A DNA stretch of 64,000 nucleotides from positions 6,752,001 through 6,816,000 of the forward strand of contig OZ242214.1 in the NCBI GenBank assembly GCA_965206595.1. Direction: 5' to 3'. Both the position numbers and the translations under genes were made by a program. Below the pieces are notes generated by a model. That model worked only from the letters and a program-made list of their open reading frames with translations, was not told the DNA's origin and ran no database searches. This document shows, one piece after another, positions 1 to 64,000 of the stretch; the first letter of the stretch is position 1, and each line of letters begins with the position of its first letter. This DNA is from Candidatus Latescibacterota bacterium. Lineage in GTDB: Bacteria > Latescibacterota > UBA2968 > UBA8231.

Positions 1-1
1 G

Positions 2-310
2 GCCGAATGGGAGCAGATGCGCCAGGTCGGGGACTTGGTTTCCGAGGCGAAGGCCGAGGGCTTCGACCCGTTCTTCTCCACCCGCGTCATGGCGCGCCTC
101 CGAGGCGAGCGCAGCGAAGCGGGCAGCTTCGCCGACGGCTTGGTGCGCGCCTTCCGCCCCCTGATCCCGGTCACCCTTGCCGCGGCTGTTTTCCTGGCCG
201 TGCTGAACTGGCGCGACCGCGACCTGATGTCCGAAGGGTCTTCCTTCCTCGAGATCACCTTCGCCGTTCCGACGGTTTCGGTGGAAACCGCCGAAATCAT
301 GGAGATGTGA
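2..310 (+). CDS. Membrane-anchored hypothetical protein (possible anti-sigma factor), 5' partial
   Basis: Frame is open from the window edge (AEWEQMRQV...). It contains 'FDPFFSTRVMARL' followed by one hydrophobic helix, and its stop overlaps the next GTG (GTGA). Confidence 0.5.
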   Translation, partial: AEWEQMRQVGDLVSEAKAEGFDPFFSTRVMARLRGERSEAGSFADGLVRAFRPLIPVTLAAAVFLAVLNWRDRDLMSEGSSFLEITFAVPTVSVETAEIMEM

Positions 311-717
311 CCGTGTCCTCCGCCACTAGGAGCGCCGCCATCCTCATCGCCACCCTCGTGATCGGAATGGTGCTGGGGGCGCTCGGATTCAGCGCCTACC
401 AGCGCCATCGCTTCCGCGACGCCCTGAGCCTGGCGCGGCCCGCCCACTTCACCGCCGGCATCCGCCGGGCCATCGCCCCGATCGACGAGACCCGGCGCGC
501 GGAAATAGCCGCCGTCCTGCGCCGCATCGACGAGCGCATGCGGGCCAACCGGATCGCCAGGAACCGGGAGCGGCGGGCGCAGCTCGATTCGGCAAGGGCC
601 GAGCTGGAACCGCTGCTGACCGAAGATCAGCGCCGGCGGCTGAGGCGCCACCTCGAACGGCACAAGCGGATGGTGAGACGCGGGGCCCGGCCCCATCACG
701 GGGGGAAGCGGCACTAG
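307..717 (+). CDS. Periplasmic heavy-metal sensor / Spy-CpxP-like helical protein
   Basis: GTG start coupled to the upstream stop, an N-terminal TM helix, and an 'LTEDQRRR' LTxxQ motif. Confidence 0.55.
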   Translation: MTVSSATRSAAILIATLVIGMVLGALGFSAYQRHRFRDALSLARPAHFTAGIRRAIAPIDETRRAEIAAVLRRIDERMRANRIARNRERRAQLDSARAELEPLLTEDQRRRLRRHLERHKRMVRRGARPHHGGKRH

Positions 718-838
718 CCGGAAGCTGGGGTTTTGTCGGTCCGGCGAAGGTGGATGGTAATTTAAGCCGGTAAGGCAAGGGGAGGGATACACAAACGACT
801 GAGATTGCCGAAAACACTGTGTTTCCTGAAAACAGGGA

Positions 839-1866
839 AATGGGGTATTCAGTTGACTCAGGTTCCCCTCGGCAGAGCTTCCAGGAACATGGAGGACTAT
901 CCGCAAAACCTTCAGGAGTTGGAGGCCCGGTTTTCGACCGAGGACGTCTGTCGCCAATACTTGGTTCAGCTGCGTTGGCCGGACGGGTTTGTCTGCCCTC
1001 GCTGCGGTCACGAGCAGGCTTGGTCTGTAGGGATCCGGCTGGAGTGTGGTCAGTGCCACTACCAAGGGTCGGTGACGGCGGGGACGATCTTCCAAGGGTC
1101 CCGCAAGCCCCTGGCCCAGTGGTTCAGGGCGATCTGGTATGTCACCAGCCAGAAGAACGGCGCCAGCGCCTTGGGCCTGCAACGCATCCTGGGCCTGGGA
1201 AGCTATGTCACGGCGTGGAGCTGGCTTCACAAGCTGCGCCGGGCCATGGTCCGACCGGGACGGGACGGTCTTCGGGGCCGCGTCGAGGTCGACGAAGCCT
1301 ACCTGGGGGGTCTGGAGGAAGGCGTGTCGGGTCGAGAAACCGAGACCAAAGCGCTGATCGCGGTGGCTGCCGAGGAACAGGGACGAGGGATCGGTCGGAT
1401 TCGCCTCATGCCCATCCCGGACGCCTCGGCGAACAGCCTCGAAGCCTTCGTCCGGGCCAGCATCGAGTCCGGTAGCCGGGTCCATACGGACGGCTGGGAA
1501 GGCTACGGGGCCTGACCAGCCTGGGGTACCGGCACCGAGTGACGGTCCTGCGGCACAGCCGCAAGCAGCCGCATGAACTGATGCCGCGAGTCCATCGGGT
1601 CGTCTCCCTGCTGAAGCGTTGGCTTCTGGGGACCCACCAGGGAGGTATCAGCAAGGAGCATCTGGAGTACTACCTCGACGAGTTCACGTTTCGCTTCAAC
1701 CGTCGCACCTCACATCATCGCGGCAAGCTGTTCTATCGGCTGCTCCAACACGCCATGCAGACCGAACCGGCACCGTATTCCCAGCTGGCGAAAGGGATCC
1801 GCCCAGGGCCCAAGCGCCAAGCGGCGGCGACATAAAACTGCAACCTGAGCGAACTAAATACCCCAT
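839..1866 (+). mobile_element. IS1595-family insertion sequence
   Basis: Terminal IRs ggggtattcagttgactcaggtt (842-864) and aacctgagcgaactaaatacccc (1842-1864) match at 20/23. An 8-bp direct repeat aacaggga lies at 831-838 and 1867-1874. Confidence 0.9.
889..1835 (+). pseudogene. IS1595-family transposase, frameshifted near 1507-1510
   Basis: Zn ribbon (CPRCG...CGQC), 'VEVDEAYLGG' and 'VHTDGW' lie in frame 1. 'HLEYYLDEFTFRFNRR' continues in another frame after a G-run missing one base. Confidence 0.85.
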
Positions 1867-1928
1867 AACAGGGATTAACTTTCCACCAATCTTCCTGAGA
1901 CTAACTCAGCCTCCCCACCTTGTACCCT

Positions 1929-2782
1929 GAACCTATCTCAAAACAGGCAAACTTAAACTTGTTTTCGAAATGACAGTGATGTACCATTGGTGTATGGTCA
2001 ATCTGACCGACATGCAATGGCAACGAATCCGCCATCACTTTCCTGAAGAACTTCGTCCCAAGAGGCATCCGGGTCGCAAACCGGTTTGCACCCGTGATGT
2101 TTTTGAAGCCGTCCTTTGGATTCTAAACACCGGGGCTCAATGGCATATGTTGCCGCCGTGCTATCCGAACTACAAAACCGTGCAGCGCCGTTTTCAAAAC
2201 GGGTGTCGTCAAGGGGTGGTACGCGAAGTTCTCATGGACCTGGCCCAGACCCTTCACGAGCAAGGGGGCCTGGACGAATCGGAGGCTTTCATCGACGGCA
2301 TGTTCTCGGCGGCCAAGGGTGGAGGTGCCGATATCGGCCACACCAAGCGAGGTAAGGGGGTGCGGGTCATGGGGATCGTGGACGGCAATGGGCTTCCCTT
2401 GTCGGTGAGCACGCATGCAGCGAACCATCATGAAGTGACGCTGGTTCAGTTGACCTTTGACTTTTACCTCATCGAAGACCAACCTGACAACTTGATCGGT
2501 GACAAAGCGTACGACAGCGATTCGTTGGATGAAGAACGTAAGAAAGACGGGTTCGAGATGATCGCCCCGCATCGCCAGACTCGGACCAAGAAAAAGACTC
2601 AGGACGGACGGCGATTGCGGCGTTATGTGCGGCCTTGGATGGTTGAGAGATTCTTTGCTTGGCTTCAATGGCAGCGTCGAGTGATCACTCGCTGGGAATT
2701 GTATCCGGAGAATTTTCTTGGCTTCGTCCAACTTGCATCCATTTTGATTTTGCTTAAACAATTTCAATTTTGAGATAGGCTC
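1929..2782 (+). mobile_element. IS5-family insertion sequence
   Basis: IRs gaacctatctcaaaa (1929-1943) and ttttgagataggctc (2768-2782) match at 14/15. A 2-bp CT duplication flanks the element, and removing it restores the interrupted ORF. Confidence 0.9.
1994..2773 (+). CDS. IS5-family transposase
   Basis: 'LTDMQWQRI', 'LNTGAQWHMLP', 'FIDG', 'GDKAYDS' and 'WMVERFFAWL' DDE motifs. Confidence 0.9.
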   Translation: MVNLTDMQWQRIRHHFPEELRPKRHPGRKPVCTRDVFEAVLWILNTGAQWHMLPPCYPNYKTVQRRFQNGCRQGVVREVLMDLAQTLHEQGGLDESEAFIDGMFSAAKGGGADIGHTKRGKGVRVMGIVDGNGLPLSVSTHAANHHEVTLVQLTFDFYLIEDQPDNLIGDKAYDSDSLDEERKKDGFEMIAPHRQTRTKKKTQDGRRLRRYVRPWMVERFFAWLQWQRRVITRWELYPENFLGFVQLASILILLKQFQF

Positions 2783-4078
2783 CTCACAATTGCCTCAAAG
2801 TTGGACGCCTCATGCGGCAATCGCTCACGCCATTCATCAATACCCCTTTGAAAACCATAACAGTCAAGAATTACAAGAATTGCTGGCTCTGGAACCTTTT
2901 TGAGTTTATCCGATTTTTTCTGAACCGCACCTGTCAGGAGTTTCCTGGAGTTGATCTTCTCCGTTTGTGATAAATGCCCCTGTGGGAAGAGCCGCTGCTA
3001 CTAACCCACTTTCCTTTTCAGATAGCTTCCAAACGGAAATTTCTCTGCCTTTGGATTGAAGAACGACATGCGCAGACATCCAATCACCCTTACATGCTTC
3101 TTTGTGGAAGAATAAGGTGAGAATCCGCACAATTTCATTTTGTTGATTTTTTAAATCTGGGATCGATGGGAAGCCAATGAGATAACAGCTATGGACTCTA
3201 ACCTCCGACTTAATTTTTTCACATACATCGGCTCCGAAAGACAGTAGGTTTTTGTCAAGTTCAATCCAAGAGTGTCTCCTACCATTGAGATCTGTTTCTC
3301 CGTGGATACTTGTGATTTCGACTGCAAAACGGCGACCCCTAAAGTTCAGAAAATAATCCGGTGGTTCCTTCCCTTTGGTCCACTCTGGGTCGTCTCCATA
3401 CTCTTTCAAAAGCGAGTCCAGAGCTTTACGACATAGTTCTTCATCTGCTCTCATTGGCTATCGGCACTCCAGAAAAAGAAAGCATAGCTTTCGTCTGTAA
3501 TTAGTTGCAGTTTCCGAAACTGCGGCACTCCCTACAGGCTGGGGTCGGCATCAAACAGACCACGGCCGGCTGGCTATCCACCCGAGCCCCTGGTTTTTTC
3601 AACTGAAAATGGGATCTGCCTTTGGTGTAACAATTCAATTACTAGTCAGTGTCTGCTGTCCTGTCAACTGGGTGCCATTCCTTCGGGGTGGAATGTCGTT
3701 TTTCGCTCAGGGCGACCGTGAACGTCAGCTCGCCAGTGTCCTCGTCCGCGTAATCGCGGCCGCCGCCCGAGTGCGTAAGCGTCACCGGCGGGTCAGCCAC
3801 CACCTCCGCGTCCGGGAGGCCCGCGCGTCACCGTCTACGACTCGCTCCAATTTTTCCGCGGTGAAGATCATCGCCGGCCCAGCTCATTTTCTCTCGATCC
3901 GTGGTTATCACATCCGGGTTTGGTTTGCCAACCCGGCCGACCTTACCTGACCTTTGCTTGCACTCAACAACGGCGAAGGGTTATGAACCATGTCGGCTGA
4001 CAGTCGGGGTTGATCCGTTGTCTAGTGAAGTGAAATAGGATGGTGCCGGAAACGAACCCATGAAATGGAGCAAGCAAG

Positions 4079-4681
4079 GTGGCTATCGAACGGAACGAGG
4101 TCGACCCAAGCAGGTTCAACCCAGAGGCAGACCTTCCATACGAGCTACGCCTCAAGGACTTCGAGATGGCGATGCAGGATGTCTACGACTTCTTCTACGA
4201 CGTCAACTCCCACCTCGCAGGCAAGGGACTACAGCGTCTCGGCGACATGCTTCGCCCCGCAATCATGTCCGGGGTCCTGTCGGACATGATTACTGCAAGT
4301 CTCGCGAAGCACTCGAGGACCTTGACAGAGAACCGGTATTTCAACGGCCACCCCGACTTGGTTGTTCAGGGAAGATATCCGGACAATGCCGTCAAGGCGG
4401 GGGAAGACGGCATCGAGATCAAGACCACCCGGAAGGCGGGAGGTGCGGTAGACACTCACGGGGCGCGCGAGCAGTGGATGTGCGTTTTCGTCTATGGCGT
4501 GGATACCGAGAGGGAACCTGCTGTAGATCGAGCGGCGATGTCGTTCAGGGAGGTTTACCTGGGGCACGTGATGGCGTCCGACTTCCGCAAGAACCCGCGC
4601 AGCGAGCTCGGCACCAGGACGGCCACTCTGCACAAGGATGGGGTGAAGAAGCTGCGCGCGAACTGGATATACAGGCTCTAA
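4079..4681 (+). CDS. Putative Type II restriction endonuclease (PD-(D/E)XK)
   Basis: 'HPDLVV...GIEIKTT' catalytic motif. Convergent with the methyltransferase, with overlapping stops at 4678-4681. Confidence 0.7.
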   Translation: MAIERNEVDPSRFNPEADLPYELRLKDFEMAMQDVYDFFYDVNSHLAGKGLQRLGDMLRPAIMSGVLSDMITASLAKHSRTLTENRYFNGHPDLVVQGRYPDNAVKAGEDGIEIKTTRKAGGAVDTHGAREQWMCVFVYGVDTEREPAVDRAAMSFREVYLGHVMASDFRKNPRSELGTRTATLHKDGVKKLRANWIYRL

Positions 4682-5814
4682 GGGCGTCCGTTCGGTTCGA
4701 AGGCGCAGAGTGCGGGAACGGCGCGAACCCCTACGTCGAAATAGTGGGAATCCTTCTCGATGCCGATGCTTTCGTACCCGACCGTTTCGGCCGCTGCAAG
4801 GGTGGAACCGGCGCCGGCGAACGGGTCTAGGACGACACCCTCTCCCAACGGCAGGACTCCGCGGACCAGTTGCCTGAGAAAGGCTTGCGGTTTCAGGCTC
4901 GGATGCGGTGCGAGGGCCCGCTCGTTCTTCCGGGTAGGGGCGGACTTGATCACGTCGCCGAACGGTTTGTCCTCGGATGGGCGCCGGAAACCGCCGGTCT
5001 TCCACTTCCGCAGATTGTCCTGTACCCGTCCCTCGACGGGCCTTCTGAAGACGATCCAAGGCTCCCACATCGAACGCGGCATCACGCTGACATCGCTGAA
5101 CTCCTCATGAGCGGCCTTCGGCCTGTCGCCGCCTCGCATGGTCATGACCAGTCTGGTGATGCTGCCTCGGCACTCCATGCCGGCTTCTTCCAGCGCGCCT
5201 GCCACGATATGGACGAGGAGGGGGTTTGAAGCGACAACGACGTTCGCACCAGGTACGAGCTTGGGCAGCAGGAGCCGACCCCAGAGGGTGAAGAACCGGC
5301 CCAGCTGACCCCGTTGCTGGTCGGTAAGGATGGTGAACCGCGGCAACGGGGAGCGCGCATGGCCATCGAAGGAGGGTGGAATCCGCCACACGCCCCCCAT
5401 TCCCTGGCGCATCTTCAACTGCTGCTGGGGCGTGTACTCATGCAGTCCGTACGGAGGGTCGGTGACGACGGCATGAATGCTGTTGTTTCCGCGCTCCTCC
5501 AGCCAGGCGAAGCAGTCACCGTGAATCAATGTCGTTCGACCGAAGAAGAATGGCTGCCGCCATGGCTCGGCGTCGATCTGGAGGTCGCCCTGAAAGTCCG
5601 CCAGGACTTCGGGCCTCACCCTGTAGACGCCGCGTTCTTCCCTGATGAAAGTTTCGGGCGTCTTCAGCCGCAGGCATGACCTTATCGAAGACCCGGGGGT
5701 CGGCCCGATTGACTGGGTTACCCTTTTCTCTATCTGGCTGACAGGCAGTCCTTCGGGCGAGGTGGCAAGAACCTGCAGGATGGCGTCGCGGACCCGTCCG
5801 GGTGCATATCTCAT
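4678..5814 (-). CDS. Beta-class N4-C/N6-A DNA methyltransferase with N-terminal winged-HTH
   Basis: Motif IV 'VTDPPY' precedes motif I 'VLDPFAGAGST'; 'HPSLKP' present; about 65-aa HTH-like N-terminus. Confidence 0.9.
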   Translation of the reverse strand: MRYAPGRVRDAILQVLATSPEGLPVSQIEKRVTQSIGPTPGSSIRSCLRLKTPETFIREERGVYRVRPEVLADFQGDLQIDAEPWRQPFFFGRTTLIHGDCFAWLEERGNNSIHAVVTDPPYGLHEYTPQQQLKMRQGMGGVWRIPPSFDGHARSPLPRFTILTDQQRGQLGRFFTLWGRLLLPKLVPGANVVVASNPLLVHIVAGALEEAGMECRGSITRLVMTMRGGDRPKAAHEEFSDVSVMPRSMWEPWIVFRRPVEGRVQDNLRKWKTGGFRRPSEDKPFGDVIKSAPTRKNERALAPHPSLKPQAFLRQLVRGVLPLGEGVVLDPFAGAGSTLAAAETVGYESIGIEKDSHYFDVGVRAVPALCAFEPNGRP

Positions 5815-5997
5815 GGGGTTCTTTCCTTATTTTCTGTGACCATCCACTATAGACAGCCCGGACGTCCCATGTCAATAAAAACCTGCATAAAGACGTCTCT
5901 CCCCGTCCTCCGGCCCCTTGGCCGACAGGGACCAAACCGAAATTCGCTGTCCCGTGGAATCGTCGCCCAGCTCATTGGGATCATGTAGATTCAGGGT

Positions 5998-6333
5998 ATG
6001 GACCGCGGCACTTTGCTCAATCACATCCGGGCTACTCACTTCGAGTCCGGCGACCGGAAGCTGGCGTTGGCAGATGCGCAACGCATTGCGGCCTATCTGG
6101 TGAAGGAGGGGGCGCGCCGGGTCGTCGGCATCGGATCCGTTTTCGAGCCGTCCCGGCCGTTTACGGATCGCTCCGATATCGATCTCGTCGTGGAGGGAAT
6201 CGAACCGAGCCGTTTCTATTCCGTGTCCGCCGGCGCAGCGGCCATGACCGATTTCAGGCTGGACCTCACCGCCCTGGAAGTGGCCACGACCTCCCTTCGT
6301 CGCGTCGTAAGCAAAAGCGGGGTCGAGCTGTGA
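5998..6333 (+). CDS. Minimal nucleotidyltransferase (MNT) antitoxin
   Basis: 'GIGSVF...SDIDLVVEG' GS/DxD motif, 111 aa, coupled to the HEPN gene. Confidence 0.85.
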   Translation: MDRGTLLNHIRATHFESGDRKLALADAQRIAAYLVKEGARRVVGIGSVFEPSRPFTDRSDIDLVVEGIEPSRFYSVSAGAAAMTDFRLDLTALEVATTSLRRVVSKSGVEL

Positions 6334-6800
6334 AGCTGGAAGAGGTGTTGGCCAGACGGCTTGCCGCGGAAGTCGAATCCGAGCTTGCGAGCCTGGCAGC
6401 GCTGGACGAGGAGCTCGCCAATGCCCCACAACAGGACGACATCTATTCCCTGCGGGCTCGCGGCTCGATTCTGCACGATTTCTACAACGGTGTTGAACGC
6501 GTCTTCGTGCGCATCGCACGCGAACTCAACGGGGGTGTTCCTCGAGGAGACCAGTGGCACCGGGATCTGGTCGACGACATGACGCTCGAAATCTCCGAGG
6601 TCCGACCGGCTGTTATCGACCGGAGTCTCGCCCAGGCTCTTGGCGAGTACCTTCGGTTTCGGCATGTGTTCCGCAATGTCTACGGTGGCGTATTGGAGGC
6701 GGAGCGGATGGCCTCCCTGGAAAAGCGGTTGCCCGAGACTCTCGCGGCATTTCGCGACCGCGTCCAAGCGTTTGTCGCCTGGATGCTGAAACCAGGCTGA
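6330..6800 (+). CDS. HEPN-domain (HepT-like) RNase toxin
   Basis: 'LHDFYNGVERVF', 'WHRDL' and 'RFRHVFRNVY' motifs; GTGA overlap with the MNT gene. Confidence 0.85.
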   Translation: MKLEEVLARRLAAEVESELASLAALDEELANAPQQDDIYSLRARGSILHDFYNGVERVFVRIARELNGGVPRGDQWHRDLVDDMTLEISEVRPAVIDRSLAQALGEYLRFRHVFRNVYGGVLEAERMASLEKRLPETLAAFRDRVQAFVAWMLKPG

Positions 6801-6861
6801 ACGGGCCTTGGCACCGCGAACTCCTGCTCCGGGAAGCTGATCCTTACCTGACCCAACCCAA

Positions 6862-6944
6862 CGCCGAATCACCCGCTAGCCATCCGCCGAATCACCTGCT
6901 AATAACCCGCCGAATCACCTGCTGATAACCCGCCGAATCACCCG
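6862..6944. repeat. Four tandem 23-bp repeats (core cgccgaatcacc)
   Basis: Cores start at 6862, 6885, 6908 and 6931, an exact 23-bp period. Confidence 0.9.
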
Positions 6945-7011
6945 TTGGGACTTGCGTTGCTAGCTTGGCCGGGCTACTGTACTCCCGAACGCCTTGCTTG
7001 CCGGCAAACCC

Positions 7012-8262
7012 ATGCCATACCTGTCACGAATCGTCGATGCCGAACTTGCGGAGCTGCTTGGAGTCACCGGTGCGGTCCTTGTGGAAGGGCCCAAGGCATC
7101 CGGGAAGACAGCTACCGCCATGCAGGCGGCCCAAAGCGAGGTGCTGCTGGACGTCGACGACAACGCCCGGCGCATGATCGGCGCGGATCCGGCGGCCGTA
7201 TTGGACGGAGACACGCCGCGACTGATTGACGAGTGGCAACTCGAACCCGCCATCTGGAACCATGTGCGCAGGGCCGTCGACCGGCGGGCTGCGCCCGGCC
7301 AGTTCATCCTCACCGGTTCGGCGGTTCCCGCCGACGAAATCACCCGCCACACCGGCGCCGGCCGCTTCGCCCGGCTGCGCATGCGCCCGATGTCGCTGTA
7401 CGAGACCGGACAATCCACCGGGGAGCTCTCCCTGCAGCGGCTCCTGGACGGCTCCGAACAGCGGGCGAAGCAATCCGAGCTGCCGATCGCGACCGTCGCC
7501 GAGCTTGTATGCGCCGGCGGCTGGCCGGCCAACATCGGCAAGGCCCTGCCGCAGACCTTGCGCGCGAATCGCGCCTACCTCGACGAAATACGCCGCACCG
7601 ACGTATCGACGGTCAGCGGAAAAACACGGGATCCGGTCAAGGTGGAACGCCTGCTGCGGTCGCTGGCGCGCAACACTGCTACGCCCGTGGCCATGTCGAA
7701 GCTGACCGCCGAAGTCGGCGACAACAGCGCGCCCCTGAAGGCGGACACTGTCGCCGCGTACCTCGACGCCCTGGACCGGCTCATGGTGGTGGAAAACCAG
7801 CCGGCATGGTCGCCTCACCTGCGGTCCCGCACGACCCTTCGGGAAGCGCCCGTCAGGCACTTCGTCGATCCTTCGCTGGCCGTTGCGGCGTTGCGAGCCA
7901 CGCCCCCCCGCCTGACGGTGGACCTGGAGTTCCTCGGTCTTCTGTTCGAGTCCATGGTCATCCGCGACCTGCGAGTGTACGCCCAGGCCGCGGACGCGCA
8001 GGTGTTCCACTACCGGGAGAAGGAGGGGCTGGAAGTGGACGCCATTGTCGAGGCCGCGGATGGGCGCTGGGCAGCGTTCGAGATCAAGCTGGGCGAACGC
8101 TGGGTGGAAGAAGGCGCGAAGAACCTTCGCAAGCTGACCGGCCGGATGGAGCACAGCGACCACGACAGGCCGTCAGCCCTCGCGGTAATCGTCCCCAATG
8201 GGTACGGTACCGCCGGAACCGGGGACGTGGGAGTGATCCCCATCGGCACGCTGGGGCCCTGA
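7012..8262 (+). CDS. AAA ATPase with DUF4143 / C-terminal PD-(D/E)XK-like domain
   Basis: Walker A 'GPKASGKT', Walker B 'LIDEWQ', 'FILTGS', 'EVDAIVE...AFEIKLG'. Confidence 0.9.
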   Translation: MPYLSRIVDAELAELLGVTGAVLVEGPKASGKTATAMQAAQSEVLLDVDDNARRMIGADPAAVLDGDTPRLIDEWQLEPAIWNHVRRAVDRRAAPGQFILTGSAVPADEITRHTGAGRFARLRMRPMSLYETGQSTGELSLQRLLDGSEQRAKQSELPIATVAELVCAGGWPANIGKALPQTLRANRAYLDEIRRTDVSTVSGKTRDPVKVERLLRSLARNTATPVAMSKLTAEVGDNSAPLKADTVAAYLDALDRLMVVENQPAWSPHLRSRTTLREAPVRHFVDPSLAVAALRATPPRLTVDLEFLGLLFESMVIRDLRVYAQAADAQVFHYREKEGLEVDAIVEAADGRWAAFEIKLGERWVEEGAKNLRKLTGRMEHSDHDRPSALAVIVPNGYGTAGTGDVGVIPIGTLGP

Positions 8263-8311
8263 CGGTTGTCAAAACAAACTCCTTGAAACTCGACCAACGA
8301 AAAGAGCCCCC

Positions 8312-9112
8312 ATGGAGAACAGAACCCCGCCCCTGAGCAATCGCCTCGGCAAACTGTTGGAGCAACACGAAGCCCTGTACGGAGTGATCTGCCGCGACGC
8401 CACCCTCACCGATATCGAGTTGATGGCGCAGGCCGGCTACCACGTCGTCTGGCTCGACATGGAGCACGGCCCCCAGTCCACGGCGAAGACCCTGCGGCTG
8501 GGCCGGACCATCACCCACCTCGGCATGGTGCCGCTCGTGCGCATGCCGGAGCTGTCGCGCACGCAGGTGCAGCGCCTGCTCGACGGGGGCATACAGGTTC
8601 TGGCACTGCCCGACGTGAGGAACGCCGGGGAAGCCGCCCGCTTCGTCGAGCTGGGCAAGTACCCGCCACTGGGGCAGCGCGGCGTCTCCAGCTCCAGCGC
8701 CGGCACGGACTTCACCATGGGTCCGGACCCGCGGCAGAGACTGCGCGAGGCCAATGACGCCACCCATCTGATGGTGATGATCGAGAGCGACGAGGCCTGC
8801 GAAGCACTGGACGGGATCCTGGCGGTCGAAGGCATCGACATGGTCACCGTCGGCCCGATGGACTGGGCCGTCGGTCTCGGGCTCTTCGGTGACGAGGCCA
8901 GGGCGCTCCAGGCCCCGAAGATCGAGCGGGTGTTGAGAGCCGCGGCCGCGGCCGGCAAGATCACCACGGCCGGCGCATTCAGCATCGAAGAGGCGGGGTA
9001 CTACCGCGACCTCGGCGTCCGGGTCTTCTTCGTCGGGGTCGACCTGGTCCTCAAACGCCAGGCCCTGACGCAAACGCTGTCTCGATTTCAGGACGCGCTC
9101 GGGACCTGCTGA
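8312..9112 (+). CDS. HpcH/HpaI aldolase family protein
   Basis: 'WLDMEHG', 'KYPPLGQRG', 'MIES', 'VGPMD'. Confidence 0.9.
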   Translation: MENRTPPLSNRLGKLLEQHEALYGVICRDATLTDIELMAQAGYHVVWLDMEHGPQSTAKTLRLGRTITHLGMVPLVRMPELSRTQVQRLLDGGIQVLALPDVRNAGEAARFVELGKYPPLGQRGVSSSSAGTDFTMGPDPRQRLREANDATHLMVMIESDEACEALDGILAVEGIDMVTVGPMDWAVGLGLFGDEARALQAPKIERVLRAAAAAGKITTAGAFSIEEAGYYRDLGVRVFFVGVDLVLKRQALTQTLSRFQDALGTC

Positions 9113-9222
9113 CCGGCGGCGGTGTGAGCGGGGGCATGGGAGACATGGACAAGGCCAACCGAGGACAGGTCGATTTCCGGTCCTGACACATTTCGTCGTC
9201 GACTGTCACTCGAAGGTGAGGG

Positions 9223-10233
9223 ATGAAACTCGGCGTGATTTCACAGAACCTGGAGCAGTTCGAGTTCGAGGAAGGTCTGCAGTACGCCAGGAACATGGGA
9301 TTCCAGGCAATAGAGGTGGGTGCCTGCGGACTTTGGGGCCGGGGGTACTGCGATCTCGCGAAGCTCCTCGCCGACAGGGGAGAGATCGAGCGCTGGCTCG
9401 ACGCCTTCGCCCGCCATGACCTCGAGATCAGCGCGCTCGGGGGACACGGGGCGCCGCTCATGCCCGACAAAGCGGTCGCCGGAAATTACTCCCGCGAGTT
9501 CCGGCAGACCTGCGAGCTCATGGAGCTGGCCGGCCTCCGGCGCATCACCTTGCTTGCCGGCCTTCCCGAAGGGGCCGAGGGGGATACCGCACCCAACTGG
9601 GTGACCTTCGCCGAGTGGCCTTTTTTGCGCGATACCCTCAAATGGCAGTGGGAGAAGCGGCTGCTCCCGTACTGGCGCGAGCACGGGAAGATCGCTGCGG
9701 ACCACGGGGTGACGCTCTGCTTCGAGATGCACGGCGGCGACATGGTCCACAACCCGGTGACACTGAAGCGGCTCCGCGAGGAGATCGGCCCTGTCGCAGC
9801 CTGCAACTTCGACATTTCGCACATGTGGTACCAGGGAATCGACCCGGTCGAGGCGCTGCATTTCCTGGGTCCCCTGGTCCAGCACGTCCACGCCAAGGAC
9901 ATCCTCGTCTCCCGGCACAACGCCCGGGTGCGCGGCATGATGGACGGCACCTCCTCCGAGCAGTTCGCGGACCGCTCCTGGACCTATACGCTGGCCGGCT
10001 GGGGCTATGACGAAGCGACCTGGCGCGAGTTCATTTCAACGCTGCGCCTCCTCGGCTACGATCACGCGATCTCGATCGAGATGGAAAGCGAGTACTTCGA
10101 GGTGGAAGAGGGCCTGGAAAAATCGGTGTCGTTTCTCAAGCCGCTCGTGATCGAGAGGCCGTCCGGCGCCAGGTGGTGGGAGATCGCCGGCATCGACGGG
10201 GCCGGCGGCCTGACGCAGAAAGGGGGAGACTGA
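9223..10233 (+). CDS. Sugar phosphate isomerase/epimerase (xylose-isomerase-like TIM barrel)
   Basis: 'CFEMHGG', 'NFDISH', 'HVHAKD', 'ISIEME'. Confidence 0.9.
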   Translation: MKLGVISQNLEQFEFEEGLQYARNMGFQAIEVGACGLWGRGYCDLAKLLADRGEIERWLDAFARHDLEISALGGHGAPLMPDKAVAGNYSREFRQTCELMELAGLRRITLLAGLPEGAEGDTAPNWVTFAEWPFLRDTLKWQWEKRLLPYWREHGKIAADHGVTLCFEMHGGDMVHNPVTLKRLREEIGPVAACNFDISHMWYQGIDPVEALHFLGPLVQHVHAKDILVSRHNARVRGMMDGTSSEQFADRSWTYTLAGWGYDEATWREFISTLRLLGYDHAISIEMESEYFEVEEGLEKSVSFLKPLVIERPSGARWWEIAGIDGAGGLTQKGGD

Positions 10234-10237
10234 CAGC

Positions 10238-10960
10238 ATGGCCGTGCATCTTCAGTGGGTTGGCCTCGCATGCTTTCATCTGAGGCAGGAGGAGGGTCCG
10301 ACCATCGCCATGGACCCCTACAATCCCGAGGTCGTTTCCGCGGCCTGTGGAATAGCCGATCCCGCCGTACTCGACTTCCGGCTGCAGGCGGACTTAGTCA
10401 TTGTCAGCTCGCTGACGGACGAGGGGCATTCACACGTCCAGGCTGTCGAGGGAGAGCCCCGGGTGATCGACGCCCTCGACGTCGCCCAGGGCCGGCGCCA
10501 GGTGCACATCGACGGAGAGCCGATGGTTGCCGTGCAGGCGGCCGAGGCACCTCACCACCCTGAAGGCCCGGACGACAACGCGCTCTACGCTTTCAAGGCC
10601 GGCGGCCTCTGGTTCCTGCACATGGGCGACCTGGGGTACGGGATCGGCGAAGACGAGCTCGCCCCCTTCGCCGGCCGCTGCGACGTGTTGCTGGCCCTTG
10701 TCGGCGAGAATCTGACCCTGCGGCTGGAGGAGCTCGATCCGATGATCGACTTCCTGAAGCCGGCATGGATCGTGCCCATGCACTACAACCTGCCGCCGCT
10801 CACCGCGGGGATGACCACGGTCGACGCGTTTCTCGAGCGCCGGCCCCGCGATCCCGTCATCTACCCGCGTCACCACACCGTGGGGTTTCCCCTGCCTGCG
10901 GTGGGGCCGGGCCGCCCCTCCATCGTCGTGCTGGAGCCCTCCGCCTATCAGCCTGTCTGA
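10238..10960 (+). CDS. MBL-fold metallo-hydrolase (divergent metal motif)
   Basis: 'WVGLACF', 'MDPY', 'HMGDLG', 'VPMHY'; the HxHxDH motif is altered to 'SSLTDEGH'. Confidence 0.8.
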   Translation: MAVHLQWVGLACFHLRQEEGPTIAMDPYNPEVVSAACGIADPAVLDFRLQADLVIVSSLTDEGHSHVQAVEGEPRVIDALDVAQGRRQVHIDGEPMVAVQAAEAPHHPEGPDDNALYAFKAGGLWFLHMGDLGYGIGEDELAPFAGRCDVLLALVGENLTLRLEELDPMIDFLKPAWIVPMHYNLPPLTAGMTTVDAFLERRPRDPVIYPRHHTVGFPLPAVGPGRPSIVVLEPSAYQPV

Positions 10961-11074
10961 AAAGAGGGAGTGCAACTCCTCACATCGAGAACGGCTTGGA
11001 ACCCCCGGCGCCAGCCCTGCGCAGTTCTCATGCAGTACTTGCCGCATCAGCATCCCCGGTTCACCTGAACTGTC

Positions 11075-11848
11075 TCAGGTGAACAGATCCCGGAAACGCC
11101 CCATGGCCTCGAGGTCGCCGGCTTCGGGAAACGCCTCCATGCCGATCACCCCTTCGTAACCCACCTCGCGCAGCACATCCGCGATTCGCCGGTAGTCGAT
11201 CTCCCCCGTACCGGGTTCATGCCGGCCCGGTACGTCCGCCACGTGCACGTAGCCGATGTATCCGCAGTAGTCGCGGATCGATTGGACGACGTTCCCCTCC
11301 TCGACCTGGATGTGGTAGATGTCGCACAACAACCGGATGCGCGGGCTGCCCACCTGTTCGATCAGCCGCACCACGTCTTCCGTGTGATTCAGGGGGTAGC
11401 CGGCATGGTCCACCTTGGTGTTCAGCTGTTCCAGGCTGTAGACGACACCGTGCTTTTCGGCCAGCTCCGCCATCCGGGACAGGCACTTGTACGCGGTGAT
11501 CCACATCGTGGCAGGATGTCCGGCGACGGCGTGAACCATTTGCCCCTGCGCGTCGAGCGCGCCGGTGGTGATGCTCAGGTTGCGGCACCCGAAACGTTCG
11601 GCAACGGCGAGGTTCTGCTTTGCCCCGGCGAGGTAGGCCTCGACTCCGTCCGGGTGAACCATGCTGCCCCCGACCCAGCCTGGCATGGCGCAGATTTCGA
11701 TATCCGGATCCCCGGCAATCGCGTCGATGGCGCTCTCCTCCCAGCCCCACAGGTCGACCCCGAATCCGGCCCGGGCGATGGCGCGCACGCGCTCCAGGAA
11801 AGACAGACTGCGCAACACGGTGCCTTCGCAAACCGACAGTCGGAACAT
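11075..11848 (-). CDS. Hydroxypyruvate isomerase-family TIM barrel
   Basis: 'LEQLNTKVDHAGY', 'DIYHIQVEEG', 'VHVADVPGRHEPGTGEIDY'. Confidence 0.85.
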   Translation of the reverse strand: MFRLSVCEGTVLRSLSFLERVRAIARAGFGVDLWGWEESAIDAIAGDPDIEICAMPGWVGGSMVHPDGVEAYLAGAKQNLAVAERFGCRNLSITTGALDAQGQMVHAVAGHPATMWITAYKCLSRMAELAEKHGVVYSLEQLNTKVDHAGYPLNHTEDVVRLIEQVGSPRIRLLCDIYHIQVEEGNVVQSIRDYCGYIGYVHVADVPGRHEPGTGEIDYRRIADVLREVGYEGVIGMEAFPEAGDLEAMGRFRDLFT

Positions 11849-11999
11849 TTCCCACCTTCTCAAGATTCGGACCAAGCTGCTGTCGCGGGACTCTCGCCCC
11901 GGCGCACAGATTAACTGGTTTGGATTGAAACCGCGATTCCCCCCCCCCCCCTCGAGATGCAGCGGCGGCCGAATTCACGCGGAATTGCGCGCGCGGGAA

Positions 12000-13991
12000 C
12001 TACACCCAGTAGAGGCCGTGGCCCTGGGCGCCCGTCACCAGGTCGACGGCAAGCCAGAAGGCGATGGCGGTGAACTGCCCGAGGATCAGCCCCAGGAAGA
12101 AGGGGCGCACCCGCAGCAGCAGGTTCGGTCCGCCGTAGCGGATCAGCGCCGCCTTCACCAGCCAGACGAGGAAGACGCTGAACCACATGTGACGGGTCAG
12201 CATCATCTGCGACACGGCCAGCCCCATCGGGTGGACGGGAAACGACAGCACGTGCCCCCGTACCCAGTAGAGGCCGAGCATGATCGCCCCGCCCAGACCC
12301 ATCAGGCCCAGCCCGGTCAGGTCGGGGCCTACGGGGGTGCGCAGGAAGTTGGCGGCGAAGTCGATGGTGTAGCGCGGGCCGTTCAGGAAGAACCAGGAGT
12401 TGGCGTTGTTGGCGCCTGACTGGTAGGCGTAGAAAAGGGTCGTCCAGACCGACACCCCCACCCCCAGCAGCACCGCGATGATCATGCTCCAGAGGACGAC
12501 CCCCTTGCGGGCGACCGACTCGGTCACCTTCAGGCCGTTGGCCGCCGAGGCCATGACGAAGGTGCGCACGTCGCTCATCCAGACCTGTCCCATGGCGATC
12601 ACTCCCACCGCCCCGGGCCCTCCCAGCACGGAAGTGCCGTAGATGGTGCGCACGACAGTGGGGGTGATCAGCTGGGCCCGCGTCGCCGCCAGGCCCGACT
12701 CGCAGAGGATGCGGGTGATGCCGAGGAAGGTGGCTGCGGCGACCAGCACGAAGGTCGCCGACGCCCACCAGGGCACCCCCGCGGCGATGAACCACCCCGT
12801 CATCAGCACCAGGCCGAGGATCAGCTGTGCGTACACCTTGCGCATGGAGAATTCGCCGCTGCCGCTCCCTTCGCCGTCGACGGCCGCCCTCCAGCTCTTC
12901 CGCAGGTACTGCCGCGCCGTCCACAGGGTGTAGCCCGTGAGCGCCATCAGGGCGCCGAACTGCATGTAGGAGAGGATTGGACCGCCGTCGCTCTGGGCGT
13001 AGATGTCGAGGTTGAGGCTTCGCGACAGGCCGATGTAGGTGAAGTACCCCTTGAGGGCGTACCCGAGCAGGTAGAACAGCCAGATGCTCAGGGTCACCTC
13101 CTGGGGGGTCAGGTAGGCGAAACCCATCATGGGAAAGCTGACGTTGACGGAGAGGTGCTCGAGGCTCCGCAGAACCGGGATGCCCGCCGACAGGCTCACT
13201 CCCGGGATGTAGTTGAAGTAGGCGTGCAGTCCGTTCATGGAGGTGATGAGGAAGGGCACGGCGAACCCCGACCACATCACCGGGTTGCGGAGAAAGCGGT
13301 TCAGCGCCCTGCCCGGCTCCTGCGAGCAGATCACCAGCGGCAGCTGTGCCAGGGGGTAAGCAAGGCGCTCGTGTTCCATCCACTGGCGGCGGAACAGCAC
13401 CGCCAGGGAGATCATCACCAGGTAGAGTCCGAGAAGGACCGGAACCCACCCCAGCAGGGGCTTGATCCACGCCATCCAGGGAACCGGCTCGCCCCGGGCA
13501 ACCCCCTCGTAGAAAGCGCGGATCGCCTCCTCTCCCTGCGGCACCAGCCAGTGCGGCACATGGGGATGGATGTCCTGGGCCCACTCGTTCTCCGGGGTCG
13601 CCAGGTAGGAGATCGCCGGCAGGATCGGGACCAGGTACAGGGTCAGTCCCATGGTGCAGATCGAGCAGGCGATGGCCGCCATCAGGTAGGTGATCGACAG
13701 CTCTCCCGCGGACAGCGACAGGCCGGGGAGCAGGCGCCGCAGCGCCGCGTTGACGAACAGGGCGGCGACGAAAAGCAGGAAGATGGCCGCGGCGGTGGTG
13801 AAGTCGATGGTCATGTAGGAGCCGCGCACGACCAGGCAGTTGTAGGGCCCCCAGAAGGCGACCGCGGCGCTCATCACCGAGCCGGCCAGCAGCGCCCGCG
13901 CCGGACGCACGTACCCCGGGTTTTCCGCGTTGTCGGGGGAGTGGGGGCTGAAATCGGCCTTGCCGCTGGGATGGATGGGATTCGTCATCAC
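12000..13991 (-). CDS. Polytopic membrane protein (DUF6785/DUF6784-like putative transporter)
   Basis: Many TM helices; 'RRQWMEHERLAYPL', 'PVHPMG', 'IRYGG...RPFFLGLILG'. Confidence 0.75.
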   Translation of the reverse strand: MMTNPIHPSGKADFSPHSPDNAENPGYVRPARALLAGSVMSAAVAFWGPYNCLVVRGSYMTIDFTTAAAIFLLFVAALFVNAALRRLLPGLSLSAGELSITYLMAAIACSICTMGLTLYLVPILPAISYLATPENEWAQDIHPHVPHWLVPQGEEAIRAFYEGVARGEPVPWMAWIKPLLGWVPVLLGLYLVMISLAVLFRRQWMEHERLAYPLAQLPLVICSQEPGRALNRFLRNPVMWSGFAVPFLITSMNGLHAYFNYIPGVSLSAGIPVLRSLEHLSVNVSFPMMGFAYLTPQEVTLSIWLFYLLGYALKGYFTYIGLSRSLNLDIYAQSDGGPILSYMQFGALMALTGYTLWTARQYLRKSWRAAVDGEGSGSGEFSMRKVYAQLILGLVLMTGWFIAAGVPWWASATFVLVAAATFLGITRILCESGLAATRAQLITPTVVRTIYGTSVLGGPGAVGVIAMGQVWMSDVRTFVMASAANGLKVTESVARKGVVLWSMIIAVLLGVGVSVWTTLFYAYQSGANNANSWFFLNGPRYTIDFAANFLRTPVGPDLTGLGLMGLGGAIMLGLYWVRGHVLSFPVHPMGLAVSQMMLTRHMWFSVFLVWLVKAALIRYGGPNLLLRVRPFFLGLILGQFTAIAFWLAVDLVTGAQGHGLYWV

Positions 13992-14256
13992 TGATGCATC
14001 AGGTATGAGATTGCCTGCCGCCGCTTCCGGCGTCCACTATGACGATCGAAAGGGCCCTGTCTCGCACACCGGGCGAGGGCACGCGCATGTGCGCGGGCCT
14101 CCCCTCTTCCGGGGCGGCCTTGCACGGATCTCCCATTTTTTTCGACATGGCAATAAAAAGGGGAATGAACGGCCAATCCGCGTTGTCCAATCGCGTGAAA
14201 GCTGAACAACGGCACGGAATCAGCCGCGCCGAAACCCACACGATTGGAGGAACGCC

Positions 14257-14664
14257 ATGAAGGCCATCACACCCATCGCCGCCGCCGCCGTCCTGATCCT
14301 GGGGACGCTTCCGGCCACCGCCGACTCGGAGACCGAAGACAAGGAGACCCGGCGCGGGAAAGGGCACGCCGCCCTGTCCGAGGAACTGGACCTCAACGAA
14401 GAGCAGAAGACGCAGGTGGAAGCGATCCTGGGAGCCCAGAAGGAGAAGCGCAGGGAGCTCTTCGCCGAGCACCGCGAGACCCGGCGCGAAGGGCGGGAGC
14501 AGATGAAGGCGCTGCGCGAGGAGACCCAGGCGCAACTGAAAGAGGTGTTGAGCGAGGAGCAGTTCGAGCGCCTGCAGGAAATGCGCGAAGAGCGACGGGA
14601 CCGCCCCGGCAAGCGAAGCGGCGGGGGGCACGGAGGCGAGCGCGGCAGGGGCCGGCACCACTAG
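14257..14664 (+). CDS. Secreted Spy/CpxP-like protein
   Basis: Signal peptide, RBS ggagg, and 'LDLNEEQ' / 'VLSEEQ' LTxxQ-type motifs. Confidence 0.75.
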   Translation: MKAITPIAAAAVLILGTLPATADSETEDKETRRGKGHAALSEELDLNEEQKTQVEAILGAQKEKRRELFAEHRETRREGREQMKALREETQAQLKEVLSEEQFERLQEMREERRDRPGKRSGGGHGGERGRGRHH

Positions 14665-14686
14665 GCCCGGGGGCATCGGCAAACGT

Positions 14687-14726
14687 GGCGGCGCCGGTTC
14701 AACGGATCGGCGCCGCCCCTTCTTTT
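14687..14726 (+). terminator. Rho-independent terminator
   Basis: 10-bp stem ggcggcgccg/cggcgccgcc followed by ccttctttt, just after the 14664 stop. Confidence 0.6.
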
Positions 14727-14829
14727 GTGGAAGCCCTCCCTCCGGGTCCGGCGTCGGCAAACCGGACCCCCTCCGGCACAGGAGAAGCCAACCCGGACTG
14801 CGTTACTCCGAAGCCTCTCGAACACGACC

Positions 14830-15861
14830 CTACATGTACCGTTCGTCGAGAATCCGCTTCAGCACAGGCTCGAGCGCGTTCGCCATGCGGCTGGCGCCCA
14901 AGTCGTTCGCGTGCGACCCGTCGTTGGTGCCGTCGCCGTCGATCCCCAACAGCCCTTCCCCCTCGATATAGTGAAATGGGCCCGCAGACTCGGTGAGCAA
15001 CTCGGCGAATGCGAGCTTCAGCGAGCGGCGGCGGTCGATGTTTTCCTGCCTGCTGCCCGGGGTTATCCAGCCGGCCGGGTAGCCCCTGTCCTCGACGAGA
15101 ACGATCGGAGTCCGGGGATGGGCCCCGCGGATGATCCGGACGAACTCCCTGGCAAAGCCGTCGATCCGCTCCGCCGGCATGTTGGGAAGCGGATCGAGGA
15201 CGTAGGCCACCACATCCAGTTCCGCCAGGAACCGGGCGACCTCCGGCTCCATGATGGCGTTGCCGGAGAATCCCAGGTTGAGGATGGGATAATCGAGACG
15301 GCGTCCGAGGATGGCCGCATGAGTCATGCCGGGGCGGGAGGCGCCGGCGCCGTGGACGATGGAGGTCCCGTAGTAAGCGATCGGCCGCTCCGGACGGGGC
15401 GCTACCGTCGCGATCGACGCGGTTGCCGGCACGCCGATTTCGAGAGAGGTCACCGCGTTGTATACGGGCAGATAGAGACGGAACTCGTGAGGGTCGCCGT
15501 CGAGGTTCCCGTACGGATTGAGTATGGATTCGGCGTGCTCGGAGATCGCCGGGGCCTGCCCGACCCAGCGCCAGCTTCCCTCGGGGGTTTTCGCATACAG
15601 ATCCAGGCCGCTGTGCGCGTAGATCGGCGTGTGGTTGGCGCTGAAGACGGGATCTTTCAGGGACCACCGCGCCCGGATGGCGGTTGCGTTCGATGAAAAC
15701 CGCACCGTGATCCCGGTAGTATGGCGGCTCAGGTCCCAGATCTCCGGGCGCACGATGGCTTCCGCCCGCGCCGGGAGCCGGTTGAAGAACTCCTTCGTAT
15801 CCTCCCAACCGCGTCCCTCGACGCAGAGCTCGCGCGCATCCATCCACTTCCACTGACTCAT
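14830..15861 (-). CDS. SGNH/GDSL hydrolase with N-terminal domain
   Basis: 'YYGTSIVHG', 'NLGFSGN', 'DGSHANDLG'. Confidence 0.9.
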   Translation of the reverse strand: MSQWKWMDARELCVEGRGWEDTKEFFNRLPARAEAIVRPEIWDLSRHTTGITVRFSSNATAIRARWSLKDPVFSANHTPIYAHSGLDLYAKTPEGSWRWVGQAPAISEHAESILNPYGNLDGDPHEFRLYLPVYNAVTSLEIGVPATASIATVAPRPERPIAYYGTSIVHGAGASRPGMTHAAILGRRLDYPILNLGFSGNAIMEPEVARFLAELDVVAYVLDPLPNMPAERIDGFAREFVRIIRGAHPRTPIVLVEDRGYPAGWITPGSRQENIDRRRSLKLAFAELLTESAGPFHYIEGEGLLGIDGDGTNDGSHANDLGASRMANALEPVLKRILDERYM

Positions 15862-15908
15862 GGTTTGCCCCCCTGTTACGTCAGAAACCTGCAACTATGC
15901 CGTGCGCC

Positions 15909-15955
15909 GGTGCCCGGGGCAAGGGTGCCCCCGGGGCAAGGGTGCCCGGGGCAAG
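15909..15955. repeat. Three tandem 15-17-bp repeats ggtgccc(cc)ggggcaag
   Basis: Directly visible in the intergenic region between uxuA and the SGNH gene. Confidence 0.75.
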
Positions 15956-15973
15956 GGACCCTGCCCGCCTTCG

Positions 15974-16951
15974 TCACCCTGCGTACACCGCCTCGCGCAG
16001 CCCCTTGATATAGCCGATGGCGAACAGGCGCCCGATCGACGAGTAGCCCGGGCTGTCGTTCCGGTCCCCTTCCATGGTCGGCACGTGGTCGGGGCGCAGG
16101 ACCCCCTCGAAGCCGATGTCGCGGTAGGCTTCCATGCAGGCGCGCATGTCGGTCTGACCTTCGTCGTGGAAGGTCTCGACGAATTTTTCGGGCGTGCCGC
16201 GCACGTCGCGGAAGTGGACGAAATGGATGCGCTCCCCGAAGTGGCGGATGACTCCGGGCAGGTCGTCGGTCATCAGGGTGAAGTTGCCCTGGCACAGGCA
16301 GATGCCGTTGGCCGAACTCGGCACCAGGTCGAGGAGCTTCTGGTAGTTCTCGACGCTGCGCATGATCCGCCCCATGCCGCGCAGCGGGGACAGCGGCGGA
16401 TCGTCGGGGTGCATGGCGAGCCGGACCCCGGCTTCCTCGGCGACCGGCACGACCTTTTCCAGGAAGTATTTCAGGTTGTCCCAGAGCTGCTCCTCGGTGA
16501 CGACGCCGGCGTCGGTCAGGGGCGCGTTCTTCATCAGCTCGTTGTCGAAGCCGGTGACCATGGCGCCGCCTCGTCCTGGAGCCGCCATCGACGTTCGGGT
16601 CCAGTTGAGCACCGGCATCCACTCCGTGCACCAGACCGGAATGCCGAGCTTGCCCATGTTGCGGATGAGCTCGCAGGCGTACCCGATCTCCTCGTCCCGG
16701 TCCGAAAGACCCAGCTTCGCCTTGTCGAGGGGCGGGCGGCTCTCGATGACGTCGAGGGAGAAGCCGCCGTCGTTGAAGGCGGTCTTCATTCTCACGAGGT
16801 TGGTGTAGCTCCAGGGCCGCTGCTCGGGGTGGACCCCGGCGCCATCCCCGGGGATGGCGAAGCTGCCGACCACGTGGTCGACGCCGCATTGCTTTGCCAT
16901 CCTCCAGAGCGGCGTCGGGTGGGCGGGCAGGACTTCGGCGATCTCGATCAT
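15974..16951 (-). CDS. uxuA: Mannonate dehydratase family
   Basis: 'LWDNLKYFL...VRLAMHPDDPP', 'HFVHFRDV', 'LRPDHVP', 'GRLFAIGYIKGL'. Confidence 0.85.
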   Translation of the reverse strand: MIEIAEVLPAHPTPLWRMAKQCGVDHVVGSFAIPGDGAGVHPEQRPWSYTNLVRMKTAFNDGGFSLDVIESRPPLDKAKLGLSDRDEEIGYACELIRNMGKLGIPVWCTEWMPVLNWTRTSMAAPGRGGAMVTGFDNELMKNAPLTDAGVVTEEQLWDNLKYFLEKVVPVAEEAGVRLAMHPDDPPLSPLRGMGRIMRSVENYQKLLDLVPSSANGICLCQGNFTLMTDDLPGVIRHFGERIHFVHFRDVRGTPEKFVETFHDEGQTDMRACMEAYRDIGFEGVLRPDHVPTMEGDRNDSPGYSSIGRLFAIGYIKGLREAVYAG

Positions 16952-17163
16952 CTCGTTTCTCCTCGAATCGATGTCCCGTGAATGTACCGGAAAAAGCGGA
17001 AGGCAGTCGGGCGGCGTGCCCGCGATTCAGAAGATCGGAATCGAGCAGCCGCCAAGGCCTTCTTCGAACGCTTCCCCGGCACCCGCGTACCGGCCTGGAC
17101 CGGGCAAACCTCCATCCGGCGCGCCATCGAGCCGGATACCGGCCATCCACTTCGAGACAGCTG

Positions 17164-17797
17164 TCAGTCCTCGTCGATTTCCTTGATCAGCGCCGACAAC
17201 CGATTCAGGCAGACGGTCAGGAAAATCTCTTCGACAGCGGGGGAAGCATCCCTGGGGGGACTGTTGATGAAGTTGCCGATGGCGATGAGGACCACGTACA
17301 CCGAAAGCACACCGTACGCCTGGTCCCCGGTGGCCCTCAGTCCGTCGCGCACGGTGCGCGTTATCTGCCGCATGGACTCGACAAAGGCCTCGGACCTTTC
17401 CTCTTCGTAAGCTGCGGCTGCCTCGCCGCACAGGTCCTTCAGCCGCGTGCGGTATTCCGCTTCGATGCAGCGGGCTTCCCCCAGGGAGGCGGTGGCCCGC
17501 CGCAGCAGGCGGGTAATGGCGGCGACCCGGTCGGTATCCTCGCGCGACAGCAGGCGGTAGAACTGATCGCCGGCGCCCAGTGCCCGGCAGACCCCGTTGA
17601 GCAGCTGCAGGCGCACCGCCTCGGAGGAGAAGTCGGTAAGGCGGGCAAGCGCCGGTTTGACTATACGGCGATCCTGGCGATCCCCGAGGACGTCGACCAG
17701 GGTCGGAAAGGTCAGGGGGTCGTCCTGCGCGGGCTTCCGCTGCTGGTTCCCTTCCTGGTCCCGGAGCAGAGTACCGGCTCGCGGCCCTGGTCTCCAT
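17164..17797 (-). pseudogene. Helical (HEAT-like) hypothetical protein; start uncertain, possibly frameshifted near 17730
   Basis: Protein-like segment DDPLTFPTLVDVLG...IKEIDED lacks a nearby in-frame start; the nearest plausible ATG (17797) is in another frame. Confidence 0.4.
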
Positions 17798-17995
17798 GGT
17801 TTCCGGTTTCGCGGTCGGCCAGTTTCTCGATCTCTTTCCCGGAAAAATCGGCTTTTCCTGGGTTTTTGCGGCCGGGGCGGTCTTCGGGTTCCGCATCGCC
17901 GTGGTGCGTTATTTCGATTGGGTGCGTTATATAGTGACTGCGCCCGGTCCCGGGCGCAGGTACAGAATCGACCGCCATTACCGGAGGATCTTCCG

Positions 17996-19579
17996 ATGAC
18001 CGACAGCAACAGCGACAGCGACAGCAAGGACCCCAGACGACGCCCGCCACGCATCCGCCTCAACTCCGGCGCCTGGAGCCCCCTGGTCGACATGATCGAC
18101 GTCTTCCCCGGGCACCGCGGCTCCAGCCGCCATGGCGAGATCGAGCTCTACGACGCCCCGCTGGGGATCCGCTTCGAGATCGAGGAGGCGCTCAAGTCCG
18201 AGCCGATCCTGCAGGCGGAGAAGGAGTGGGAGGGCATTCACCTCTCGCCGCTCTACGTCTGGAAGCGGGACGGGCGCCTCCACATGCTCTACGGCAGCGA
18301 GGCGGGCCAGTGTTACGCGGTCAGCGACGATGCCTACAACTGGACGCGGCCCGAGCTCGACGAGGTCGAGTTCAGCGGCTCGACCGCGAACAACCTGATC
18401 TCCAGCCCGTGCGAAGGCACCACTGGGATCTTCGAGGATCCGAGCGCCCCTCCCGAGGAGCGCTTCAAGGCGATGGGGGGCCGCATGTACTGGTGCGACC
18501 CGGAGACCGGGGAGGAGCTCTCCGGAGAGGAACCCTCCCGGCGCATCAAGGCGGAGCAGGAGCAGGCGGATTACGCAGGTCCCAGGGCGGAAATCGCCGG
18601 CGACATGCTCGCCTGGACCTCACCCGACGGCCTGCACTGGACGCCGCTGGCCGAGCCGCTGGCGAGGCGACCCGTCAACGGCGGCATATCGGCGCGTTAC
18701 GACGAGCACCGCGGCAACTACTTCGCTTACATCCAGCTGATGGGGTACCCGGCCGGACTCCTCGACGGCATCGGCGTCAACCGGCTCGAGCAGGGGATGC
18801 AGATCCGCACCATCGGCTTCTCGCGCACCGACGACTTCACCCGCTGGCCCGCTCCCAAGCTGGTCCATCACCCCGACAGCGAGGATCCGCCCGACATCAG
18901 CTTCTACGGGGCAAACTACTTCCCGTACCCGGGCCGCGACGACCTGCACGGCATGCTCATCCCGGTCTACCACCAGATCGCCAGCACCATCGACGGCCAG
19001 ATCGCCTTCAGCCGCGACGGCCTCTACTGGTCCCGCCCCGAGCGCCGGCCGATCCTGCCGCTGGGCGCCGAGGGGGACGGCGACGAATGCATGGCCCACT
19101 TCTGGCGCAGCGGCATCGTCGAGCTGCCCGACGGGTACTGGGCCTGTCCGTACGCGGCCTTCTCGGTCATCCACGACTGCCCTGAAGCGAAGTTGCCCGA
19201 GCTCTTCCCGTCGCGGCAGCCGCAGCAGATCCGCTGGGCGCGCTGGCGCCCGCACCGGTTCTGCGGGATCCGCGCCGAGACCGAAGGCAGCTTCTCCCTG
19301 CCTTCCCTGTTCCGCGTCCACGACGAGCTGCGCCTCAACTACCGCTGCGAACCGGGGGGCTGGATTCAGATCGAACTGCTCGAGAAGCTGCCGTCGCTGA
19401 TGCTCCCCGACGCCGACCCGCTGCCGGGGTTCACCTTCGACGAGTGCGACCGCCTGACGGGCGACTGCGAGGACCGGGTGGTGACTTGGAACGGCCGTTC
19501 CGACATCTCCGCGGCCGGCGAGGCGGTCGGCATCCGGGCGCGCATGCTCGGGGCCAAGCTGTTCGCCTACCGGGTGTGA
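17996..19579 (+). CDS. Beta-propeller glycoside-hydrolase-like protein
   Basis: RBS ggagg; repeated Asp-box-like motifs 'SDDAYNW', 'SPDGLHW', 'SRDGLYW'. Confidence 0.7.
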   Translation: MTDSNSDSDSKDPRRRPPRIRLNSGAWSPLVDMIDVFPGHRGSSRHGEIELYDAPLGIRFEIEEALKSEPILQAEKEWEGIHLSPLYVWKRDGRLHMLYGSEAGQCYAVSDDAYNWTRPELDEVEFSGSTANNLISSPCEGTTGIFEDPSAPPEERFKAMGGRMYWCDPETGEELSGEEPSRRIKAEQEQADYAGPRAEIAGDMLAWTSPDGLHWTPLAEPLARRPVNGGISARYDEHRGNYFAYIQLMGYPAGLLDGIGVNRLEQGMQIRTIGFSRTDDFTRWPAPKLVHHPDSEDPPDISFYGANYFPYPGRDDLHGMLIPVYHQIASTIDGQIAFSRDGLYWSRPERRPILPLGAEGDGDECMAHFWRSGIVELPDGYWACPYAAFSVIHDCPEAKLPELFPSRQPQQIRWARWRPHRFCGIRAETEGSFSLPSLFRVHDELRLNYRCEPGGWIQIELLEKLPSLMLPDADPLPGFTFDECDRLTGDCEDRVVTWNGRSDISAAGEAVGIRARMLGAKLFAYRV

Positions 19580-19730
19580 CGGACCAGTTGGCCCGTGTTG
19601 TTGGCTGATGGAACGTAATGGGCACTTCGCCCACGCTCCCTGACTTCAACGAGGCCTTTCGTTCCCCAGGGGGGGCGTATGAGCCTGCGACAAGGGTGGA
19701 TCCCTGGGTGCCGTCGGCGTCGAAATACTC

Positions 19731-24158
<4,428 letters not shown>

Positions 24159-24343
24159 TCTTGCAAGGCAACTCGTTGTGTAGCAATACGAAAAAGGGGG
24201 GATGGCGCGAACCGTATCCAACTCCTGTTGTATAGAGTCCCTTTCGCCACACCGCGGCTCAAATCTCGTTTAACTTCAATCAGTTAAGCGGTGCGCGAAC
24301 CTCCCCGTGTTTACCTGACCGCTTATGGTTCGCACCATCTTTC
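24159..24343 (-). promoter_or_regulatory. CRISPR leader
   Basis: AT-richer non-coding segment between cas2 and the first repeat, with gcgcgaacc at 24205 and 24293 and an inverted ggttcgc at 24327. Confidence 0.8.
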
Positions 24344-24634
24344 TCAGACGATCAATGTTCCGTTCAGGTCGGCAGTTGGCTTAGCCCCAACGTGCTCTAC
24401 ACGCCTCTTCCAATTTGCACCGAGGAAATAATACCTGAGACTGTCGGTTTCTGGATTGATGATGTCCTCAAGCTGCACCTTCAGGGCGGCCCATTGCGCC
24501 GGCTCCACCTCGATCTCAAACACTGAAAACTGCACTCGTTGTCCAAAATCGCGGCACCTCTTAGCGACACGTCTTAACCGGCGTACGCCGCCATCGGATG
24601 TCGTCGAGACATCGTACGTAACGAGAACCATCAT
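24344..24634 (-). CDS. cas2: CRISPR-associated Cas2
   Basis: 'VLVTYDV', 'RLRRVAK', 'GQRVQFSVFE'. Confidence 0.97.
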   Translation of the reverse strand: MMVLVTYDVSTTSDGGVRRLRRVAKRCRDFGQRVQFSVFEIEVEPAQWAALKVQLEDIINPETDSLRYYFLGANWKRRVEHVGAKPTADLNGTLIV

Positions 24635-24689
24635 GGCTGTTTATTTTCCTCACGGGGCGAATATGGTTCTGAAGGGTACGCTAGTAGTC

Positions 24690-25724
24690 CTATTTCCATA
24701 ACCAAGGCGGGTGAGCGTCTAAGTCGCCTCGAAGGTGCCGAGCCAGTAACTGCGCTTGTAGGTACGCGACCAATCCGAGGGGTGCCTGTTCCCCAAGAAA
24801 AGGATGACGACGCTCTACGCGCTTTCGCTCCTGCCAAGCACTGAGAACTGTCTTGCGAGCGCCGTCGCTCATTAAGACGCTGCCGCCTTCTCGGGTTTGG
24901 AAGTCTCTGGTGCGTACTTGCCGACGATTGATTAGCGATAGCGCGAGCCGGTCAGCCAAGACTGGCCGCAGCTCTTCCATAAGATCTAGCGCGAGACTCG
25001 GACGGCCGGGCCGATCTCTATGAAAGAAGCCTACGGCCGGATCCAAGCCCACGCTTTCGGCGGCCGATCTGCAATCGTGGACGAGAAGGGTATAGAGAAA
25101 CGAGAGCAGGGCATTCATCGGGTCACGCGGCGGCCGGCGGTTGCGGCCGGCGAATGCCATCTCTGGGTCGGGTACGCGGATCAGGTGGCCAAAGACGGAG
25201 AAATAGAGCCGTGCGGCCTCGCCTTCAAAACCGCGCAGCCTATCGATACTGTCGTGGCCGTCGCTGATGCGTTGCACAATCTGCCGAAGGCGATTCGTCG
25301 CGGCGGACATGGCTTCGCGGCCAGAAGGCTCAAGCTCGTCGCCGTAATCTCGCTGCGCTCTTTGCAGGACGCTTCTCTGATTGGAGATCTTGCCGACGAG
25401 AATGCTGCGGACGATCTCTTCTGGGTCGTCGCTGGCTCTATATTGGGCGCGACGCAGCAGCACGTTGCCAGAGACCGGTCCCTCGACCCGGGCTTGGAAT
25501 CGGCCGAATCGACTCAAGAGTACAAAGACGATGCCACCGGCGGCACATGCCTGGATCAGGGATGGAGATATATAGATGCTACCAAACACCACTACGGATC
25601 CCAGCATATGGAAGGGCACCCTTATACGTTCTTCATCCTCAATTTTCGCGACCAGATTCTCGCCGTCCTTGGTCAGACGTGCTTCAGGCGTAGTAACGTA
25701 TAGCGTATTAAGCAACCGCCTCAT
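24690..25724 (-). CDS. cas1: Type I-C Cas1
   Basis: 'MRRLLNTLYVTT', 'LRGFEGEAARLYF', 'RPSLALDLMEELR'; ATGA overlap with cas4. Confidence 0.97.
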   Translation of the reverse strand: MRRLLNTLYVTTPEARLTKDGENLVAKIEDEERIRVPFHMLGSVVVFGSIYISPSLIQACAAGGIVFVLLSRFGRFQARVEGPVSGNVLLRRAQYRASDDPEEIVRSILVGKISNQRSVLQRAQRDYGDELEPSGREAMSAATNRLRQIVQRISDGHDSIDRLRGFEGEAARLYFSVFGHLIRVPDPEMAFAGRNRRPPRDPMNALLSFLYTLLVHDCRSAAESVGLDPAVGFFHRDRPGRPSLALDLMEELRPVLADRLALSLINRRQVRTRDFQTREGGSVLMSDGARKTVLSAWQERKRVERRHPFLGEQAPLGLVAYLQAQLLARHLRGDLDAHPPWLWK

Positions 25725-26425
25725 GGGTTTTCTCCAGGCTCGGCAAGGTGCGATGCCAGGGTACGCATTCGCCATGCGAGAACCGACCGGTCCATCGCCT
25801 TCGGGCGACACTGTTCGAACAGAGAACACCCACCGCACTTGGCCGCTTCGTATTCGGCTGGGGGTGTGCGGTTTTGCGCAAAGAGTGTCGCTACCTGCAC
25901 GACTGTCGTCTCGGTCAGGGTGCGGAGCTCGGCGTCAAAAGACACTTCCTTCCGCCGTTTGGTTTGGCCGTAGTAAAAGGCCCCCATCGGCACTTCTGTA
26001 CCGGTCATTTCCTCAAGGCACAGTGCTTGGGCGCAGAGTTGCACCTCGTCGGCGCGATGCACTTTGGCCTTGCCGCGTTTGAACTCGACCGGGAACGGGG
26101 TCGGACCTGTCCGGCTTTCGCGGAACTCGACCATATCGGCGACGCCTGTAAGATTGAGCCGAAGGCTGTAGATCGGGAGCGACATTACTTGGCGCACACC
26201 TGCCCTGCGCCGACGCCCTGCTTCGTCAATGACTTGATGCAGTACTCGACCTTCAGCGGTAAACCGATTTTCCTCCCAAAGCCGTTCCAAGTGGATCAGA
26301 GCGCATTGCCTCATACAGTACACCGCATGTTGCAGTGCCGACACGGGTATCGGCTCCATTCCATGGTCCGATCCATCCCCCTCCCTAGGGGGGGACCGCC
26401 CGAACTGCGCTTCACTCATCGTCAT
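25721..26425 (-). CDS. cas4: Cas4 exonuclease (alternative start 26359)
   Basis: 'SALQHAVYCMRQ', 'GVADMVE', 'PVEFKRG', 'QLCAQALCLEEM', and C-terminal CxxCxxxxxC Fe-S ligands. Confidence 0.95.
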   Translation of the reverse strand: MTMSEAQFGRSPPREGDGSDHGMEPIPVSALQHAVYCMRQCALIHLERLWEENRFTAEGRVLHQVIDEAGRRRRAGVRQVMSLPIYSLRLNLTGVADMVEFRESRTGPTPFPVEFKRGKAKVHRADEVQLCAQALCLEEMTGTEVPMGAFYYGQTKRRKEVSFDAELRTLTETTVVQVATLFAQNRTPPAEYEAAKCGGCSLFEQCRPKAMDRSVLAWRMRTLASHLAEPGENP

Positions 26426-26468
26426 CTCCGCTCCGTTTGTTTCATTCCGTGCCCCGCACAGGGGCGTC
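26365..26468 (-). repeat. Degenerate CRISPR repeat - 42 nt - degenerate repeat (mini-array) at the cas7/cas4 junction
   Basis: 26468-26439 GACGCCCCTGTGCGGGGCACGGAATGAAAC (24/32 to the array repeat, 2 gaps) and 26396-26365 GTCCCCCCCTAGGGAGGGGGATGGATCGGACC (21/32, ungapped). Confidence 0.7.
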
Positions 26469-27412
26469 TATGTGATCGGCTCGACGACCTCGACATTTGC
26501 CGGCATATCGTCCAAGTCGAGCTCTACGCGATAGTCAGCAAAGCTGCGGGCAGGCGGCAGGGTGCCTTCGCTACCATCCGCTTCTGCACGCTGCACACTC
26601 ACCCGCTCAAAGAGCCTATGCGCGGGCGCGTTGCCCAAGGCACTGGCGTGCTTAAAGGCAATGAGCCGACGAGCAACCATTTCGCCGCGGGCGGCCGAGT
26701 GGTCGTGCTCGAACATCTGCGTCAAGGCATTCCAGAGGACGTCGAGATCGTCCGGCGAAAAGCCGGTGCGTTCGGCGAGCTTGGCGGAGACAAAGCCGTG
26801 CGCCCGATACAGCCCGTAGGGCACAATATGTTTGCGACCCATGGTGCGGTGCTCGGTCCGCTCGTCGCCCGCGTTTTCATCGCTGGCATCCTCGCGCTCC
26901 TGCTTTTCGTTTTCGTTGGTCGCTGCCATGCGCGTAATGGACACTTCGAGTGGCACGATCTGATCGATGGACCGCGCAAAGGTCATCTGTACCGGCCCGC
27001 GGACCTGGCCGCAGTTGATGCCGGTACTCATTACCGCACCGAAGGTGCGCACATCAAAGAAATTGTCGCACATGAAGCCGCGCAGTTTATCCATCTCCTC
27101 GTCGCTTTGAGGGCTTAGTTTCTTGCTGCTCTCGACCTTCTTGTCGTTGGGGCGCACAACCCGATACGCCTTCCGGTGTTGCTCGTTGAGCAGAGCACCT
27201 TCCTGGACGTAGATCGCGTAGCCGGACTCGTCGCCCTTAGCCAGTTCGACGAAATTGCGCACCTTGCGCTTGAGGCAGACATCCGTGACCAATCCTTGGT
27301 TCGTTTCCGGGTCGAGGCGCGGGAGGTTTCCTGCATCCGGGTCGCCGTTGGGGTTGCCGTTGTTGACGTCGAACAGATAGACGAAGTCGTAGCGATGGTT
27401 GAGTGCGGTCAT
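26468..27412 (-). CDS. cas7: Type I-C Cas7 (Csd2)
   Basis: 'NGNPNGDPDAGNLPR', 'TDVCLKRKVRN', 'FDVRTFGAV', 'GQVRGPVQ'. Confidence 0.97.
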   Translation of the reverse strand: MTALNHRYDFVYLFDVNNGNPNGDPDAGNLPRLDPETNQGLVTDVCLKRKVRNFVELAKGDESGYAIYVQEGALLNEQHRKAYRVVRPNDKKVESSKKLSPQSDEEMDKLRGFMCDNFFDVRTFGAVMSTGINCGQVRGPVQMTFARSIDQIVPLEVSITRMAATNENEKQEREDASDENAGDERTEHRTMGRKHIVPYGLYRAHGFVSAKLAERTGFSPDDLDVLWNALTQMFEHDHSAARGEMVARRLIAFKHASALGNAPAHRLFERVSVQRAEADGSEGTLPPARSFADYRVELDLDDMPANVEVVEPIT

Positions 27413-27819
27413 TCTTCGTTCTCCTTTTCTTCTTTGCCCTCCTCACTGGGGGCGGACTTGGTGTAGAAATCGTTTTTCTGGTGGTAGTAGCCGATGGCGA
27501 AGAGGGCCTGACGCTCCATCGTCAGCGTCGCCACGAACAGCTCATCGGGCGTGGCGCACCCATAGATCTGGGCGATTGCGTTGTCGATATAGCGATGAGT
27601 TGCAGGCCGGTCTTTCCGCAGACGCGACAGGTGGTTCATGGCGTTGCGTTGCAGGAGGGGAAATACAGACCGCGGCGTCGCCGAAGCCGCCCCGTAGTAC
27701 TTATCGCATATCGTGGCGTTGACCTTGCCACCGAGGGCCTGCGTTTGCGCGTACTCAAAGCAGGCAAATAGCCGGCCCAGCAAATAGCCGGGGTCGGCGT
27801 TTGTGGGATCGAGGGACAC
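27409..27819 (-). CDS. cas11: Cas11c small subunit, internally translated from cas8c
   Basis: In-frame GTG (VSLDPTN...) preceded by AAGGAG inside cas8c, as established for type I-C systems. Confidence 0.75.
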   Translation of the reverse strand: MSLDPTNADPGYLLGRLFACFEYAQTQALGGKVNATICDKYYGAASATPRSVFPLLQRNAMNHLSRLRKDRPATHRYIDNAIAQIYGCATPDELFVATLTMERQALFAIGYYHQKNDFYTKSAPSEEGKEEKENEE

Positions 27820-29232
27820 GATAAAATTCTCCTTTGTTAAATGGTCATCCTTGCGCCTATTTCGGCAGACCACGGCTTTGAGTAAGGCTACGCGCAGGTC
27901 CGTTATGGCCTTATCCGACCGCAGTCGCATGAGAATCGTGGATAACAACGTCTGCGGATAACGGCGACCTGTCAGGATGGCGCGTAGCATATCCCCAGCG
28001 AGTTGGGGAGGGATATGTTCGTATCGGTTTTTTACCTTCGTCGTGGCGGTCTCAAGTAGGCAGCGCCGAACGCTTGGCTGCTCTTGGCGCGGCCGCGGGT
28101 CGAGGCGCATATCCCGATAGTGCCAGAGGATATGCTCGGCAAACGTCGCAAAGTCGTCCTCCAGCCAGAAGCGAATCGAAATACGCGCTGCATTGGGGGC
28201 CAATCCCAGCACGTGGAAGCGCACACCTTGGGGCAAATCCGGGCGGATTTCCTCCATGGGACGGCCCCTTGCCATTTTTTCGAGAATGGGCTTGATGGCC
28301 TGCTCGCTTGTCGCGTCGTCTGTGTCATTGGTGTCATTGAAGGCGAAGGAAAATATTGCCTCGCTTTGCGCCACTGCTTCTGCCTCCGAGCCATCGGCCC
28401 AGAATACAGTCGAGGCGTCACCGAGCTGCACTTTGTTCTCGTTGGTACGGAGAAGGTGGTTGAGCACAGTCGTATAGGCGGCGGCAGCGTCCTCGCTTAC
28501 GGGTGCATTATCGCCCTGTTTGTGCCCATAAGACTCAAAGGCGTCGAGATTGAAAGAGACGATGGATGCGCCGGAAGACTGTGCGCCACGCACCCCCTTG
28601 ATCGCGGGATGCAGCCGGGCGATAGGGGATCTCTCTCCGGTCACCAAGCAAACGGCTTTGCCCGGTTCGTGATCCTGATTCATCTGCAAGGCCCAGAGTT
28701 GACGTGCGGCCTCGCGGTCGTGTATGAAGTTGTGCTCTCCCTCCAGCCGGAACACCACATTGGCCCCCTTCATTTCGTCTGGCCAGCCACGCGCGTCGAA
28801 GTACTCTGGCTTCCACCATTGCAAGAAACGATAATAAGCCACAAGTCCTGCGTCGCTTTCGTTTTGCAGAGCAAAGTGCCTGTTCTGAAAAGCCTCGTAC
28901 TGATTCTCTACCCGCTCGGCACGCCGCTCTCTGGTGTCTGGGGTCTCGCCTTCCAAGTCTTCCATTGCACCAAGCGAATACGATGCCTTGTCCCAAAGGA
29001 AGTTCGGCACAATTTTGACCGTCCGCTTCTCTGGTCGCGGAACTGAGTGTCGCGGGGCTACGGGTTTCTTCCCTGAGTGGTCTCGTAGGTCCACAGGCGG
29101 ACCATCGGACTGGCCATCGGCCTTCAGGACGACGCAATAGTCGATCCGCTCATTGGAATAGCCAATCGGCGGCACTTTGTTCTCTGTTGCGAGCCGGTGA
29201 TAGGCCCGCTCAAGAGAAGCCAGAATGCTCAT
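27409..29232 (-). CDS. cas8c: Type I-C Cas8c (Csd1)
   Basis: 'PNFLWDK', 'CLVTG', 'IVSFNLDAFESYG', 'LAPNAARIS', 'GYLLGRLFA', 'FAIGYYHQ'. Confidence 0.97.
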   Translation of the reverse strand: MSILASLERAYHRLATENKVPPIGYSNERIDYCVVLKADGQSDGPPVDLRDHSGKKPVAPRHSVPRPEKRTVKIVPNFLWDKASYSLGAMEDLEGETPDTRERRAERVENQYEAFQNRHFALQNESDAGLVAYYRFLQWWKPEYFDARGWPDEMKGANVVFRLEGEHNFIHDREAARQLWALQMNQDHEPGKAVCLVTGERSPIARLHPAIKGVRGAQSSGASIVSFNLDAFESYGHKQGDNAPVSEDAAAAYTTVLNHLLRTNENKVQLGDASTVFWADGSEAEAVAQSEAIFSFAFNDTNDTDDATSEQAIKPILEKMARGRPMEEIRPDLPQGVRFHVLGLAPNAARISIRFWLEDDFATFAEHILWHYRDMRLDPRPRQEQPSVRRCLLETATTKVKNRYEHIPPQLAGDMLRAILTGRRYPQTLLSTILMRLRSDKAITDLRVALLKAVVCRNRRKDDHLTKENFIVSLDPTNADPGYLLGRLFACFEYAQTQALGGKVNATICDKYYGAASATPRSVFPLLQRNAMNHLSRLRKDRPATHRYIDNAIAQIYGCATPDELFVATLTMERQALFAIGYYHQKNDFYTKSAPSEEGKEEKENEE

Positions 29233-29891
29233 CGCAGTACCTCCGGCGAATTGGGTGAAGGAATTTCGACAACCCCCTGTTTCATTTCGGCGCGAAAGAA
29301 AAGCGGCTGTCGCTCGTTTTCGTGGTCAATATCGTAGAGCATCCAGCCCAAGTCACGGCTTTCATCAATCGCTGGCGGTAGGTCGTCTTCGTGCTCAATG
29401 AGTGTGTAGTCTGCAGCAAATTCTCGCGTTCCAAGACAGGGCTGGTGAAAGCACTGCCCGTTCCTAGCGCGGCGATTGAAGATGTCGAGGTGTTTGCCCA
29501 CGTTATCGCTTTCGCCCGCTTCGTCCGTCATGTCAAAGTGCGCTTCAATGGCGTACTCAACGTTGACCAAGACGGTTGCGGCGCGTTGCTGGCGATCATC
29601 CTCAACTTTGGTGTAGAGGGTCTCAATGGAGCCCCTGTTTTTCGCCGTGCGGACAGACCCCATGGGAATTTTCTTGCCGACTTCGTTGCGCCGGATCGAC
29701 TGGAACCGAATCGGCTTGAGAACGTGAAGGCGGTCAATGCGCCAGACGATGTCCGGCTTCCAGTGAATGGCCTCCAAGATGCCGCGTGCCGCCGAAGGCG
29801 TCATTACGTCGTAGGATACGCGCTCGACTTTCATTTCCGGCCGAGTGAAACAGGCGTATTCGCCTCCCACGCGCAGACGTATTCCGAACAT
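29229..29891 (-). CDS. cas5c: Type I-C Cas5 (Cas5d, pre-crRNA processing nuclease)
   Basis: 'GEYACFTRPEMKVERVSYDVMTPSAARGILEAIHWKP', 'PCLGTREF'. Confidence 0.97.
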   Translation of the reverse strand: MFGIRLRVGGEYACFTRPEMKVERVSYDVMTPSAARGILEAIHWKPDIVWRIDRLHVLKPIRFQSIRRNEVGKKIPMGSVRTAKNRGSIETLYTKVEDDRQQRAATVLVNVEYAIEAHFDMTDEAGESDNVGKHLDIFNRRARNGQCFHQPCLGTREFAADYTLIEHEDDLPPAIDESRDLGWMLYDIDHENERQPLFFRAEMKQGVVEIPSPNSPEVLR

Positions 29892-29921
29892 GGACGAACT
29901 CCTTTTCTGTGGTATTGTGGT

Positions 29922-29949
29922 ATTTCAATACCCTCCGCACGGGGGGCAC
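29922..29949 (-). repeat. Isolated degenerate CRISPR repeat between cas3 and cas5c
   Basis: GTGCCCCCCGTGCGGAGGGTATTGAAAT, 25/32 to the array repeat with gaps, retaining the hairpin and ATTGAAA end. Confidence 0.75.
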
Positions 29950-29957
29950 CCCTACCA

Positions 29958-32180
29958 TTATATTAGCATCACCTCATCGCCGAGCGCATCCGCGTCCTCC
30001 CAAAGGAGGCCGACATCTTCTTGATAGAGGCTTTGAGTGAAGAGAACGGCGAACTGGTCACCGAAGCGTTCCTGTGCCTCAAAATAAACGTGATTATTTT
30101 TTACAAGTTGTTCTCGGAAGCGAGGATAAACTTGCACAATATAAGGTTGGAGCCGTCGCGCCACCCCGCCAACTCGTTCAACATATGCGAGATCACGCAT
30201 GGCCTTACGCGCTTCCTCTTCTCGGGCGACGATCACCGGCTCAAGTCCACTCTGAATCAGGCGAAACGTCTCGCCAACTTCGCGGAAGGAGAACGAAGTG
30301 CCGTGCTTACTCATCTTGAACTTTTGCAAGAAGTCATCGCCAAGCCCCTCTCCTTTGCGCCAGTACACCTCTTGGAAGTAGTCTTCCATAGCCTCTGGCG
30401 ACAGCAGGTCGTCGTGGCGACCCATGATGCGCTCCATATCTCCGGCAAGCTGGCGCAGTTCAGGCGGACTTTGATGTTCCTCGGATTGGAACGCGGTGAC
30501 AATGCTGTTTGCAACATCTCGTCGACCCTCCCTATTACACCGCCCAGCAGCTTGGGCAATCGAATCAAGCCCTGCCTCGGCCCGCCAAACCCTCGGAAAA
30601 TCCAAATCAACGCCTGCCTCAACCAGCGAGGTAGCAATCAATCGGCACGGCTTGCCTGCCTTTAACCGCTGGCGCACATCCGCAAGGATGCGGCGGCGAT
30701 GCACTGCGTATTGCCGCGTACTCAGATGCACGACGCCCTCAATGTCTGCTTCACGGGCTTGCCGAAAGAGGTCCAAGGCATGTTTCCGACTGTTGACAAT
30801 AACCATGCCTTGCACCGTTTGCGTGAGAGCGGCGCATAGGCTCTCGTCGCTTAGTACGCCCTCGTGGGCGATGGTGACGCGGGCAAGCCTCTGGTGCAAG
30901 CGCGGCGGGTCAGGTGCGAGTTCGCGGACTTGGTCAAAGCCCCCTTCGAAATCAGGTGCCTTGAGTGCCGGTTGGGTCGCGGTGCATAATACTATTGAAG
31001 AACCATAGTTACGAGCTAGTTCATCAAGAACAGCAACCGAAGGCCGTAGTACATGTAGGGGGATAGTCTGCGCTTCGTCGAGGACAATGACCGCACGAGC
31101 CAAATTATGCAGCTTGCGGCACCGCGACGGCCGATGAGAAAACAGGCTCTCAAAGAGCTGGACGTTGGTGGTCGCGACGATGGGGGCCGCCCAGTCCTCC
31201 ATGGCGAGCCGCAGTTTATCGGCTCCCTCCCGATTTGTGGACTTACTTTCGTCAATAGACGAATGATGTTCTAGGACGACGCCCTCACCCAGCACATCGC
31301 GGAAAATCGCTGCGGTCTGGTCAATCACTGAAGTAAAGGGAATAGCATAGATGATGCGCTCAAGCCCGTGTGCTTTGGCATGGTCGAGAGCAAAGGCGAG
31401 GGAAGTCAGCGTTTTGCCGCCGCCGGTCGGTACATTGAGCGAGAACAGGCCCGGAGAGTAATGGGCTTGAGCCCGAACATGCTTCAGAATTTCGCGGCGT
31501 AGGTGATTGACCTTCCCTTTGCTATCAAATCCTGCGAGGTGATCATTGAGCCTATCGCGTAGCGGATCAACTATTTCTGGGAGCGTCGGCCAGTCGCGGT
31601 CAACGGCCTCGCCTTTTGCATCAGCGTAAAAGCCCTCGGTGTCGCGGAAGTCTGCGTCAACGAGGCACGAGAAGATCATCCGTGTCAAAAAGGAGAGCTG
31701 AAACACCGTCGTCTCACGGTCTTTCCCTAATGTGAACCCTTCGGGCCAAAGACCAGTAGCATCTGGCCGAATTTCCAGATCCCAAGTCGAGTCAAGCGGG
31801 TCGAGTGTCTTTTTTAGCCGCTCGTCAAGCGAATTGAGTGAACCGGTCCCGCTTTGCATATCCGGCAGGCCAGCGTGGTGCCCGGCGATGGCATAAGCGA
31901 TGAGTTGCGCCATTGCCCGATCCATATCTGTTTCTACCACGGTGTTGACAATTTTTGCGCCAGCGGTCGCGTGATCCACCGCTGGGCCGCCGTGCAGGCG
32001 CTTCTGGAATGCTTCTGTGTATTTGCCAAGATCATGAAAAAGCCCGGCCAAGCCTGCGGCCTTACCTGTTCCAAACTTGGCTCCTCGTGCCTCCGCCCCG
32101 GCTTGAACCTTAAGCAGGTGCTCCCGTAGCGGCTGCCAGTATTCTTTCGACTGATCTGCGAGAGAGTGAGCATAGTACAT
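29958..32180 (-). CDS. cas3: Cas3 HD-nuclease/helicase
   Basis: Starts 'MYYAHS'; 'HDLGK', 'HHAGL', 'LVDAD', 'VPTGGGKT', 'LDEAQ', 'QAAGRCNREG'. Confidence 0.97.
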   Translation of the reverse strand: MYYAHSLADQSKEYWQPLREHLLKVQAGAEARGAKFGTGKAAGLAGLFHDLGKYTEAFQKRLHGGPAVDHATAGAKIVNTVVETDMDRAMAQLIAYAIAGHHAGLPDMQSGTGSLNSLDERLKKTLDPLDSTWDLEIRPDATGLWPEGFTLGKDRETTVFQLSFLTRMIFSCLVDADFRDTEGFYADAKGEAVDRDWPTLPEIVDPLRDRLNDHLAGFDSKGKVNHLRREILKHVRAQAHYSPGLFSLNVPTGGGKTLTSLAFALDHAKAHGLERIIYAIPFTSVIDQTAAIFRDVLGEGVVLEHHSSIDESKSTNREGADKLRLAMEDWAAPIVATTNVQLFESLFSHRPSRCRKLHNLARAVIVLDEAQTIPLHVLRPSVAVLDELARNYGSSIVLCTATQPALKAPDFEGGFDQVRELAPDPPRLHQRLARVTIAHEGVLSDESLCAALTQTVQGMVIVNSRKHALDLFRQAREADIEGVVHLSTRQYAVHRRRILADVRQRLKAGKPCRLIATSLVEAGVDLDFPRVWRAEAGLDSIAQAAGRCNREGRRDVANSIVTAFQSEEHQSPPELRQLAGDMERIMGRHDDLLSPEAMEDYFQEVYWRKGEGLGDDFLQKFKMSKHGTSFSFREVGETFRLIQSGLEPVIVAREEEARKAMRDLAYVERVGGVARRLQPYIVQVYPRFREQLVKNNHVYFEAQERFGDQFAVLFTQSLYQEDVGLLWEDADALGDEVMLI

Positions 32181-32203
32181 TATTGCACTGCACCTTGCGC
32201 CCG

Positions 32204-33661
32204 TTAGTCGAACAGCTTCGGCAGCTGGTTGTTCAGCGTGATGATGGTGAAATACCCGAAGAAGGCGCAGGACCAGACGATGGCTGCGAAGCGGACCACC
32301 GACATCTTCAGCCCGGCTCCGAGGATGCGGTTGTTCATCCACAGCAGCAGCACCGAATAGAGCAGCATCACCCCCCCGTTCAGCGAGGCGCTGAGCACCA
32401 GCAGCACCAGCGGCTGGGTGAAGCCTGGAACCGCCAGGCCCGCCAGCATGATGAGGCAGCCGAGCGCAATCTGCCCCCACAGCAGGGCGAAGTAGAGCCG
32501 GTTGTCGGGCCAGCGCTCGCTGTCGCGCAGCCAGTTCACCTTGATGATGTCGGTCGAGATGCGGGCGCAGGCGTCGAGAAGCCCCAGCTCCGTCGTCAGC
32601 AGGATGGCGACTCCCATCCACAGGAAGGCGTGCTCGAACAGGGCCCCGTAGCGCTCGCCGATGAACTCCCCCTCGACGCGGATGAAGCCGATCCCGCTTC
32701 CGAGCTCCGGCAGGTGGCGGGTGGTCGCGTAGGCGATGAGCGACAGCATCATCAGCGAAACGACGGACAGCATGTAGAAGCTGAGCAGGTGCTCCCTGTT
32801 GGCGGCCTTCCACCAGGCGCGCCAACGGCTGGCGTTTTCCGGTGTCGCCTCGAAGTGGTAGCCGACCCCGGCGACGACCTCTTCCCTGCCTGTCAGCGGG
32901 CTCGTCAAGCGCCCGGCGAAGCGCCCCATGGCATACCCCTTCTCGCGCACGTAGTCGCTCTGCACCAGGTTCATCGTCCCCCCGGCCCCGGCGAACGCTA
33001 TGGCGCCGAGCAGCAGGGGCAGCTCCATGCCCTCCGGGACGTGGCCGACGTTGAGGATGCCTGCGAACATGTCGGCGACGTGGGTCATCCTCACGACGAG
33101 GAAGAACAGCGCGATCATCGCCAGGAAGATCGCGGCGATCAGGACCATCTGGATCTTCTCGACGGTGTTGTAGACCACCGGGCCCAGGGTCAGGGCCAGG
33201 CCGACGGCGATCAGGCTGGCGATCGAGTAGGCGACCCGCACGCCCTCGCCGCCTCCCAGCTCCCAGGTCATAATCGTCGCCGCTCCCGAGGCCCAGCCGG
33301 GCCACATCCAGGGGACGATGTTGCAGAGCAGGAAGATGCCCGCCCAGTGCTTCCACAGGCGGCAGAACCCGGTGACCGCGGTCTCGCCGGTCGCCAGGGT
33401 CCAGCGCTCGATCTCCATGTTGATGAAGTACTGGGTGGTGATGCCGACCATGCAGGCCCAGAACACCGCGAAGCCGAACTTGTAGGAGATGTAGGGCCAG
33501 AGCACGAACTCGCCGCTGCCGATCGAAAGCCCGAGCAGCAGCAGGCTCGGGCCGATCAGCCTCTTCCAGGGAGGGGCTTCCGGCAGGTCGCGGTACGAGA
33601 CCGGCGGCAGGTTCGAGCTGGGAATGACCTCGTGCGGGACGGTGCCGCCCGGCATCGTCAC
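32204..33661 (-). CDS. Nramp-like / APC-superfamily membrane transporter
   Basis: 'GPSLLLLGLSIGSGEFVLWP', 'ERWTLATGE', and about 11 TM helices. Confidence 0.75.
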   Translation of the reverse strand: MTMPGGTVPHEVIPSSNLPPVSYRDLPEAPPWKRLIGPSLLLLGLSIGSGEFVLWPYISYKFGFAVFWACMVGITTQYFINMEIERWTLATGETAVTGFCRLWKHWAGIFLLCNIVPWMWPGWASGAATIMTWELGGGEGVRVAYSIASLIAVGLALTLGPVVYNTVEKIQMVLIAAIFLAMIALFFLVVRMTHVADMFAGILNVGHVPEGMELPLLLGAIAFAGAGGTMNLVQSDYVREKGYAMGRFAGRLTSPLTGREEVVAGVGYHFEATPENASRWRAWWKAANREHLLSFYMLSVVSLMMLSLIAYATTRHLPELGSGIGFIRVEGEFIGERYGALFEHAFLWMGVAILLTTELGLLDACARISTDIIKVNWLRDSERWPDNRLYFALLWGQIALGCLIMLAGLAVPGFTQPLVLLVLSASLNGGVMLLYSVLLLWMNNRILGAGLKMSVVRFAAIVWSCAFFGYFTIITLNNQLPKLFD

Positions 33662-34746
33662 TTCCAGGCCAGCAGGGGATGGCTGCGGTTCGCCATCGGC
33701 AGCTCCACCCGCCCCCCGGTGATGTGCGACTCGTAGGCCCCGAGGATCATCTCGAGGGCGGCGACCGCGTCGGAGGCGCTGGAGACCGGCTTGCGGTCGG
33801 TCTCTAGCGCTTCAATCAGGTCGGCGATCGCCAGCTGGTTGCCCGTCCCCAGGGAGCCGTCCCCTGGCTCGAGCAGCGGCACCCAGGCCTGGCCGGGATC
33901 GCCGGGCATGAAGGTCCCGTGGGGATACAGCATCGCCCCGTCCGGGCTCCCGCCCCGAAGCGCCAGGATGCCGCCGCTGCCGACGATCTCCAGGCCCATG
34001 CGCATGCCGTCGCCGCCGGAAGCCTCGACGCGGGAATCGAAATGGCCGCTGACCCCGGACTGGAAGGCGAAGTAGGAGTAGATGCTGTCCCCGGCCACCG
34101 ATCCTATCGGCTCGGTCGGCTCGCGCACGTCCGCAGGGGTGGCCTCCCGGCCCTCGACGCTGACGTGCCCGGACATCCAGCGCACGTCGCCGAGGAGAAA
34201 CCGCATCATGTTGAACAGGTGGGTCCCCAGCACCATCATGTCCTCGCCGCCGCCGCGCCGGTCCTGCTTGCCGTGGGCGTACACCGCCTGCACATCGCCG
34301 ATCCTGCCGCCTTCAAGCGCCTCCCTTACGGCGCGCGCCTGCGGCAGGTACACCCCCTGGTGGGCTACGGCGATCTTCTTTCCCAGCTGCTCGGCCCTGG
34401 AGACCAGAAGGTCTCCGTCGGCCAGGTTGGAGGTCATCGGTTTCTCGCAGTACACGTGGGCTCCGGCCTCCATGCAGGCGGTCACCAGCTCGACGTGGCA
34501 GCCGGGCCAGCGCGGGCCGACGCTGACGATGTCGAGCTCCTCGCCGGCGAGCATCCGCTCGTGATCGGCATAGGAGCGCGGGGCACCGGTCTCCTGCTGC
34601 GCCTTTGCCCGGCCCTCCTCGTCCGGGTCGCTCACGGCGACGAATTCGACGCCCTCGTTTCCCTCGTACGCCAGGTGCAACCCGTGGCCGAAGCCGCCTG
34701 CCCCGGTGTGGCCGATCGCCGCGGCCTTGTAGGTCTTTTCCGTCAT
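33658..34746 (-). CDS. Gfo/Idh/MocA oxidoreductase
   Basis: Rossmann N-terminus, 'HVYCEKP', 'LGTHLF'. Confidence 0.9.
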   Translation of the reverse strand: MTEKTYKAAAIGHTGAGGFGHGLHLAYEGNEGVEFVAVSDPDEEGRAKAQQETGAPRSYADHERMLAGEELDIVSVGPRWPGCHVELVTACMEAGAHVYCEKPMTSNLADGDLLVSRAEQLGKKIAVAHQGVYLPQARAVREALEGGRIGDVQAVYAHGKQDRRGGGEDMMVLGTHLFNMMRFLLGDVRWMSGHVSVEGREATPADVREPTEPIGSVAGDSIYSYFAFQSGVSGHFDSRVEASGGDGMRMGLEIVGSGGILALRGGSPDGAMLYPHGTFMPGDPGQAWVPLLEPGDGSLGTGNQLAIADLIEALETDRKPVSSASDAVAALEMILGAYESHITGGRVELPMANRSHPLLAWK

Positions 34747-34811
34747 GATTCACCCTTTCCGGTTCGTTGCAAAGGCGGTCAATTTAGGCGCGCCCGTCTT
34801 GACCTGCCAGA

Positions 34812-35585
34812 GTGCGGCGGGCGATTTTCCGGTCCTTGAAACCGCGCACCCTGTTCAAAAGACTCCACGACTGTTACGGCCCCCAGGGCTGGTGGCCGAC
34901 GACCCCGGAAAACGAGATCACTCCCCGGTACTACCCGGGTGCGACACGGCGCCGCTTGAGCGACCGCGAGCGCTGGGAGATCGTCGTCGGGGCGATCCTC
35001 ACGCAGAACACCTCCTGGCGCAACGCCGAGCAGGCGCTGACCGCCCTCGCCCGGCGGCGGATCCGGACTCCCCGGAAACTGTGCGGGGTACCTGTCGAGA
35101 AGCTCGCAGAAGTGATTCGATCTTCCGGGTACTACAACCAGAAGGCGGAGCGGTTGCGCGGACTCGCAGGCCACGTGGTTGAGAACTACGGGGGCAGCAC
35201 CACCGCGATGCTGCGCCGGCCCACCGCCTCCCTGCGCGGCGAGCTGCTCTCCCTGATGGGGATCGGACCCGAGACCGCGGACTCCATCCTGCTGTACGCC
35301 GGCGGCCATCCCTGTTTCGTCGTCGACGCCTACACTCGGCGAATCTGCTCCCGGCTCGGCTGGGTCGATAACGGCGCCGGCTACGAGGAGCTGCAAACCC
35401 TGTTCACCTCGGCGCTGCCGGCCGACGCCGGTCTGTTCGAGGAGTACCACGCGCTCCTGGTGCGGCACGCGGTAGAACGCTGCCGCGCCAAGCCGGAATG
35501 CCGCGGCTGTTGCCTGCGCCGCGGCTGCCGGTTTCCCGGAGACCAGAGAGCGGCTCGCGAGCGGGCGGCTCACGGAAAGGACTGA
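34812..35585 (+). CDS. Endonuclease III-related HhH-GPD protein
   Basis: 'GAILTQNTSW', 'GYYNQKA', 'GIGPETADSILLY', 'VVDAY', and a C-terminal Fe-S Cys cluster; start uncertain. Confidence 0.9.
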   Translation: MRRAIFRSLKPRTLFKRLHDCYGPQGWWPTTPENEITPRYYPGATRRRLSDRERWEIVVGAILTQNTSWRNAEQALTALARRRIRTPRKLCGVPVEKLAEVIRSSGYYNQKAERLRGLAGHVVENYGGSTTAMLRRPTASLRGELLSLMGIGPETADSILLYAGGHPCFVVDAYTRRICSRLGWVDNGAGYEELQTLFTSALPADAGLFEEYHALLVRHAVERCRAKPECRGCCLRRGCRFPGDQRAARERAAHGKD

Positions 35586-35586
35586 G

Positions 35587-36540
35587 ATGACAACTGCTAT
35601 CGAGGCTGTCGGCGGCTCGCGCCCGCTCGAGGTCGCCGAGTTCGCCCGCCGGGCTCACGCCTACGTTTCCCACCCGGGCCGCAACCCGCTGAAGGAGATC
35701 CTCGACCGCCATGCCACGGTCGCCGAGACCCCTCCCCTCCTGGGGATCTTCAACGACATCCCGTGGCACCAGTTCCGCGAGAGCGAGGCGCACGCCTGGG
35801 CCAAGGCAGGTTTCTCCTGGATCGTCAACGACGCCGAGCACCGGCAGCGCGAGGGCTGGTACGGGACCGAGCAGAACGCCGCGGAGTGCCGCCTCGGTCT
35901 GCTCGCGGTCCAGCGCCTGCACCGCGAGGCCCTGAGCTCCCACGGCGACGCCTTCCAGCTCGGGGCGCGCGCCACCATGAGGCCGTACGGAACCACCTAC
36001 GAGGAGGCGGAGGTGTTCTACCGGTCGGTCCAGTTCCCCATACCCGGGCAGGCGACCGCGGTCGACCGCGGCGGCTACCCGGTGCGCACCGGCGACCGCA
36101 CAATGTGCTTCACCCCGGATTCCCTGCGCGGCGCCGAGACCGAAACCCAGGGCTGGCTGCAGTTCGAAACCGCCGAGTACATCATCGATTCCGGTCTGCG
36201 CGACCGGCTGCTCGACCTGATGGCCGCCCAGGGCCGCAACAAGGCCTGCGGGTTCGTCGGCCCCTTCGACGCCATCCTGCGCGAGGGGGACCTCCCCGAA
36301 GTAGAGGACGCCATTGACGCGCTTTTCCGCGCCGCGGCCGAAAGGGGGGTGCATCTCGGGCGCGTGGTCGGCAGCGGTTCGATGGAAGACCCCGAGGATA
36401 TCGAGGACAACATGGTGCGGGCGATGGAGAACGGCTGCCGCCTCCTCTGCGTCCACCCGATGACCAGCGACCTTCCCTTGCGCGGGGCCATGGCGGTCTC
36501 CGAGCCGTTCTTCAGGGCGGCGGAGCGCTGCGGATTCTGA
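35587..36540 (+). CDS. Divergent HpcH/HpaI aldolase-like protein
   Basis: 'IVNDAEH', 'QFET' and 'FVGPFD' align with aldolase motifs. Confidence 0.7.
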   Translation: MTTAIEAVGGSRPLEVAEFARRAHAYVSHPGRNPLKEILDRHATVAETPPLLGIFNDIPWHQFRESEAHAWAKAGFSWIVNDAEHRQREGWYGTEQNAAECRLGLLAVQRLHREALSSHGDAFQLGARATMRPYGTTYEEAEVFYRSVQFPIPGQATAVDRGGYPVRTGDRTMCFTPDSLRGAETETQGWLQFETAEYIIDSGLRDRLLDLMAAQGRNKACGFVGPFDAILREGDLPEVEDAIDALFRAAAERGVHLGRVVGSGSMEDPEDIEDNMVRAMENGCRLLCVHPMTSDLPLRGAMAVSEPFFRAAERCGF

Positions 36541-36731
36541 AGGGCCGTCGGGGTTTTGGTCCCGTGCGGATCCGTTGCGCCCACGCGAGGCGTCCCATCG
36601 TCGTCGACGTTTTGGGCGTTCGGAAAGATTCGACCGTTACAGAGCCTCGGAAAGGACCTGCCATGTATTGCCTCCCGAGACAGACTATTCAGATATTCTG
36701 ATTATCAGAATTTTAAACCAAGGGGCTTCTC

Positions 36732-37025
36732 ATGGCTGAGGCGATCAGGATCGGCAAGAGGGGGACCGTGGTAATCCCCGCACAGCTGCGCAGGATGTAC
36801 GGCTTGGAGGAAGGATCGATGGTTATCGTGGATGGTCGCGACGACGGTGTCCTCATCCGGCCGGCGGTGGCCTTGCCCATCGAGAGCTATTCGGCGCAGC
36901 GCAAGGCGGAGTTCCTGCTGTCGAACGCCGTCGATGACCTGGACTACGAGTGGGCTTGCAAGCAGGTTCGGGAGCTGGGGCTCGACCCGGCAGACATTCC
37001 GCACGAAAAGCCTCGAGATCCCTGA
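36732..37025 (+). CDS. AbrB/MazE/SpoVT-family antitoxin
   Basis: 'RIGKRGTVVIPAQLRRMYGLEEG...GVLIRP'. Confidence 0.9.
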   Translation: MAEAIRIGKRGTVVIPAQLRRMYGLEEGSMVIVDGRDDGVLIRPAVALPIESYSAQRKAEFLLSNAVDDLDYEWACKQVRELGLDPADIPHEKPRDP

Positions 37026-37028
37026 CCG

Positions 37029-37459
37029 TTGGACCGGGTCTTCCTCGACGCCAACGTGCTCTTCAGCGCGGCGTACGGCAGTCCGGGGTTGGTTGGACTC
37101 TGGACCGCGGCCCGGGACGGCCGGTGTGAGTTGGTGGCATCGGAGTACGTGATCGACGAGTCGGACGGAACCTCGGAGACACGGCGCAGCGCGCCGCGCT
37201 GGACAGCCTCCTCAGTGCCGTCCGACTCGTCGCGGAGGGTCCGGCCGACACGCCATGTCCGCTATTACTTCCGGACAAGGATCGTCCCGTCTGGTTGGCA
37301 GCCGTGGCAGCAGGTGCCACACACCTGTTGACGGGAGATGTGCGTCACTTCGGCTCGCATTTCGGCAAGAAGGTGCAGGGCGTACACATCCTGCGCCCAG
37401 CATCCTACCTTGCACGCGACACACCTGCGGAGGAGTCTGCTACCTCCGAAGGCGTTTGA
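37029..37459 (+). pseudogene. PIN-domain (VapC-like) toxin, frameshifted near 37160
   Basis: 'VFLDANVLFSA' in the first frame; 'LPDKDRPV...ATHLLTGDVRHF' in the shifted frame, ending TGA at 37459. Confidence 0.85.
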
Positions 37460-37726
37460 TCTGAACACATTCGACCTGAGCGCCGATGCTTGACCGAACA
37501 GCTTGACGATCCTCCCATCCAGCAGGCATCGGATGCGCCAGCCGGCGTCCACCTCTACCGGCTGGTCGGGTACGACCCGGGACGGGCGATGGAGAACGGC
37601 TGCCGCCTCCTCTGCGTCCACCCGATGACCAGCGACCTTCCTTTGCGCGGGGCCATGGCGGTATCCGAGCCCTTCTTCAGGGCGGCGGAGGGCTGCGGAT
37701 TCTGAAGCGGAAGCGGGCTGCGGGTG

Positions 37727-39001
37727 CTACCCGATGTACTCGGGAGCCCCGTCCCTGTTGACGACGTGGCTGCGCGCGGGGATCTGCGTGTTGCCGGGGA
37801 TGACGAGGTCCAGGGTCGACTCGTTCTCGACGATCGTACCGTCGCCGATCCTGACGCCGTCCCCCACCAGCAGACGCCCGGGGTTGGCGCCTGTCGACTT
37901 GACCGTTCCGACGACCACCGAGGAACCGATGCGGCAGTCGCGCCCCACTTCGACGAGGCCGTAGATCTCGGTGTTCGCTCCGATCGCCGAGCGGTCCCCT
38001 ATGATCACGGGGCCGATCAGGTTGGCGTCGGTGCCGATGAAGACGCCGTCCCCCAGCCGCGGGTGGCGGCGCCGCAGCCGCCGCGACAATCCGCCGAGGG
38101 TGCAGGGCATCAGGTGGCAGCCGGAACCGATGACGCCGGTCTGGCCGGTGGTTATCCCGCGGTGGGGATGGTCGAGGAAGTTGGCGTCGCCGATCTCGGT
38201 CTCCGGGTGGATGTCGGCCTGGTAGTAGCGCCCCCCCAGCTCGGCGATGGCGCGCGGCAGCAGGGGAACGGGCAGGCGGCTCAGCTGCGGGTTGCCGGCA
38301 ACCGCTCCCGAGCGGGTGAGGGAGTGGGCGACGTCGTGGTAGAACAGCACCCGCCAGCCGGGATAGGTGCTCATCACCAGCTGCATCTGGTAATCGAAGA
38401 TGGAATCGCACTTCAGGGTTTTGAGGAACTCGCGGTACTGACCAAAGTCCCGTTCGGCTATGGCCCGGTCGAGGTGCCGGCCGAACTCGAGCCCGGCGAG
38501 CTCCCCGGCGGACAATCCGCAGGTCTGCAACAGGTAGGCGTCCCAGACCGCCGGATCCTTCAGCGAGGCGAAGCGGTTCCAGCGCGAGCGCTCCTTGAGC
38601 CCGGGCAGCTCCCAGAGCAGGGCGAAAGTCGCGGCCAGCGCCGCCTCCTCGAGACGCTCCTCCTCGCCGGCGGCCAGCAGCGACTGGGCGACCATGGCGT
38701 AGACCTGGTCGGCGATCTCACCGAGGGCGGAGTCGAGCCCCTGCTTCGCCTGCGGCGCCACCGCGTTGTGCGACCCCGGAGCGACGCACTCCAGCAGGTT
38801 GCCGAGCACGGTTTCGAGGATGTCCCGGTTGACGAAACCGCGGCCGGAGCGCTGCGACAGGATCTCGGGGTCGACAGGATCGATGCGCAGGGCCTCGATC
38901 TCTTCCGGGGCGTACTCGCCGCGCAGGCGCTCGACCACCTCGCCCAGGAAATCGGCCTTGCCCTTCTCGTACTTCCTGTCGAACAGGGTGGCGGTGCTCA
39001 T
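37727..39001 (-). CDS. Serine O-acetyltransferase-like hexapeptide protein with long N-terminal extension
   Basis: 'YPG...', 'DIHPETEIG..FLDH', 'TLGG...RRHPRLGDGVFIG', and left-handed beta-helix (LbH) repeats. Confidence 0.7.
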   Translation of the reverse strand: MSTATLFDRKYEKGKADFLGEVVERLRGEYAPEEIEALRIDPVDPEILSQRSGRGFVNRDILETVLGNLLECVAPGSHNAVAPQAKQGLDSALGEIADQVYAMVAQSLLAAGEEERLEEAALAATFALLWELPGLKERSRWNRFASLKDPAVWDAYLLQTCGLSAGELAGLEFGRHLDRAIAERDFGQYREFLKTLKCDSIFDYQMQLVMSTYPGWRVLFYHDVAHSLTRSGAVAGNPQLSRLPVPLLPRAIAELGGRYYQADIHPETEIGDANFLDHPHRGITTGQTGVIGSGCHLMPCTLGGLSRRLRRRHPRLGDGVFIGTDANLIGPVIIGDRSAIGANTEIYGLVEVGRDCRIGSSVVVGTVKSTGANPGRLLVGDGVRIGDGTIVENESTLDLVIPGNTQIPARSHVVNRDGAPEYIG

Positions 39002-39009
39002 CGGCGCGG

Positions 39010-39318
39010 TCAGTCCTGGTGAAACGCCTCTTCGAGCATGGTGACCGCCGGAGTGGAGTCGTCGTTGTAGACCATCAGCGGCTCCATGTAGGTCCACCAC
39101 TTGCGCATCAGCTCGTAGCCGGGCAGCTCGTCGAGGGCGCCCGGGTCGTCGATCTCGAGGTAGGCGAACAAGGTCAGGCCGTCGCGAAAGATCGTGTAGT
39201 TCCTGATGCCGGTATCGTGGAGAAGCTGCGTCAGCTCCGGCCAGATCTCGTCGTGCCGTTTTTTGTACTCCACCTCGTTTCCCGGCTTGAGGTTCATGCG
39301 GAAGCCTACTCTCGCCAT
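39010..39318 (-). CDS. rhaM: L-rhamnose mutarotase
   Basis: 'EYKKRHDEIWPEL', 'GIRNYTIF', 'MRKWWTYM'. Confidence 0.9.
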   Translation of the reverse strand: MARVGFRMNLKPGNEVEYKKRHDEIWPELTQLLHDTGIRNYTIFRDGLTLFAYLEIDDPGALDELPGYELMRKWWTYMEPLMVYNDDSTPAVTMLEEAFHQD

Positions 39319-39552
39319 CGTTTCTCTCCGTCGCTGGGGGATTGATCTCCGGTGTTGGACCGAGTGCGGAAAACACCGGCAGGTAGCTCGCTTGATTTCG
39401 ACTAAGATACTGTTTTTACAGGGGATGGCAATTGTCTGGGAGCGATGCGAAGCTTGACGCGGAAGGGAAAACCGGGTAGGGTATCTCCCTAAAAATTGAG
39501 GGAAGCCCCCGGAGATCCAGGGCGGCGGCAACCCTCCGAGGAGGTATTTGAC

Positions 39553-40716
39553 GTGGGCAACGAGCTCGGAAAGTACGAAACACTATTGAACCTGACGCGG
39601 CTTCTCTACAAAGCGTACGAAGCCGACAGGCCAAAGCCGTTCAATCTATTCACTGTTTTGCGGAGCTCGCACGACGAGGTGAACCTTCACTCGCGGTTCC
39701 TGGCCGCACTGCTGGATCACCAGGACAGTTCCAGCAAGAGCCTGGAGAACTTGAAAGATTTGGTCGAAACTGTTCTGAAAATCGATGGCCAATTCGATTT
39801 TTCAAAGGCGAGGGTCGAACGTGAAAGAGACCACATCGACATCTTGGTAACCTTCGGGACTCACCAGGCAATAGTAGTCGAGAACAAAATATATGCCGAA
39901 GATCAGGAAAGGCAGTTGGATAGGTACTGGGACACGGAGAAGAAAAAAGGGGTCGACGAGATTCATCTCGTATACCTCACCCTTGACGGAAAGAGTCCCT
40001 CCGAGGAAAGTTTGGGTTCTTTGGAGGAATCCATTCGGCCTGAACTTATAGGGTATAATTCGAACGATTTTCAGAATTGGCTCCGAAACTGCCATCAGCG
40101 AGCCTCCGGCGAACCGGAGCTGCGCGAATCAATCGTCCAGTACCTGCGGCTTGTCCAAGATCTGACAGGTACTGCCAGTAAAGGGGGATACATGGATGCA
40201 TTGAAGGAGTTGCTGGGCCAGGGAAACGGAGACTATCTGCGCTTGGCGAACGAACTTTCCGGGGCCGCACTTGACCTGATGGTTGATCTACAGAACGATT
40301 TTTGGGAAAAGCTGAAACAAGAGACCGAAACAGAGACAGGAATGAAATTAGAGCATTTTGGACCAGGCTCTGATTTGAAAGACGACATACGTTTGTATTA
40401 TACTCGAAACAGACAGTGGTATGGAATTCGTGGTTCTGTTGAATCCAGGAATTTGGCTCTGATGGCTGAGATATCAATCGGATACGGCCTTATTTGTGGG
40501 ATAGAAAATTTCCCGAGAAGCCCCCAAGATCCGAAGTGGCTACGCGACAAAGGCAGTGGGGAAAATATGGCGTATGGTGCCGGAGAAGATTTCAAATTGG
40601 ATTTAAATAATATTTATAAGTTTGCGATGAAAGAAGACAAGCGCAGAGAGTATGCACAAAAAATGGCGCATAAACTGCACAAGATGCATAAGCGAGTACA
40701 AAACTGGGAGAAATAG
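39553..40716 (+). CDS. PD-(D/E)XK nuclease family protein (AT-rich)
   Basis: 'FNLF', 'EVNLHSRFLAALLD', 'IDILV...IVVENKIYAEDQERQLDRY', 'YLTLDG'. Confidence 0.85.
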   Translation: MGNELGKYETLLNLTRLLYKAYEADRPKPFNLFTVLRSSHDEVNLHSRFLAALLDHQDSSSKSLENLKDLVETVLKIDGQFDFSKARVERERDHIDILVTFGTHQAIVVENKIYAEDQERQLDRYWDTEKKKGVDEIHLVYLTLDGKSPSEESLGSLEESIRPELIGYNSNDFQNWLRNCHQRASGEPELRESIVQYLRLVQDLTGTASKGGYMDALKELLGQGNGDYLRLANELSGAALDLMVDLQNDFWEKLKQETETETGMKLEHFGPGSDLKDDIRLYYTRNRQWYGIRGSVESRNLALMAEISIGYGLICGIENFPRSPQDPKWLRDKGSGENMAYGAGEDFKLDLNNIYKFAMKEDKRREYAQKMAHKLHKMHKRVQNWEK

Positions 40717-40749
40717 AGCTCCCCCAATAGTTTTAAAGGATTTCGAATT

Positions 40750-40972
40750 ATGAAACTGACCGCGGTTTTCAGAAAAGTCCCCGAGGGATACATCGGATTC
40801 GTCGAGGAACTGCCTGGCGCCAATACTCAGGGGAAAACCCTCGAAGAGGCCAGGGTAAACCTCCGGGAAGCCATTGAAATGACGCTCGAGGCCAATCGCA
40901 TCCTCGCCGAGGAATCCCTTGTGGAAGAACATGAGGTCATCCGCGAGCATGTCCGAGCATGTCATTGTATAG
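40750..40972 (+). pseudogene. hicB: HicB-family antitoxin, stop codon bypassed by a 10-bp duplication
   Basis: 'GYIGFVEELPGANTQGKTLEEARVNLREAI'; the original TAG at 40970-40972 is now out of frame. Confidence 0.8.
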
Positions 40973-40974
40973 GC

Positions 40975-41161
40975 ATGAAAAGGATAGATGTCATCCGACA
41001 TCTTGAGAGACACGGTTGTGAGTTCCTCCGGGAAGGTGGAAATCACACTATGTACGTCAATCGCAGAAATCGAAGTTTGTCCGCTGTCCCAAGACACCGG
41101 GAGCTGAACAGGTTCCCTGGTGACAAAGATTTGCAGGGATCTGGGGATTTCTCCGCCATAG
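40975..41161 (+). pseudogene. hicA: HicA-family toxin, frameshifted near 41115
   Basis: 'LREGGNHT...VPRHREL'; the expected end 'FLVTKICRDLGISPP*' lies in the next frame (extra C). Confidence 0.8.
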
Positions 41162-41300
41162 TCGGTTTCCTCGATCATTCTGGCGAAAAGTATCGAGGAT
41201 CCGGGACGGGCCTTGCACGGCGGCTTTAATTCTGTCCGTATCAATACCTTCCTCACGATTCAATCCTTGAAGAGTCCAACATCCCACAGAAAGGAGAACG

Positions 41301-42101
41301 ATGCATCCCTTCGAAGACCTTGCCGTGCCGGAAAACCGCGTCGGCATTCACTGGTTCGGCCAGAGCAGCTTCGGTCTCAGGAACAGCTCCGGAGAGATCG
41401 TCCAGGTCGACCCGTATTACCCGCGCCAGCGGCCCGCGGCGGCGTACATACATCCGCGCCCGCCGTTGATGGAGGAATCGCTGCGCACCGATTGCGTGCT
41501 CCTCACCCACAACCACGGCGACCACACCTGCCTCGAGTCGATCGAGCGCATCCGCGGCGCCAACCCGGGTCTGGCCATCGTCGGGCCTTCGGAAAGCGCC
41601 GAGGCCCTGGCCGCCGCCGGGATACCGGAAGCGTCGATCACCGCGGTGGCTGCCGGCGATTCCGCCTCCGCCGCAGGGATGACGTTCCATACGGTCTACG
41701 CCAAGCCGGCGGCGGGCGACCCGGCCAACGGCATCGATCCGCCCGACGTTCAGCACCTCGGGTACGTCGTCGATACGGGGGCGGTGCGCGTGTACGTGTC
41801 GGGCGACCCGATCAACAACTTCGCCCGCCACAAGGAGCTGGTTGCCGCGGTCCGCGATCTGCGCCCCGACATCGGCCTGCTGACCAACCACCCGACGGAA
41901 GGGGAGTTCCCGTTCTTCGAAGGCTCGGCAGAAATGGCGGCGGCCATCGGGATCGAGACCGCGGTGCCGGCCCACTACGGCTGCTTCACCACGCGCGACT
42001 ACGATCCGCACGAGTGGGCCGCCCACCTTCCGGACGGCGTCGAGGCGCTCGTCATCCCCTACAACCAGTCGGCGGTCTACGTCCCTGGCCGCGCCGGCTG
42101 A
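41301..42101 (+). CDS. MBL-fold metallo-hydrolase (UlaG-like)
   Basis: 'WFGQSSF', 'THNHGDH', 'VSGD', 'PAHY'. Confidence 0.88.
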   Translation: MHPFEDLAVPENRVGIHWFGQSSFGLRNSSGEIVQVDPYYPRQRPAAAYIHPRPPLMEESLRTDCVLLTHNHGDHTCLESIERIRGANPGLAIVGPSESAEALAAAGIPEASITAVAAGDSASAAGMTFHTVYAKPAAGDPANGIDPPDVQHLGYVVDTGAVRVYVSGDPINNFARHKELVAAVRDLRPDIGLLTNHPTEGEFPFFEGSAEMAAAIGIETAVPAHYGCFTTRDYDPHEWAAHLPDGVEALVIPYNQSAVYVPGRAG

Positions 42102-42119
42102 GCCGTTCCAGCACAGCCG

Positions 42120-43637
42120 ATGCCGCCGGTCGTCGTAAGGACCCACGCCGAAGGGGCCGTGCTCCCCAGGGAGGAGCAGCTCGCCTGGAAGATCGCCGCA
42201 ATGGCGGCCGGCAACTCCTTCCTCGAGGCCGAGGTCGCCGAGATGATCGGCAACCGCCTCATCGATAACGCCGCGGTCGCCATCGCCGCCATCAACCGCG
42301 ACCCGGTGCGCAGCGCGCGCCTGCTTGCCCTCGGCTACCCCCACCCGGAAGGGAACGGGGCGTCGCTGTTCGGGATCCCCTGCGGGCGCACCTTCCACTG
42401 CGAGTGGGCGGCCCTCGCCAACGGGGTCGCCGTGCGCGAGCTCGACATGCACGACTGCTATCTGGCCGCCGACTACTCCCATCCCGGCGACACCATTCCC
42501 GGTCTCCTCGCGGTCGCGCAGCAGACCGGGCGCAACGGCCGGGAACTGGCCTTGGGGATCGCCACGGCATACGAAACGCAGATGGCGCTGGTGTCCGGGA
42601 TCTGCCTGCACGAGCACAAGATCGACCACGTCGCCCATCTCGCCCCCGCGGTCGCCGCCGGCATCGGCACCATGCTGGGAATGCCGGCGGAGGAGATCTT
42701 CCAGGCGGTCAACCAGAGCGTTCACCTCGGCTGCGCGACGCGGCAGTCGCGCAAGGGGGATATCACCAGCTGGAAGGCGTACGCCCCCGCCCAGGCCGGC
42801 AAAATCGCCATCGAGGCCGTCGGTCGCGCCCGGCTCGGGGAGAAGGCCCCCTCGCCGATCTACGAGGGCCGCGACGCCGTGATCGCCTGGCTGCTCGCAG
42901 GACCGGACGCGGAGTACACCGTGCCGCTGCCCTCGCCGGGAGAGCCGTTGAGGGCCATCCTGCAATCCTATACGAAGGAGCACTCGGCCGAGTACCAGGC
43001 GCAGGCCCTGATCGACATCGGCTTTTCCCTGCACGCCCACAGGTTCGATCCTGCAGAAATTGCGGAGGTGGTGATCCGCACCTCCCATCACACCCACAAC
43101 GTCATCGGCACCGGCGCCAACGACCCGCAGAAGATGGACCCCGGCGCCTCGCGCGAGACCCTCGACCACAGCGCCATGTACATCCTGGCGGTGGCCTGGG
43201 AGGACGGCGCCTGGCATCACGTCGACAGCTACACCTCGGAACGCGCCCACCGCGCTTCGACGGTGCGCCTTTGGCACAGGATACGCACCGAGGAGGTGCC
43301 GGAGTGGACGGCTGCCTACCACGACCCCGACCCGTCGCGCAAGAAGTTCGGGGCCGAGGTGGTGGTGGTGATAACCGATGGCTCGCGGATCAGCGAACGC
43401 CTCGACAATCCCAACGCCCACTCGTTCGGCGCCCGCCCCTTCCGGCGCGAGGAGTACGTGCGCAAGCTGCGCACCCTCACCGCCGGCCTCGCGGAAAAGG
43501 GGGAGAGCGGCCGCTTTCTCGGTTTGGTCGACAGGCTTACCGAACTCTCCGCCCGGGAGGTCCGGGAGCTCAACCTCGTCCTGCCGCGGGAGCGCCTGCT
43601 CGACGCGGAGGCACCCGGCCGCGTCGGCATCCTGTAG
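42120..43637 (+). CDS. prpD: MmgE/PrpD family 2-methylcitrate dehydratase
   Basis: 'VRELDMHD..LAADYSHP', 'RQSRKG.ITSWK', 'KEHSAEYQ', 'RETLDHS'. Confidence 0.88.
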   Translation: MPPVVVRTHAEGAVLPREEQLAWKIAAMAAGNSFLEAEVAEMIGNRLIDNAAVAIAAINRDPVRSARLLALGYPHPEGNGASLFGIPCGRTFHCEWAALANGVAVRELDMHDCYLAADYSHPGDTIPGLLAVAQQTGRNGRELALGIATAYETQMALVSGICLHEHKIDHVAHLAPAVAAGIGTMLGMPAEEIFQAVNQSVHLGCATRQSRKGDITSWKAYAPAQAGKIAIEAVGRARLGEKAPSPIYEGRDAVIAWLLAGPDAEYTVPLPSPGEPLRAILQSYTKEHSAEYQAQALIDIGFSLHAHRFDPAEIAEVVIRTSHHTHNVIGTGANDPQKMDPGASRETLDHSAMYILAVAWEDGAWHHVDSYTSERAHRASTVRLWHRIRTEEVPEWTAAYHDPDPSRKKFGAEVVVVITDGSRISERLDNPNAHSFGARPFRREEYVRKLRTLTAGLAEKGESGRFLGLVDRLTELSAREVRELNLVLPRERLLDAEAPGRVGIL

Positions 43638-43940
43638 TCAGTCAGCATTTGCCGACTCCCGTCATTCGCGGTCGTGTCCCTGGGACGGTAGCGTTGCCTT
43701 TCCGCACCGATCCTGCCCGTGCGTACTGCCCCTCTGCGGGGCCGATGGGCGCGGGGTTTCCACAGTCCTGGGTTGCCCGGCGAGTATCGAGGCAGGTCCG
43801 TGAATCGGTGCTCCGGTCCCGGCCCGGTGCGAACCCGGCAGGGGAGGCCCTGACAGGCCGAGACCCTGTTCCCCCGGCTCAGGAGTTCTCCGAATACATT
43901 GCCCCGCCTGGAACCCGATGCGGGGCCGCCCCGCCGGAGG

Positions 43941-44732
43941 CTACCAGCCCAGCTTCGAGGAGAGGTTGTTGAAGAAGTAGCTGTCCTGGAAGTAGATCAG
44001 CTTGGCCGTGGTCGAGGACTGGACGATCTGCACGTCGTCCCCGGGGCTCAGGGGGCCGAGAGGGCGTCCGTCCGCGGCGATATGGACGCCGTGCTCCCGG
44101 GTCTCCTCGCCGATGTGCAGCTCGATGCGGCAGTCGGGTGAGAGGATCAGCGAGCGCGAGGTGAAGTTGTGCTCGTTGATGCCGTCGAGCATCAGGCAGC
44201 GGACGTCCGGCATCACGATCGGCGCGCCCGCGGAGAGCAGGAACCCGGTGCTTCCGGTCGGGGTGCCGACCACGACCCCGTCCCCCTTGATGGTGCGGAT
44301 CTTGGTGCCGTTAACGGAGACGTCGATGTAGAGGAAGCCGCTCCCGGCATGGCGCACGATGACCTCGTTGATCGACCTCGTCACCCCGTGCGGATGCCGG
44401 CACTGGAGGACGAGGCGCTCGCTGACCAGGTAGTCCCCCTCGAGGAGCAGGGTCAGCACCCGGTCGAGGTCGTCGCGGTCGGCCGCGGTCAGGAATCCGG
44501 TAGTGCCGAAGTTGATCGCAAGCACCGGCCCTGAGCTGAACAGGTCGAGGGCCTTGAGGACGGTGCCGTCCCCGCCCATGGCCATGACCATGTCGAGATC
44601 CCCCGGCGGGGTCTCTTCCCACTTCAGGGTGACCAGCGAAATGCCGCGCCTGGCGAAGAGGTCGTCGAGTTCGGAAAGCGGGTAGGCCTGCTCTTCGTCG
44701 CGCAGCAGAACCCCGACTTTCTTCAGGTCCAT
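43941..44732 (-). CDS. nadK: NAD kinase
   Basis: 'GGDGTVL', 'INE', 'GDGVVVGTPTGST..LSAG'. Confidence 0.92.
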   Translation of the reverse strand: MDLKKVGVLLRDEEQAYPLSELDDLFARRGISLVTLKWEETPPGDLDMVMAMGGDGTVLKALDLFSSGPVLAINFGTTGFLTAADRDDLDRVLTLLLEGDYLVSERLVLQCRHPHGVTRSINEVIVRHAGSGFLYIDVSVNGTKIRTIKGDGVVVGTPTGSTGFLLSAGAPIVMPDVRCLMLDGINEHNFTSRSLILSPDCRIELHIGEETREHGVHIAADGRPLGPLSPGDDVQIVQSSTTAKLIYFQDSYFFNNLSSKLGW

Positions 44733-44894
44733 CCTCTACTCGCTCCGCGACGATTGCCGGCGCCGGCCGGCCACGACAGGAAGGGCTCCTCGACCGATCA
44801 TGCAGCGAGGCTCCCTTTCCGTTCCTCACGCCCGTGGTGATCCAAGGCAGGGGCGGTCTCCTCTTCAAAACCGGCTTTCACGGTAAACTCCTGC

Positions 44895-45803
44895 CTAGCT
44901 GCGCGCCTCTTTCCGCGCCTGCGTTTCGTACGCCTTGATCAGGGCCTGGGTGCCCTCGTCGGCGCACCCCATGCGCTCGACGATGTTGAAGTACTGGTGG
45001 GCGATGCTGACCGCTGGCAGGGCGAGCTTGACGTCATTCGCCGATTCGAGGACCAGCTTGAGGTCCTTCTGCTGCAGGCGCACCATGAAACCCGGGTCGA
45101 AGTCTCCCTTCAGGACGCGCGGTCCCAGGTTGGTCAGCTGCCAGGAACCGGCCGCTCCGCCGCTGATCGCGTCGACCACCTTCCCGACGTCGAGATCGGA
45201 GGCCGCCGCGAGCATCAGCGCCTCGGCCATGGCGAGGTTGGCCACGGCTACGCCGATCTGGTTGCAGAGCTTGGTAACCTGTCCGGCCCCGTTGCCCCCG
45301 ATCAGGTTGATGTTTTTTCCCATCGCTTCGAACACCGGGAGGCACTCGTCGAACACCTGTTGCTCACCGCCGACCATGATCGACAGCGTTCCCTGCTGCG
45401 CCCCGACGTCGCCGCCGCTGACCGGGGCGTCGAGCATGCCGACCCCCTTCTCCTTCAGGGCCGCGGCGATCTCGCGGGTCACTCGGGGCGACACGGTGCT
45501 CATGTCGATCACGGTGGCCCCTTCCTCCACTCCCTCGATCACTCCGCCCTCGCCGAGGATGACGGCCTCGACGTCCGGTGTGTCGGTGACGATGGTGATG
45601 ACGACCTGACTGCCTGCGGCCGCCTCTTTCGGGGTCGCCACCCGCTCCCCTCCGGCAGCGACCACCTCCTGAACGCGGGGGCGGTCGCTGCGGTTGTAGA
45701 CCTTGAGCGAGTATCCTGCCGCCATCAGGTTGCGGGCCATGGGGGCGCCCATGATCCCCAATCCCACGAATCCGATCCTGGTGCTTTCAGGTGACGCTGG
45801 CAT
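44895..45803 (-). CDS. 2-hydroxy-3-oxopropionate reductase / 3-hydroxyisobutyrate dehydrogenase family
   Basis: 'IGFVGLGIMG.PMA', 'LDAPVSGG', 'KLCNQ'. Confidence 0.92.
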   Translation of the reverse strand: MPASPESTRIGFVGLGIMGAPMARNLMAAGYSLKVYNRSDRPRVQEVVAAGGERVATPKEAAAGSQVVITIVTDTPDVEAVILGEGGVIEGVEEGATVIDMSTVSPRVTREIAAALKEKGVGMLDAPVSGGDVGAQQGTLSIMVGGEQQVFDECLPVFEAMGKNINLIGGNGAGQVTKLCNQIGVAVANLAMAEALMLAAASDLDVGKVVDAISGGAAGSWQLTNLGPRVLKGDFDPGFMVRLQQKDLKLVLESANDVKLALPAVSIAHQYFNIVERMGCADEGTQALIKAYETQARKEARS

Positions 45804-45843
45804 CCGGTTCTCCTTGCAGATGGAAGCTGCTGCGGGTGTGTGA

Positions 45844-47652
45844 CTAAAAGGTGTAGAACAGGTGTCTGTTGTCCTCGATCTCGGCCGCGGCGTAGAACTG
45901 GGACAGCCATACCTGGAGGGCTTCGTTCCTGCGTTCCTGCAGCAGTTCCTCGAGGAGAGCTTCGCGCGCGTCGAGAAACGCCTCCTCGTCGATGGGGGTC
46001 GTTTCGATCACCCTGAGCAGGTAGGCGCCGTTGCGGGCGACGACAACGTCGCTCAGCTCGCCCGGCTCCATGGCGAACGCCGCCCTGGTTAATTCGGTGT
46101 TGCGGCCGACCCCCGGTACGAAGTCGGCGCGCGCGAACGGCTCGGTCTCGCTCAGCTCCAGTCCGTTGGCCGCGGCCGCGGAGGCCAGGTCGCCGCCGCC
46201 GAGCACGGCGCCGCGAATCTCCCGCAGCACCTCCCCCGCTGCCTCGGCCCGCTTGCGCCCCTGCAGGGATCGCTCGACCCGGGACCGTACCTCCTCCAGG
46301 GGGGCCACCCCTTCGTCGCGGGCCTCGACCAGCTGGGCAACCCAGAACGCCCCCTCGACGCTGCCGACCCGGCTGACCGTGCCGACTTCGCTGTCGAAGA
46401 ACAGGTTGACCACCCACCCGGTTCCCTGCCCGAGCCCGGGAATCACGCTCCCGGACGGCACGAAACCGGGATCGCGCACCTCGACCCCCTCGATAACGGC
46501 GGCGGCGTCGATTCCGCGGTCCGCGGCGAGCTCGCGGAAGTCGGAGGCCACCCGGTGGAGGGAGTCCTCCGTCGCCTGCAACGGGGTGAACTTCAGCAGG
46601 ATGTGCCGCGCCCGGACCTTCTCTTCCCCACCCTCCTCAAGGCGTTCCTCCAGCTTGATCAGGTGCCAGCCGAACCGGGTCAGCACGGGCTGCGACACCT
46701 CCCCGGGTTCGAGGGCGAAAACCGCCTCCTCGAACGGCGCCACCATGCGGCCGCGGCCGAAGCTGCCGAGGTCGCCGCCGCTGGCGGCGCTGCCCTCGTC
46801 CTCCGACATCGCCCTGGCGAGCTCGCCGAAATCGGCCCCGGCGGCGATATCTTCACGCAGGCTGCGCGCCTGCTCCTCGATCCCGGCCGAATCCGCGGCG
46901 CTGGGGACGCGAGGAAACAGGGCGTAGCGGATTCCCACCTGCCTGCCGTGCCGGTAGTCGTCGGCGTTGGCGGAGTACTCCGCCTCGACTTCCGCTTCCT
47001 CGAGCTCGGTTTCGCCGTCGGAGGGGGACGCCGAAGGGGTGAACACGTACTCGACCTTGACCTTCTCGTTGCGGTCGACGTAGTGCCGCCGCACCTCGGG
47101 GGCGCTGACGCGTACGGTCTCCATCAGCATCGTCTGCAGCCGGTGGTTGAGCAGCTGGTTCTCCCACATGCGCTCGATCTGCATGATGAATTCGCGGTTC
47201 CTGGCATCGGCGAAGGTGCCCTGATCGTGGAGGAACTGCTGGTAGAGCTGCGGGTCGAACTCCCCCTCCGTCTGGAACACCTCGATATCCTGGACGGCCT
47301 GCGGCGGTGCCTCGCGGGTGTAGGTCGCCAGCTCCTCGTCGGTGACTTGGATGCCTAGGCGGCCGAGCTGCTGGCTGACGATGGTCTCGCTGACAATCGC
47401 CTGCCACACCTCGCGCACGAGGGCGCCGTCGTCCCCCCGTTCCTCGCGGCCGCGCTGGCGCGCCGCGTTGCGCAGCGTCTGCTGGAAAAGTTTCAGGGAG
47501 ACTTCCTGACCGTTTATCACTCCGACGGCGTCGGATCGGGAGCGGGAGGTGCCGGAATAGTCGGCTCCCCACTCGACGACGATCAGTCCCACGAAAGCGA
47601 GGATCACGATCCACATGATGATGCCCGTGCTCTCTCGCAGCTTGGTCATCAT
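45844..47652 (-). CDS. PpiD-like peptidyl-prolyl isomerase (SurA N-terminal + parvulin)
   Basis: N-terminal anchor, 'GGDLGSF..GRMV.PFEEAVF', 'FGWHLIK', 'ARHIL'. Confidence 0.9.
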   Translation of the reverse strand: MMTKLRESTGIIMWIVILAFVGLIVVEWGADYSGTSRSRSDAVGVINGQEVSLKLFQQTLRNAARQRGREERGDDGALVREVWQAIVSETIVSQQLGRLGIQVTDEELATYTREAPPQAVQDIEVFQTEGEFDPQLYQQFLHDQGTFADARNREFIMQIERMWENQLLNHRLQTMLMETVRVSAPEVRRHYVDRNEKVKVEYVFTPSASPSDGETELEEAEVEAEYSANADDYRHGRQVGIRYALFPRVPSAADSAGIEEQARSLREDIAAGADFGELARAMSEDEGSAASGGDLGSFGRGRMVAPFEEAVFALEPGEVSQPVLTRFGWHLIKLEERLEEGGEEKVRARHILLKFTPLQATEDSLHRVASDFRELAADRGIDAAAVIEGVEVRDPGFVPSGSVIPGLGQGTGWVVNLFFDSEVGTVSRVGSVEGAFWVAQLVEARDEGVAPLEEVRSRVERSLQGRKRAEAAGEVLREIRGAVLGGGDLASAAAANGLELSETEPFARADFVPGVGRNTELTRAAFAMEPGELSDVVVARNGAYLLRVIETTPIDEEAFLDAREALLEELLQERRNEALQVWLSQFYAAAEIEDNRHLFYTF

Positions 47653-47670
47653 AAGCTGTAAGCTCCGTTG

Positions 47671-48720
47671 CTACTGTCGGTCAGCCGCTGACGGCGGCTG
47701 GTTGGTGTTTGTTTCTGCCCCTCTGGTAATCGCCGTCTCGGGATGGCGCAGGAGGCAGGCGACCTGACGGCCTTCCTCCTCCACCTCTGCCAGCTCCGGG
47801 ACGACGCGCGTGCAGGCGTCGATGCGTTCGGGGCAGCGCGGGTGAAACGGGCACCCCGGCGGCACCGCCGCCGGGTTCGGGACGTCCCCGTCGAGGGTCC
47901 TGGGGCCGCGGCGCCGGGCCGGGTCCGGCAGGGGGACCGCCGACAGCAGCGCGCGGGTGTACGGGTGTAAGGGCCGGCGATAAAGCTCGTCTCGCGGGGC
48001 CATTTCGACAATCTTGCCCAGGTACATCACCGCCACCCTGTCGGAGATGTGGCGCACGACGCTGAGGTCGTGGGCGATGAACAGAAAGGTGAGCCCGAGG
48101 TCGCGCTGGATGTCCTGGAGGAGGTTGATGATCTGGGCCTGCACCGACACGTCGAGGGCGGAGACCGGTTCGTCGGCGACGATGAACTCCGGCTCGACCG
48201 CCAGGGCCCGGGCGATGCCGATGCGCTGGCGCTGTCCGCCGCTGAACTCGTGGGCGTAGCGGCGCGCCGAAGTCGCGGGCAGCCCGACCATGTCGAGCAG
48301 CTCGGCGACCCGGACTTGGACCGCGGCGCCCTCGGCCAGGCCGTGAATACGCAGGCCCTCGCCGATGATCGACCCGACCGTCATGCGCGGGTTAAGCGAC
48401 CCGTACGGGTCCTGGAAGACGATCTGCATGCGGCGGCGCAGGCGGCGCAGCTCGCCTCTCCCCAGGGCGCTGAGATTGCGCCCGCGAAAGAAGACCTCCC
48501 CCCCGGTCGGCTCGAGCAGGCGCAGGATCAGCCTTCCCAGGGTGGTCTTGCCGCAGCCGCTCTCGCCGACCACCCCGAGGGTTTCTCCGGGCAACACGGA
48601 AAGCGACACACCGTCCACGGCACGGACGTGCCCGCTGACGGGGCCCCACAGCCCCTTGCGGATCTCGAAATGCTTCTTCAGGCCCTTTGCCTGTATCAGC
48701 GGCAGGCTCGGTTCAGTCAT
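47671..48720 (-). CDS. Oligopeptide/dipeptide ABC transporter ATPase (OppF/DppF)
   Basis: 'GESGCGKT', 'FSGGQRQR', 'DEPVSALD', 'HPYTRAL', 'GCPFHPRC'. Confidence 0.95.
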
Positions 48721-49702
48721 CGGCTTTCCAGCAGCTCACGAGGTGCCCGGGCGCCCCTTCCTCCGGTTGCGGACGCTGCCGCCGGCAGCGGTAGTCGGCC
48801 AGCGAACAGCGGGGATGGAAGGCACAGCCCGAAGGGATGACGCGCGCGTCCGGGACCGAGCCGGGGATGGTGTCGAGCCGCTCCCGCTCTCCTTCCAGGA
48901 CGGGAATCGAACGCATCAGTCCCCGCGTGTACGGGTGCCGGGGAGATTCGAAAAGTTCCCGGGTCGTCGCGGTCTCGACGATCCTGCCGGCGTACATCAC
49001 CGCCACCCGGTCGGCGACCTCGGCGACTACCCCGAGATCGTGGGTGATCAGCAGGATGGCCATGTCCAGCTCTTCCTGGAGCCGTTGCAGCAATTCGAGG
49101 ATCTGCGCCTGAATGGTGACGTCGAGAGCGGTCGTCGGCTCGTCGGCGATCAACACGTCCGGGTTGCAGGAGAGGGCCATGGCGATCATGATCCGCTGCC
49201 GCATGCCGCCGCTCAGCTGGTGGGGATACTCGTCGATGCGCTGCTCGGGAGCGGGAATGCCGACCAGCTTCAGCATCTCGATGGCGCGCCCGCGGGCCTC
49301 CGCCCTGGAGGCGTCCTGGTGCAGCATCACCGCTTCCATGATCTGGTAGCCGCAGGTGAGCACCGGGTTCAGGCTCGACATCGGCTCCTGGAAGATCATG
49401 GCGACCTCGTCCCCCCGTATGCGGCACATCTCCTGCTCGGACAACGCCATGAGATCGCGGCCGTTGACGACAATGCGGCCGGCCTCGATGCGGCCTGGAG
49501 GCTCACGAACCAGGCGCATGACGGACAGGGCGGTGACGCTCTTGCCGCAGCCGCTCTCTCCCACCAGTCCCAGGGTCTCTCCTTTGAAAAGCGAAAACGA
49601 CACCCCGTCGACGGCGCGGCCGATGCCGTCGTCGCCGTGAAAGTAGGTGCGCAGGCCGTCGACTTCGACGACCGGGGCGGCCTCTCGGACAGGGGAGTTC
49701 AT
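48713..49702 (-). CDS. Oligopeptide/dipeptide ABC transporter ATPase (OppD/DppD)
   Basis: 'GESGCGKS', '[12 protein letters not shown]', 'DEPTTALD'. Confidence 0.95.
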
Positions 49703-50544
49703 CGCTGCGTGCCGGCCTCTACCGGCTCCGGTTCTCCCACCCCTTGCCACGTCCCGCAACGGCGCTCGATCTCCGCCCGCTCCCAGGCGGCAAGGCCGCT
49801 TTCGCGGAGGTCGATCTCCAGGCAGTTGCCTAATCCGCGGGCAATGCAGGCGGTCAGCGAGGGGATGTCGACCGGCTCTCCGGTGATTTCCCCGAGGTAC
49901 GAGCTCGAGTCCGCGATCGGGCCGCCGACATCCGCGCCGCGCAGAAAACTCCCGAGGAGGAGGTGCCGGGGACCGGTGAGAATCGAGCCGTGCTGCAGGA
50001 TGGCACCTCGAACCCGGCGCTGGGCGCTGCCGACGAGCTTGCGGCCCCGGTACGTCACCTCCCACTTCGAAGTGCTCGCGAAGCAGGGGGGCTTCGGGGC
50101 CTCCGGGGCCGAGCGGCCGCCCTGTCCCGCCTCCTGCCGGTGCAGGTCGACCGGGGCGCCGAAGGCCCGCAGTCCGGCCACCAGCGCCCTTCCGATCTCC
50201 CGGTACGTCGCCCCGGGGGAGGTACCCAGGCGGCCGCATCCTTCGCGGCAGATCACGCTGTAGGTCAGCTCCTCCCAGTGGAGCACGGCGCGCCCCCCGG
50301 TGAGCCTGCGCACCACGTCGATGCCGGCCCTGCGCACCTGGAGGAGATTCAGCTCGCGCTTCGGATCCTGGTTGTATCCCAGTGATACCGCCGGGGGATC
50401 CCAGCGGTACAGGCGGAATACCGAGGGGCTGCAGCCGGCGCCGACGGCCTGGAGAAGCACCGCGTCCGCCTGCATGTTGAAGTCGCCTGACGACGCCCCG
50501 GTATCGAGCAGGCGCCAGGTTTCCGTCTCGGCAATCATGCTCAA
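49699..50544 (-). CDS. Lipoate-protein ligase / octanoyltransferase family (LipM-like)
   Basis: 'NMQAD', '[13 protein letters not shown]', 'RKLVGSAQ', 'LQHGS'. Confidence 0.9.
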
Positions 50545-50572
50545 TCCCCGGCCGCCAGTTTCGCCCGCGGCC

Positions 50573-51328
50573 TCACAGCTGTCCGAGCTTGAGGAGGGCG
50601 TCCCGGGCAGCCATCTGCTGCGCTTCCTTCTTGCTCCTGCCGCTGCCGAAACCGACCTCCTCCCCGGTGACGGAGACCGACACGCTGAAGACCTTGTCGT
50701 GATCCGGCCCCTTCTCGTCCTGTACGTGATACCTCGGATAGCCCCACCCCAGGCTCTGGGTGTGCTCGAGCAGACTGCTCTTGAAATTGATGGAGTCCTG
50801 GCGCTGGTGAAGCTCTTCGAAATCTCCCATGACCACCCGCTCTACGAAGCCCCTGGCCCCTTCGAGTCCGCCGTCGAGGTACATGGCGCCGATCACGGCC
50901 TCGAAGGTGTCGCTGAGAATGGAGTCCTGATCGGCTCCTCCCACGTTGCGCTCCTCCTGGCTCAGCAGCAGGAAACGCCCGAGCTCGATGCTGCGCGCCT
51001 TGCGGGCGAGGACGGGGCGGCTGACGACGAGGGACTTCATCTTCGTGAGGTCCCCCTCGCGACGGTCTTCGTGGCGACGGAACAGCTCCTCGGCGACCAG
51101 CAGGTCGAGCACGGCGTCGCCGAGGTACTCGAGACGCTCGTTGGAGTCGACGCCGCTTCCCTGCCGGGCGTACACGTAGGAGCGGTGTTTGAGCGCCGTA
51201 AGCAGCAGCTCCTGGTCGCGGAAGCGATACCCCAGGCGCTGCTCGATCTCTTCGAGATGGCCTGGCGGGGCCGTATTCCCCGATCTCGAGAATCGGCTGC
51301 GGCTGAACAGTGTGGAAAGCCATCCCAT
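50573..51328 (-). CDS. rnc: Ribonuclease III
   Basis: 'NERLEYLGDAVL', 'DTFEAVIGAMYLD', and a C-terminal dsRBD. Confidence 0.97.
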   Translation of the reverse strand: MGWLSTLFSRSRFSRSGNTAPPGHLEEIEQRLGYRFRDQELLLTALKHRSYVYARQGSGVDSNERLEYLGDAVLDLLVAEELFRRHEDRREGDLTKMKSLVVSRPVLARKARSIELGRFLLLSQEERNVGGADQDSILSDTFEAVIGAMYLDGGLEGARGFVERVVMGDFEELHQRQDSINFKSSLLEHTQSLGWGYPRYHVQDEKGPDHDKVFSVSVSVTGEEVGFGSGRSKKEAQQMAARDALLKLGQL

Positions 51329-51400
51329 GAGGTGCTGCGATCCCGGGAGCCGAACAGGGTGCCGGACGGGCGCCGCCCCGCTTGCCCGGAAGTGGCAGGG

Positions 51401-52657
51401 TCAGTCGAAGCGTCCGAAGATGAGCGCAACGTTGTGGCCCCCGAAACCGAAGGAGTTGTTCAATACGCAGCGGACATCAGCCTTGCGCGCCTCGTTGGGG
51501 ACGTAGTCGAGGTCGCACTCGGGATCGGGGTTTTCGTAGTTGATCGTCGGCGGCAGCACGCCGTTGGCTAGCGCCAGCAGGCAGGCAATGCTCTCTATGG
51601 CGCCGGCGGCTCCCAGCAGGTGCCCCGTCATCGACTTGGTGGAGCTCACCGCCAAGCCGTTGCGGGCATGCGCGCCGAAGACGTTCCTGATCGCCGCGGT
51701 TTCCTGCGGGTCGCCGATGACCGTCGACGTCCCGTGCGCGTTGATGTAGTCGACGGCGCCGGGGGAAAGGCCGGCGTCCCGCAGCGCGATGCGCATCGCC
51801 CGCGCCCCTCCCTCTCCTTCGGGGGCCATGTCGGTGATGTGGTAGGCGTCCGCGGTGAACCCGAGCCCGAGGAATTCACCCATGATGTCGGCGCCGCGCG
51901 ATTTCGCGTGCTCGAGCTCTTCGAGCACGACGGCTCCGGCCCCTTCGCTCAGCACGAAACCGTTGCGCTCGGCGTCGAACGGCCGGCTCGCCCGTTCCGG
52001 TTCCTCGTTGCGCACCGCCAGGGCGCGCGAGGCGGCGAAGCCGGCTACCGAGAACGGGGTGACCGCGGCTTCGCTTCCCCCGGCAATCATCACCTCGGCT
52101 TCGCCGTACTGGATCTTGCGCGCCGCCTCGCCGATCGCGTGGGCGGCCGAGGAGCAGGCGGAAACGGTGGTGTAGTTGGGTCCCTTGGCCCCCAGCTTGA
52201 TCGATATCATCCCCGCCGACATGTCGCTTATCATCGAGGGGATGAAGAAGGGGCTAATGCGGCCCGGACCCCTGTCGTTGAGAACGTTATGCTGTTCCTC
52301 AAGGGTGGAGATGCCGCCGATTCCCGACCCGAAAATCACTCCCATGCGCTCAGAATCGACGGAATCGGCGCTGATCCCCGCTCGCGTCGCCGCCTCGACC
52401 GCGGTGTGGACGGCATAGTGAACGAAAGGGTCGTTGCGGCGCACTTCCCTGTGGCCGAGCGACTCGCCCGGGTCGAACCCCTTGAGCTCCCCGGCGATCT
52501 TCACCTTGTGCGCCGAGGTGTCGAACCGGGTGATTTCACCGATGCCGGAACGGCCGTCGATCAGGGCCTCCCAGAAGGCCTCGATGCCGTTGCCGTTGGG
52601 GGCCAGCACACCGGCACCCGTGACCGCTACTCTGCGCCTGGACACGGACAGTCCCAC
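51401..52657 (-). CDS. fabF: 3-oxoacyl-ACP synthase II
   Basis: 'SACSS', 'YINAHGTST', 'KSMTGHLLGAAG', 'NSFGFGGHN'. Confidence 0.96.
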   Translation of the reverse strand: MGLSVSRRRVAVTGAGVLAPNGNGIEAFWEALIDGRSGIGEITRFDTSAHKVKIAGELKGFDPGESLGHREVRRNDPFVHYAVHTAVEAATRAGISADSVDSERMGVIFGSGIGGISTLEEQHNVLNDRGPGRISPFFIPSMISDMSAGMISIKLGAKGPNYTTVSACSSAAHAIGEAARKIQYGEAEVMIAGGSEAAVTPFSVAGFAASRALAVRNEEPERASRPFDAERNGFVLSEGAGAVVLEELEHAKSRGADIMGEFLGLGFTADAYHITDMAPEGEGGARAMRIALRDAGLSPGAVDYINAHGTSTVIGDPQETAAIRNVFGAHARNGLAVSSTKSMTGHLLGAAGAIESIACLLALANGVLPPTINYENPDPECDLDYVPNEARKADVRCVLNNSFGFGGHNVALIFGRFD

Positions 52658-52846
52658 TACTGGAAAACCACCTGCCCGCGATGGCAGGGGCCCCGGGACC
52701 GGGCGCTCGAGGTCGCTTCCCCAGAGCGCAGAGGTGCCGGATCGGACGGGGATTCGGCGGCCGGAAGCAAGGGCCGTCCGCCCTCACTCCAGGCCCCATG
52801 CTGGCGACCCGAATGGTCGACCCCCGGAAAATGCTCTGCCACGGGC

Positions 52847-53086
52847 CTAGGCTTTGCTGTTTTCCTCGAGGTACTTTATGGCGTCGCTGACGACGGCCAT
52901 CTTTTCGGCGTCCTCGTCCGGAATATCGATCCCGAACTCTTCCTCGAAGGCCATCACCAGCTCGACAGTGTCGAGAGAGTCCGCGCCGAGGTCGTCGACG
53001 AAGGAAGCTGCCGGGGTTACCTGGTCGGCATTCACTCCCAGTTGTTCGACGATGAGATCGCGAACCCGCTCATCGATTGTTGCCAT
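52847..53086 (-). CDS. acpP: Acyl carrier protein
   Basis: '[20 protein letters not shown]'; RBS ggagg upstream. Confidence 0.97.
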
Positions 53087-53235
53087 TACTCTATCCTCCT
53101 GCTCTTGACGTGACCGGCAAACCGCGTCACGCATTCTAGCGAAAAATCAACTATATACATGATACATGGCGGTTAATACAAGGCAAAAACGCAGCTTCGC
53201 CGCGGTGCCGCATCCGGCGTTCGCCGACGGCCTCG

Positions 53236-53997
53236 CTACATGGTCATTCCCCCGTCGACGGTCAGCACGTGACCGGTGATGTAAGCCGCTTCTTCGGAAG
53301 CGAGAAAGGCGACCGAGGCGGCGACATCATCCGCGGAACCGGGGCGCCCGAGCGGTACATGCGACAGCAGCTGCTTGACCGCTTCTTCCCCGAGGTCGGT
53401 GGTCATGCCGGTGTCCGGGACCAGCCCCGGGGCCACGGCGTTGACGGTGATGTTTCGCGGTGCGAGCTCCCGCGCCAGGCTCTTCGTGAATCCGAGCAGG
53501 CCGGCCTTCGAGGCGGCGTAGTTCGGCTGCCCCGCGTTGCCGGCGATGCCGACGACGGAGGAGATGTTGATGATGCGGCCCTCCCGTGCCTTCATCATCG
53601 ACCGCGCCGCGGCCTTGCAGCAGAGGAAAGCCCCCTTGAGGTTGACCTCCAGCACCGCGTCCCAGTCGGCCTCCTGCAACCTCAAGGTGAGGTTGTCCCG
53701 GGCGATGCCGGCGTTGTTGACGAGAATGTTCAAGGCGCCGAATTCGGCGATGGTCGCCGCAACAAGGTCCTTCACCTGGCCGGCGTCGGAGACATCGACG
53801 CCCCGCGACAGGCTGCCGACCCCGGAGTGGGCGATCTCTGCGGCGGTTGCGGCCGCGGCCTCTTCGTTGCGGGCGCACACCGCCACGTTGGCCCCCTCGG
53901 AGGCAAGCCGCAGCGCAATGGCGCGCCCGATACCCCGGGACCCGCCGGTAACCAGTGCCGACCTTCCCCTCAGCCTGCCGTTTCCGTTCTCAGCCAT
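53236..53997 (-). CDS. fabG: 3-oxoacyl-ACP reductase
   Basis: 'TGGSRGIG', 'NNAGI.RD', 'YAASKAG'. Confidence 0.96.
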   Translation of the reverse strand: MAENGNGRLRGRSALVTGGSRGIGRAIALRLASEGANVAVCARNEEAAAATAAEIAHSGVGSLSRGVDVSDAGQVKDLVAATIAEFGALNILVNNAGIARDNLTLRLQEADWDAVLEVNLKGAFLCCKAAARSMMKAREGRIINISSVVGIAGNAGQPNYAASKAGLLGFTKSLARELAPRNITVNAVAPGLVPDTGMTTDLGEEAVKQLLSHVPLGRPGSADDVAASVAFLASEEAAYITGHVLTVDGGMTM

Positions 53998-54940
53998 CTC
54001 TCCGTGCCTCGGCGAATTTGCCCGTGAGGTTCTCGATCTCCACCGCGGTGCCGGCGGCGAAAACGGTCATCTTCCTTTCGATGCGTCGCACCAGGCCTCG
54101 GAGAACGCTGCCCGGCCCGACCTCGGCGGCCGCGGCGATGCCCCGGGCGGCGATCGCCTTGACGCACTCCGTCCAGCGCACCGGCGCCAGAATCTGCTCC
54201 AGCAGCTGACGCCGCAAGTCGCCGACGTCTTCCGTCGCCTGCGCAGACGCGTTGGCCACCACAGGCACTGCCGGCCTGCGCATCTCGACCTCCCGCAGGC
54301 GAGCGCTCATCTCGTCGGCAGCCGATTTCATGAGCCTGGAATGGAACCCCCCGCTGACCTCGAGTGGCACCACCCGGCTGGCCCCGGCGGGTCCGGCGGC
54401 TTCGCATACCGCGGCGACGGCGCCCGCCGTCCCCGAGACGACCACCTGTCCGGGGGCGTTGAAGTTCGCCGGAACCGCGTCCCCATCCGGCGCCGCCTCC
54501 GCGCACAGCCGGGCGACCTGACTGTCGTCGAGACCGATGATGGCCGCCATGGTTCCGGGGTGCCGCTCGCCGGCCTCCTGCATCAGGCGGCCGCGTTCCC
54601 TCACCAGTCCGACGGCAGTGGGGAAATCGAAAACCCCGGCCGCGGTCAGGGCGGAGTATTCCCCCAGGCTGTGACCTGCTGCGCAGGCAGGCTCGACCCC
54701 CTGTTGCGCCAGGACCTCCGCGGCGGCTACGCTGTGTACGAAAACTGCCGGCTGAGTGACCGCGGTCTGCTCGAGCTCCTCAGGCGGCCCTTCGAAACAG
54801 ATGCGCCGCAGCGGCAGCGACAGGACCTCTTCCGCCTCTTCGAAACGCGCCCGGGCGATCGGGTACAGTTCGCAGAGGTCGCGACCCATCCCCACGGCCT
54901 GTGAAGCCTGACCCGGAAACAGGAATGCGAGAACGGCCAT
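53990..54940 (-). CDS. fabD: Malonyl-CoA:ACP transacylase
   Basis: 'FPGQASQ', 'GHSLGEY', 'VSGGFHS'. Confidence 0.96.
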   Translation of the reverse strand: MAVLAFLFPGQASQAVGMGRDLCELYPIARARFEEAEEVLSLPLRRICFEGPPEELEQTAVTQPAVFVHSVAAAEVLAQQGVEPACAAGHSLGEYSALTAAGVFDFPTAVGLVRERGRLMQEAGERHPGTMAAIIGLDDSQVARLCAEAAPDGDAVPANFNAPGQVVVSGTAGAVAAVCEAAGPAGASRVVPLEVSGGFHSRLMKSAADEMSARLREVEMRRPAVPVVANASAQATEDVGDLRRQLLEQILAPVRWTECVKAIAARGIAAAAEVGPGSVLRGLVRRIERKMTVFAAGTAVEIENLTGKFAEARRDG

Positions 54941-54949
54941 CGTGGAAAA

Positions 54950-55981
54950 TCAGAGCGTCCATCGCAGCAGGGCGCTGCCCCAGGTGAGGCCGCCGCCGAC
55001 CGCGGTGAGCTGCACAAGGTCGCCGCGCTTCACTCTGCCCTTCTCAACCGCCTCCGAGAGGGCGATCGGCACGGTTGCCGCGGTCGTGTTGGCGTAGCGC
55101 TCGATGTTGACCATCACCTTCTCCATCGGCATGCCCATGCGCTCCGCAGTGGCCGTTATGATGCGCAGATTCGCCTGGTGGGGTACGAACAGCGCCAGGT
55201 CGTCGACGCCGAACCCGTTGCGCTCGAGCAGATTCAGGGAGACCTCGGCCATCCTCATGACCGCGAACTTGTAGACCGCCTTGCCGTCCTGGTGCACGAA
55301 GTGAAGGCGCCCGTCGACCGATTCCCGGGAAGCCGGGTGCAGGCTGCCGCCGCCAGGCATGTACAGGTCCGCGCACCCCGAGCCGTCGCAGTGCAGCTCG
55401 AAATCGATAAGCCCCTCCTCCTCCGAGGGCTCGAGCAGCACCCCGCCGGCTCCGTCACCGAACAGCACGCAGGTCGAGCGGTCCTGGTCATCGGTAATAG
55501 CGCTCATCTTGTCGGCGCCGATGACCAGCACCTTTTCGTGGGCTCCCGATTCGATGAACTGGGCTCCTGCGACCACGGCGTAGACGAACCCGGCGCAGGC
55601 AGCGGAGAGATCGTAGCCCCAGGCGCTCCGAGCCCCGATGCGGTCCTGAACGAGGCAGGCGGTGGCGGGAAAGACCATGTCCGGGGTGATCGTCGCGACG
55701 ATGATAAGGTCGAGATCCCCGGGGTCGAGATCACGCTTCGCGAGGATGCTCCGCGCCACCTCGGTGGCCATGTGAGAGGTGGGCAGAGCGTCGAGGATGC
55801 GGCGCTCGGCGATTCCGGTGCGCTCGCGAATCCAGCCATCGGAGGTATCTACCGTCTCGGCGATCTCGGAGTTGGTAACGACTCGGTCTGGCAGGTAGCG
55901 TTCGACAGCCGTCACCGCGGCGCAACGCCCGATGCGCCGGGAGCACTTCTCGCCTCGCGTCGGCAGCGGCTGTCCGGGCAA
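54950..55981 (-). CDS. fabH: 3-oxoacyl-ACP synthase III
   Basis: 'AACAGF', 'LFGDGAG', 'PHQANLRI', 'YANT'; start uncertain. Confidence 0.95.
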   Translation of the reverse strand: MPGQPLPTRGEKCSRRIGRCAAVTAVERYLPDRVVTNSEIAETVDTSDGWIRERTGIAERRILDALPTSHMATEVARSILAKRDLDPGDLDLIIVATITPDMVFPATACLVQDRIGARSAWGYDLSAACAGFVYAVVAGAQFIESGAHEKVLVIGADKMSAITDDQDRSTCVLFGDGAGGVLLEPSEEEGLIDFELHCDGSGCADLYMPGGGSLHPASRESVDGRLHFVHQDGKAVYKFAVMRMAEVSLNLLERNGFGVDDLALFVPHQANLRIITATAERMGMPMEKVMVNIERYANTTAATVPIALSEAVEKGRVKRGDLVQLTAVGGGLTWGSALLRWTL

Positions 55982-56164
55982 TCAGACCTCTGGCTCGGCG
56001 TACTCGCGTCCCCGGTAGAAGCCGCAACTCCTGCAGATCCGATGGGGCCTCGCCGGCTGCCCGCAGTTCGTGCATAGGGCCAGCGCGGGACGGCGCAGCT
56101 TCCAGTGCGTCCGCCTCTTGTCCCGGCGCGTGCGGGATATCCGTCTCTTGGGTACTGCTGCCAC
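55982..56164 (-). CDS. rpmF: 50S ribosomal protein L32
   Basis: 'AVPKRRISRTRRDKRR', CxxC...CxxC. Confidence 0.96.
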   Translation of the reverse strand: MAAVPKRRISRTRRDKRRTHWKLRRPALALCTNCGQPARPHRICRSCGFYRGREYAEPEV

Positions 56165-56179
56165 GGGATTCCTCCGTAT

Positions 56180-56758
56180 CTACGTATTTCGCGATTGTTG
56201 CGCCGCCAGCCCTGCCAGGGCCTCCCAGCGCGGATCGGTCCACTCCTGGGAGCAGCCGCACTCACCTGCGTTGAGATCCTGTCCGCAGCTCGAGCAGAGC
56301 CCCTTGCAGTCCTCGCGGCAGTATACTCTCATCGGCAGCTCGAGGGCGACGGCGTCGCGCACCCGGCCGGTGAGGTCGACAACCTTCGCTCCCGGGTCGA
56401 CGATCTCGACATCCTCCTCCTCCGCGGTTGCCTCCAAGAGGTCGGCGGTAGCCTCCCGGCGCTGGATCAGCACCTTCACCTCGGCCTCGAGGGGCTGTCG
56501 CACCGCCGCCAGACAGCGACAGCACTCACCGTTGACCTCGAAAGCGACCGTCCCCTTGACGGTGAATGTCTGCAGGAAACGCTGCACCGCGAGCCGCACC
56601 CAGACCAAGGGCGAAAAGTCCAGGTTCCGGTCCCTGAGGTCGAGCGCCGCTGCAGGCAGCGGAGTTTCGAGCTCGGTCCAGCCTTCCTCGAAGTCGTCGA
56701 GAACGAGGTGGGCGGCATTGGTATCCGTCCGCCTGCGGTCTGTTCCTTTTGAGACCAT
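56180..56758 (-). CDS. YceD/DUF177 family protein
   Basis: 'CCRCL', 'CREDCKGLC..CG', 'DPRWEAL'; directly upstream of rpmF. Confidence 0.92.
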   Translation of the reverse strand: MVSKGTDRRRTDTNAAHLVLDDFEEGWTELETPLPAAALDLRDRNLDFSPLVWVRLAVQRFLQTFTVKGTVAFEVNGECCRCLAAVRQPLEAEVKVLIQRREATADLLEATAEEEDVEIVDPGAKVVDLTGRVRDAVALELPMRVYCREDCKGLCSSCGQDLNAGECGCSQEWTDPRWEALAGLAAQQSRNT

Positions 56759-56766
56759 TGCCCATG

Positions 56767-57171
56767 CTAACCGAAGAAAAAGCCGATCTCTCTGGTTGCG
56801 TTCTCGAGCGAATCCGAGGCGTGCACGGCATTGCATTGCACGTCGGTGCCGAAGTCGCGTCGGATGGTCCCCGGGGCGGCCTTGGCGCTGTCGGTCTCGC
56901 CGATGAATGCGCGCAGGTGGGCGACGGCGTTGTCGCGTTCGAGCACGACCGGGACGATGCTGCCGGAGGTCATGAATTCCACCAGCTCCCCGAAAAAAGG
57001 GCGCTCCTTGTGGATGTCGTAGAATTCAGCGGCTCGTTCACGGGAAAGTCGCGACATTTCGAGAGCGCGGATCGAAAACCCCTCCGCTTCGAGGCGCGCA
57101 AGGATCCGGCCTGTTGCGGCTTTGCCCACGGCGTCCGGCTTTACGATCAACAAGGTCCGCTCGCTGGCCAC
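56767..57171 (-). CDS. ndk: Nucleoside diphosphate kinase
   Basis: 'ERTLLIVKPDAV', 'PGTIR', 'NAVHASDS'. Confidence 0.97.
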   Translation of the reverse strand: MASERTLLIVKPDAVGKAATGRILARLEAEGFSIRALEMSRLSRERAAEFYDIHKERPFFGELVEFMTSGSIVPVVLERDNAVAHLRAFIGETDSAKAAPGTIRRDFGTDVQCNAVHASDSLENATREIGFFFG

Positions 57172-57331
57172 GTTCGTTTCTCTTTCAGGTCGCCGCTTAG
57201 CTGTCCATGCACAAAAAAGCGGCCGGCGATAACCCCCTTCCGGCCGCGGGCAAGTCGTTCAATTTAGGAGCTGTCAGGGCACCTGTCAATCTCCGTTGAC
57301 AGGGTGATGGCTGCCCGGTAGATTGCGCCCG

Positions 57332-58678
57332 ATGCGACATCCTTGGCTGGAAGAAGAGGGTAAAGCCATCCGCGACCCGGTTTGGGGGTACATCCACACT
57401 CCCGAGCCGCTCCTCGCCCTGATCGACACCGAGGAGTTCCAGCGCCTGCGCAACATCACCCAGCTCGGGTTCGTCCACCTCGTCTACCCTGGAGCGCGCC
57501 ACTCCCGCTTCGAGCACTCCCTCGGGGTCTACCACCTCGCCAAGCAGTTCCTCGCCCGCCTGGTCCGGTCCGAGCCGCCCCTCGAGCTCGCCGATGAGGA
57601 CGTTCGCGTCTTTCTCGCCGCGACGCTGCTTCACGACATCGGGCATTACCCCTTCTCGCACACCCTCGAGGAACTGATGCCGTTCTTCGTCGACCACGAA
57701 AAGCACGCGCGCCGGATCATTGAAAAGGATTCGGGCAGCGTCAGCCGGGTCCTGCAGGAGGAGGTCGGCGTCGATCCGCGCAGGGTGGCGAACGTCATCG
57801 ATTACAAGGCCAAGGACCGCGAGATCCCCGCCCGGGACCTGTTGTTGGCGAACATCCTCAGCGGCACCCTCGATCCGGACAAGATCGACTACCTGCTGCG
57901 CGATTCCCTGTTCTGCGGCGTCCCCTTCGGGGAGAGCGTCAACAGGGACCGGCTGATATCGGCGATCAAGTACGACCCGCGGCGGCGGCGGCTGGCCATC
58001 ACCAGCAAGGGGGTTTCCGCGGTCGAGTCGTTGGTGTTCACGAACTACCAGATGTACCGGAACGTCTACTGGCACCACACCGTTCGCGCTGCCACGGCGA
58101 TGTTCAAGCGCTCCCTGCAGGACGTCCTGGTCCATCCCGAATGCAACATCGCGCACGACGACTTCCACGGCGTTACCGAAGGGGAGCTGATCCGGATGCT
58201 GAGGGCTGAGCAAGAGCGCCTCGGGCTCGAGGGCGCCGCCGTCCTTTTGCAGGGGATCGTGCAGCGCCGGCTCTACAAGGTGGCCAGCTTCATCTTCCCG
58301 GGAGAGCGCAAGCAGCGGCTTCTCCACTACCTCTACGATCTCTACCAGCACCCCGACAAGCGGCGACTGAAGGAAATCGAGCTCAGCCGGCTCTTCGGCG
58401 ACCGCCTGACCCGGCGCATGAACGGCAGCGAAATCCTGATCGACATCCCCCGTTTCGACAAAAGCCCCGAGGTCGATCTCAAGGTCTTTTACGGCGACGA
58501 GACCCCCAGCGGCAAGGCGGACCCGTTGGCTTTCGAAGATCCCGAAGTGTCCCGGCTGCGGGAGTCCCTTCTCGACAACTTCGAAGACCAGGCGAAGATC
58601 TTCCGCATCTTCTGTGTCGAGGAGGCCGACCTGCTAGCCGTCGCCAGGGACCAGGTGAAACGACATCTCAACATATAG
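57332..58678 (+). CDS. HD-domain phosphohydrolase (dNTPase/SAMHD1-like family)
   Basis: 'RDPVWG', 'QRLR.I.QLG', 'HSRFEHSLG', 'LLHDIGHYPFSH', 'DPDKIDYLLRD'. Confidence 0.92.
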   Translation: MRHPWLEEEGKAIRDPVWGYIHTPEPLLALIDTEEFQRLRNITQLGFVHLVYPGARHSRFEHSLGVYHLAKQFLARLVRSEPPLELADEDVRVFLAATLLHDIGHYPFSHTLEELMPFFVDHEKHARRIIEKDSGSVSRVLQEEVGVDPRRVANVIDYKAKDREIPARDLLLANILSGTLDPDKIDYLLRDSLFCGVPFGESVNRDRLISAIKYDPRRRRLAITSKGVSAVESLVFTNYQMYRNVYWHHTVRAATAMFKRSLQDVLVHPECNIAHDDFHGVTEGELIRMLRAEQERLGLEGAAVLLQGIVQRRLYKVASFIFPGERKQRLLHYLYDLYQHPDKRRLKEIELSRLFGDRLTRRMNGSEILIDIPRFDKSPEVDLKVFYGDETPSGKADPLAFEDPEVSRLRESLLDNFEDQAKIFRIFCVEEADLLAVARDQVKRHLNI

Positions 58679-58823
58679 TGCATGCGCGCGCAGTTCCGTA
58701 TGAATTCGCCGCTTACTTATCCGCGCAGGCACTCGGCGCACTATACCCTTAAATCGCAGTCCCGCAATCCAGACCGCCTTTCCCGGCGGTCCGTTACATT
58801 CGATTGACACAAGCACGCTTTCC

Positions 58824-60023
58824 ATGGGCTATCCGGAAGTCACGCTCCGCCGCAACAGCGAACGCCTGCTGATCAGGGGGCACCCCTGGGTGTACAGCGG
58901 CGCCGTGGCCGCGGCCCCACCTGTCGCCCCGGGCGAAATCGTCGACCTGTGCGACTTCCGATCGCGGTTTGTCGCTCGCGGCTACTACAACCCCCACTCG
59001 ACCATCGCCGTCCGCGTGCTGACCAGGGACCGGGATTGCCCCATCGACCGCGGTTTCCTGACCCGGGCGATCCGCCGGTCGGTCCTGCTGCGCCGCGGCA
59101 ACCCGGAGCTGGCGGCGAGCTCCGACGCCGTCCGTCTCGTCCACGGGGAAAACGACGGCCTGCCGGGCCTCGTCGTCGACCACTACGCCGGCTACCTCGT
59201 GGTCCAGTTCCACACCTGGGGGATGGAGCTGCTGCGCTCCGATATCGTCGAGGTCCTCGCGGAGGTGGTCGATCCCAGGGGGATCTACGAGCGCAGCGAC
59301 GTCGGCACGCGGCGCGCCGATGGCCTGAAGGACCGCCCCTCAGGCCATCTCCGGGGAGAGCAGCCGCCGCCGCTGATCGAGATCCGTGAAGGGGCAGCGC
59401 ACCTGTCGGTCGACGTCCGCCGCGGGCAGAAGACCGGTTTCTTCCTGGATCAGCGCGACAACCGGATGCTTCTCGGACGCTACGCCGCCGGCCGCTCAGC
59501 GCTCGATTGCTTCGGGTACACCGGCGGTTTCGCCGCCCACGCCGCGAAGGGGGGCGCCCGGTCCGTAGTCAGCGTCGACATCGCCAGGGACGCCGCCGCA
59601 CTCGCGGCGCGGAACATCGATGCCAACCGCGGCGATTCCCTGCGCCACTGCCAGGTCGTCGCCGACCTGTTTCCGATGCTGGAGCAGCTGTCAGAACGCG
59701 GACCCCGGTTCGACGTTGTCGTCCTCGACCCTCCCGCTCTCGTGCGCCGCAGCCGCGACGTCAAGACAGCTACCGGCGTCTACATCAAGCTCAACCGCAA
59801 CGCGATCAAGCTGGTCGTCGATGGCGGCTACCTGATGACCTCCTCCTGCTCCACCCGCATATCGCAGGAGGAGTTCTTCCAGGTCGTGCGCCGCGCCGCG
59901 GCCGGGGCGCGAGTGGATGCCAGGGTCCTGGCAAGCAACCTGCACCCCCCCGACCACCCGGTCGACCCCGCCTTTCCGGAGGGGCGCTACCTCAAGACGA
60001 TCTTGCTGAAAGTCTTTCGCTGA
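58824..60023 (+). CDS. RlmI-family rRNA methyltransferase (PUA + SAM domain)
   Basis: 'GHPWVY', 'HGENDGLPGL', 'GQKTGFFLDQRDNR', 'LDPP'. Confidence 0.92.
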   Translation: MGYPEVTLRRNSERLLIRGHPWVYSGAVAAAPPVAPGEIVDLCDFRSRFVARGYYNPHSTIAVRVLTRDRDCPIDRGFLTRAIRRSVLLRRGNPELAASSDAVRLVHGENDGLPGLVVDHYAGYLVVQFHTWGMELLRSDIVEVLAEVVDPRGIYERSDVGTRRADGLKDRPSGHLRGEQPPPLIEIREGAAHLSVDVRRGQKTGFFLDQRDNRMLLGRYAAGRSALDCFGYTGGFAAHAAKGGARSVVSVDIARDAAALAARNIDANRGDSLRHCQVVADLFPMLEQLSERGPRFDVVVLDPPALVRRSRDVKTATGVYIKLNRNAIKLVVDGGYLMTSSCSTRISQEEFFQVVRRAAAGARVDARVLASNLHPPDHPVDPAFPEGRYLKTILLKVFR

Positions 60024-60310
60024 TAAGGAGAAACGGCCCCTGTCCTTACGGCCGGTACCCTTCCTCGCCGGGGCACGGCAGCCGCCGACAGGCGGAGCAC
60101 CTCCCGCAGCCGGACTGCCCCGGCCATTCGAGTCGATAACATGACGCGAATCCGCTCCGGGGGCGGCGATCCACTGATTTTTACGGGCCGGCGAGGCCCC
60201 GAACAAGACCGGGAACCCCCCATGCGACGGAAACCGCCTGCCTGTGAAGCACGGGTTCGGGGTATCTATATTCCCAGGAGGCCACCGCGAGCAATGGACG
60301 TGGGGAGCGC

Positions 60311-62164
60311 ATGAAATCCTCGTTGCCCCAGGAGCTGCGTCTGAAGCTCGACGCGCTCCCGAACCGCCCCGGCGTCTACCTGATGAAAAACGCCGAGGGG
60401 CGATACCAGTACATCGGAAAGGCGAAAAGCCTGCGCAGCCGCGTGCGCTCCTATTTCCAGGAAAGGGCCGGCCATGGAATGCGCCGGCTCGAGGCCCTGC
60501 TGCGCAAGGTAACCGACGTCGACTACATCGTCACCGAGACCGAGCAGGAGGCGCTCGTTCTCGAGGCCAACCAGATCAAGGCGCACCGGCCTCGCTACAA
60601 CGTCCACCTCAAGGACGACAAGAAATACCCCTTCATCCGCATCACCGACGAGGAGTTCCCCCGCATCTTCGCGACCCGCGACCTCGTCCGGGACGGGTCG
60701 CGCTACCTCGGGCCGTACAGCAACGTGCGCGCCATGCACACCGCCCTCGAGGTGATGCACAAGATCTTCCCGGTGCGGAGCTGCGATTTCCAGCTCCCCT
60801 CGGACAAGGTCAAGCTCTGCCTCGAATACCAGATCCGGCGGTGCGAGGGGCCCTGCGAGGGCTTGACCGGCCGCGACGAGTACCGGCGACACATCGACCA
60901 GGCGGTGCGTTTTCTCAAGGGGAACAACGCCTCGATCGTCAGGGAGCTCGAGGCGCGCATGGAAAAGGCCGCCGCGGAACTGCGCTTCGAGGGAGCCGCC
61001 CGCTGCCGCGACCAGCTGCGGGCACTGCAGATGATGCAGCGGCGCCAGAAGGTGATGTACGACGAAGCCGTCGACCGCGACGTGATCGGTCTGGCGCGCA
61101 CCGACGACTACGCCTGCTGCGCCGTTCTCGAGGTCCGCGAAGGGCGTCTGCTCGGTCAGAAACACCACTTTCTCAGCGGTATCATCGAGCATTCCGACGC
61201 CGGGATCATGTCCGCCTTCGTGCGCCAGTTCTACCTGCAGACCGACTTCATTCCGCGCCAGGTCCACCTCAGTGTCGATGTCGAAGATGCCGGCATGATC
61301 GCCGAATGGCTGTCGGCCAAAGCCGGCGGCAAGGTGCGTCTCGCCGTGAGCCGGCGTGGCATCAAGGCCAGGGCGCAGGAGATGGCGGACGAAAACGCCG
61401 CGCATCTCCTCGAGGAGCGCAGACTGAAGCGGGAGCTGCGCAAGGGCCAGATCCCGCAGTCGGTTTCCGCCCTGCAGCGCGACCTCGGCCTGTCGCGGCC
61501 CCCGCGCCGGATCGAGGGGGTCGACATCTCCAATTTCCAGGGCACCGACAGCGTCGGGTCCGTCGTCTGCATGGTGGACGGCAAGCAGCGGCGCAGCGAA
61601 TACCGCCATTTCAGGGTGAAAGGAGTGGAAGGGCCCGACGATTTCGCCAGCGTTCGCGAGGTCGTGTTGCGCCGCTTCCGCGGCCTCGCGGAAAGGGGGG
61701 AGGAGTTCCCCGACCTGCTGATGATAGACGGCGGCATGGGGCAGCTGACCAGCGCGGTGGAGGCGTTGCGGCAGCTGGGACTCGCCGATCAGCCGGTGGT
61801 CGGCCTCGCCAAGCGACTCGAGGAGGTGTTCCTGCCCGGCGCCGGCGGCAGCCTCCTGCTGCCCAGGACCTCGGCCAGCCTGCGGCTGCTGCAGGTGCTA
61901 AGGGACGAGGCCCACCGCTTCGCCCTGGCGTATCACCGCAAGCTTCGCGGCAAACGCACCCTGACCTCGGCGCTTGATCGAATCCCGGGCATCGGCCCCA
62001 AACGAAGGACCGCGCTGCTGCAGAGGTTCGGCTCGGTGCAGCGGGTCGTCGACGCCGAGGTCGACCAGATCGCCGAGGTCAGGGGGTTCAGCCTCAAGCT
62101 CGCCCAGGATCTCAAGTCAAATCTGCAGAGCACCGGCGCGGAAACGGCGGAGGAGCGGGCATGA
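60311..62164 (+). CDS. uvrC: Excinuclease ABC subunit C
   Basis: 'PGVYLM..YIGKAKSLR.RV', 'DISN', 'IDGG.GQ', 'RDEAHRFA', HhH. Confidence 0.97.
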   Translation: MKSSLPQELRLKLDALPNRPGVYLMKNAEGRYQYIGKAKSLRSRVRSYFQERAGHGMRRLEALLRKVTDVDYIVTETEQEALVLEANQIKAHRPRYNVHLKDDKKYPFIRITDEEFPRIFATRDLVRDGSRYLGPYSNVRAMHTALEVMHKIFPVRSCDFQLPSDKVKLCLEYQIRRCEGPCEGLTGRDEYRRHIDQAVRFLKGNNASIVRELEARMEKAAAELRFEGAARCRDQLRALQMMQRRQKVMYDEAVDRDVIGLARTDDYACCAVLEVREGRLLGQKHHFLSGIIEHSDAGIMSAFVRQFYLQTDFIPRQVHLSVDVEDAGMIAEWLSAKAGGKVRLAVSRRGIKARAQEMADENAAHLLEERRLKRELRKGQIPQSVSALQRDLGLSRPPRRIEGVDISNFQGTDSVGSVVCMVDGKQRRSEYRHFRVKGVEGPDDFASVREVVLRRFRGLAERGEEFPDLLMIDGGMGQLTSAVEALRQLGLADQPVVGLAKRLEEVFLPGAGGSLLLPRTSASLRLLQVLRDEAHRFALAYHRKLRGKRTLTSALDRIPGIGPKRRTALLQRFGSVQRVVDAEVDQIAEVRGFSLKLAQDLKSNLQSTGAETAEERA

Positions 62165-63078
62165 CGAAGCCGGGAAAAGCGGCAGGAAGCGAAATTCCCC
62201 CGCCGTTCGAGAAAATGCTGGAGCGGTTCCTCGATCGGCAGCAGCTCTCCTCCGGCACCAGGGCGGCGTACCGGCGCGACCTGCAGCGCTATCTGGCCGG
62301 TCTCCACCGCTGGGGCGTTACCGACCTCAAATCGATTACAGAAGAGCTGTTGCGGCGCACCCTCGGCCAGCTCGTCGACGCGGGGTTCAGCCCCGCCACG
62401 GTTGCCCGCAACCTCAGCAGTATTCGCGGATTTCATCGCTTTCTCCTGCTAGAGGGAGTGTGCCGGTCCGATCCGACGGAAGTGCTCGAGGCGCCGGAAG
62501 TCGAACGCGGGTCGCCGCAGGTGCTGCCGGTGGAAGAGGTCGAGCGCCTCCTGAACAACGTCGCGGGCGACACCCCTCTCGAGTTGAGAAACCGCGCCAT
62601 TCTCGAGCTCCTTTACGCCGCGGGGTTGCGGGTGTCGGAGCTGATTTCGCTCGAGCGCTTCTGGCTGCAGCTCGACGAGGCCCTGGTCCGCGTCCGCGCC
62701 GGCGGGAATCCCCGCGCCGTTCCGCTCGGAAGGCAGGCGGTCATCGCCCTGCGCCGCTACGAAGAACTGGGGCGTCCCGGTCTGGTGACCGGTACCGACT
62801 GTCCCGCGTTCTTCGCCAACTCGGCGGGGGAGCCGCTGTCGCGGATGGGGGTATGGAAAATTCTCCGCGCCGCGGCCGATGCAGCCGGAATAACCCGCCG
62901 CGTCAGCCCCGCGGTGCTGCGCCACAGCTTCGCCAGCCATCTCCTCGACGGAGGGGCGCCGCTGCAGGATGTCCAACTGCTGCTCGGCCACGCCCGGATC
63001 ACTTCGACCCAGGTCTACGCACGGCGCCGGGACCACCGGCTCCTCGAGGTCCACCGCAGCTATCATCCGCGCCCTTGA
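62161..63078 (+). CDS. xerD: XerD-like tyrosine recombinase
   Basis: 'GLRVSEL', 'LRHSFASHLL', 'VQLLLGH', 'TQVY'; the first His of HxxR is replaced ('PAVLRH'). Confidence 0.75.
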   Translation: MTKPGKAAGSEIPPPFEKMLERFLDRQQLSSGTRAAYRRDLQRYLAGLHRWGVTDLKSITEELLRRTLGQLVDAGFSPATVARNLSSIRGFHRFLLLEGVCRSDPTEVLEAPEVERGSPQVLPVEEVERLLNNVAGDTPLELRNRAILELLYAAGLRVSELISLERFWLQLDEALVRVRAGGNPRAVPLGRQAVIALRRYEELGRPGLVTGTDCPAFFANSAGEPLSRMGVWKILRAAADAAGITRRVSPAVLRHSFASHLLDGGAPLQDVQLLLGHARITSTQVYARRRDHRLLEVHRSYHPRP

Positions 63079-63111
63079 CGGGAGCGGATTGGGGAGTCCC
63101 CGGGGCCGGCC

Positions 63112-63933
63112 TTGAGAATCCTGAGCGACATCGCCCTCGGCAAATACATCGACACCCATTCGGTAGTTCACCGCCTCGACCCTCGCACCAAGTTCCTGTC
63201 GGCCCTCCTGCTGATGACCTCCGCCCTGACCCTCGACGCCGCCCTGCCGCTGATCCTGTTCACCGCCTTCCTGGTACTCGCAGTCCGGTTGGCGAAAATA
63301 CCGGCAACCACCCTGCTCGCGAACCTGAAACCGTTCCTGTGGCTTTTCGCCTTCACCGTCATTCTGCACGCCCTGATGACTCCCGGGCGGGTGCTGGTTC
63401 ACATCCCCGGACTGCAGTGGTCGGTATCGCACGAGGGGCTGCGCTTCGGGCTGCTGTTCTGCGGGCGTCTGGCGACGATGGTCACCGTCGCCGCCCTGAT
63501 GACCTTGACGACCCCGCCGCTGGCGTTGACCGACGGCCTCGAGCGCATGCTCCGCCCCTTGCGACGCCTCGGTTTCCCGGCCCACGAGTTCGCCATGATG
63601 ATCGCCATCGCTCTGCGCTTCATCCCGGTGCTCGCCGAGGAGGCGGAGCGCATCAGGAAGGCGCAGCTGGCGCGCGGGGCGGATTTCAGCGGGGGCCTGT
63701 TGCGGCGGGCACGACAGATGGTACCTCTACTGGTGCCGCTGTTCCTGTCGGCCTTCGACCGCGCCGACCGCCTGGCAATTGCCATGGAGAGCCGCTGTTA
63801 CCAGGGAGGTGAAGGACGCACGAGCTTTCGCGAGCTCTCCTTTTCCAGGGCGGATCTCGCCGCCGCAGCCGTCGTCGTCTCGGCCGCCGCCCTCATGGTC
63901 GTTCACTCGCTGCGACCGTTCCCGGCCCTGTGA
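63112..63933 (+). CDS. ecfT: ECF transporter transmembrane component T
   Basis: 'HRLDPRTK', 'ALRFIPVL', 'AQLARG', 'AMESRCY'. Confidence 0.92.
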   Translation: MRILSDIALGKYIDTHSVVHRLDPRTKFLSALLLMTSALTLDAALPLILFTAFLVLAVRLAKIPATTLLANLKPFLWLFAFTVILHALMTPGRVLVHIPGLQWSVSHEGLRFGLLFCGRLATMVTVAALMTLTTPPLALTDGLERMLRPLRRLGFPAHEFAMMIAIALRFIPVLAEEAERIRKAQLARGADFSGGLLRRARQMVPLLVPLFLSAFDRADRLAIAMESRCYQGGEGRTSFRELSFSRADLAAAAVVVSAAALMVVHSLRPFPAL

Positions 63934-64000
63934 GCTCCCGCACCATCCGCCTCGACCTCGAGTACGACGGCACCGATTTCCTCGGCTGGCAGATCCAGGC
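63930..64000 (+). CDS. truA: tRNA pseudouridine synthase A, 5' fragment
   Basis: GTGA overlap with ecfT; translates 'RTIRLDLEYDGTDFLGWQIQ'. Confidence 0.85.
   Translation, partial: MSSRTIRLDLEYDGTDFLGWQIQ

What the first reader, a model, noticed from the sequence alone, without database searches (positions are those of the whole stretch)
24639..29949. CRISPR-repeat-like hairpins punctuate the cas operon at module boundaries: candidate Cas5c self-processing/autoregulatory system
Seen: degenerate copies of the array repeat lie in the cas mRNA sense orientation at cas3|cas5c (29949-29922), at cas7|cas4 (two copies, 26468-26439 and 26396-26365) and weakly at cas1|cas2 (24661-24639). None was noticed at the translationally coupled cas5/cas8/cas7 or cas4/cas1 joins. 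The three strong copies keep the C-rich/G-rich stem and a GAAA-type or similar 3' handle despite many substitutions. Established: in type I-C, Cas5d cleaves at the 3' base of the repeat hairpin, and repeat-like regulatory RNAs (CreA/CreR type) are known in other type I loci. Inference: Cas5c cuts its own polycistronic mRNA into cas3 | Cascade | adaptation segments, setting stoichiometry or giving feedback control. A multi-site layout in I-C is not something I recognise as described.
Basis: partly seen in the sequence, partly recalled or inferred. Interest (0 to 1): 0.85.

Follow-up and report, generated by a model that had tools for sequence, protein, structure and literature searches.

The report
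CRISPR repeat copies between cas genes
Worn copies of the CRISPR repeat sit between the genes of this type I-C cas operon, as they do in related operons of the same phylum, which hints that the system's own RNA-cutting protein may trim or gate its own messenger RNA, though this is not yet shown.

Summary
The window carries a complete type I-C locus on the minus strand. The elements at cas3|cas5 (E1), cas7|cas4 (E2a, E2b) and cas1|cas2 (E3) are decayed copies of the array repeat in mRNA sense. I add a fifth (E4) in the 3' end of cas8c.

In the window alone support is modest. Homology settles it: the same sites in related loci hold much better copies.

- Sense repeat copies at gene junctions occur in 8 of 12 loci of the window's I-C lineage.
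- They occur in 9 of 9 loci of a second I-C lineage of the phylum, one of them in the same genome. There the next start codon usually follows the repeat directly.
- They occur in 2 of 52 loci outside the phylum.

- E1 is the first repeat of a CreR-type mini-array. That mini-array is intact in sister loci and truncated here.
- E1 also lacks the bases Cas5c needs.
- E2b lies inside the cas4 coding region.
- No DNA targets were found for the window's elements.
- No RNA ends could be read.

Cis action of Cas5c on the cas transcript is the best reading (about 0.4), against co-opted relics (about 0.3).

The parts
19731..24158 (-). CRISPR array. About 65 copies of a 32-nt type I-C repeat, transcribed in the same direction as the cas genes. 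The last repeat is split by an insertion.
24344..24634 (-). cas2
   Evidence: TIGR01573, E 1.6e-18
24639..24661 (-). E3: almost fully decayed repeat remnant just upstream of the cas2 start codon.
   Evidence: Score 3 in the window. It aligns by position with a near-intact solitary repeat in L004 (score 25) and with graded remnants in 9 other relatives. It is deleted in L008 and L009.
24690..25718 (-). cas1c. The start is placed by homology near 25718; the listed ORF runs on to 25838.
25721..26425 (-). cas4, including a lineage-specific N-terminal extension of 22 residues.
   Evidence: All 12 relatives keep an upstream start codon behind a Shine-Dalgarno-like run. L008 and L009 lack the internal start. 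Indels are in frame.
26365..26396 (-). E2b: degenerate repeat copy (hairpin plus handle that keeps U-G-G-A-U after the stem). It lies inside the cas4 coding region.
   Evidence: 21 of 32 ungapped. Fit score 11 here, 18 in L001 and L003. Coding status.
26397..26438 (-). Spacer-like 42 nt between E2a and E2b. It holds the ribosome-binding site and start codon of cas4.
   Evidence: No TTC-flanked target in the window or genome.
26439..26470 (-). E2a: degenerate repeat copy that begins on the cas7 stop codon. It has a 5-bp G+C hairpin (26465-26451) followed by a handle that keeps C-G-G and the last 6 bases.
   Evidence: Hairpin pairs counted.
26468..27412 (-). cas7 (csd2)
   Evidence: TIGR02589, E 2.3e-114
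27424..27457 (-). E4: repeat-hairpin-like segment in the last codons of cas8c, upstream of the cas7 start.
   Evidence: Fit score 9 here, 13 in L001-L003. Present in 6 of 12 relatives, absent as an in-frame indel in 4, different in 2.
27409..29232 (-). cas8c (csd1)
   Evidence: TIGR01863, E 3.6e-163
29229..29891 (-). cas5c, the pre-crRNA endonuclease of type I-C.
   Evidence: TIGR01876. E 1e-85 to solved Cas5c chains.
29921..29950 (-). E1: degenerate repeat copy between the cas3 stop and the cas5c start. The hairpin (29946-29931) has one C.A mismatch. The handle lacks the two G's after the stem.
   Evidence: (score 14).
29958..32186 (-). cas3. The true start is near 32186. The listed 1132-aa ORF is an open frame that runs into the upstream gene.

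Best explanation
WHAT THEY ARE (shown). The elements are genuine, partly decayed copies of the locus's own CRISPR repeat. They lie in mRNA sense at cistron boundaries of a complete type I-C operon. Two I-C lineages of this phylum share the habit. In better-preserved relatives, near-intact repeats sit directly upstream of the start codons of cas5, cas7, cas4, cas1 or cas2.

HOW THEY MOST LIKELY WORK (inferred). They are transcribed within the polycistronic cas RNA and fold into the repeat hairpin. Cas5c normally cuts at the 3' base of that hairpin and keeps hold of the 11-nt handle. It would therefore bind these sites and, where stem and the bases after the cut site survive (E2a and E2b in the window), cut them.
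- The upstream cistron would be left with a 3' hairpin.
- The next cistron would get a short, Cas5c-occupied leader that holds or abuts its ribosome-binding site and start codon.
- Relative output of cas3, Cascade and adaptation genes would then depend on how much free Cas5c/Cascade protein there is.

THE cas3|cas5 COPY (E1) HAS A SECOND HISTORY (shown by homology). It is the first repeat of a CreR-type mini-array. In sister loci this mini-array has its own promoter, a spacer and a terminator, and a TTC-flanked partial target on the -10 box of the cas5 promoter. In the window it is cut down to the repeat plus a few bases.

MY ODDS.
- Repeat-derived: 0.9.
- E1 belongs to the same element family as the CreR first repeat: 0.75.
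- Cis action of Cas5c on the cas RNA somewhere in this clade: 0.5.
- Still operating at the window's own worn copies: 0.35-0.4.
For: - Repeat likeness in the window: E2a, E1 and E2b are the three best fits to the repeat in 17 kb, both strands.
- Enrichment: of 25 non-array hits scoring 14 or more in 60 loci, 17 lie in about 15 kb of the cas3|cas5, cas7|cas4 and cas1|cas2 junctions. 2 lie in about 428 kb of coding sequence.
- Better copies at the same sites in relatives.
- Junction counts. Window's lineage: sense hits in 8 of 12 loci, 15 hits, 0 antisense. Second lineage (37-nt repeat, including the second I-C locus of this same genome, L188): 9 of 9 loci, 14 sense hits, 1 antisense. Other loci of the phylum: 0 of 4. 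Outside the phylum: 2 sense and 4 antisense in 52 loci.
- In the second lineage the next start codon mostly follows the repeat end with no gap.
- Handle conservation: 92% against 73% for the stem-loop in 12 copies.
- Hairpin pairs. E2a: 85.7% of cells paired against 29-60% when the partner is slid; 3 of 5 pairs change on both sides. E1 short forms: covariation score 0.311 against 0.192 in shuffles, reached by 3 of 500.
- Cas5c in the window is close to solved, active Cas5c proteins. The long, diverse array argues for an active system.
- Cas5c cuts after nucleotide 21 at the stem base and reads the bases just downstream (passages of PMC8524198). E2a keeps C-G-G and E2b keeps U-G-G there.
- CreR layout in sister loci. 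The best TTC-flanked match of the spacer in each whole locus lies 39-52 nt upstream of cas5, with 9 of 10 seed positions, in L004, L005 and L006. A terminator-like hairpin of 13-15 pairs follows the spacer in all three. An 11-of-12 promoter-like site overlaps the target in L004 and L006.
Against: - No RNA ends were seen. The two RNA runs are contigs from a 90-95% relative and cannot show ends or strand.
- The covariance model of intact repeats does not find the window's elements.
- E1 lacks the two G's after the stem in all 8 short-form loci. By the B. halodurans data it should be a poor substrate.
- E2b is under protein-level constraint. Its hairpin is not kept beyond the closest relatives.
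- The E2a hairpin is deleted in L004, L008 and L009. E3 is deleted in L008 and L009. E4 is absent from 4 of 12. The copies are therefore dispensable.
- Folding energies of the junction stretches are no better than shuffles (z from +1.0 to -2.5).
- Handle conservation could equally reflect its use as a ribosome-binding region.
- Sense bias could come from the way copies arise rather than from selection.
- The related loci are kin, so counts overstate independent events.
Confidence: 0.4

Rival explanations
1. Co-opted relics. Repeat copies get inserted at gene junctions now and then, by recombination or copying from the nearby array in the same orientation. Junctions are the only places where insertions are tolerated. 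The copies then decay. What is kept is kept for ordinary reasons: the handle and the bases after it serve as ribosome-binding region and leader, and E2b serves as Cas4 coding sequence. Cas5c plays no part.
For: - Graded decay and repeated loss at every site.
- E2b codes for a conserved peptide motif, with in-frame indels.
- The conserved stretch after E2a and E1 is the ribosome-binding region.
- In the second lineage the cas7|cas4 insertion is flanked by a duplicated 8-13 nt that restores the old overlapping stop and start. This looks like an insertion scar.
- Window copies are invisible to the repeat model.
Against: - 29 sense against 1 antisense junction hits at about ten different sites in two lineages.
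- Some compensatory change in the E2a and E1 stems.
- Near-intact copies persist at the same junction across several species of the second lineage.
- Copies partly follow the repeat variant of their own array: L195 and L196 at cas4|cas1, and the L004 copy at cas1|cas2.
Confidence: 0.3
2. Plain RNA hairpins. The G+C stems act without Cas5c as stabilisers of the upstream message's 3' end, or as a 5' stem of a transcript started near the cas3 stop. Either would set different lifetimes for operon segments, as intercistronic stem-loops do in other operons (recalled general knowledge).
For: - Stems are kept with changed sequence in 6 of 8 short-form E1 loci and in about 6 of 7 E2a loci examined.
- E1 keeps its stem although it has lost the Cas5c recognition bases.
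- A promoter-like site overlaps the cas3 stop in L004 and L006.
Against: - No U-run follows the stems, and no terminator-like site is called at E1, E2a or E2b.
- The promoter-like site is not called in the window.
- The handle, not the stem, is the best-kept part in the second lineage.
- Folding z-scores are weak.
Confidence: 0.15
3. Trans-acting guide. E2a, the 42-nt spacer-like stretch and E2b are a working mini-array. Its processed RNA loads into Cascade and represses a promoter by partial pairing (CreR/CreA type), or merely soaks up Cascade.
For: - Two repeat-like units lie 74 nt apart start to start, with a spacer-like stretch in the 20-60 nt range of known mini-arrays (section 22 of bioRxiv 10.1101/2023.03.03.530964).
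- Sister loci carry a CreR-type unit at cas3|cas5.
- creA-like elements are reported for I-C (passage of bioRxiv 10.1101/2023.03.10.532045).
Against: - In the window, the best TTC-flanked matches reach 9-10 of 15 positions. 40 real spacers used as control reach 9-12.
- In the whole 7.05-Mb genome they reach 11-12 of 15, against 11-14 for 30 real spacers.
- The spacer-like stretch is conserved as ribosome-binding site, start codon and coding sequence of cas4.
Confidence: 0.1

Closest known systems
CreR / CreA crRNA-like regulators (degenerate mini-CRISPRs that guide Cascade to repress cas or toxin promoters). Seen: abstract and passages of bioRxiv 10.1101/2023.03.10.532045.
   Same: They are repeat-derived elements inside a type I cas locus. 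The sister loci L004-L006 show the full layout at cas3|cas5: repeat, spacer, terminator, and a PAM-flanked partial target on the effector promoter. The paper states that creA-like elements were found by hand for I-C too.
   Different: The window's copy is truncated. It has no second repeat or terminator, no promoter and no target. The other copies are not separate transcription units but parts of the coding operon, abutting start codons. No DNA target was found for them.
Standalone repeat-like sequences, mini-arrays and single repeat units in CRISPR-cas loci. Seen: abstract and sections 20-22 of bioRxiv 10.1101/2023.03.03.530964.
   Same: [quoted passage not shown] The downstream repeat is often degraded. 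Single repeat units exist.
   Different: That survey reports peaks next to cas3 in I-E, I-D and I-F1 and next to cas6 in I-B, in long intergenic regions. The term I-C does not occur in its main text. Here there are several copies per operon, in short junctions, all in sense, in I-C. Its supplementary tables, which I could not open, may list such loci.
Negative autoregulation of the Myxococcus xanthus dev (type I-C) operon by DevT, DevR and DevS (Cas8c, Cas7, Cas5). Seen: passage of the review PMC8616872.
   Same: A type I-C Cascade-like subcomplex lowers the level of its own transcript without spacer-guided cleavage. The mechanism is given as unknown.
   Different: No repeat copies in that operon are mentioned in the passage read. 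I did not examine that locus.
RNA anti-CRISPRs (Racrs): solitary repeat mimics in phages. Seen: abstract of PMC10651486 in a search listing.
   Same: Solitary repeat units bind Cas proteins without guiding.
   Different: Those are viral and act against the host system. These are in the host's own operon and in the coding transcript.
Engineered use of the Cas6-family nuclease Csy4 with its repeat hairpin between cistrons to insulate genes in synthetic operons (recalled, not looked up).
   Same: It matches the proposed working: a CRISPR endoribonuclease cuts a repeat hairpin placed between cistrons.
   Different: It is man-made. My searches found no natural case described.

Membership tests
Copy of the locus's own CRISPR repeat | Similarity to the array repeat above the background of the same kind of sequence. 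| tested here: met
   E2a 14, E1 14 and E2b 11 are the top three fits in 17 kb. Scores of 14 or more occur twice in 428 kb of cas coding sequence of 60 loci. Not met for E3 alone (score 3). Not met with the covariance model.
Copy of the locus's own CRISPR repeat | Positional homology to clearer repeat copies in related loci. | tested here: met
   Scores of 15-25 at the same junctions in L001-L007.
CreR/CreA-type mini-array | Two repeat-like units flanking a spacer-like stretch of 20-60 nt. | tested here: inconclusive
   Met for E2a/E2b (42 nt between them). Not met for E1 in the window, which has one unit only. Met at cas3|cas5 in L004-L006, where the second unit is reduced to the 5' arm of the terminator.
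CreR/CreA-type mini-array | Spacer partially complementary, from the PAM-proximal end, to a PAM-flanked site at a promoter. | tested here: not met
   In the window and the whole genome the best matches do not exceed those of real spacers. Met in L004, L005 and L006.
CreR/CreA-type mini-array | Own promoter and terminator, that is, a separate small transcription unit. | tested here: not met
   No promoter-like or terminator-like site is called at E1, E2 or E3 on the minus strand of the window. Present in L004 and L006; L005 has the terminator only.
Cas5c (Cas5d) substrate | Stem of about 7 pairs with a pentaloop, a 2-nt 5' overhang and an 11-nt 3' overhang (PMC8524198). | tested here: inconclusive
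   E2a has a 5-pair stem, pentaloop and 12-nt tail. E1 has 5 of 6 pairs and a tail 3 nt short. E2b has about 7 pairs with one mismatch and an 11-nt tail.
Cas5c (Cas5d) substrate | U22-G23-G24 just after the cut site, needed by B. halodurans Cas5c and less so by S. mutans Cas5c (PMC8524198). | tested here: inconclusive
   E2b keeps U-G-G. E2a has C-G-G, and C occurs at this place in natural repeats of alignment A2. E1 lacks both G's. E3 and E4 do not keep them.
Cas5c (Cas5d) substrate | Cleavage by Cas5c after nucleotide 21. | not testable with these tools
   RNA runs are held only as contigs.
Intrinsic terminator | G+C stem followed by a run of U. | tested here: not met
   None of the 11 terminator-like sites coincides with E1-E4. 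The sequences after the stems are A-rich.

The most novel reading that the evidence does not exclude
In two type I-C lineages of this phylum, CRISPR repeats have been taken over as punctuation of the cas operon itself. Cas5c cuts its own polycistronic mRNA at repeats placed directly before start codons and stays on the 11-nt handle. Possibly with Cas7 spreading over the next 30-40 nt, it would gate translation of each downstream cas gene. That would be an RNA-level feedback tying Cas protein output to the balance between crRNA and free Cascade subunits. It would be distinct from the DNA-level repression by CreR, and it coexists in some loci with a CreR unit at cas3|cas5.
Probability: 0.3. Interest if true: 0.8.

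Novelty: new variant of a known kind. Interest (0 to 1): 0.65.

Why it matters
Repeat-derived RNAs that let CRISPR systems regulate themselves (CreR, CreA, the long tracrRNA) are a recent and growing theme. All act through DNA binding at promoters.

A natural operon in which the crRNA-processing nuclease also processes or gates its own messenger would add a second, post-transcriptional route of self-control. It could explain how type I-C systems, which have no separate Cas6, set the very unequal subunit amounts that Cascade needs. It would also give a natural counterpart to the engineered use of CRISPR nucleases for insulating genes in operons.

The second-lineage loci, one of them in this same genome, offer near-intact junction repeats. 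These make the idea directly testable with one purified protein and a few RNAs.

Even if the copies are only relics, they record repeated movement of repeats out of the array into the operon. They also show decay of a CreR unit by deletion.

Tried and rejected
1. Rfam scan of 19000-35000 at E up to 1. Only the array repeats (as CRISPR-DR9, below its gathering score) and one chance hit appeared. Nothing at the elements.

2. Covariance model R1 on nine relatives. The output was swamped by array repeats (749 matches, 300 listed) and was not used for the junctions. I replaced it with my own fitting-alignment scan.

3. RNA evidence. 20 of the 24 listed runs hold the stretch or part of it; two are on record as RNA. 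Laid, the RNA runs gave 15 and 4 contig pieces at 90-99% likeness. They cover parts of cas1, cas4, cas7 and cas8, with a break at 26382-26410. Contigs show neither ends nor strand, and DNA carry-over is possible. No conclusion.

4. Metagenome scan with Cas7. The best relative is 74% identical, so it added no close relatives. Those 80 loci were not analysed further.

5. Trees of Cas3, Cas5 and Cas7, to decide whether the short or the long cas3|cas5 form is ancestral. The clade of 12 is unresolved. Some rows carried frameshift artefacts, and the Cas1 tree did not finish. The direction is left open.

6. Folding energies of the junction stretches against shuffles: z between +1.0 and -2.5, not informative.

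7. My first junction statistic drew null windows that ran into the junctions and so understated significance (seen). I replaced it with fixed score thresholds.

Coordinates come from the rulers. That resemblance stays unquantified.

10. Literature. A search needing 4 of 5 terms on repeat-like sequence, cas operon, polycistronic, Cas6 and mRNA processing found 0 papers. A looser one found only the known crRNA-like regulator papers. Supplementary files (Figure S7 of 10.1101/2023.03.10.532045; supplementary files 2-4 of 10.1101/2023.03.03.530964) were not readable and may already list type I-C cases.

Full report
THE LOCUS. The window holds a complete type I-C system on the minus strand. NCBIfam names cas3 (HD plus helicase), cas5c, cas8c, cas7, cas4, cas1c and cas2. 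An array of about 65 copies of a 32-nt repeat follows cas2 after a leader of about 185 nt. The repeat read in the direction of the cas genes has the usual I-C shape: a 2-nt overhang, a 7-pair G+C stem, a pentaloop and an 11-nt tail (alignment of 40 distinct I-C repeats). Three gene starts needed correction.
- cas3 starts near 32186, 30 nt after the end of an upstream gene. The listed 1132-aa ORF is just an open frame.
- cas4 starts at the upstream start codon at 26425 or 26419.
- cas1 starts near 25718.

ARE THE ELEMENTS THERE, AND ARE THEY MORE THAN CHANCE? They lie at the stated coordinates.

In this G+C-rich window simple identity to the repeat is a poor test. 77 sites outside the array reach 18 of 32, although E2b at 21 is the best on the minus strand.

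A covariance model of intact I-C repeats scores true repeats at 55 bits. In the rest of the window it finds only the E2a hairpin (9.7 bits, E 1.8), while two unrelated sites reach 15-16 bits.

A gapped fitting alignment of each locus's own repeat does better. In the 17 kb around the window's locus, E2a (14), E1 (14) and E2b (11) are the three top hits on either strand. Over 60 I-C loci there were 25 non-array hits of 14 or more:
- 6 fall in cas3|cas5;
- 10 in cas7|cas4;
- 1 in cas1|cas2;
- 6 downstream of cas2 (mostly worn array ends);
- 2 in about 428 kb of cas coding sequence;
- none in 152 kb upstream of cas3.

E3 scores 3 and is nothing by itself.

RELATIVES SETTLE IT. A Cas7 search gave nine loci from the same phylum at 83-99% identity, and a whole-genome search gave two more. 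The aligned junctions show the same elements in every state of wear.
- E2b scores 18 against the local repeat in L001 and L003.
- L007 carries an additional near-intact copy beside E2a.
- L004 has a near-intact solitary repeat (score 25) exactly where the window has E3. It carries repeat variants peculiar to L004's own array.
- L002, L004 and L005 have cas3|cas5 copies that score 16-18.
- The alignments also turned up a fifth element (E4, 27457-27424). This repeat-hairpin-like 21-24 nt lies in the last codons of cas8c. It is present in 6 of 12 loci, missing as an in-frame indel in 4, and different in 2.
- L006 has in addition a three-repeat mini-array ending 25 nt before cas3.

WHAT E1 IS. At cas3|cas5 there are two forms. 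Eight loci, the window among them, have a short form of about 70 nt. Four have a long form: about 185 nt in L004, L005 and L006, and about 145 nt in L002.

In L004, L005 and L006 the long form reads as a CreR-type unit.
- A promoter-like site overlaps the cas3 stop (called in L004 and L006).
- A good repeat copy follows, then a spacer-like stretch.
- Next comes a 13-15-pair terminator-like hairpin whose 5' arm starts like a repeat.
- Last comes an 11-of-12 sigma-70-like promoter in front of cas5. It is called in L004 and L006 but not in L005.
- The best TTC-flanked match of the spacer in each whole 17-kb locus lies 39-52 nt upstream of cas5, on the -10 box. It matches 9 of the 10 seed positions and 13 of the first 20 non-sixth positions. 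The mismatches at positions 6 and 12 are of the kind type I effectors ignore. The first base differs between L004 and L005 in both spacer and target.

L002 has lost the target. The window's short form keeps only the repeat copy and a few bases that resemble the start of the spacer. It has no terminator, no promoter call and no target. Trees could not tell which form is older.

All eight short forms lack the two G's that follow the stem in a real repeat. According to the passages I read in PMC8524198, these bases are the main recognition point of B. halodurans Cas5c, though S. mutans Cas5c is more tolerant. Even so, six of the eight keep a stem with different sequences. The covariation score on the named structure is 0.311 against 0.192 in shuffles, reached by 3 of 500.

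WHAT E2 IS. E2a starts on the cas7 stop codon. It keeps a 5-pair stem, a pentaloop, C-G-G after the stem and the last six bases of the handle. Over seven loci 85.7% of stem cells pair, against 29-60% when the partner strand is slid. Three of five pairs change on both sides. The shuffle controls are only moderately exceeded: 26 of 500 for pairs with changes on both sides, 48 of 500 for the covariation score. The stem is deleted in L004, L008 and L009.

The 42 nt that follow hold the ribosome-binding site and start codon of cas4.

E2b has a stem and U-G-G-A-U after it, but it lies in codons of a 22-residue N-terminal extension of Cas4. Three facts show the extension is translated:
- all 12 loci keep the upstream start;
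- two lack the internal one;
- indels are in frame and a peptide motif is conserved.

So E2a/E2b has the form of a two-repeat mini-array that has been built into the cas4 translation start. No TTC-flanked target for it, or for the stretches after E1 and E2b, exceeds what real spacers find by chance. This holds in the window (9-10 of 15 against 9-12) and in the whole genome (11-12 against 11-14).

THE WIDER PATTERN. This result changes the weight of the finding. The phylum search also returned a second, distant I-C lineage (Cas7 44-51% identical by tblastn, 37-nt repeat) in nine loci, one of them elsewhere in the window's own genome (L188).

Scoring each junction with the locus's own repeat gave the counts below. 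For three loci without an array in the fetched stretch I used the repeat of the nearest relative. The threshold was 12 for 32-nt repeats and 13 for 37-nt repeats.
- Window's lineage: sense hits in 8 of 12 loci (cas3|cas5 6, cas8|cas7 3, cas7|cas4 5, cas1|cas2 1) and no antisense hit.
- Second lineage: 9 of 9 loci (cas3|cas5 1, cas7|cas4 5, cas4|cas1 5, cas1|cas2 3) and one antisense hit.
- Four further I-C loci of the phylum: none.
- 52 loci outside the phylum: two sense and four antisense, all in long intergenic regions and probably separate CreR- or CreTA-like units.

In the second lineage many copies are nearly intact (scores up to 29 of 37). The start codon of the next gene usually follows the last base of the repeat. 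In two loci the start seems to lie within the handle. The cas7|cas4 insertion there is flanked by a duplicated 8-13 nt that recreates the formerly overlapping stop and start.

Over 12 such copies the 11-nt handle is 92% identical to the local repeat, against 73% for the stem-loop part. These loci are kin and the counts are not independent. Still, about ten different sites in two lineages are involved.

HOW IT MOST LIKELY WORKS. Shown:
- the elements are repeat-derived, sense-oriented and at cistron boundaries;
- they are recurrent, with the handle under constraint and the stems partly compensated;
- E1 is homologous to a CreR repeat.

Inferred: because the copies are part of the cas transcript, any that still look like a repeat to Cas5c will be bound and cut. 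This would separate cistrons, cap the upstream one with a hairpin, and leave Cas5c (and perhaps Cas7) on the leader of the next one, over or beside its ribosome-binding site. That would couple Cas protein output to free Cas5c/Cascade.

I put this at about 0.5 for the clade and 0.35-0.4 for the window's own worn copies, where E2a and E2b are the candidates.

The main rival, at about 0.3, is that these are insertion relics kept only where they serve as leader, ribosome-binding region or coding sequence. Two lesser rivals are Cas5c-independent stabilising hairpins (0.15) and a trans-acting guide from E2 (0.1).

Nothing here shows cleavage. The only RNA data are contigs from a relative.

COMPARISON WITH WHAT IS KNOWN. 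Regulatory crRNA-like RNAs from degenerate mini-arrays are established for I-B, I-E, I-F1 and V-A, and were noted by hand for I-C. The long-form unit of L004-L006 is a member of that kind on the features I could test.

I did not find the following described:
- several sense copies inside one operon, in short junctions, abutting start codons, in type I-C;
- a CRISPR nuclease processing its own cas mRNA in nature.

This rests on the searches, and on the absence of the term I-C from the main text of the Shmakov preprint. The unexplained negative autoregulation of the M. xanthus I-C dev operon by its Cas8c, Cas7 and Cas5 proteins (passage in PMC8616872) is a possible relative of the proposed mechanism.

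VERDICT. I rate it a new variant of a known kind, interest 0.65.

Noticed in passing
Own genome, locus L188 (G000:C1:2110000-2127000; cas genes on the minus strand of the fetched stretch). Junction copies lie at about 8025-8061 and 6160-6196 of L188 as fetched.: A second, distant type I-C locus in the same genome. Cas7 is 46% identical by tblastn (54% in the genome search), the repeat is 37 nt and the array has 16 repeats. Repeat copies lie at cas7|cas4 (score 22 of 37, start codon directly after it) and at cas1|cas2 (score 18). The last 10 bases of its repeat equal those of the window's repeat, so the two Cas5c proteins might read each other's sites.
   Followed up: partly
window 19779-19820 against 29932-29973: The last spacer plus last repeat of the array resembles the cas3 3' end plus E1: 74% over 42 nt, family D6. 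The similarity runs across the spacer-repeat border, as if the array end and the cas3|cas5 element were once copies of one another. It is not seen in the array ends of L001, L002, L003, L005, L008 or L009. The statistic I planned was dropped.
   Followed up: partly
window 19731-19797: The terminal repeat of the array is split by an insertion of about 34 nt between its stem and its handle.
   Followed up: no
window 24111-24126: Right after the leader-proximal repeat, the 11-nt handle is repeated once more after a 5-nt gap. An over-long spacer of about 63 nt follows. Duplicated handles also occur at cas4|cas1 in L196 and L198.
   Followed up: no
window 20033-20263 = 20840-21070; 21375-21443 = 21444-21512: Segmental duplications inside the array: a 231-nt block (three spacers) is present twice at 100% identity, and one spacer-repeat unit is duplicated in tandem (families D7 and D3).
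   Followed up: no
window 32204-33661, minus strand: A 485-aa ORF ends 30 nt before cas3. It has a hydrophobic C-terminal part and no Pfam family at E up to 0.01. Each relative has a different gene upstream of cas3, so the I-C locus sits in different contexts.
   Followed up: partly
L006 2992-3089: A three-repeat, two-spacer mini-array in sense lies directly upstream of cas3. Its last repeat ends 25 nt before the gene.
   Followed up: no
L188, L195, L198, L200: cas7|cas4 junction: The inserted repeat is flanked by a direct duplication of 8-13 nt that contains the old overlapping cas7 stop and cas4 start. L197 and L199 show the uninterrupted overlap. This looks like an insertion scar. The mechanism is unknown.
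   Followed up: partly
L002 4963-7965: The cas8c match spans about 3.0 kb instead of 1.8 kb. The left part of this locus (cas3 82%, cas8c 79% identical to the window) is much more distant than its right part (cas7 98%). This suggests an insertion and a mosaic origin.
   Followed up: no
window 57048-57078 (+) and 11918-11931 (+): These are the two best matches of the I-C repeat model outside the array (15.6 and 15.1 bits, E about 0.02). They lie far from the locus and are probably chance.
   Followed up: no
window 26377-26393: DNA contigs of two other studies carry the L001-type version of E2b at six clustered positions, while the flanks agree (table 3). The window's E2b is thus a patch variant with a more perfect hairpin and four changed residues in Cas4.
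   Followed up: no

Follow-up and report, generated by a model that had tools for sequence, protein, structure and literature searches.

Why the start of a cas4 gene lies between two sequences that resemble the CRISPR repeat of its own operon is the question raised by this type I-C locus of Candidatus Latescibacterota. From the letters of the window (the whole stretch of DNA analysed, 64,000 nt), a sequence-only reading had proposed that a hidden repeat-spacer-repeat mini-array overlaps the cas4 translation start, and that cutting at its hairpins would either shut off the adaptation genes or release an RNA guiding Cascade to a promoter. We examined this unit in the window, in the rest of the genome, and in relatives of the same type I-C clade, which are designated below by L numbers.

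Anatomy of the unit between cas7 and cas4

The degenerate repeat-spacer-repeat unit spans 26468-26365 on the minus strand and consists of PsiR1, the 42-nt "spacer" PsiS, and PsiR2 (Table 1). The TAG stop codon of cas7 occupies 26470-26468 on the minus strand, and its last base lies within PsiR1. In PsiR1, a stem of 5 bp (26465-26461 with 26455-26451) encloses a loop of 5 nt and is followed, at 26449-26439, by a handle-like tail of 11 nt, CGGAATGAAAC, which agrees with TGGATTGAAAC at nine of 11 positions; relative to the family repeat PsiR1 contains two 1-nt gaps that shorten the stem symmetrically, and its hairpin is present in the MFE fold. The handle of PsiR2, TGGATCGGACC, agrees at eight of 11 positions, and the fold energy of PsiR2 was -21.5 kcal/mol (z -0.87), the strong PsiR2 hairpin being found in this strain only. 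Considered as substrates, PsiR1 offers a pentaloop on a 5-bp stem, followed by a 12-nt tail; in PsiR2, a bulged stem of approximately 9 bp closes a loop of 3-4 nt, and one additional base precedes the 11-nt tail. When folded as a whole, the 151-nt region (26340-26490) was no more stable than shuffled sequences (z 0.03). The two arms lie in one orientation, on the same strand as the array, and 42 nt apart, which is long by comparison with the spacers of the array (mostly 33-37 nt). The array repeat is GTCGCCCCCCGCGCGGGGGCGTGGATTGAAAC, and, judged by sequence likeness, the array is the source family of both PsiR1 and PsiR2. A possible 8-nt direct duplication, GAGCCGAT, flanks the unit in the window; the duplication is less clear in relatives, at 6-7 of 8, and no conclusion was built on it.

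Table 1. Positions, strands, and supporting evidence for the features of the type I-C locus
Feature	Position	Strand	Basis
CRISPR array of the same I-C system	19700..24158	minus	32-nt repeat, 56 exact copies
cas1	24690..25724	minus	Pfam PF01867; sequence
cas4 ORF	25721..26425	minus	Pfam PF01930, E 1.8e-22, match from residue 29
PsiR2, degenerate CRISPR repeat	26365..26396	minus	21/32 ungapped; translated in Cas4 N-terminal tail
PsiS, 42-nt "spacer"	26397..26438	minus	sequence; coding from ATG on
PsiR1, degenerate CRISPR repeat	26439..26468	minus	25 matches to 32-nt family repeat
cas7 (type I-C, Csd2)	26468..27412	minus	Pfam PF05107, E 1.3e-105; ORF list
Repeat-like stump, 66-nt cas3-cas5c gap	29922..29955	minus	genome scan score 32; sequence; relatives compared

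Two Shine-Dalgarno sites of cas4 (GGAG at 26434-26431 and 26429-26426) and two start codons (ATG at 26425-26423 and 26419-26417) are located in PsiS, and translation from them gives products of 234 and 232 amino acids, respectively. The Cas4 profile matched residues 29-206 of the 234-residue ORF at 80.6 bits against a curated cut-off of 22.7, and residues 1 to approximately 22 fall outside it. The ATG of cas1 (25724-25722) overlaps the TGA of cas4 (25723-25721) as ATGA, which indicated that cas4 and cas1 are translationally coupled. In these respects the sequence-only reading was borne out: its coordinates and strings for the repeat-spacer-repeat unit held, both arms proved to be derived from the CRISPR repeat, the ribosome-binding site and the upstream ATG of cas4 do lie inside the "spacer", and cas1 is coupled to cas4. 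The non-coding gap between cas7 and cas4 is 43 nt, too small for an additional gene such as a creT-like toxin RNA, and a promoter and terminator scan of 24000-32600 predicted neither element in the cas7-cas4 junction.

Conservation of the cas4 start and of the repeat structure

In relatives, the frame of the Cas4 tail was open in all 11 distinct sequences with no stop codon (0 stops), and both indels in the tail were multiples of three (18 and 12 columns). The conserved Cas4 body starts at a further in-frame ATG at 26359 (MEPIPV...); the codon at this position is ACG in L008 and ACA in L009, and L009 has no other in-frame start ahead of the conserved SALQHAVYC. The first of the two ATG codons in PsiS is missing in L006 and L169, with the second kept, and a AAACGGAG motif with an ATG was kept across relatives. 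Over 28 pairs from eight sequences, the Shine-Dalgarno region had a pairwise identity of 0.82, the highest among the segments compared, and the tail one of 0.77, with codon position 3 equal to positions 1 and 2 (0.766). The unit demonstrably carries the ribosome-binding site and start codon of cas4 today.

The repeat-like parts behaved otherwise. Over the same 28 pairs, identity was 0.68 in PsiR1 and 0.71 in PsiR2 compared with 0.73 at the fourfold sites of cas7 and cas4; with these values, and with its overlap of the cas4 ORF, the unit does not look like a non-coding element kept by selection. PsiR1 was recognisable in seven of 11 distinct relatives (19-26 matches) and was degenerate or deleted in L005, L004, L008, and L009. 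L004 has lost the 5' arm of PsiR1 together with 18 nt of PsiR2, PsiR1 is reduced to a short stub in L008 and L009, and L008 lacks 12 nt of PsiR2; the arrays of L004, L008, and L009 still hold 25-72 repeats in the DNA fetched. Nor does PsiR1 track the repeat of its own array, as the array loop of L008 and L009 is TACAT and PsiR1 keeps CGTG. Compensatory changes in helix 1 seen by eye (U-A pairs in L005 and L006) were rejected because the observed pairing, 82.1% of cells against a shuffled mean of 79.6%, was equalled by 147 of 500 column shuffles. In helix 2, 54.8% of cells were paired across relatives. A combined two-helix score was reached in four of 500 shuffles, a figure that comes largely from one helix 2 column pair and is not readable as a probability, and RNAalifold applied to all 11 junctions, three of which are gapped there, called neither hairpin. 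With Cas7 as query, a metagenome scan yielded 80 loci, none above 74% identity, and so added no member to the clade.

These alignments indicate that the repeat structure of PsiR1 and PsiR2 is drifting at about the neutral rate, although weak selection could go unnoticed in as few as eleven sequences. The sequence-only reading had named, as one of two outcomes that would tell against it, that repeat 2 prove to be ordinary N-terminal coding sequence without structural conservation; on that half, PsiR2 is N-terminal coding sequence in a frame open in every relative, and its hairpin is not conserved. Two observations run against a purely fossil state: L007 has gained an additional and fresher copy of the repeat in this gap (24 matches), and the UGG after the PsiR2 stem is kept in eight of 11 sequences. 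In addition, this strain differs from L001 and L002 by four nonsynonymous changes within 12 nt, with which the PsiR2 hairpin grows from 4-5 bp to approximately 9 bp; the stronger hairpin could reflect selection for structure.

The same genome contains a second, diverged I-C system, in which a repeat-like hairpin and handle lie exactly at the cas4 ATG. They were also found in three orthologues, giving four of the seven loci of the second system's clade, and there the last 24 nt ahead of the cas4 ATG were identical at 17-18 of 24 positions compared with 0.52-0.60 at fourfold sites. The loops of these elements resemble the array loop of their own genome. In L175 and L177 the stem is extended to 14 bp (z -3.95 and -4.22), whereas the hairpin is unstable in L191 and L176 (z 0.12 and 0.09), and in the remaining three of the seven loci, where cas7 and cas4 overlap or abut, the element is lost or absent. 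That such elements recur at this boundary suggests a function, which is overlooked when the unit is read as a relic. The repeat of the second system has C at the first handle position and agrees with the PsiR1 handle at ten of 11 positions; the idea that this handle points to the Cas5c of the second system (ten of 11 against nine of 11) was set aside, as one base decides too little.

Chance resemblance, guide RNA, or processing site

Chance resemblance would mean that an ordinary intergenic hairpin and a piece of ordinary GC-rich coding sequence happen to look like the repeat. The genome has 64% G+C, approximately 155 places in it score at least 26 in gapped scans, so that PsiR1 is not singled out by the scan alone, and the folding energies are not unusual. 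Against this, the ungapped background is low: among approximately 14.1 million genome positions outside the arrays, 109 scored at least 21 of 32 and none at least 24 of 32. Both arms also have the same orientation at spacer distance, and close relatives are nearer to the family repeat, with 24-26 of 32 (26 matches for PsiR1 of L002, and 25/32 and 24/32 for PsiR2 of L001 and L002, respectively). When each locus's own repeat was compared with its junction in 90 type I-C loci for which the fetched DNA covered both the cas7-cas4 junction and an array, seven scored at least 13, four of them from this clade, and the other 83 scored at most 11. Chance was disfavoured by the junction survey, the ungapped background, and the matches in relatives, and we consider it scarcely credible. 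A trans-acting RNA of the CreR/CreA/crlRNA type, whose 42-nt guide would bring Cascade to a partly matching promoter flanked by a PAM for repression without cleavage, has precedent: such elements are described in type I-C (10.1101/2024.12.27.630466, 10.1101/2023.03.10.532045, PMC10120712 Table 1), and relatives contain them. L004-L006 carry a unit between cas3 and cas5c whose guide matches the -10 region approximately 90 nt downstream, next to TTC (14/16 in L005; 12 of the first 15 in L004 and L006), and which, from its sequence, is a clear CreR-like autoregulator aimed at the cas5c promoter; in L026 the cas7-cas4 gap holds an antisense unit with a 14/15 TTC-flanked match approximately 85 nt away. 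The same script that recovered the targets of these units found nothing comparable for the window's guide. Its best match at the locus was 13/24 with a seed of 6/10, and its best match genome-wide was 12 of 15 counted positions, at three sites, a level that shuffled spacers reached as well: the maxima for 20 of these ranged from 11 to 14, and 19 matched at 12 or more positions somewhere; in ten relatives the guide reached at most 11/15, and the sole recurring match there was a 5-nt seed inside conserved cas4 coding sequence. The genome-wide search for PAM-flanked matches that the sequence-only reading had called for was no better than shuffled spacers, its guide-to-promoter idea was not upheld, and a seed match to a PAM-flanked promoter site, the mark of CreR, CreA, and crlRNA elements, was not found. 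Moreover, the guide region is the ribosome-binding site and coding sequence of cas4, which explains its conservation without a target. We regard action in trans as very improbable and conclude that the unit does not encode a guide RNA of this kind.

An off-switch acting in cis would require a working Cas5c site, with the mRNA cut at the base of PsiR1, PsiR2, or both, or with the handle bound; in the binding variant, Cas5c would stay on the handle and seed Cas7 over the next ~40 nt. Either event would split cas4-cas1-cas2 from the Cascade message and remove or cover the cas4 ribosome site, so that abundant free Cascade subunits would damp the adaptation genes. The layout agrees with this, with a hairpin and handle, the Shine-Dalgarno site and ATG in the first 42 nt, and then a second hairpin followed by UGG, as do the ATGA overlap coupling cas1 to cas4 and a full-length Cas5c closely related to Cas5c proteins of solved structure and known activity (E 1e-85). 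The fresh repeat copy gained by L007 at the site, the stronger PsiR2 hairpin of this strain, and the elements at the cas4 start of the second system and its three orthologues, conserved above fourfold sites, point the same way; because a repeat-like element also abuts the second system's cas4 ATG, a cis-acting role of Cas5c keeps its place among the readings. Processing has a precedent in the I-C solitary repeat units, in which the cut falls directly 3' of the hairpin and leaves a handle of 11 nt, with the 3' end formed in a downstream hairpin (10.1101/2024.12.27.630466). The bases at the site speak on both sides. Compared with the canonical cut context G/UGG (the slash marks the cut), PsiR1 reads A/CGG in the window, L001, and L002 and A/UUG in L167, L006, and L169, and PsiR2 reads A/UGG in the window. 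According to PMC8524198, the main recognition determinants of Bacillus halodurans Cas5c are U22-G23-G24 and the stem base, and changes adjacent to the cut site are tolerated by Streptococcus mutans Cas5c but not by the B. halodurans enzyme. Against the off-switch stand this difference in cut context among lineages, the PsiR1 stem that is one pair shorter and has lost its closing C-G pair, the absence in this clade of any trace of selection on the repeat-like arms, the partial deletion of the unit in three of 11 lineages that retain large arrays, the absence of the element from three of the seven loci of the second system's clade, and the unstable hairpins of L191 and L176. Among 24 public runs listed, 20 contained part of the operon, and one of these was RNA; its 18 contigs, which belong to a relative and mostly show 90-95% likeness, covered parts of cas3, cas8c, cas7, cas4, and cas1, and one of them stops at 26411, which is evidence neither way because contigs cannot show RNA ends. 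We therefore treat the off-switch as a tentative alternative, possible but on the unlikely side. Doubtful, in our estimate, is the wider proposal that an own-repeat copy at the cas4 start of Latescibacterota I-C systems is a natural self-processing site of which the window holds a duplicated version; Cas5c would cut or occupy the mRNA and uncouple cas4-cas1-cas2 from the Cascade genes, spacer acquisition would be tied to the amount of free Cas5c and Cas7, and the second repeat of the duplicated device would have been absorbed into the Cas4 frame.

Proposed origin of the unit and comparison with known elements

On balance, we lean towards the view that the unit is a fossil mini-array, decayed from the system's own repeat and co-opted as the 5' end of cas4. 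In an ancestor of this type I-C clade of Latescibacterota, a mini-array of PsiR1, 42 nt, and PsiR2 would have arisen at the cas7/cas4 boundary by copying of the system's own repeat. Cas4 translation would now begin inside the "spacer", at 26425 or 26419, with the remainder of the spacer and the whole of PsiR2 read as a weakly constrained N-terminal tail of approximately 20 residues. The order of events may have been either a single repeat beside the original ATG at 26359, later doubled into repeat-spacer-repeat, or the collapse of a small array. Any cutting by Cas5c at PsiR1 or PsiR2 in this strain would be residual and not selected. The repeat-like stump in the window's cas3-cas5c gap, to judge by comparison with relatives, is probably left over from the CreR-like unit still whole in L004-L006; that the unit is a stump here and whole in relatives indicated that repeat-derived elements decay in this lineage.

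The unit resembles several described elements and differs from each. As in the CreR and CreA mini-CRISPRs (10.1101/2023.03.10.532045; PMC8501985), two degenerate repeats derived from the own repeat flank a spacer-length segment within the cas operon and point the same way as its genes. The CreR and CreA guides do not code for protein and match in part a promoter flanked by a PAM, and the elements lie next to the effector promoter, whereas the window unit is without a target, lies at cas7/cas4, holds a cas ribosome-binding site and start codon in its "spacer", and has a translated second repeat. The I-C solitary repeat units at cas3-cas5c (10.1101/2024.12.27.630466) share the subtype and the logic of a hairpin with an 11-nt handle, and relatives L004-L006 have one at cas3/cas5c; their downstream 3'-end hairpin need not be a good repeat, an arrangement that PsiR1, the 42 nt, and the second hairpin resemble. 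Those units act on inserted defence genes or on promoters by way of a matching target, whereas the window element has no target and overlaps coding sequence. The survey of Shmakov et al. reported, in its accessible part, repeat-like sequences in 34% of 1206 I-C loci and mini-arrays in 7%, and the window unit fits its operational class of mini-arrays and repeat-like elements within a cas locus: it is similar to the own repeat, has two copies in the same orientation at spacer-length distance, and is kept in close relatives, being present in all 11 distinct clade members in variably decayed form. The positions given there as enriched are next to cas3, cas8, and cas6, and that part mentions neither a position between cas7 and cas4 nor a unit that overlaps a start codon. 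Engineered Csy4/Cas6f hairpins in mRNAs (PMC4604432) follow the logic of the off-switch, altering the stability and translation of flanking cistrons; those were engineered in other cells, whereas an off-switch here would be natural. Our literature search did not find a natural self-use of a CRISPR endoribonuclease hairpin on its own cas operon at the cas7/cas4 boundary.

Repeat-derived mini-arrays in cas operons are known to supply regulatory guides, and relatives of this strain add, to judge by their sequences, a clean case in type I-C, an autoregulator of the CreR kind directed at the cas5c promoter. The unit at cas7/cas4 would have met a different fate, in which a repeat-spacer-repeat came to supply Cas4 with its 5' untranslated region, ribosome site, and start codon as well as an N-terminal tail. 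Of such a unit, gene callers and repeat finders will each catch only half, and surveys that count mini-arrays as regulators will take in such fossils. If the minority reading were true, the locus would present a natural CRISPR endoribonuclease that edits the mRNA of its own operon and sets the ratio of interference to adaptation proteins.

The type I-C locus and its array

The window's minus strand carried a complete type I-C CRISPR-Cas locus. The genome is a single contig of 7.05 Mb with 64% G+C, and its closest relatives are Candidatus Latescibacterota assemblies. The 1132-aa cas3 ORF as listed was rejected as an artefact of the open frame upstream; upstream of cas3 lay a membrane-protein ORF (32204–33661), whose stop preceded the cas3 ATG by ~25 nt, and base composition shifted in this region (32150–32210), where no promoter-like site for the operon was found. 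The array was irregular, with an exact 231-nt block duplication (20033–20263 = 20840–21070), a tandem duplication of one repeat-spacer unit (21375–21443 and 21444–21512), two "spacers" only 7 and 10 nt long (at 23872–23990), and a 79-nt first interval past the leader-proximal repeat, which opened with a stray copy (24121–24111) of the handle, the 11-nt 3' tail of the repeat.

Positions of the I-C genes, array and cas7/cas4 boundary unit in the window
Feature	Position	Strand	Remarks
cas3	~32179–29958	minus	real start approximate
cas5c	29891–29229	minus	
cas8c	29232–27409	minus	
cas7	27412–26468	minus	
PsiR1	26468–26439	minus	degenerate repeat
42-mer	26438–26397	minus	"spacer" between PsiR1 and PsiR2
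PsiR2	26396–26365	minus	degenerate repeat
cas4	26425–25721	minus	
cas1	25724–24690	minus	
cas2	24634–24344	minus	
CRISPR array	19700–24160		56 exact copies of 32-nt repeat, 3' end TGGATTGAAAC

The mini-array at the cas4 start

The sequence-only reading had described a repeat-spacer-repeat unit at the cas4 start; every string that it quoted was present in the window where it had been placed, and this anatomy was borne out by matches to the family repeat, a background scan, and a survey of I-C junctions. The family repeat is the array repeat with the loop CGTGC, as most clade members have it. PsiR1 aligned to it with 25 matches in the window and 26 in L002, a relative's locus, and two single-base gaps shortened its stem by one pair; a gapped genome scan with the repeat did not single out PsiR1, with ~155 places outside arrays scoring equally. 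PsiR2, on the same strand as PsiR1 and at spacer distance from it, matched the repeat at 21/32 positions without gaps in the window, at 25/32 in the relative's locus L001, and at 24/32 in L002, and the ungapped genome background (~14.1 million positions) held 109 positions with at least 21 matches and, for the family repeat, none with at least 24. Among 90 type I-C loci with a cas7-cas4 junction and an array both within the fetched DNA, the own repeat scored at least 13 against the junction in seven, four of them from the window's clade, and at most 11 in the remaining 83. The PsiR1 matches, the PsiR2 identity against background, and this rarity at junctions indicated that the mini-array is a real repeat derivative, and chance resemblance is scarcely credible. 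Neither a mini-array spanning the start codon of a cas gene nor a repeat copy adjoining cas4 was found described in literature search listings or in the passages covered of PMC10120712, 10.1101/2024.12.27.630466, 10.1101/2023.03.10.532045, and PMC8524198.

A near-identical strain's contig in one DNA run (X5) had a 1-nt deletion at window position 26460, in the PsiR1 loop or C-run. GAGCCGAT was present twice and encodes EPI both times, once at the cas7 end (26474–26484) and once where the Cas4 body opens (26346–26356); the pair could be a duplication flanking the inserted unit, but the match was only 6–7/8 in relatives.

Junctions gathered from 21 clade loci gave, with the window, 11 distinct sequences (alignment A1), in all of which AAACGGAG followed by ATG was kept. 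The first ATG was lost in L006 (ACG) and L169 (ATT), both of which retained the second, equivalent to 26419. The position of the downstream ATG at 26359 was occupied by ACG in L008 and ACA in L009, the latter being without any other in-frame start ahead of the conserved Cas4 motif SALQHAVYC, and the frame from the upstream ATG was open in 11/11 sequences. The kept AAACGGAG and ATG, the absence of the 26359 ATG in two relatives, and the open frame indicated that cas4 translation starts inside the "spacer". A Cas4 N-terminal tail of ~20 residues is evidently encoded by PsiR2 together with the remainder of this segment; the tail fell outside the Pfam Cas4 match (residues 29–206) and had two indels, 18 and 12 columns long. 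Tail identity had the same value, 0.766, at codon position 3 as at the first two positions, and this lack of codon-position bias suggested that the tail is translated but barely constrained as protein. As had been claimed, cas1 is coupled to cas4: its ATG and the cas4 stop overlap as ATGA, so effects on cas4 translation would reach cas1.

Further repeat-derived units at cas gene boundaries

In the window, the 66-nt cas3-cas5c gap (29892–29957, minus strand) held a repeat-like stump and then the cas5c SD. The corresponding gaps of the relatives L004–L006 (177–183 nt) contained a TTGACA promoter as well as a near-canonical repeat, a 28-nt guide that is conserved, and a terminator hairpin whose beginning is repeat-like, and L002 had an intermediate deletion form. 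The guide matched the -10 region of that promoter, ~90 nt downstream, beside TTC (14/16 first bases in L005; 12/15 first bases in both L004 and L006, mismatched at positions 3, 6, and 12), and the unit has the look of an I-C autoregulator of CreR type that acts on the Cascade genes. In a Methylobacterium-labelled assembly (L026), the 384-nt cas7-cas4 gap contained an antisense repeat-like unit whose adjoining guide matched a TTC-flanked site ~85 nt off at 14/15 counted positions; this unit is likely a working crRNA-like regulator at the same boundary. In L007 and L165, a 36-nt insertion inside the old PsiR1 brought one more copy of the repeat, which is better preserved and has 24 matches.

The genome also carried a second, diverged, and likewise complete I-C locus (L191, G000:C1 ~2114700–2123900), with cas3, cas5, cas8c, cas7, cas4, cas1, and cas2 by Pfam, a Cas4 41% identical to that of the window locus, and an array of at least 16 copies of a 37-nt repeat. 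Its 49-nt cas7-cas4 gap ended in a copy of this repeat, the last 18 nt of which, including the 11-nt handle, were identical to the array repeat and directly adjoined the cas4 ATG. Three orthologues (L175, L176, and L177) had the same arrangement, whereas cas7 and cas4 overlapped by 8 nt in L181 and were separated by 4 nt in L179 and by a 442-nt insert in L178. In a midpoint-rooted Cas7+Cas4 tree of 14 rows picked from loci having both genes, L191 grouped with L178, L179, and L181 (support 100/99); because the four carriers did not form one group, the copy was either gained once and then lost in some loci or gained more than once. On either side of the inserted repeat copy, the cas4 start was directly duplicated over 9 nt in L191 and over 13 nt in L175, and a 13-nt direct duplication also flanked the insert in L177. 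Within this clade, the last 24 nt ahead of the ATG were identical at 17–18/24 positions vs 0.52–0.60 at fourfold sites, and the loop of the copy resembled the own array loop, genome by genome. In L175 and L177, ~50 nt upstream of cas4, the stem was extended to 14 bp (z -3.95 and -4.22), the handle's first bases being paired with sequence upstream.

Guide, Cas5c site, or fossil

The sequence-only reading had also proposed that the 42-mer guides Cascade to a promoter. A script for TTC-flanked partial matches recovered, as positive controls, the targets of the L004–L006 cas3-cas5c units and of the L026 antisense unit. For the 42-mer, it found no target in the locus (best 13/24), three best genome sites at 12/15 counted positions, not above 20 shuffled spacers, and at most 11/15 in ten relatives. 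Because control targets were recovered and none for the 42-mer, a trans-acting guide is very improbable.

Comparison within the clade bears on whether the repeat structure is under selection. For the 8 sequences retaining the whole unit (28 pairs), identity was 0.68 for PsiR1, 0.71 for PsiR2, 0.77 for the tail, and 0.82 for the SD segment, and it was 0.73 at fourfold-degenerate sites of cas7 and cas4. Hairpin 1 was paired in 82.1% of 39 cells vs a mean of 79.6% after shuffling of the 3' letters (147/500 shuffles did as well), and hairpin 2 in 54.8% of cells; U-A pairs in hairpin 1 were rejected as compensatory, being expected from G+C to A+T drift. Around the expected cut (slash), the bases varied by lineage: A/CGG, A/UUG, and, in PsiR2 of some lineages, G/UGG. 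According to PMC8524198, U22-G23-G24 and the stem base are the main recognition determinants of the B. halodurans enzyme, and the S. mutans enzyme tolerates more. In L004, half of PsiR2 was gone along with the 5' arm of PsiR1, and PsiR1 was reduced to a stub in L008 and L009, each of the three still having 25–72 array repeats in the fetched DNA; nor did PsiR1 track lineage-specific changes of the array repeat. These drift-like identities, unsupported pairing, cut-site variation, and deletions give the unit the appearance of a fossil. A working site for Cas5c, the I-C endoribonuclease, at the cas4 start ranks second, as a tentative alternative: a repeat copy adjoins the cas4 ATG in the second I-C locus and its three orthologues, with identity ahead of the ATG above that at fourfold sites, loops like those of the own arrays, and stems of 14 bp in L175 and L177, L007 has added a fresher copy, and hairpin 2 in the window was lengthened by four nonsynonymous changes within 12 nt, but the stems of the L191 and L176 copies were not stable. 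The off-switch for adaptation proposed earlier is possible as a mechanism but gains no support from this clade's comparative data. Probability left over from the four readings goes to ones not thought of.

We rank first, with modest confidence, the reading that the unit is a fossil mini-array that now serves as the cas4 start signal. By sequence comparison, two I-C lineages of the phylum share the recurrence of a repeat copy where cas4 starts, and the least that such a copy does is to break the tight coupling of cas7 to cas4 found in loci that lack it.
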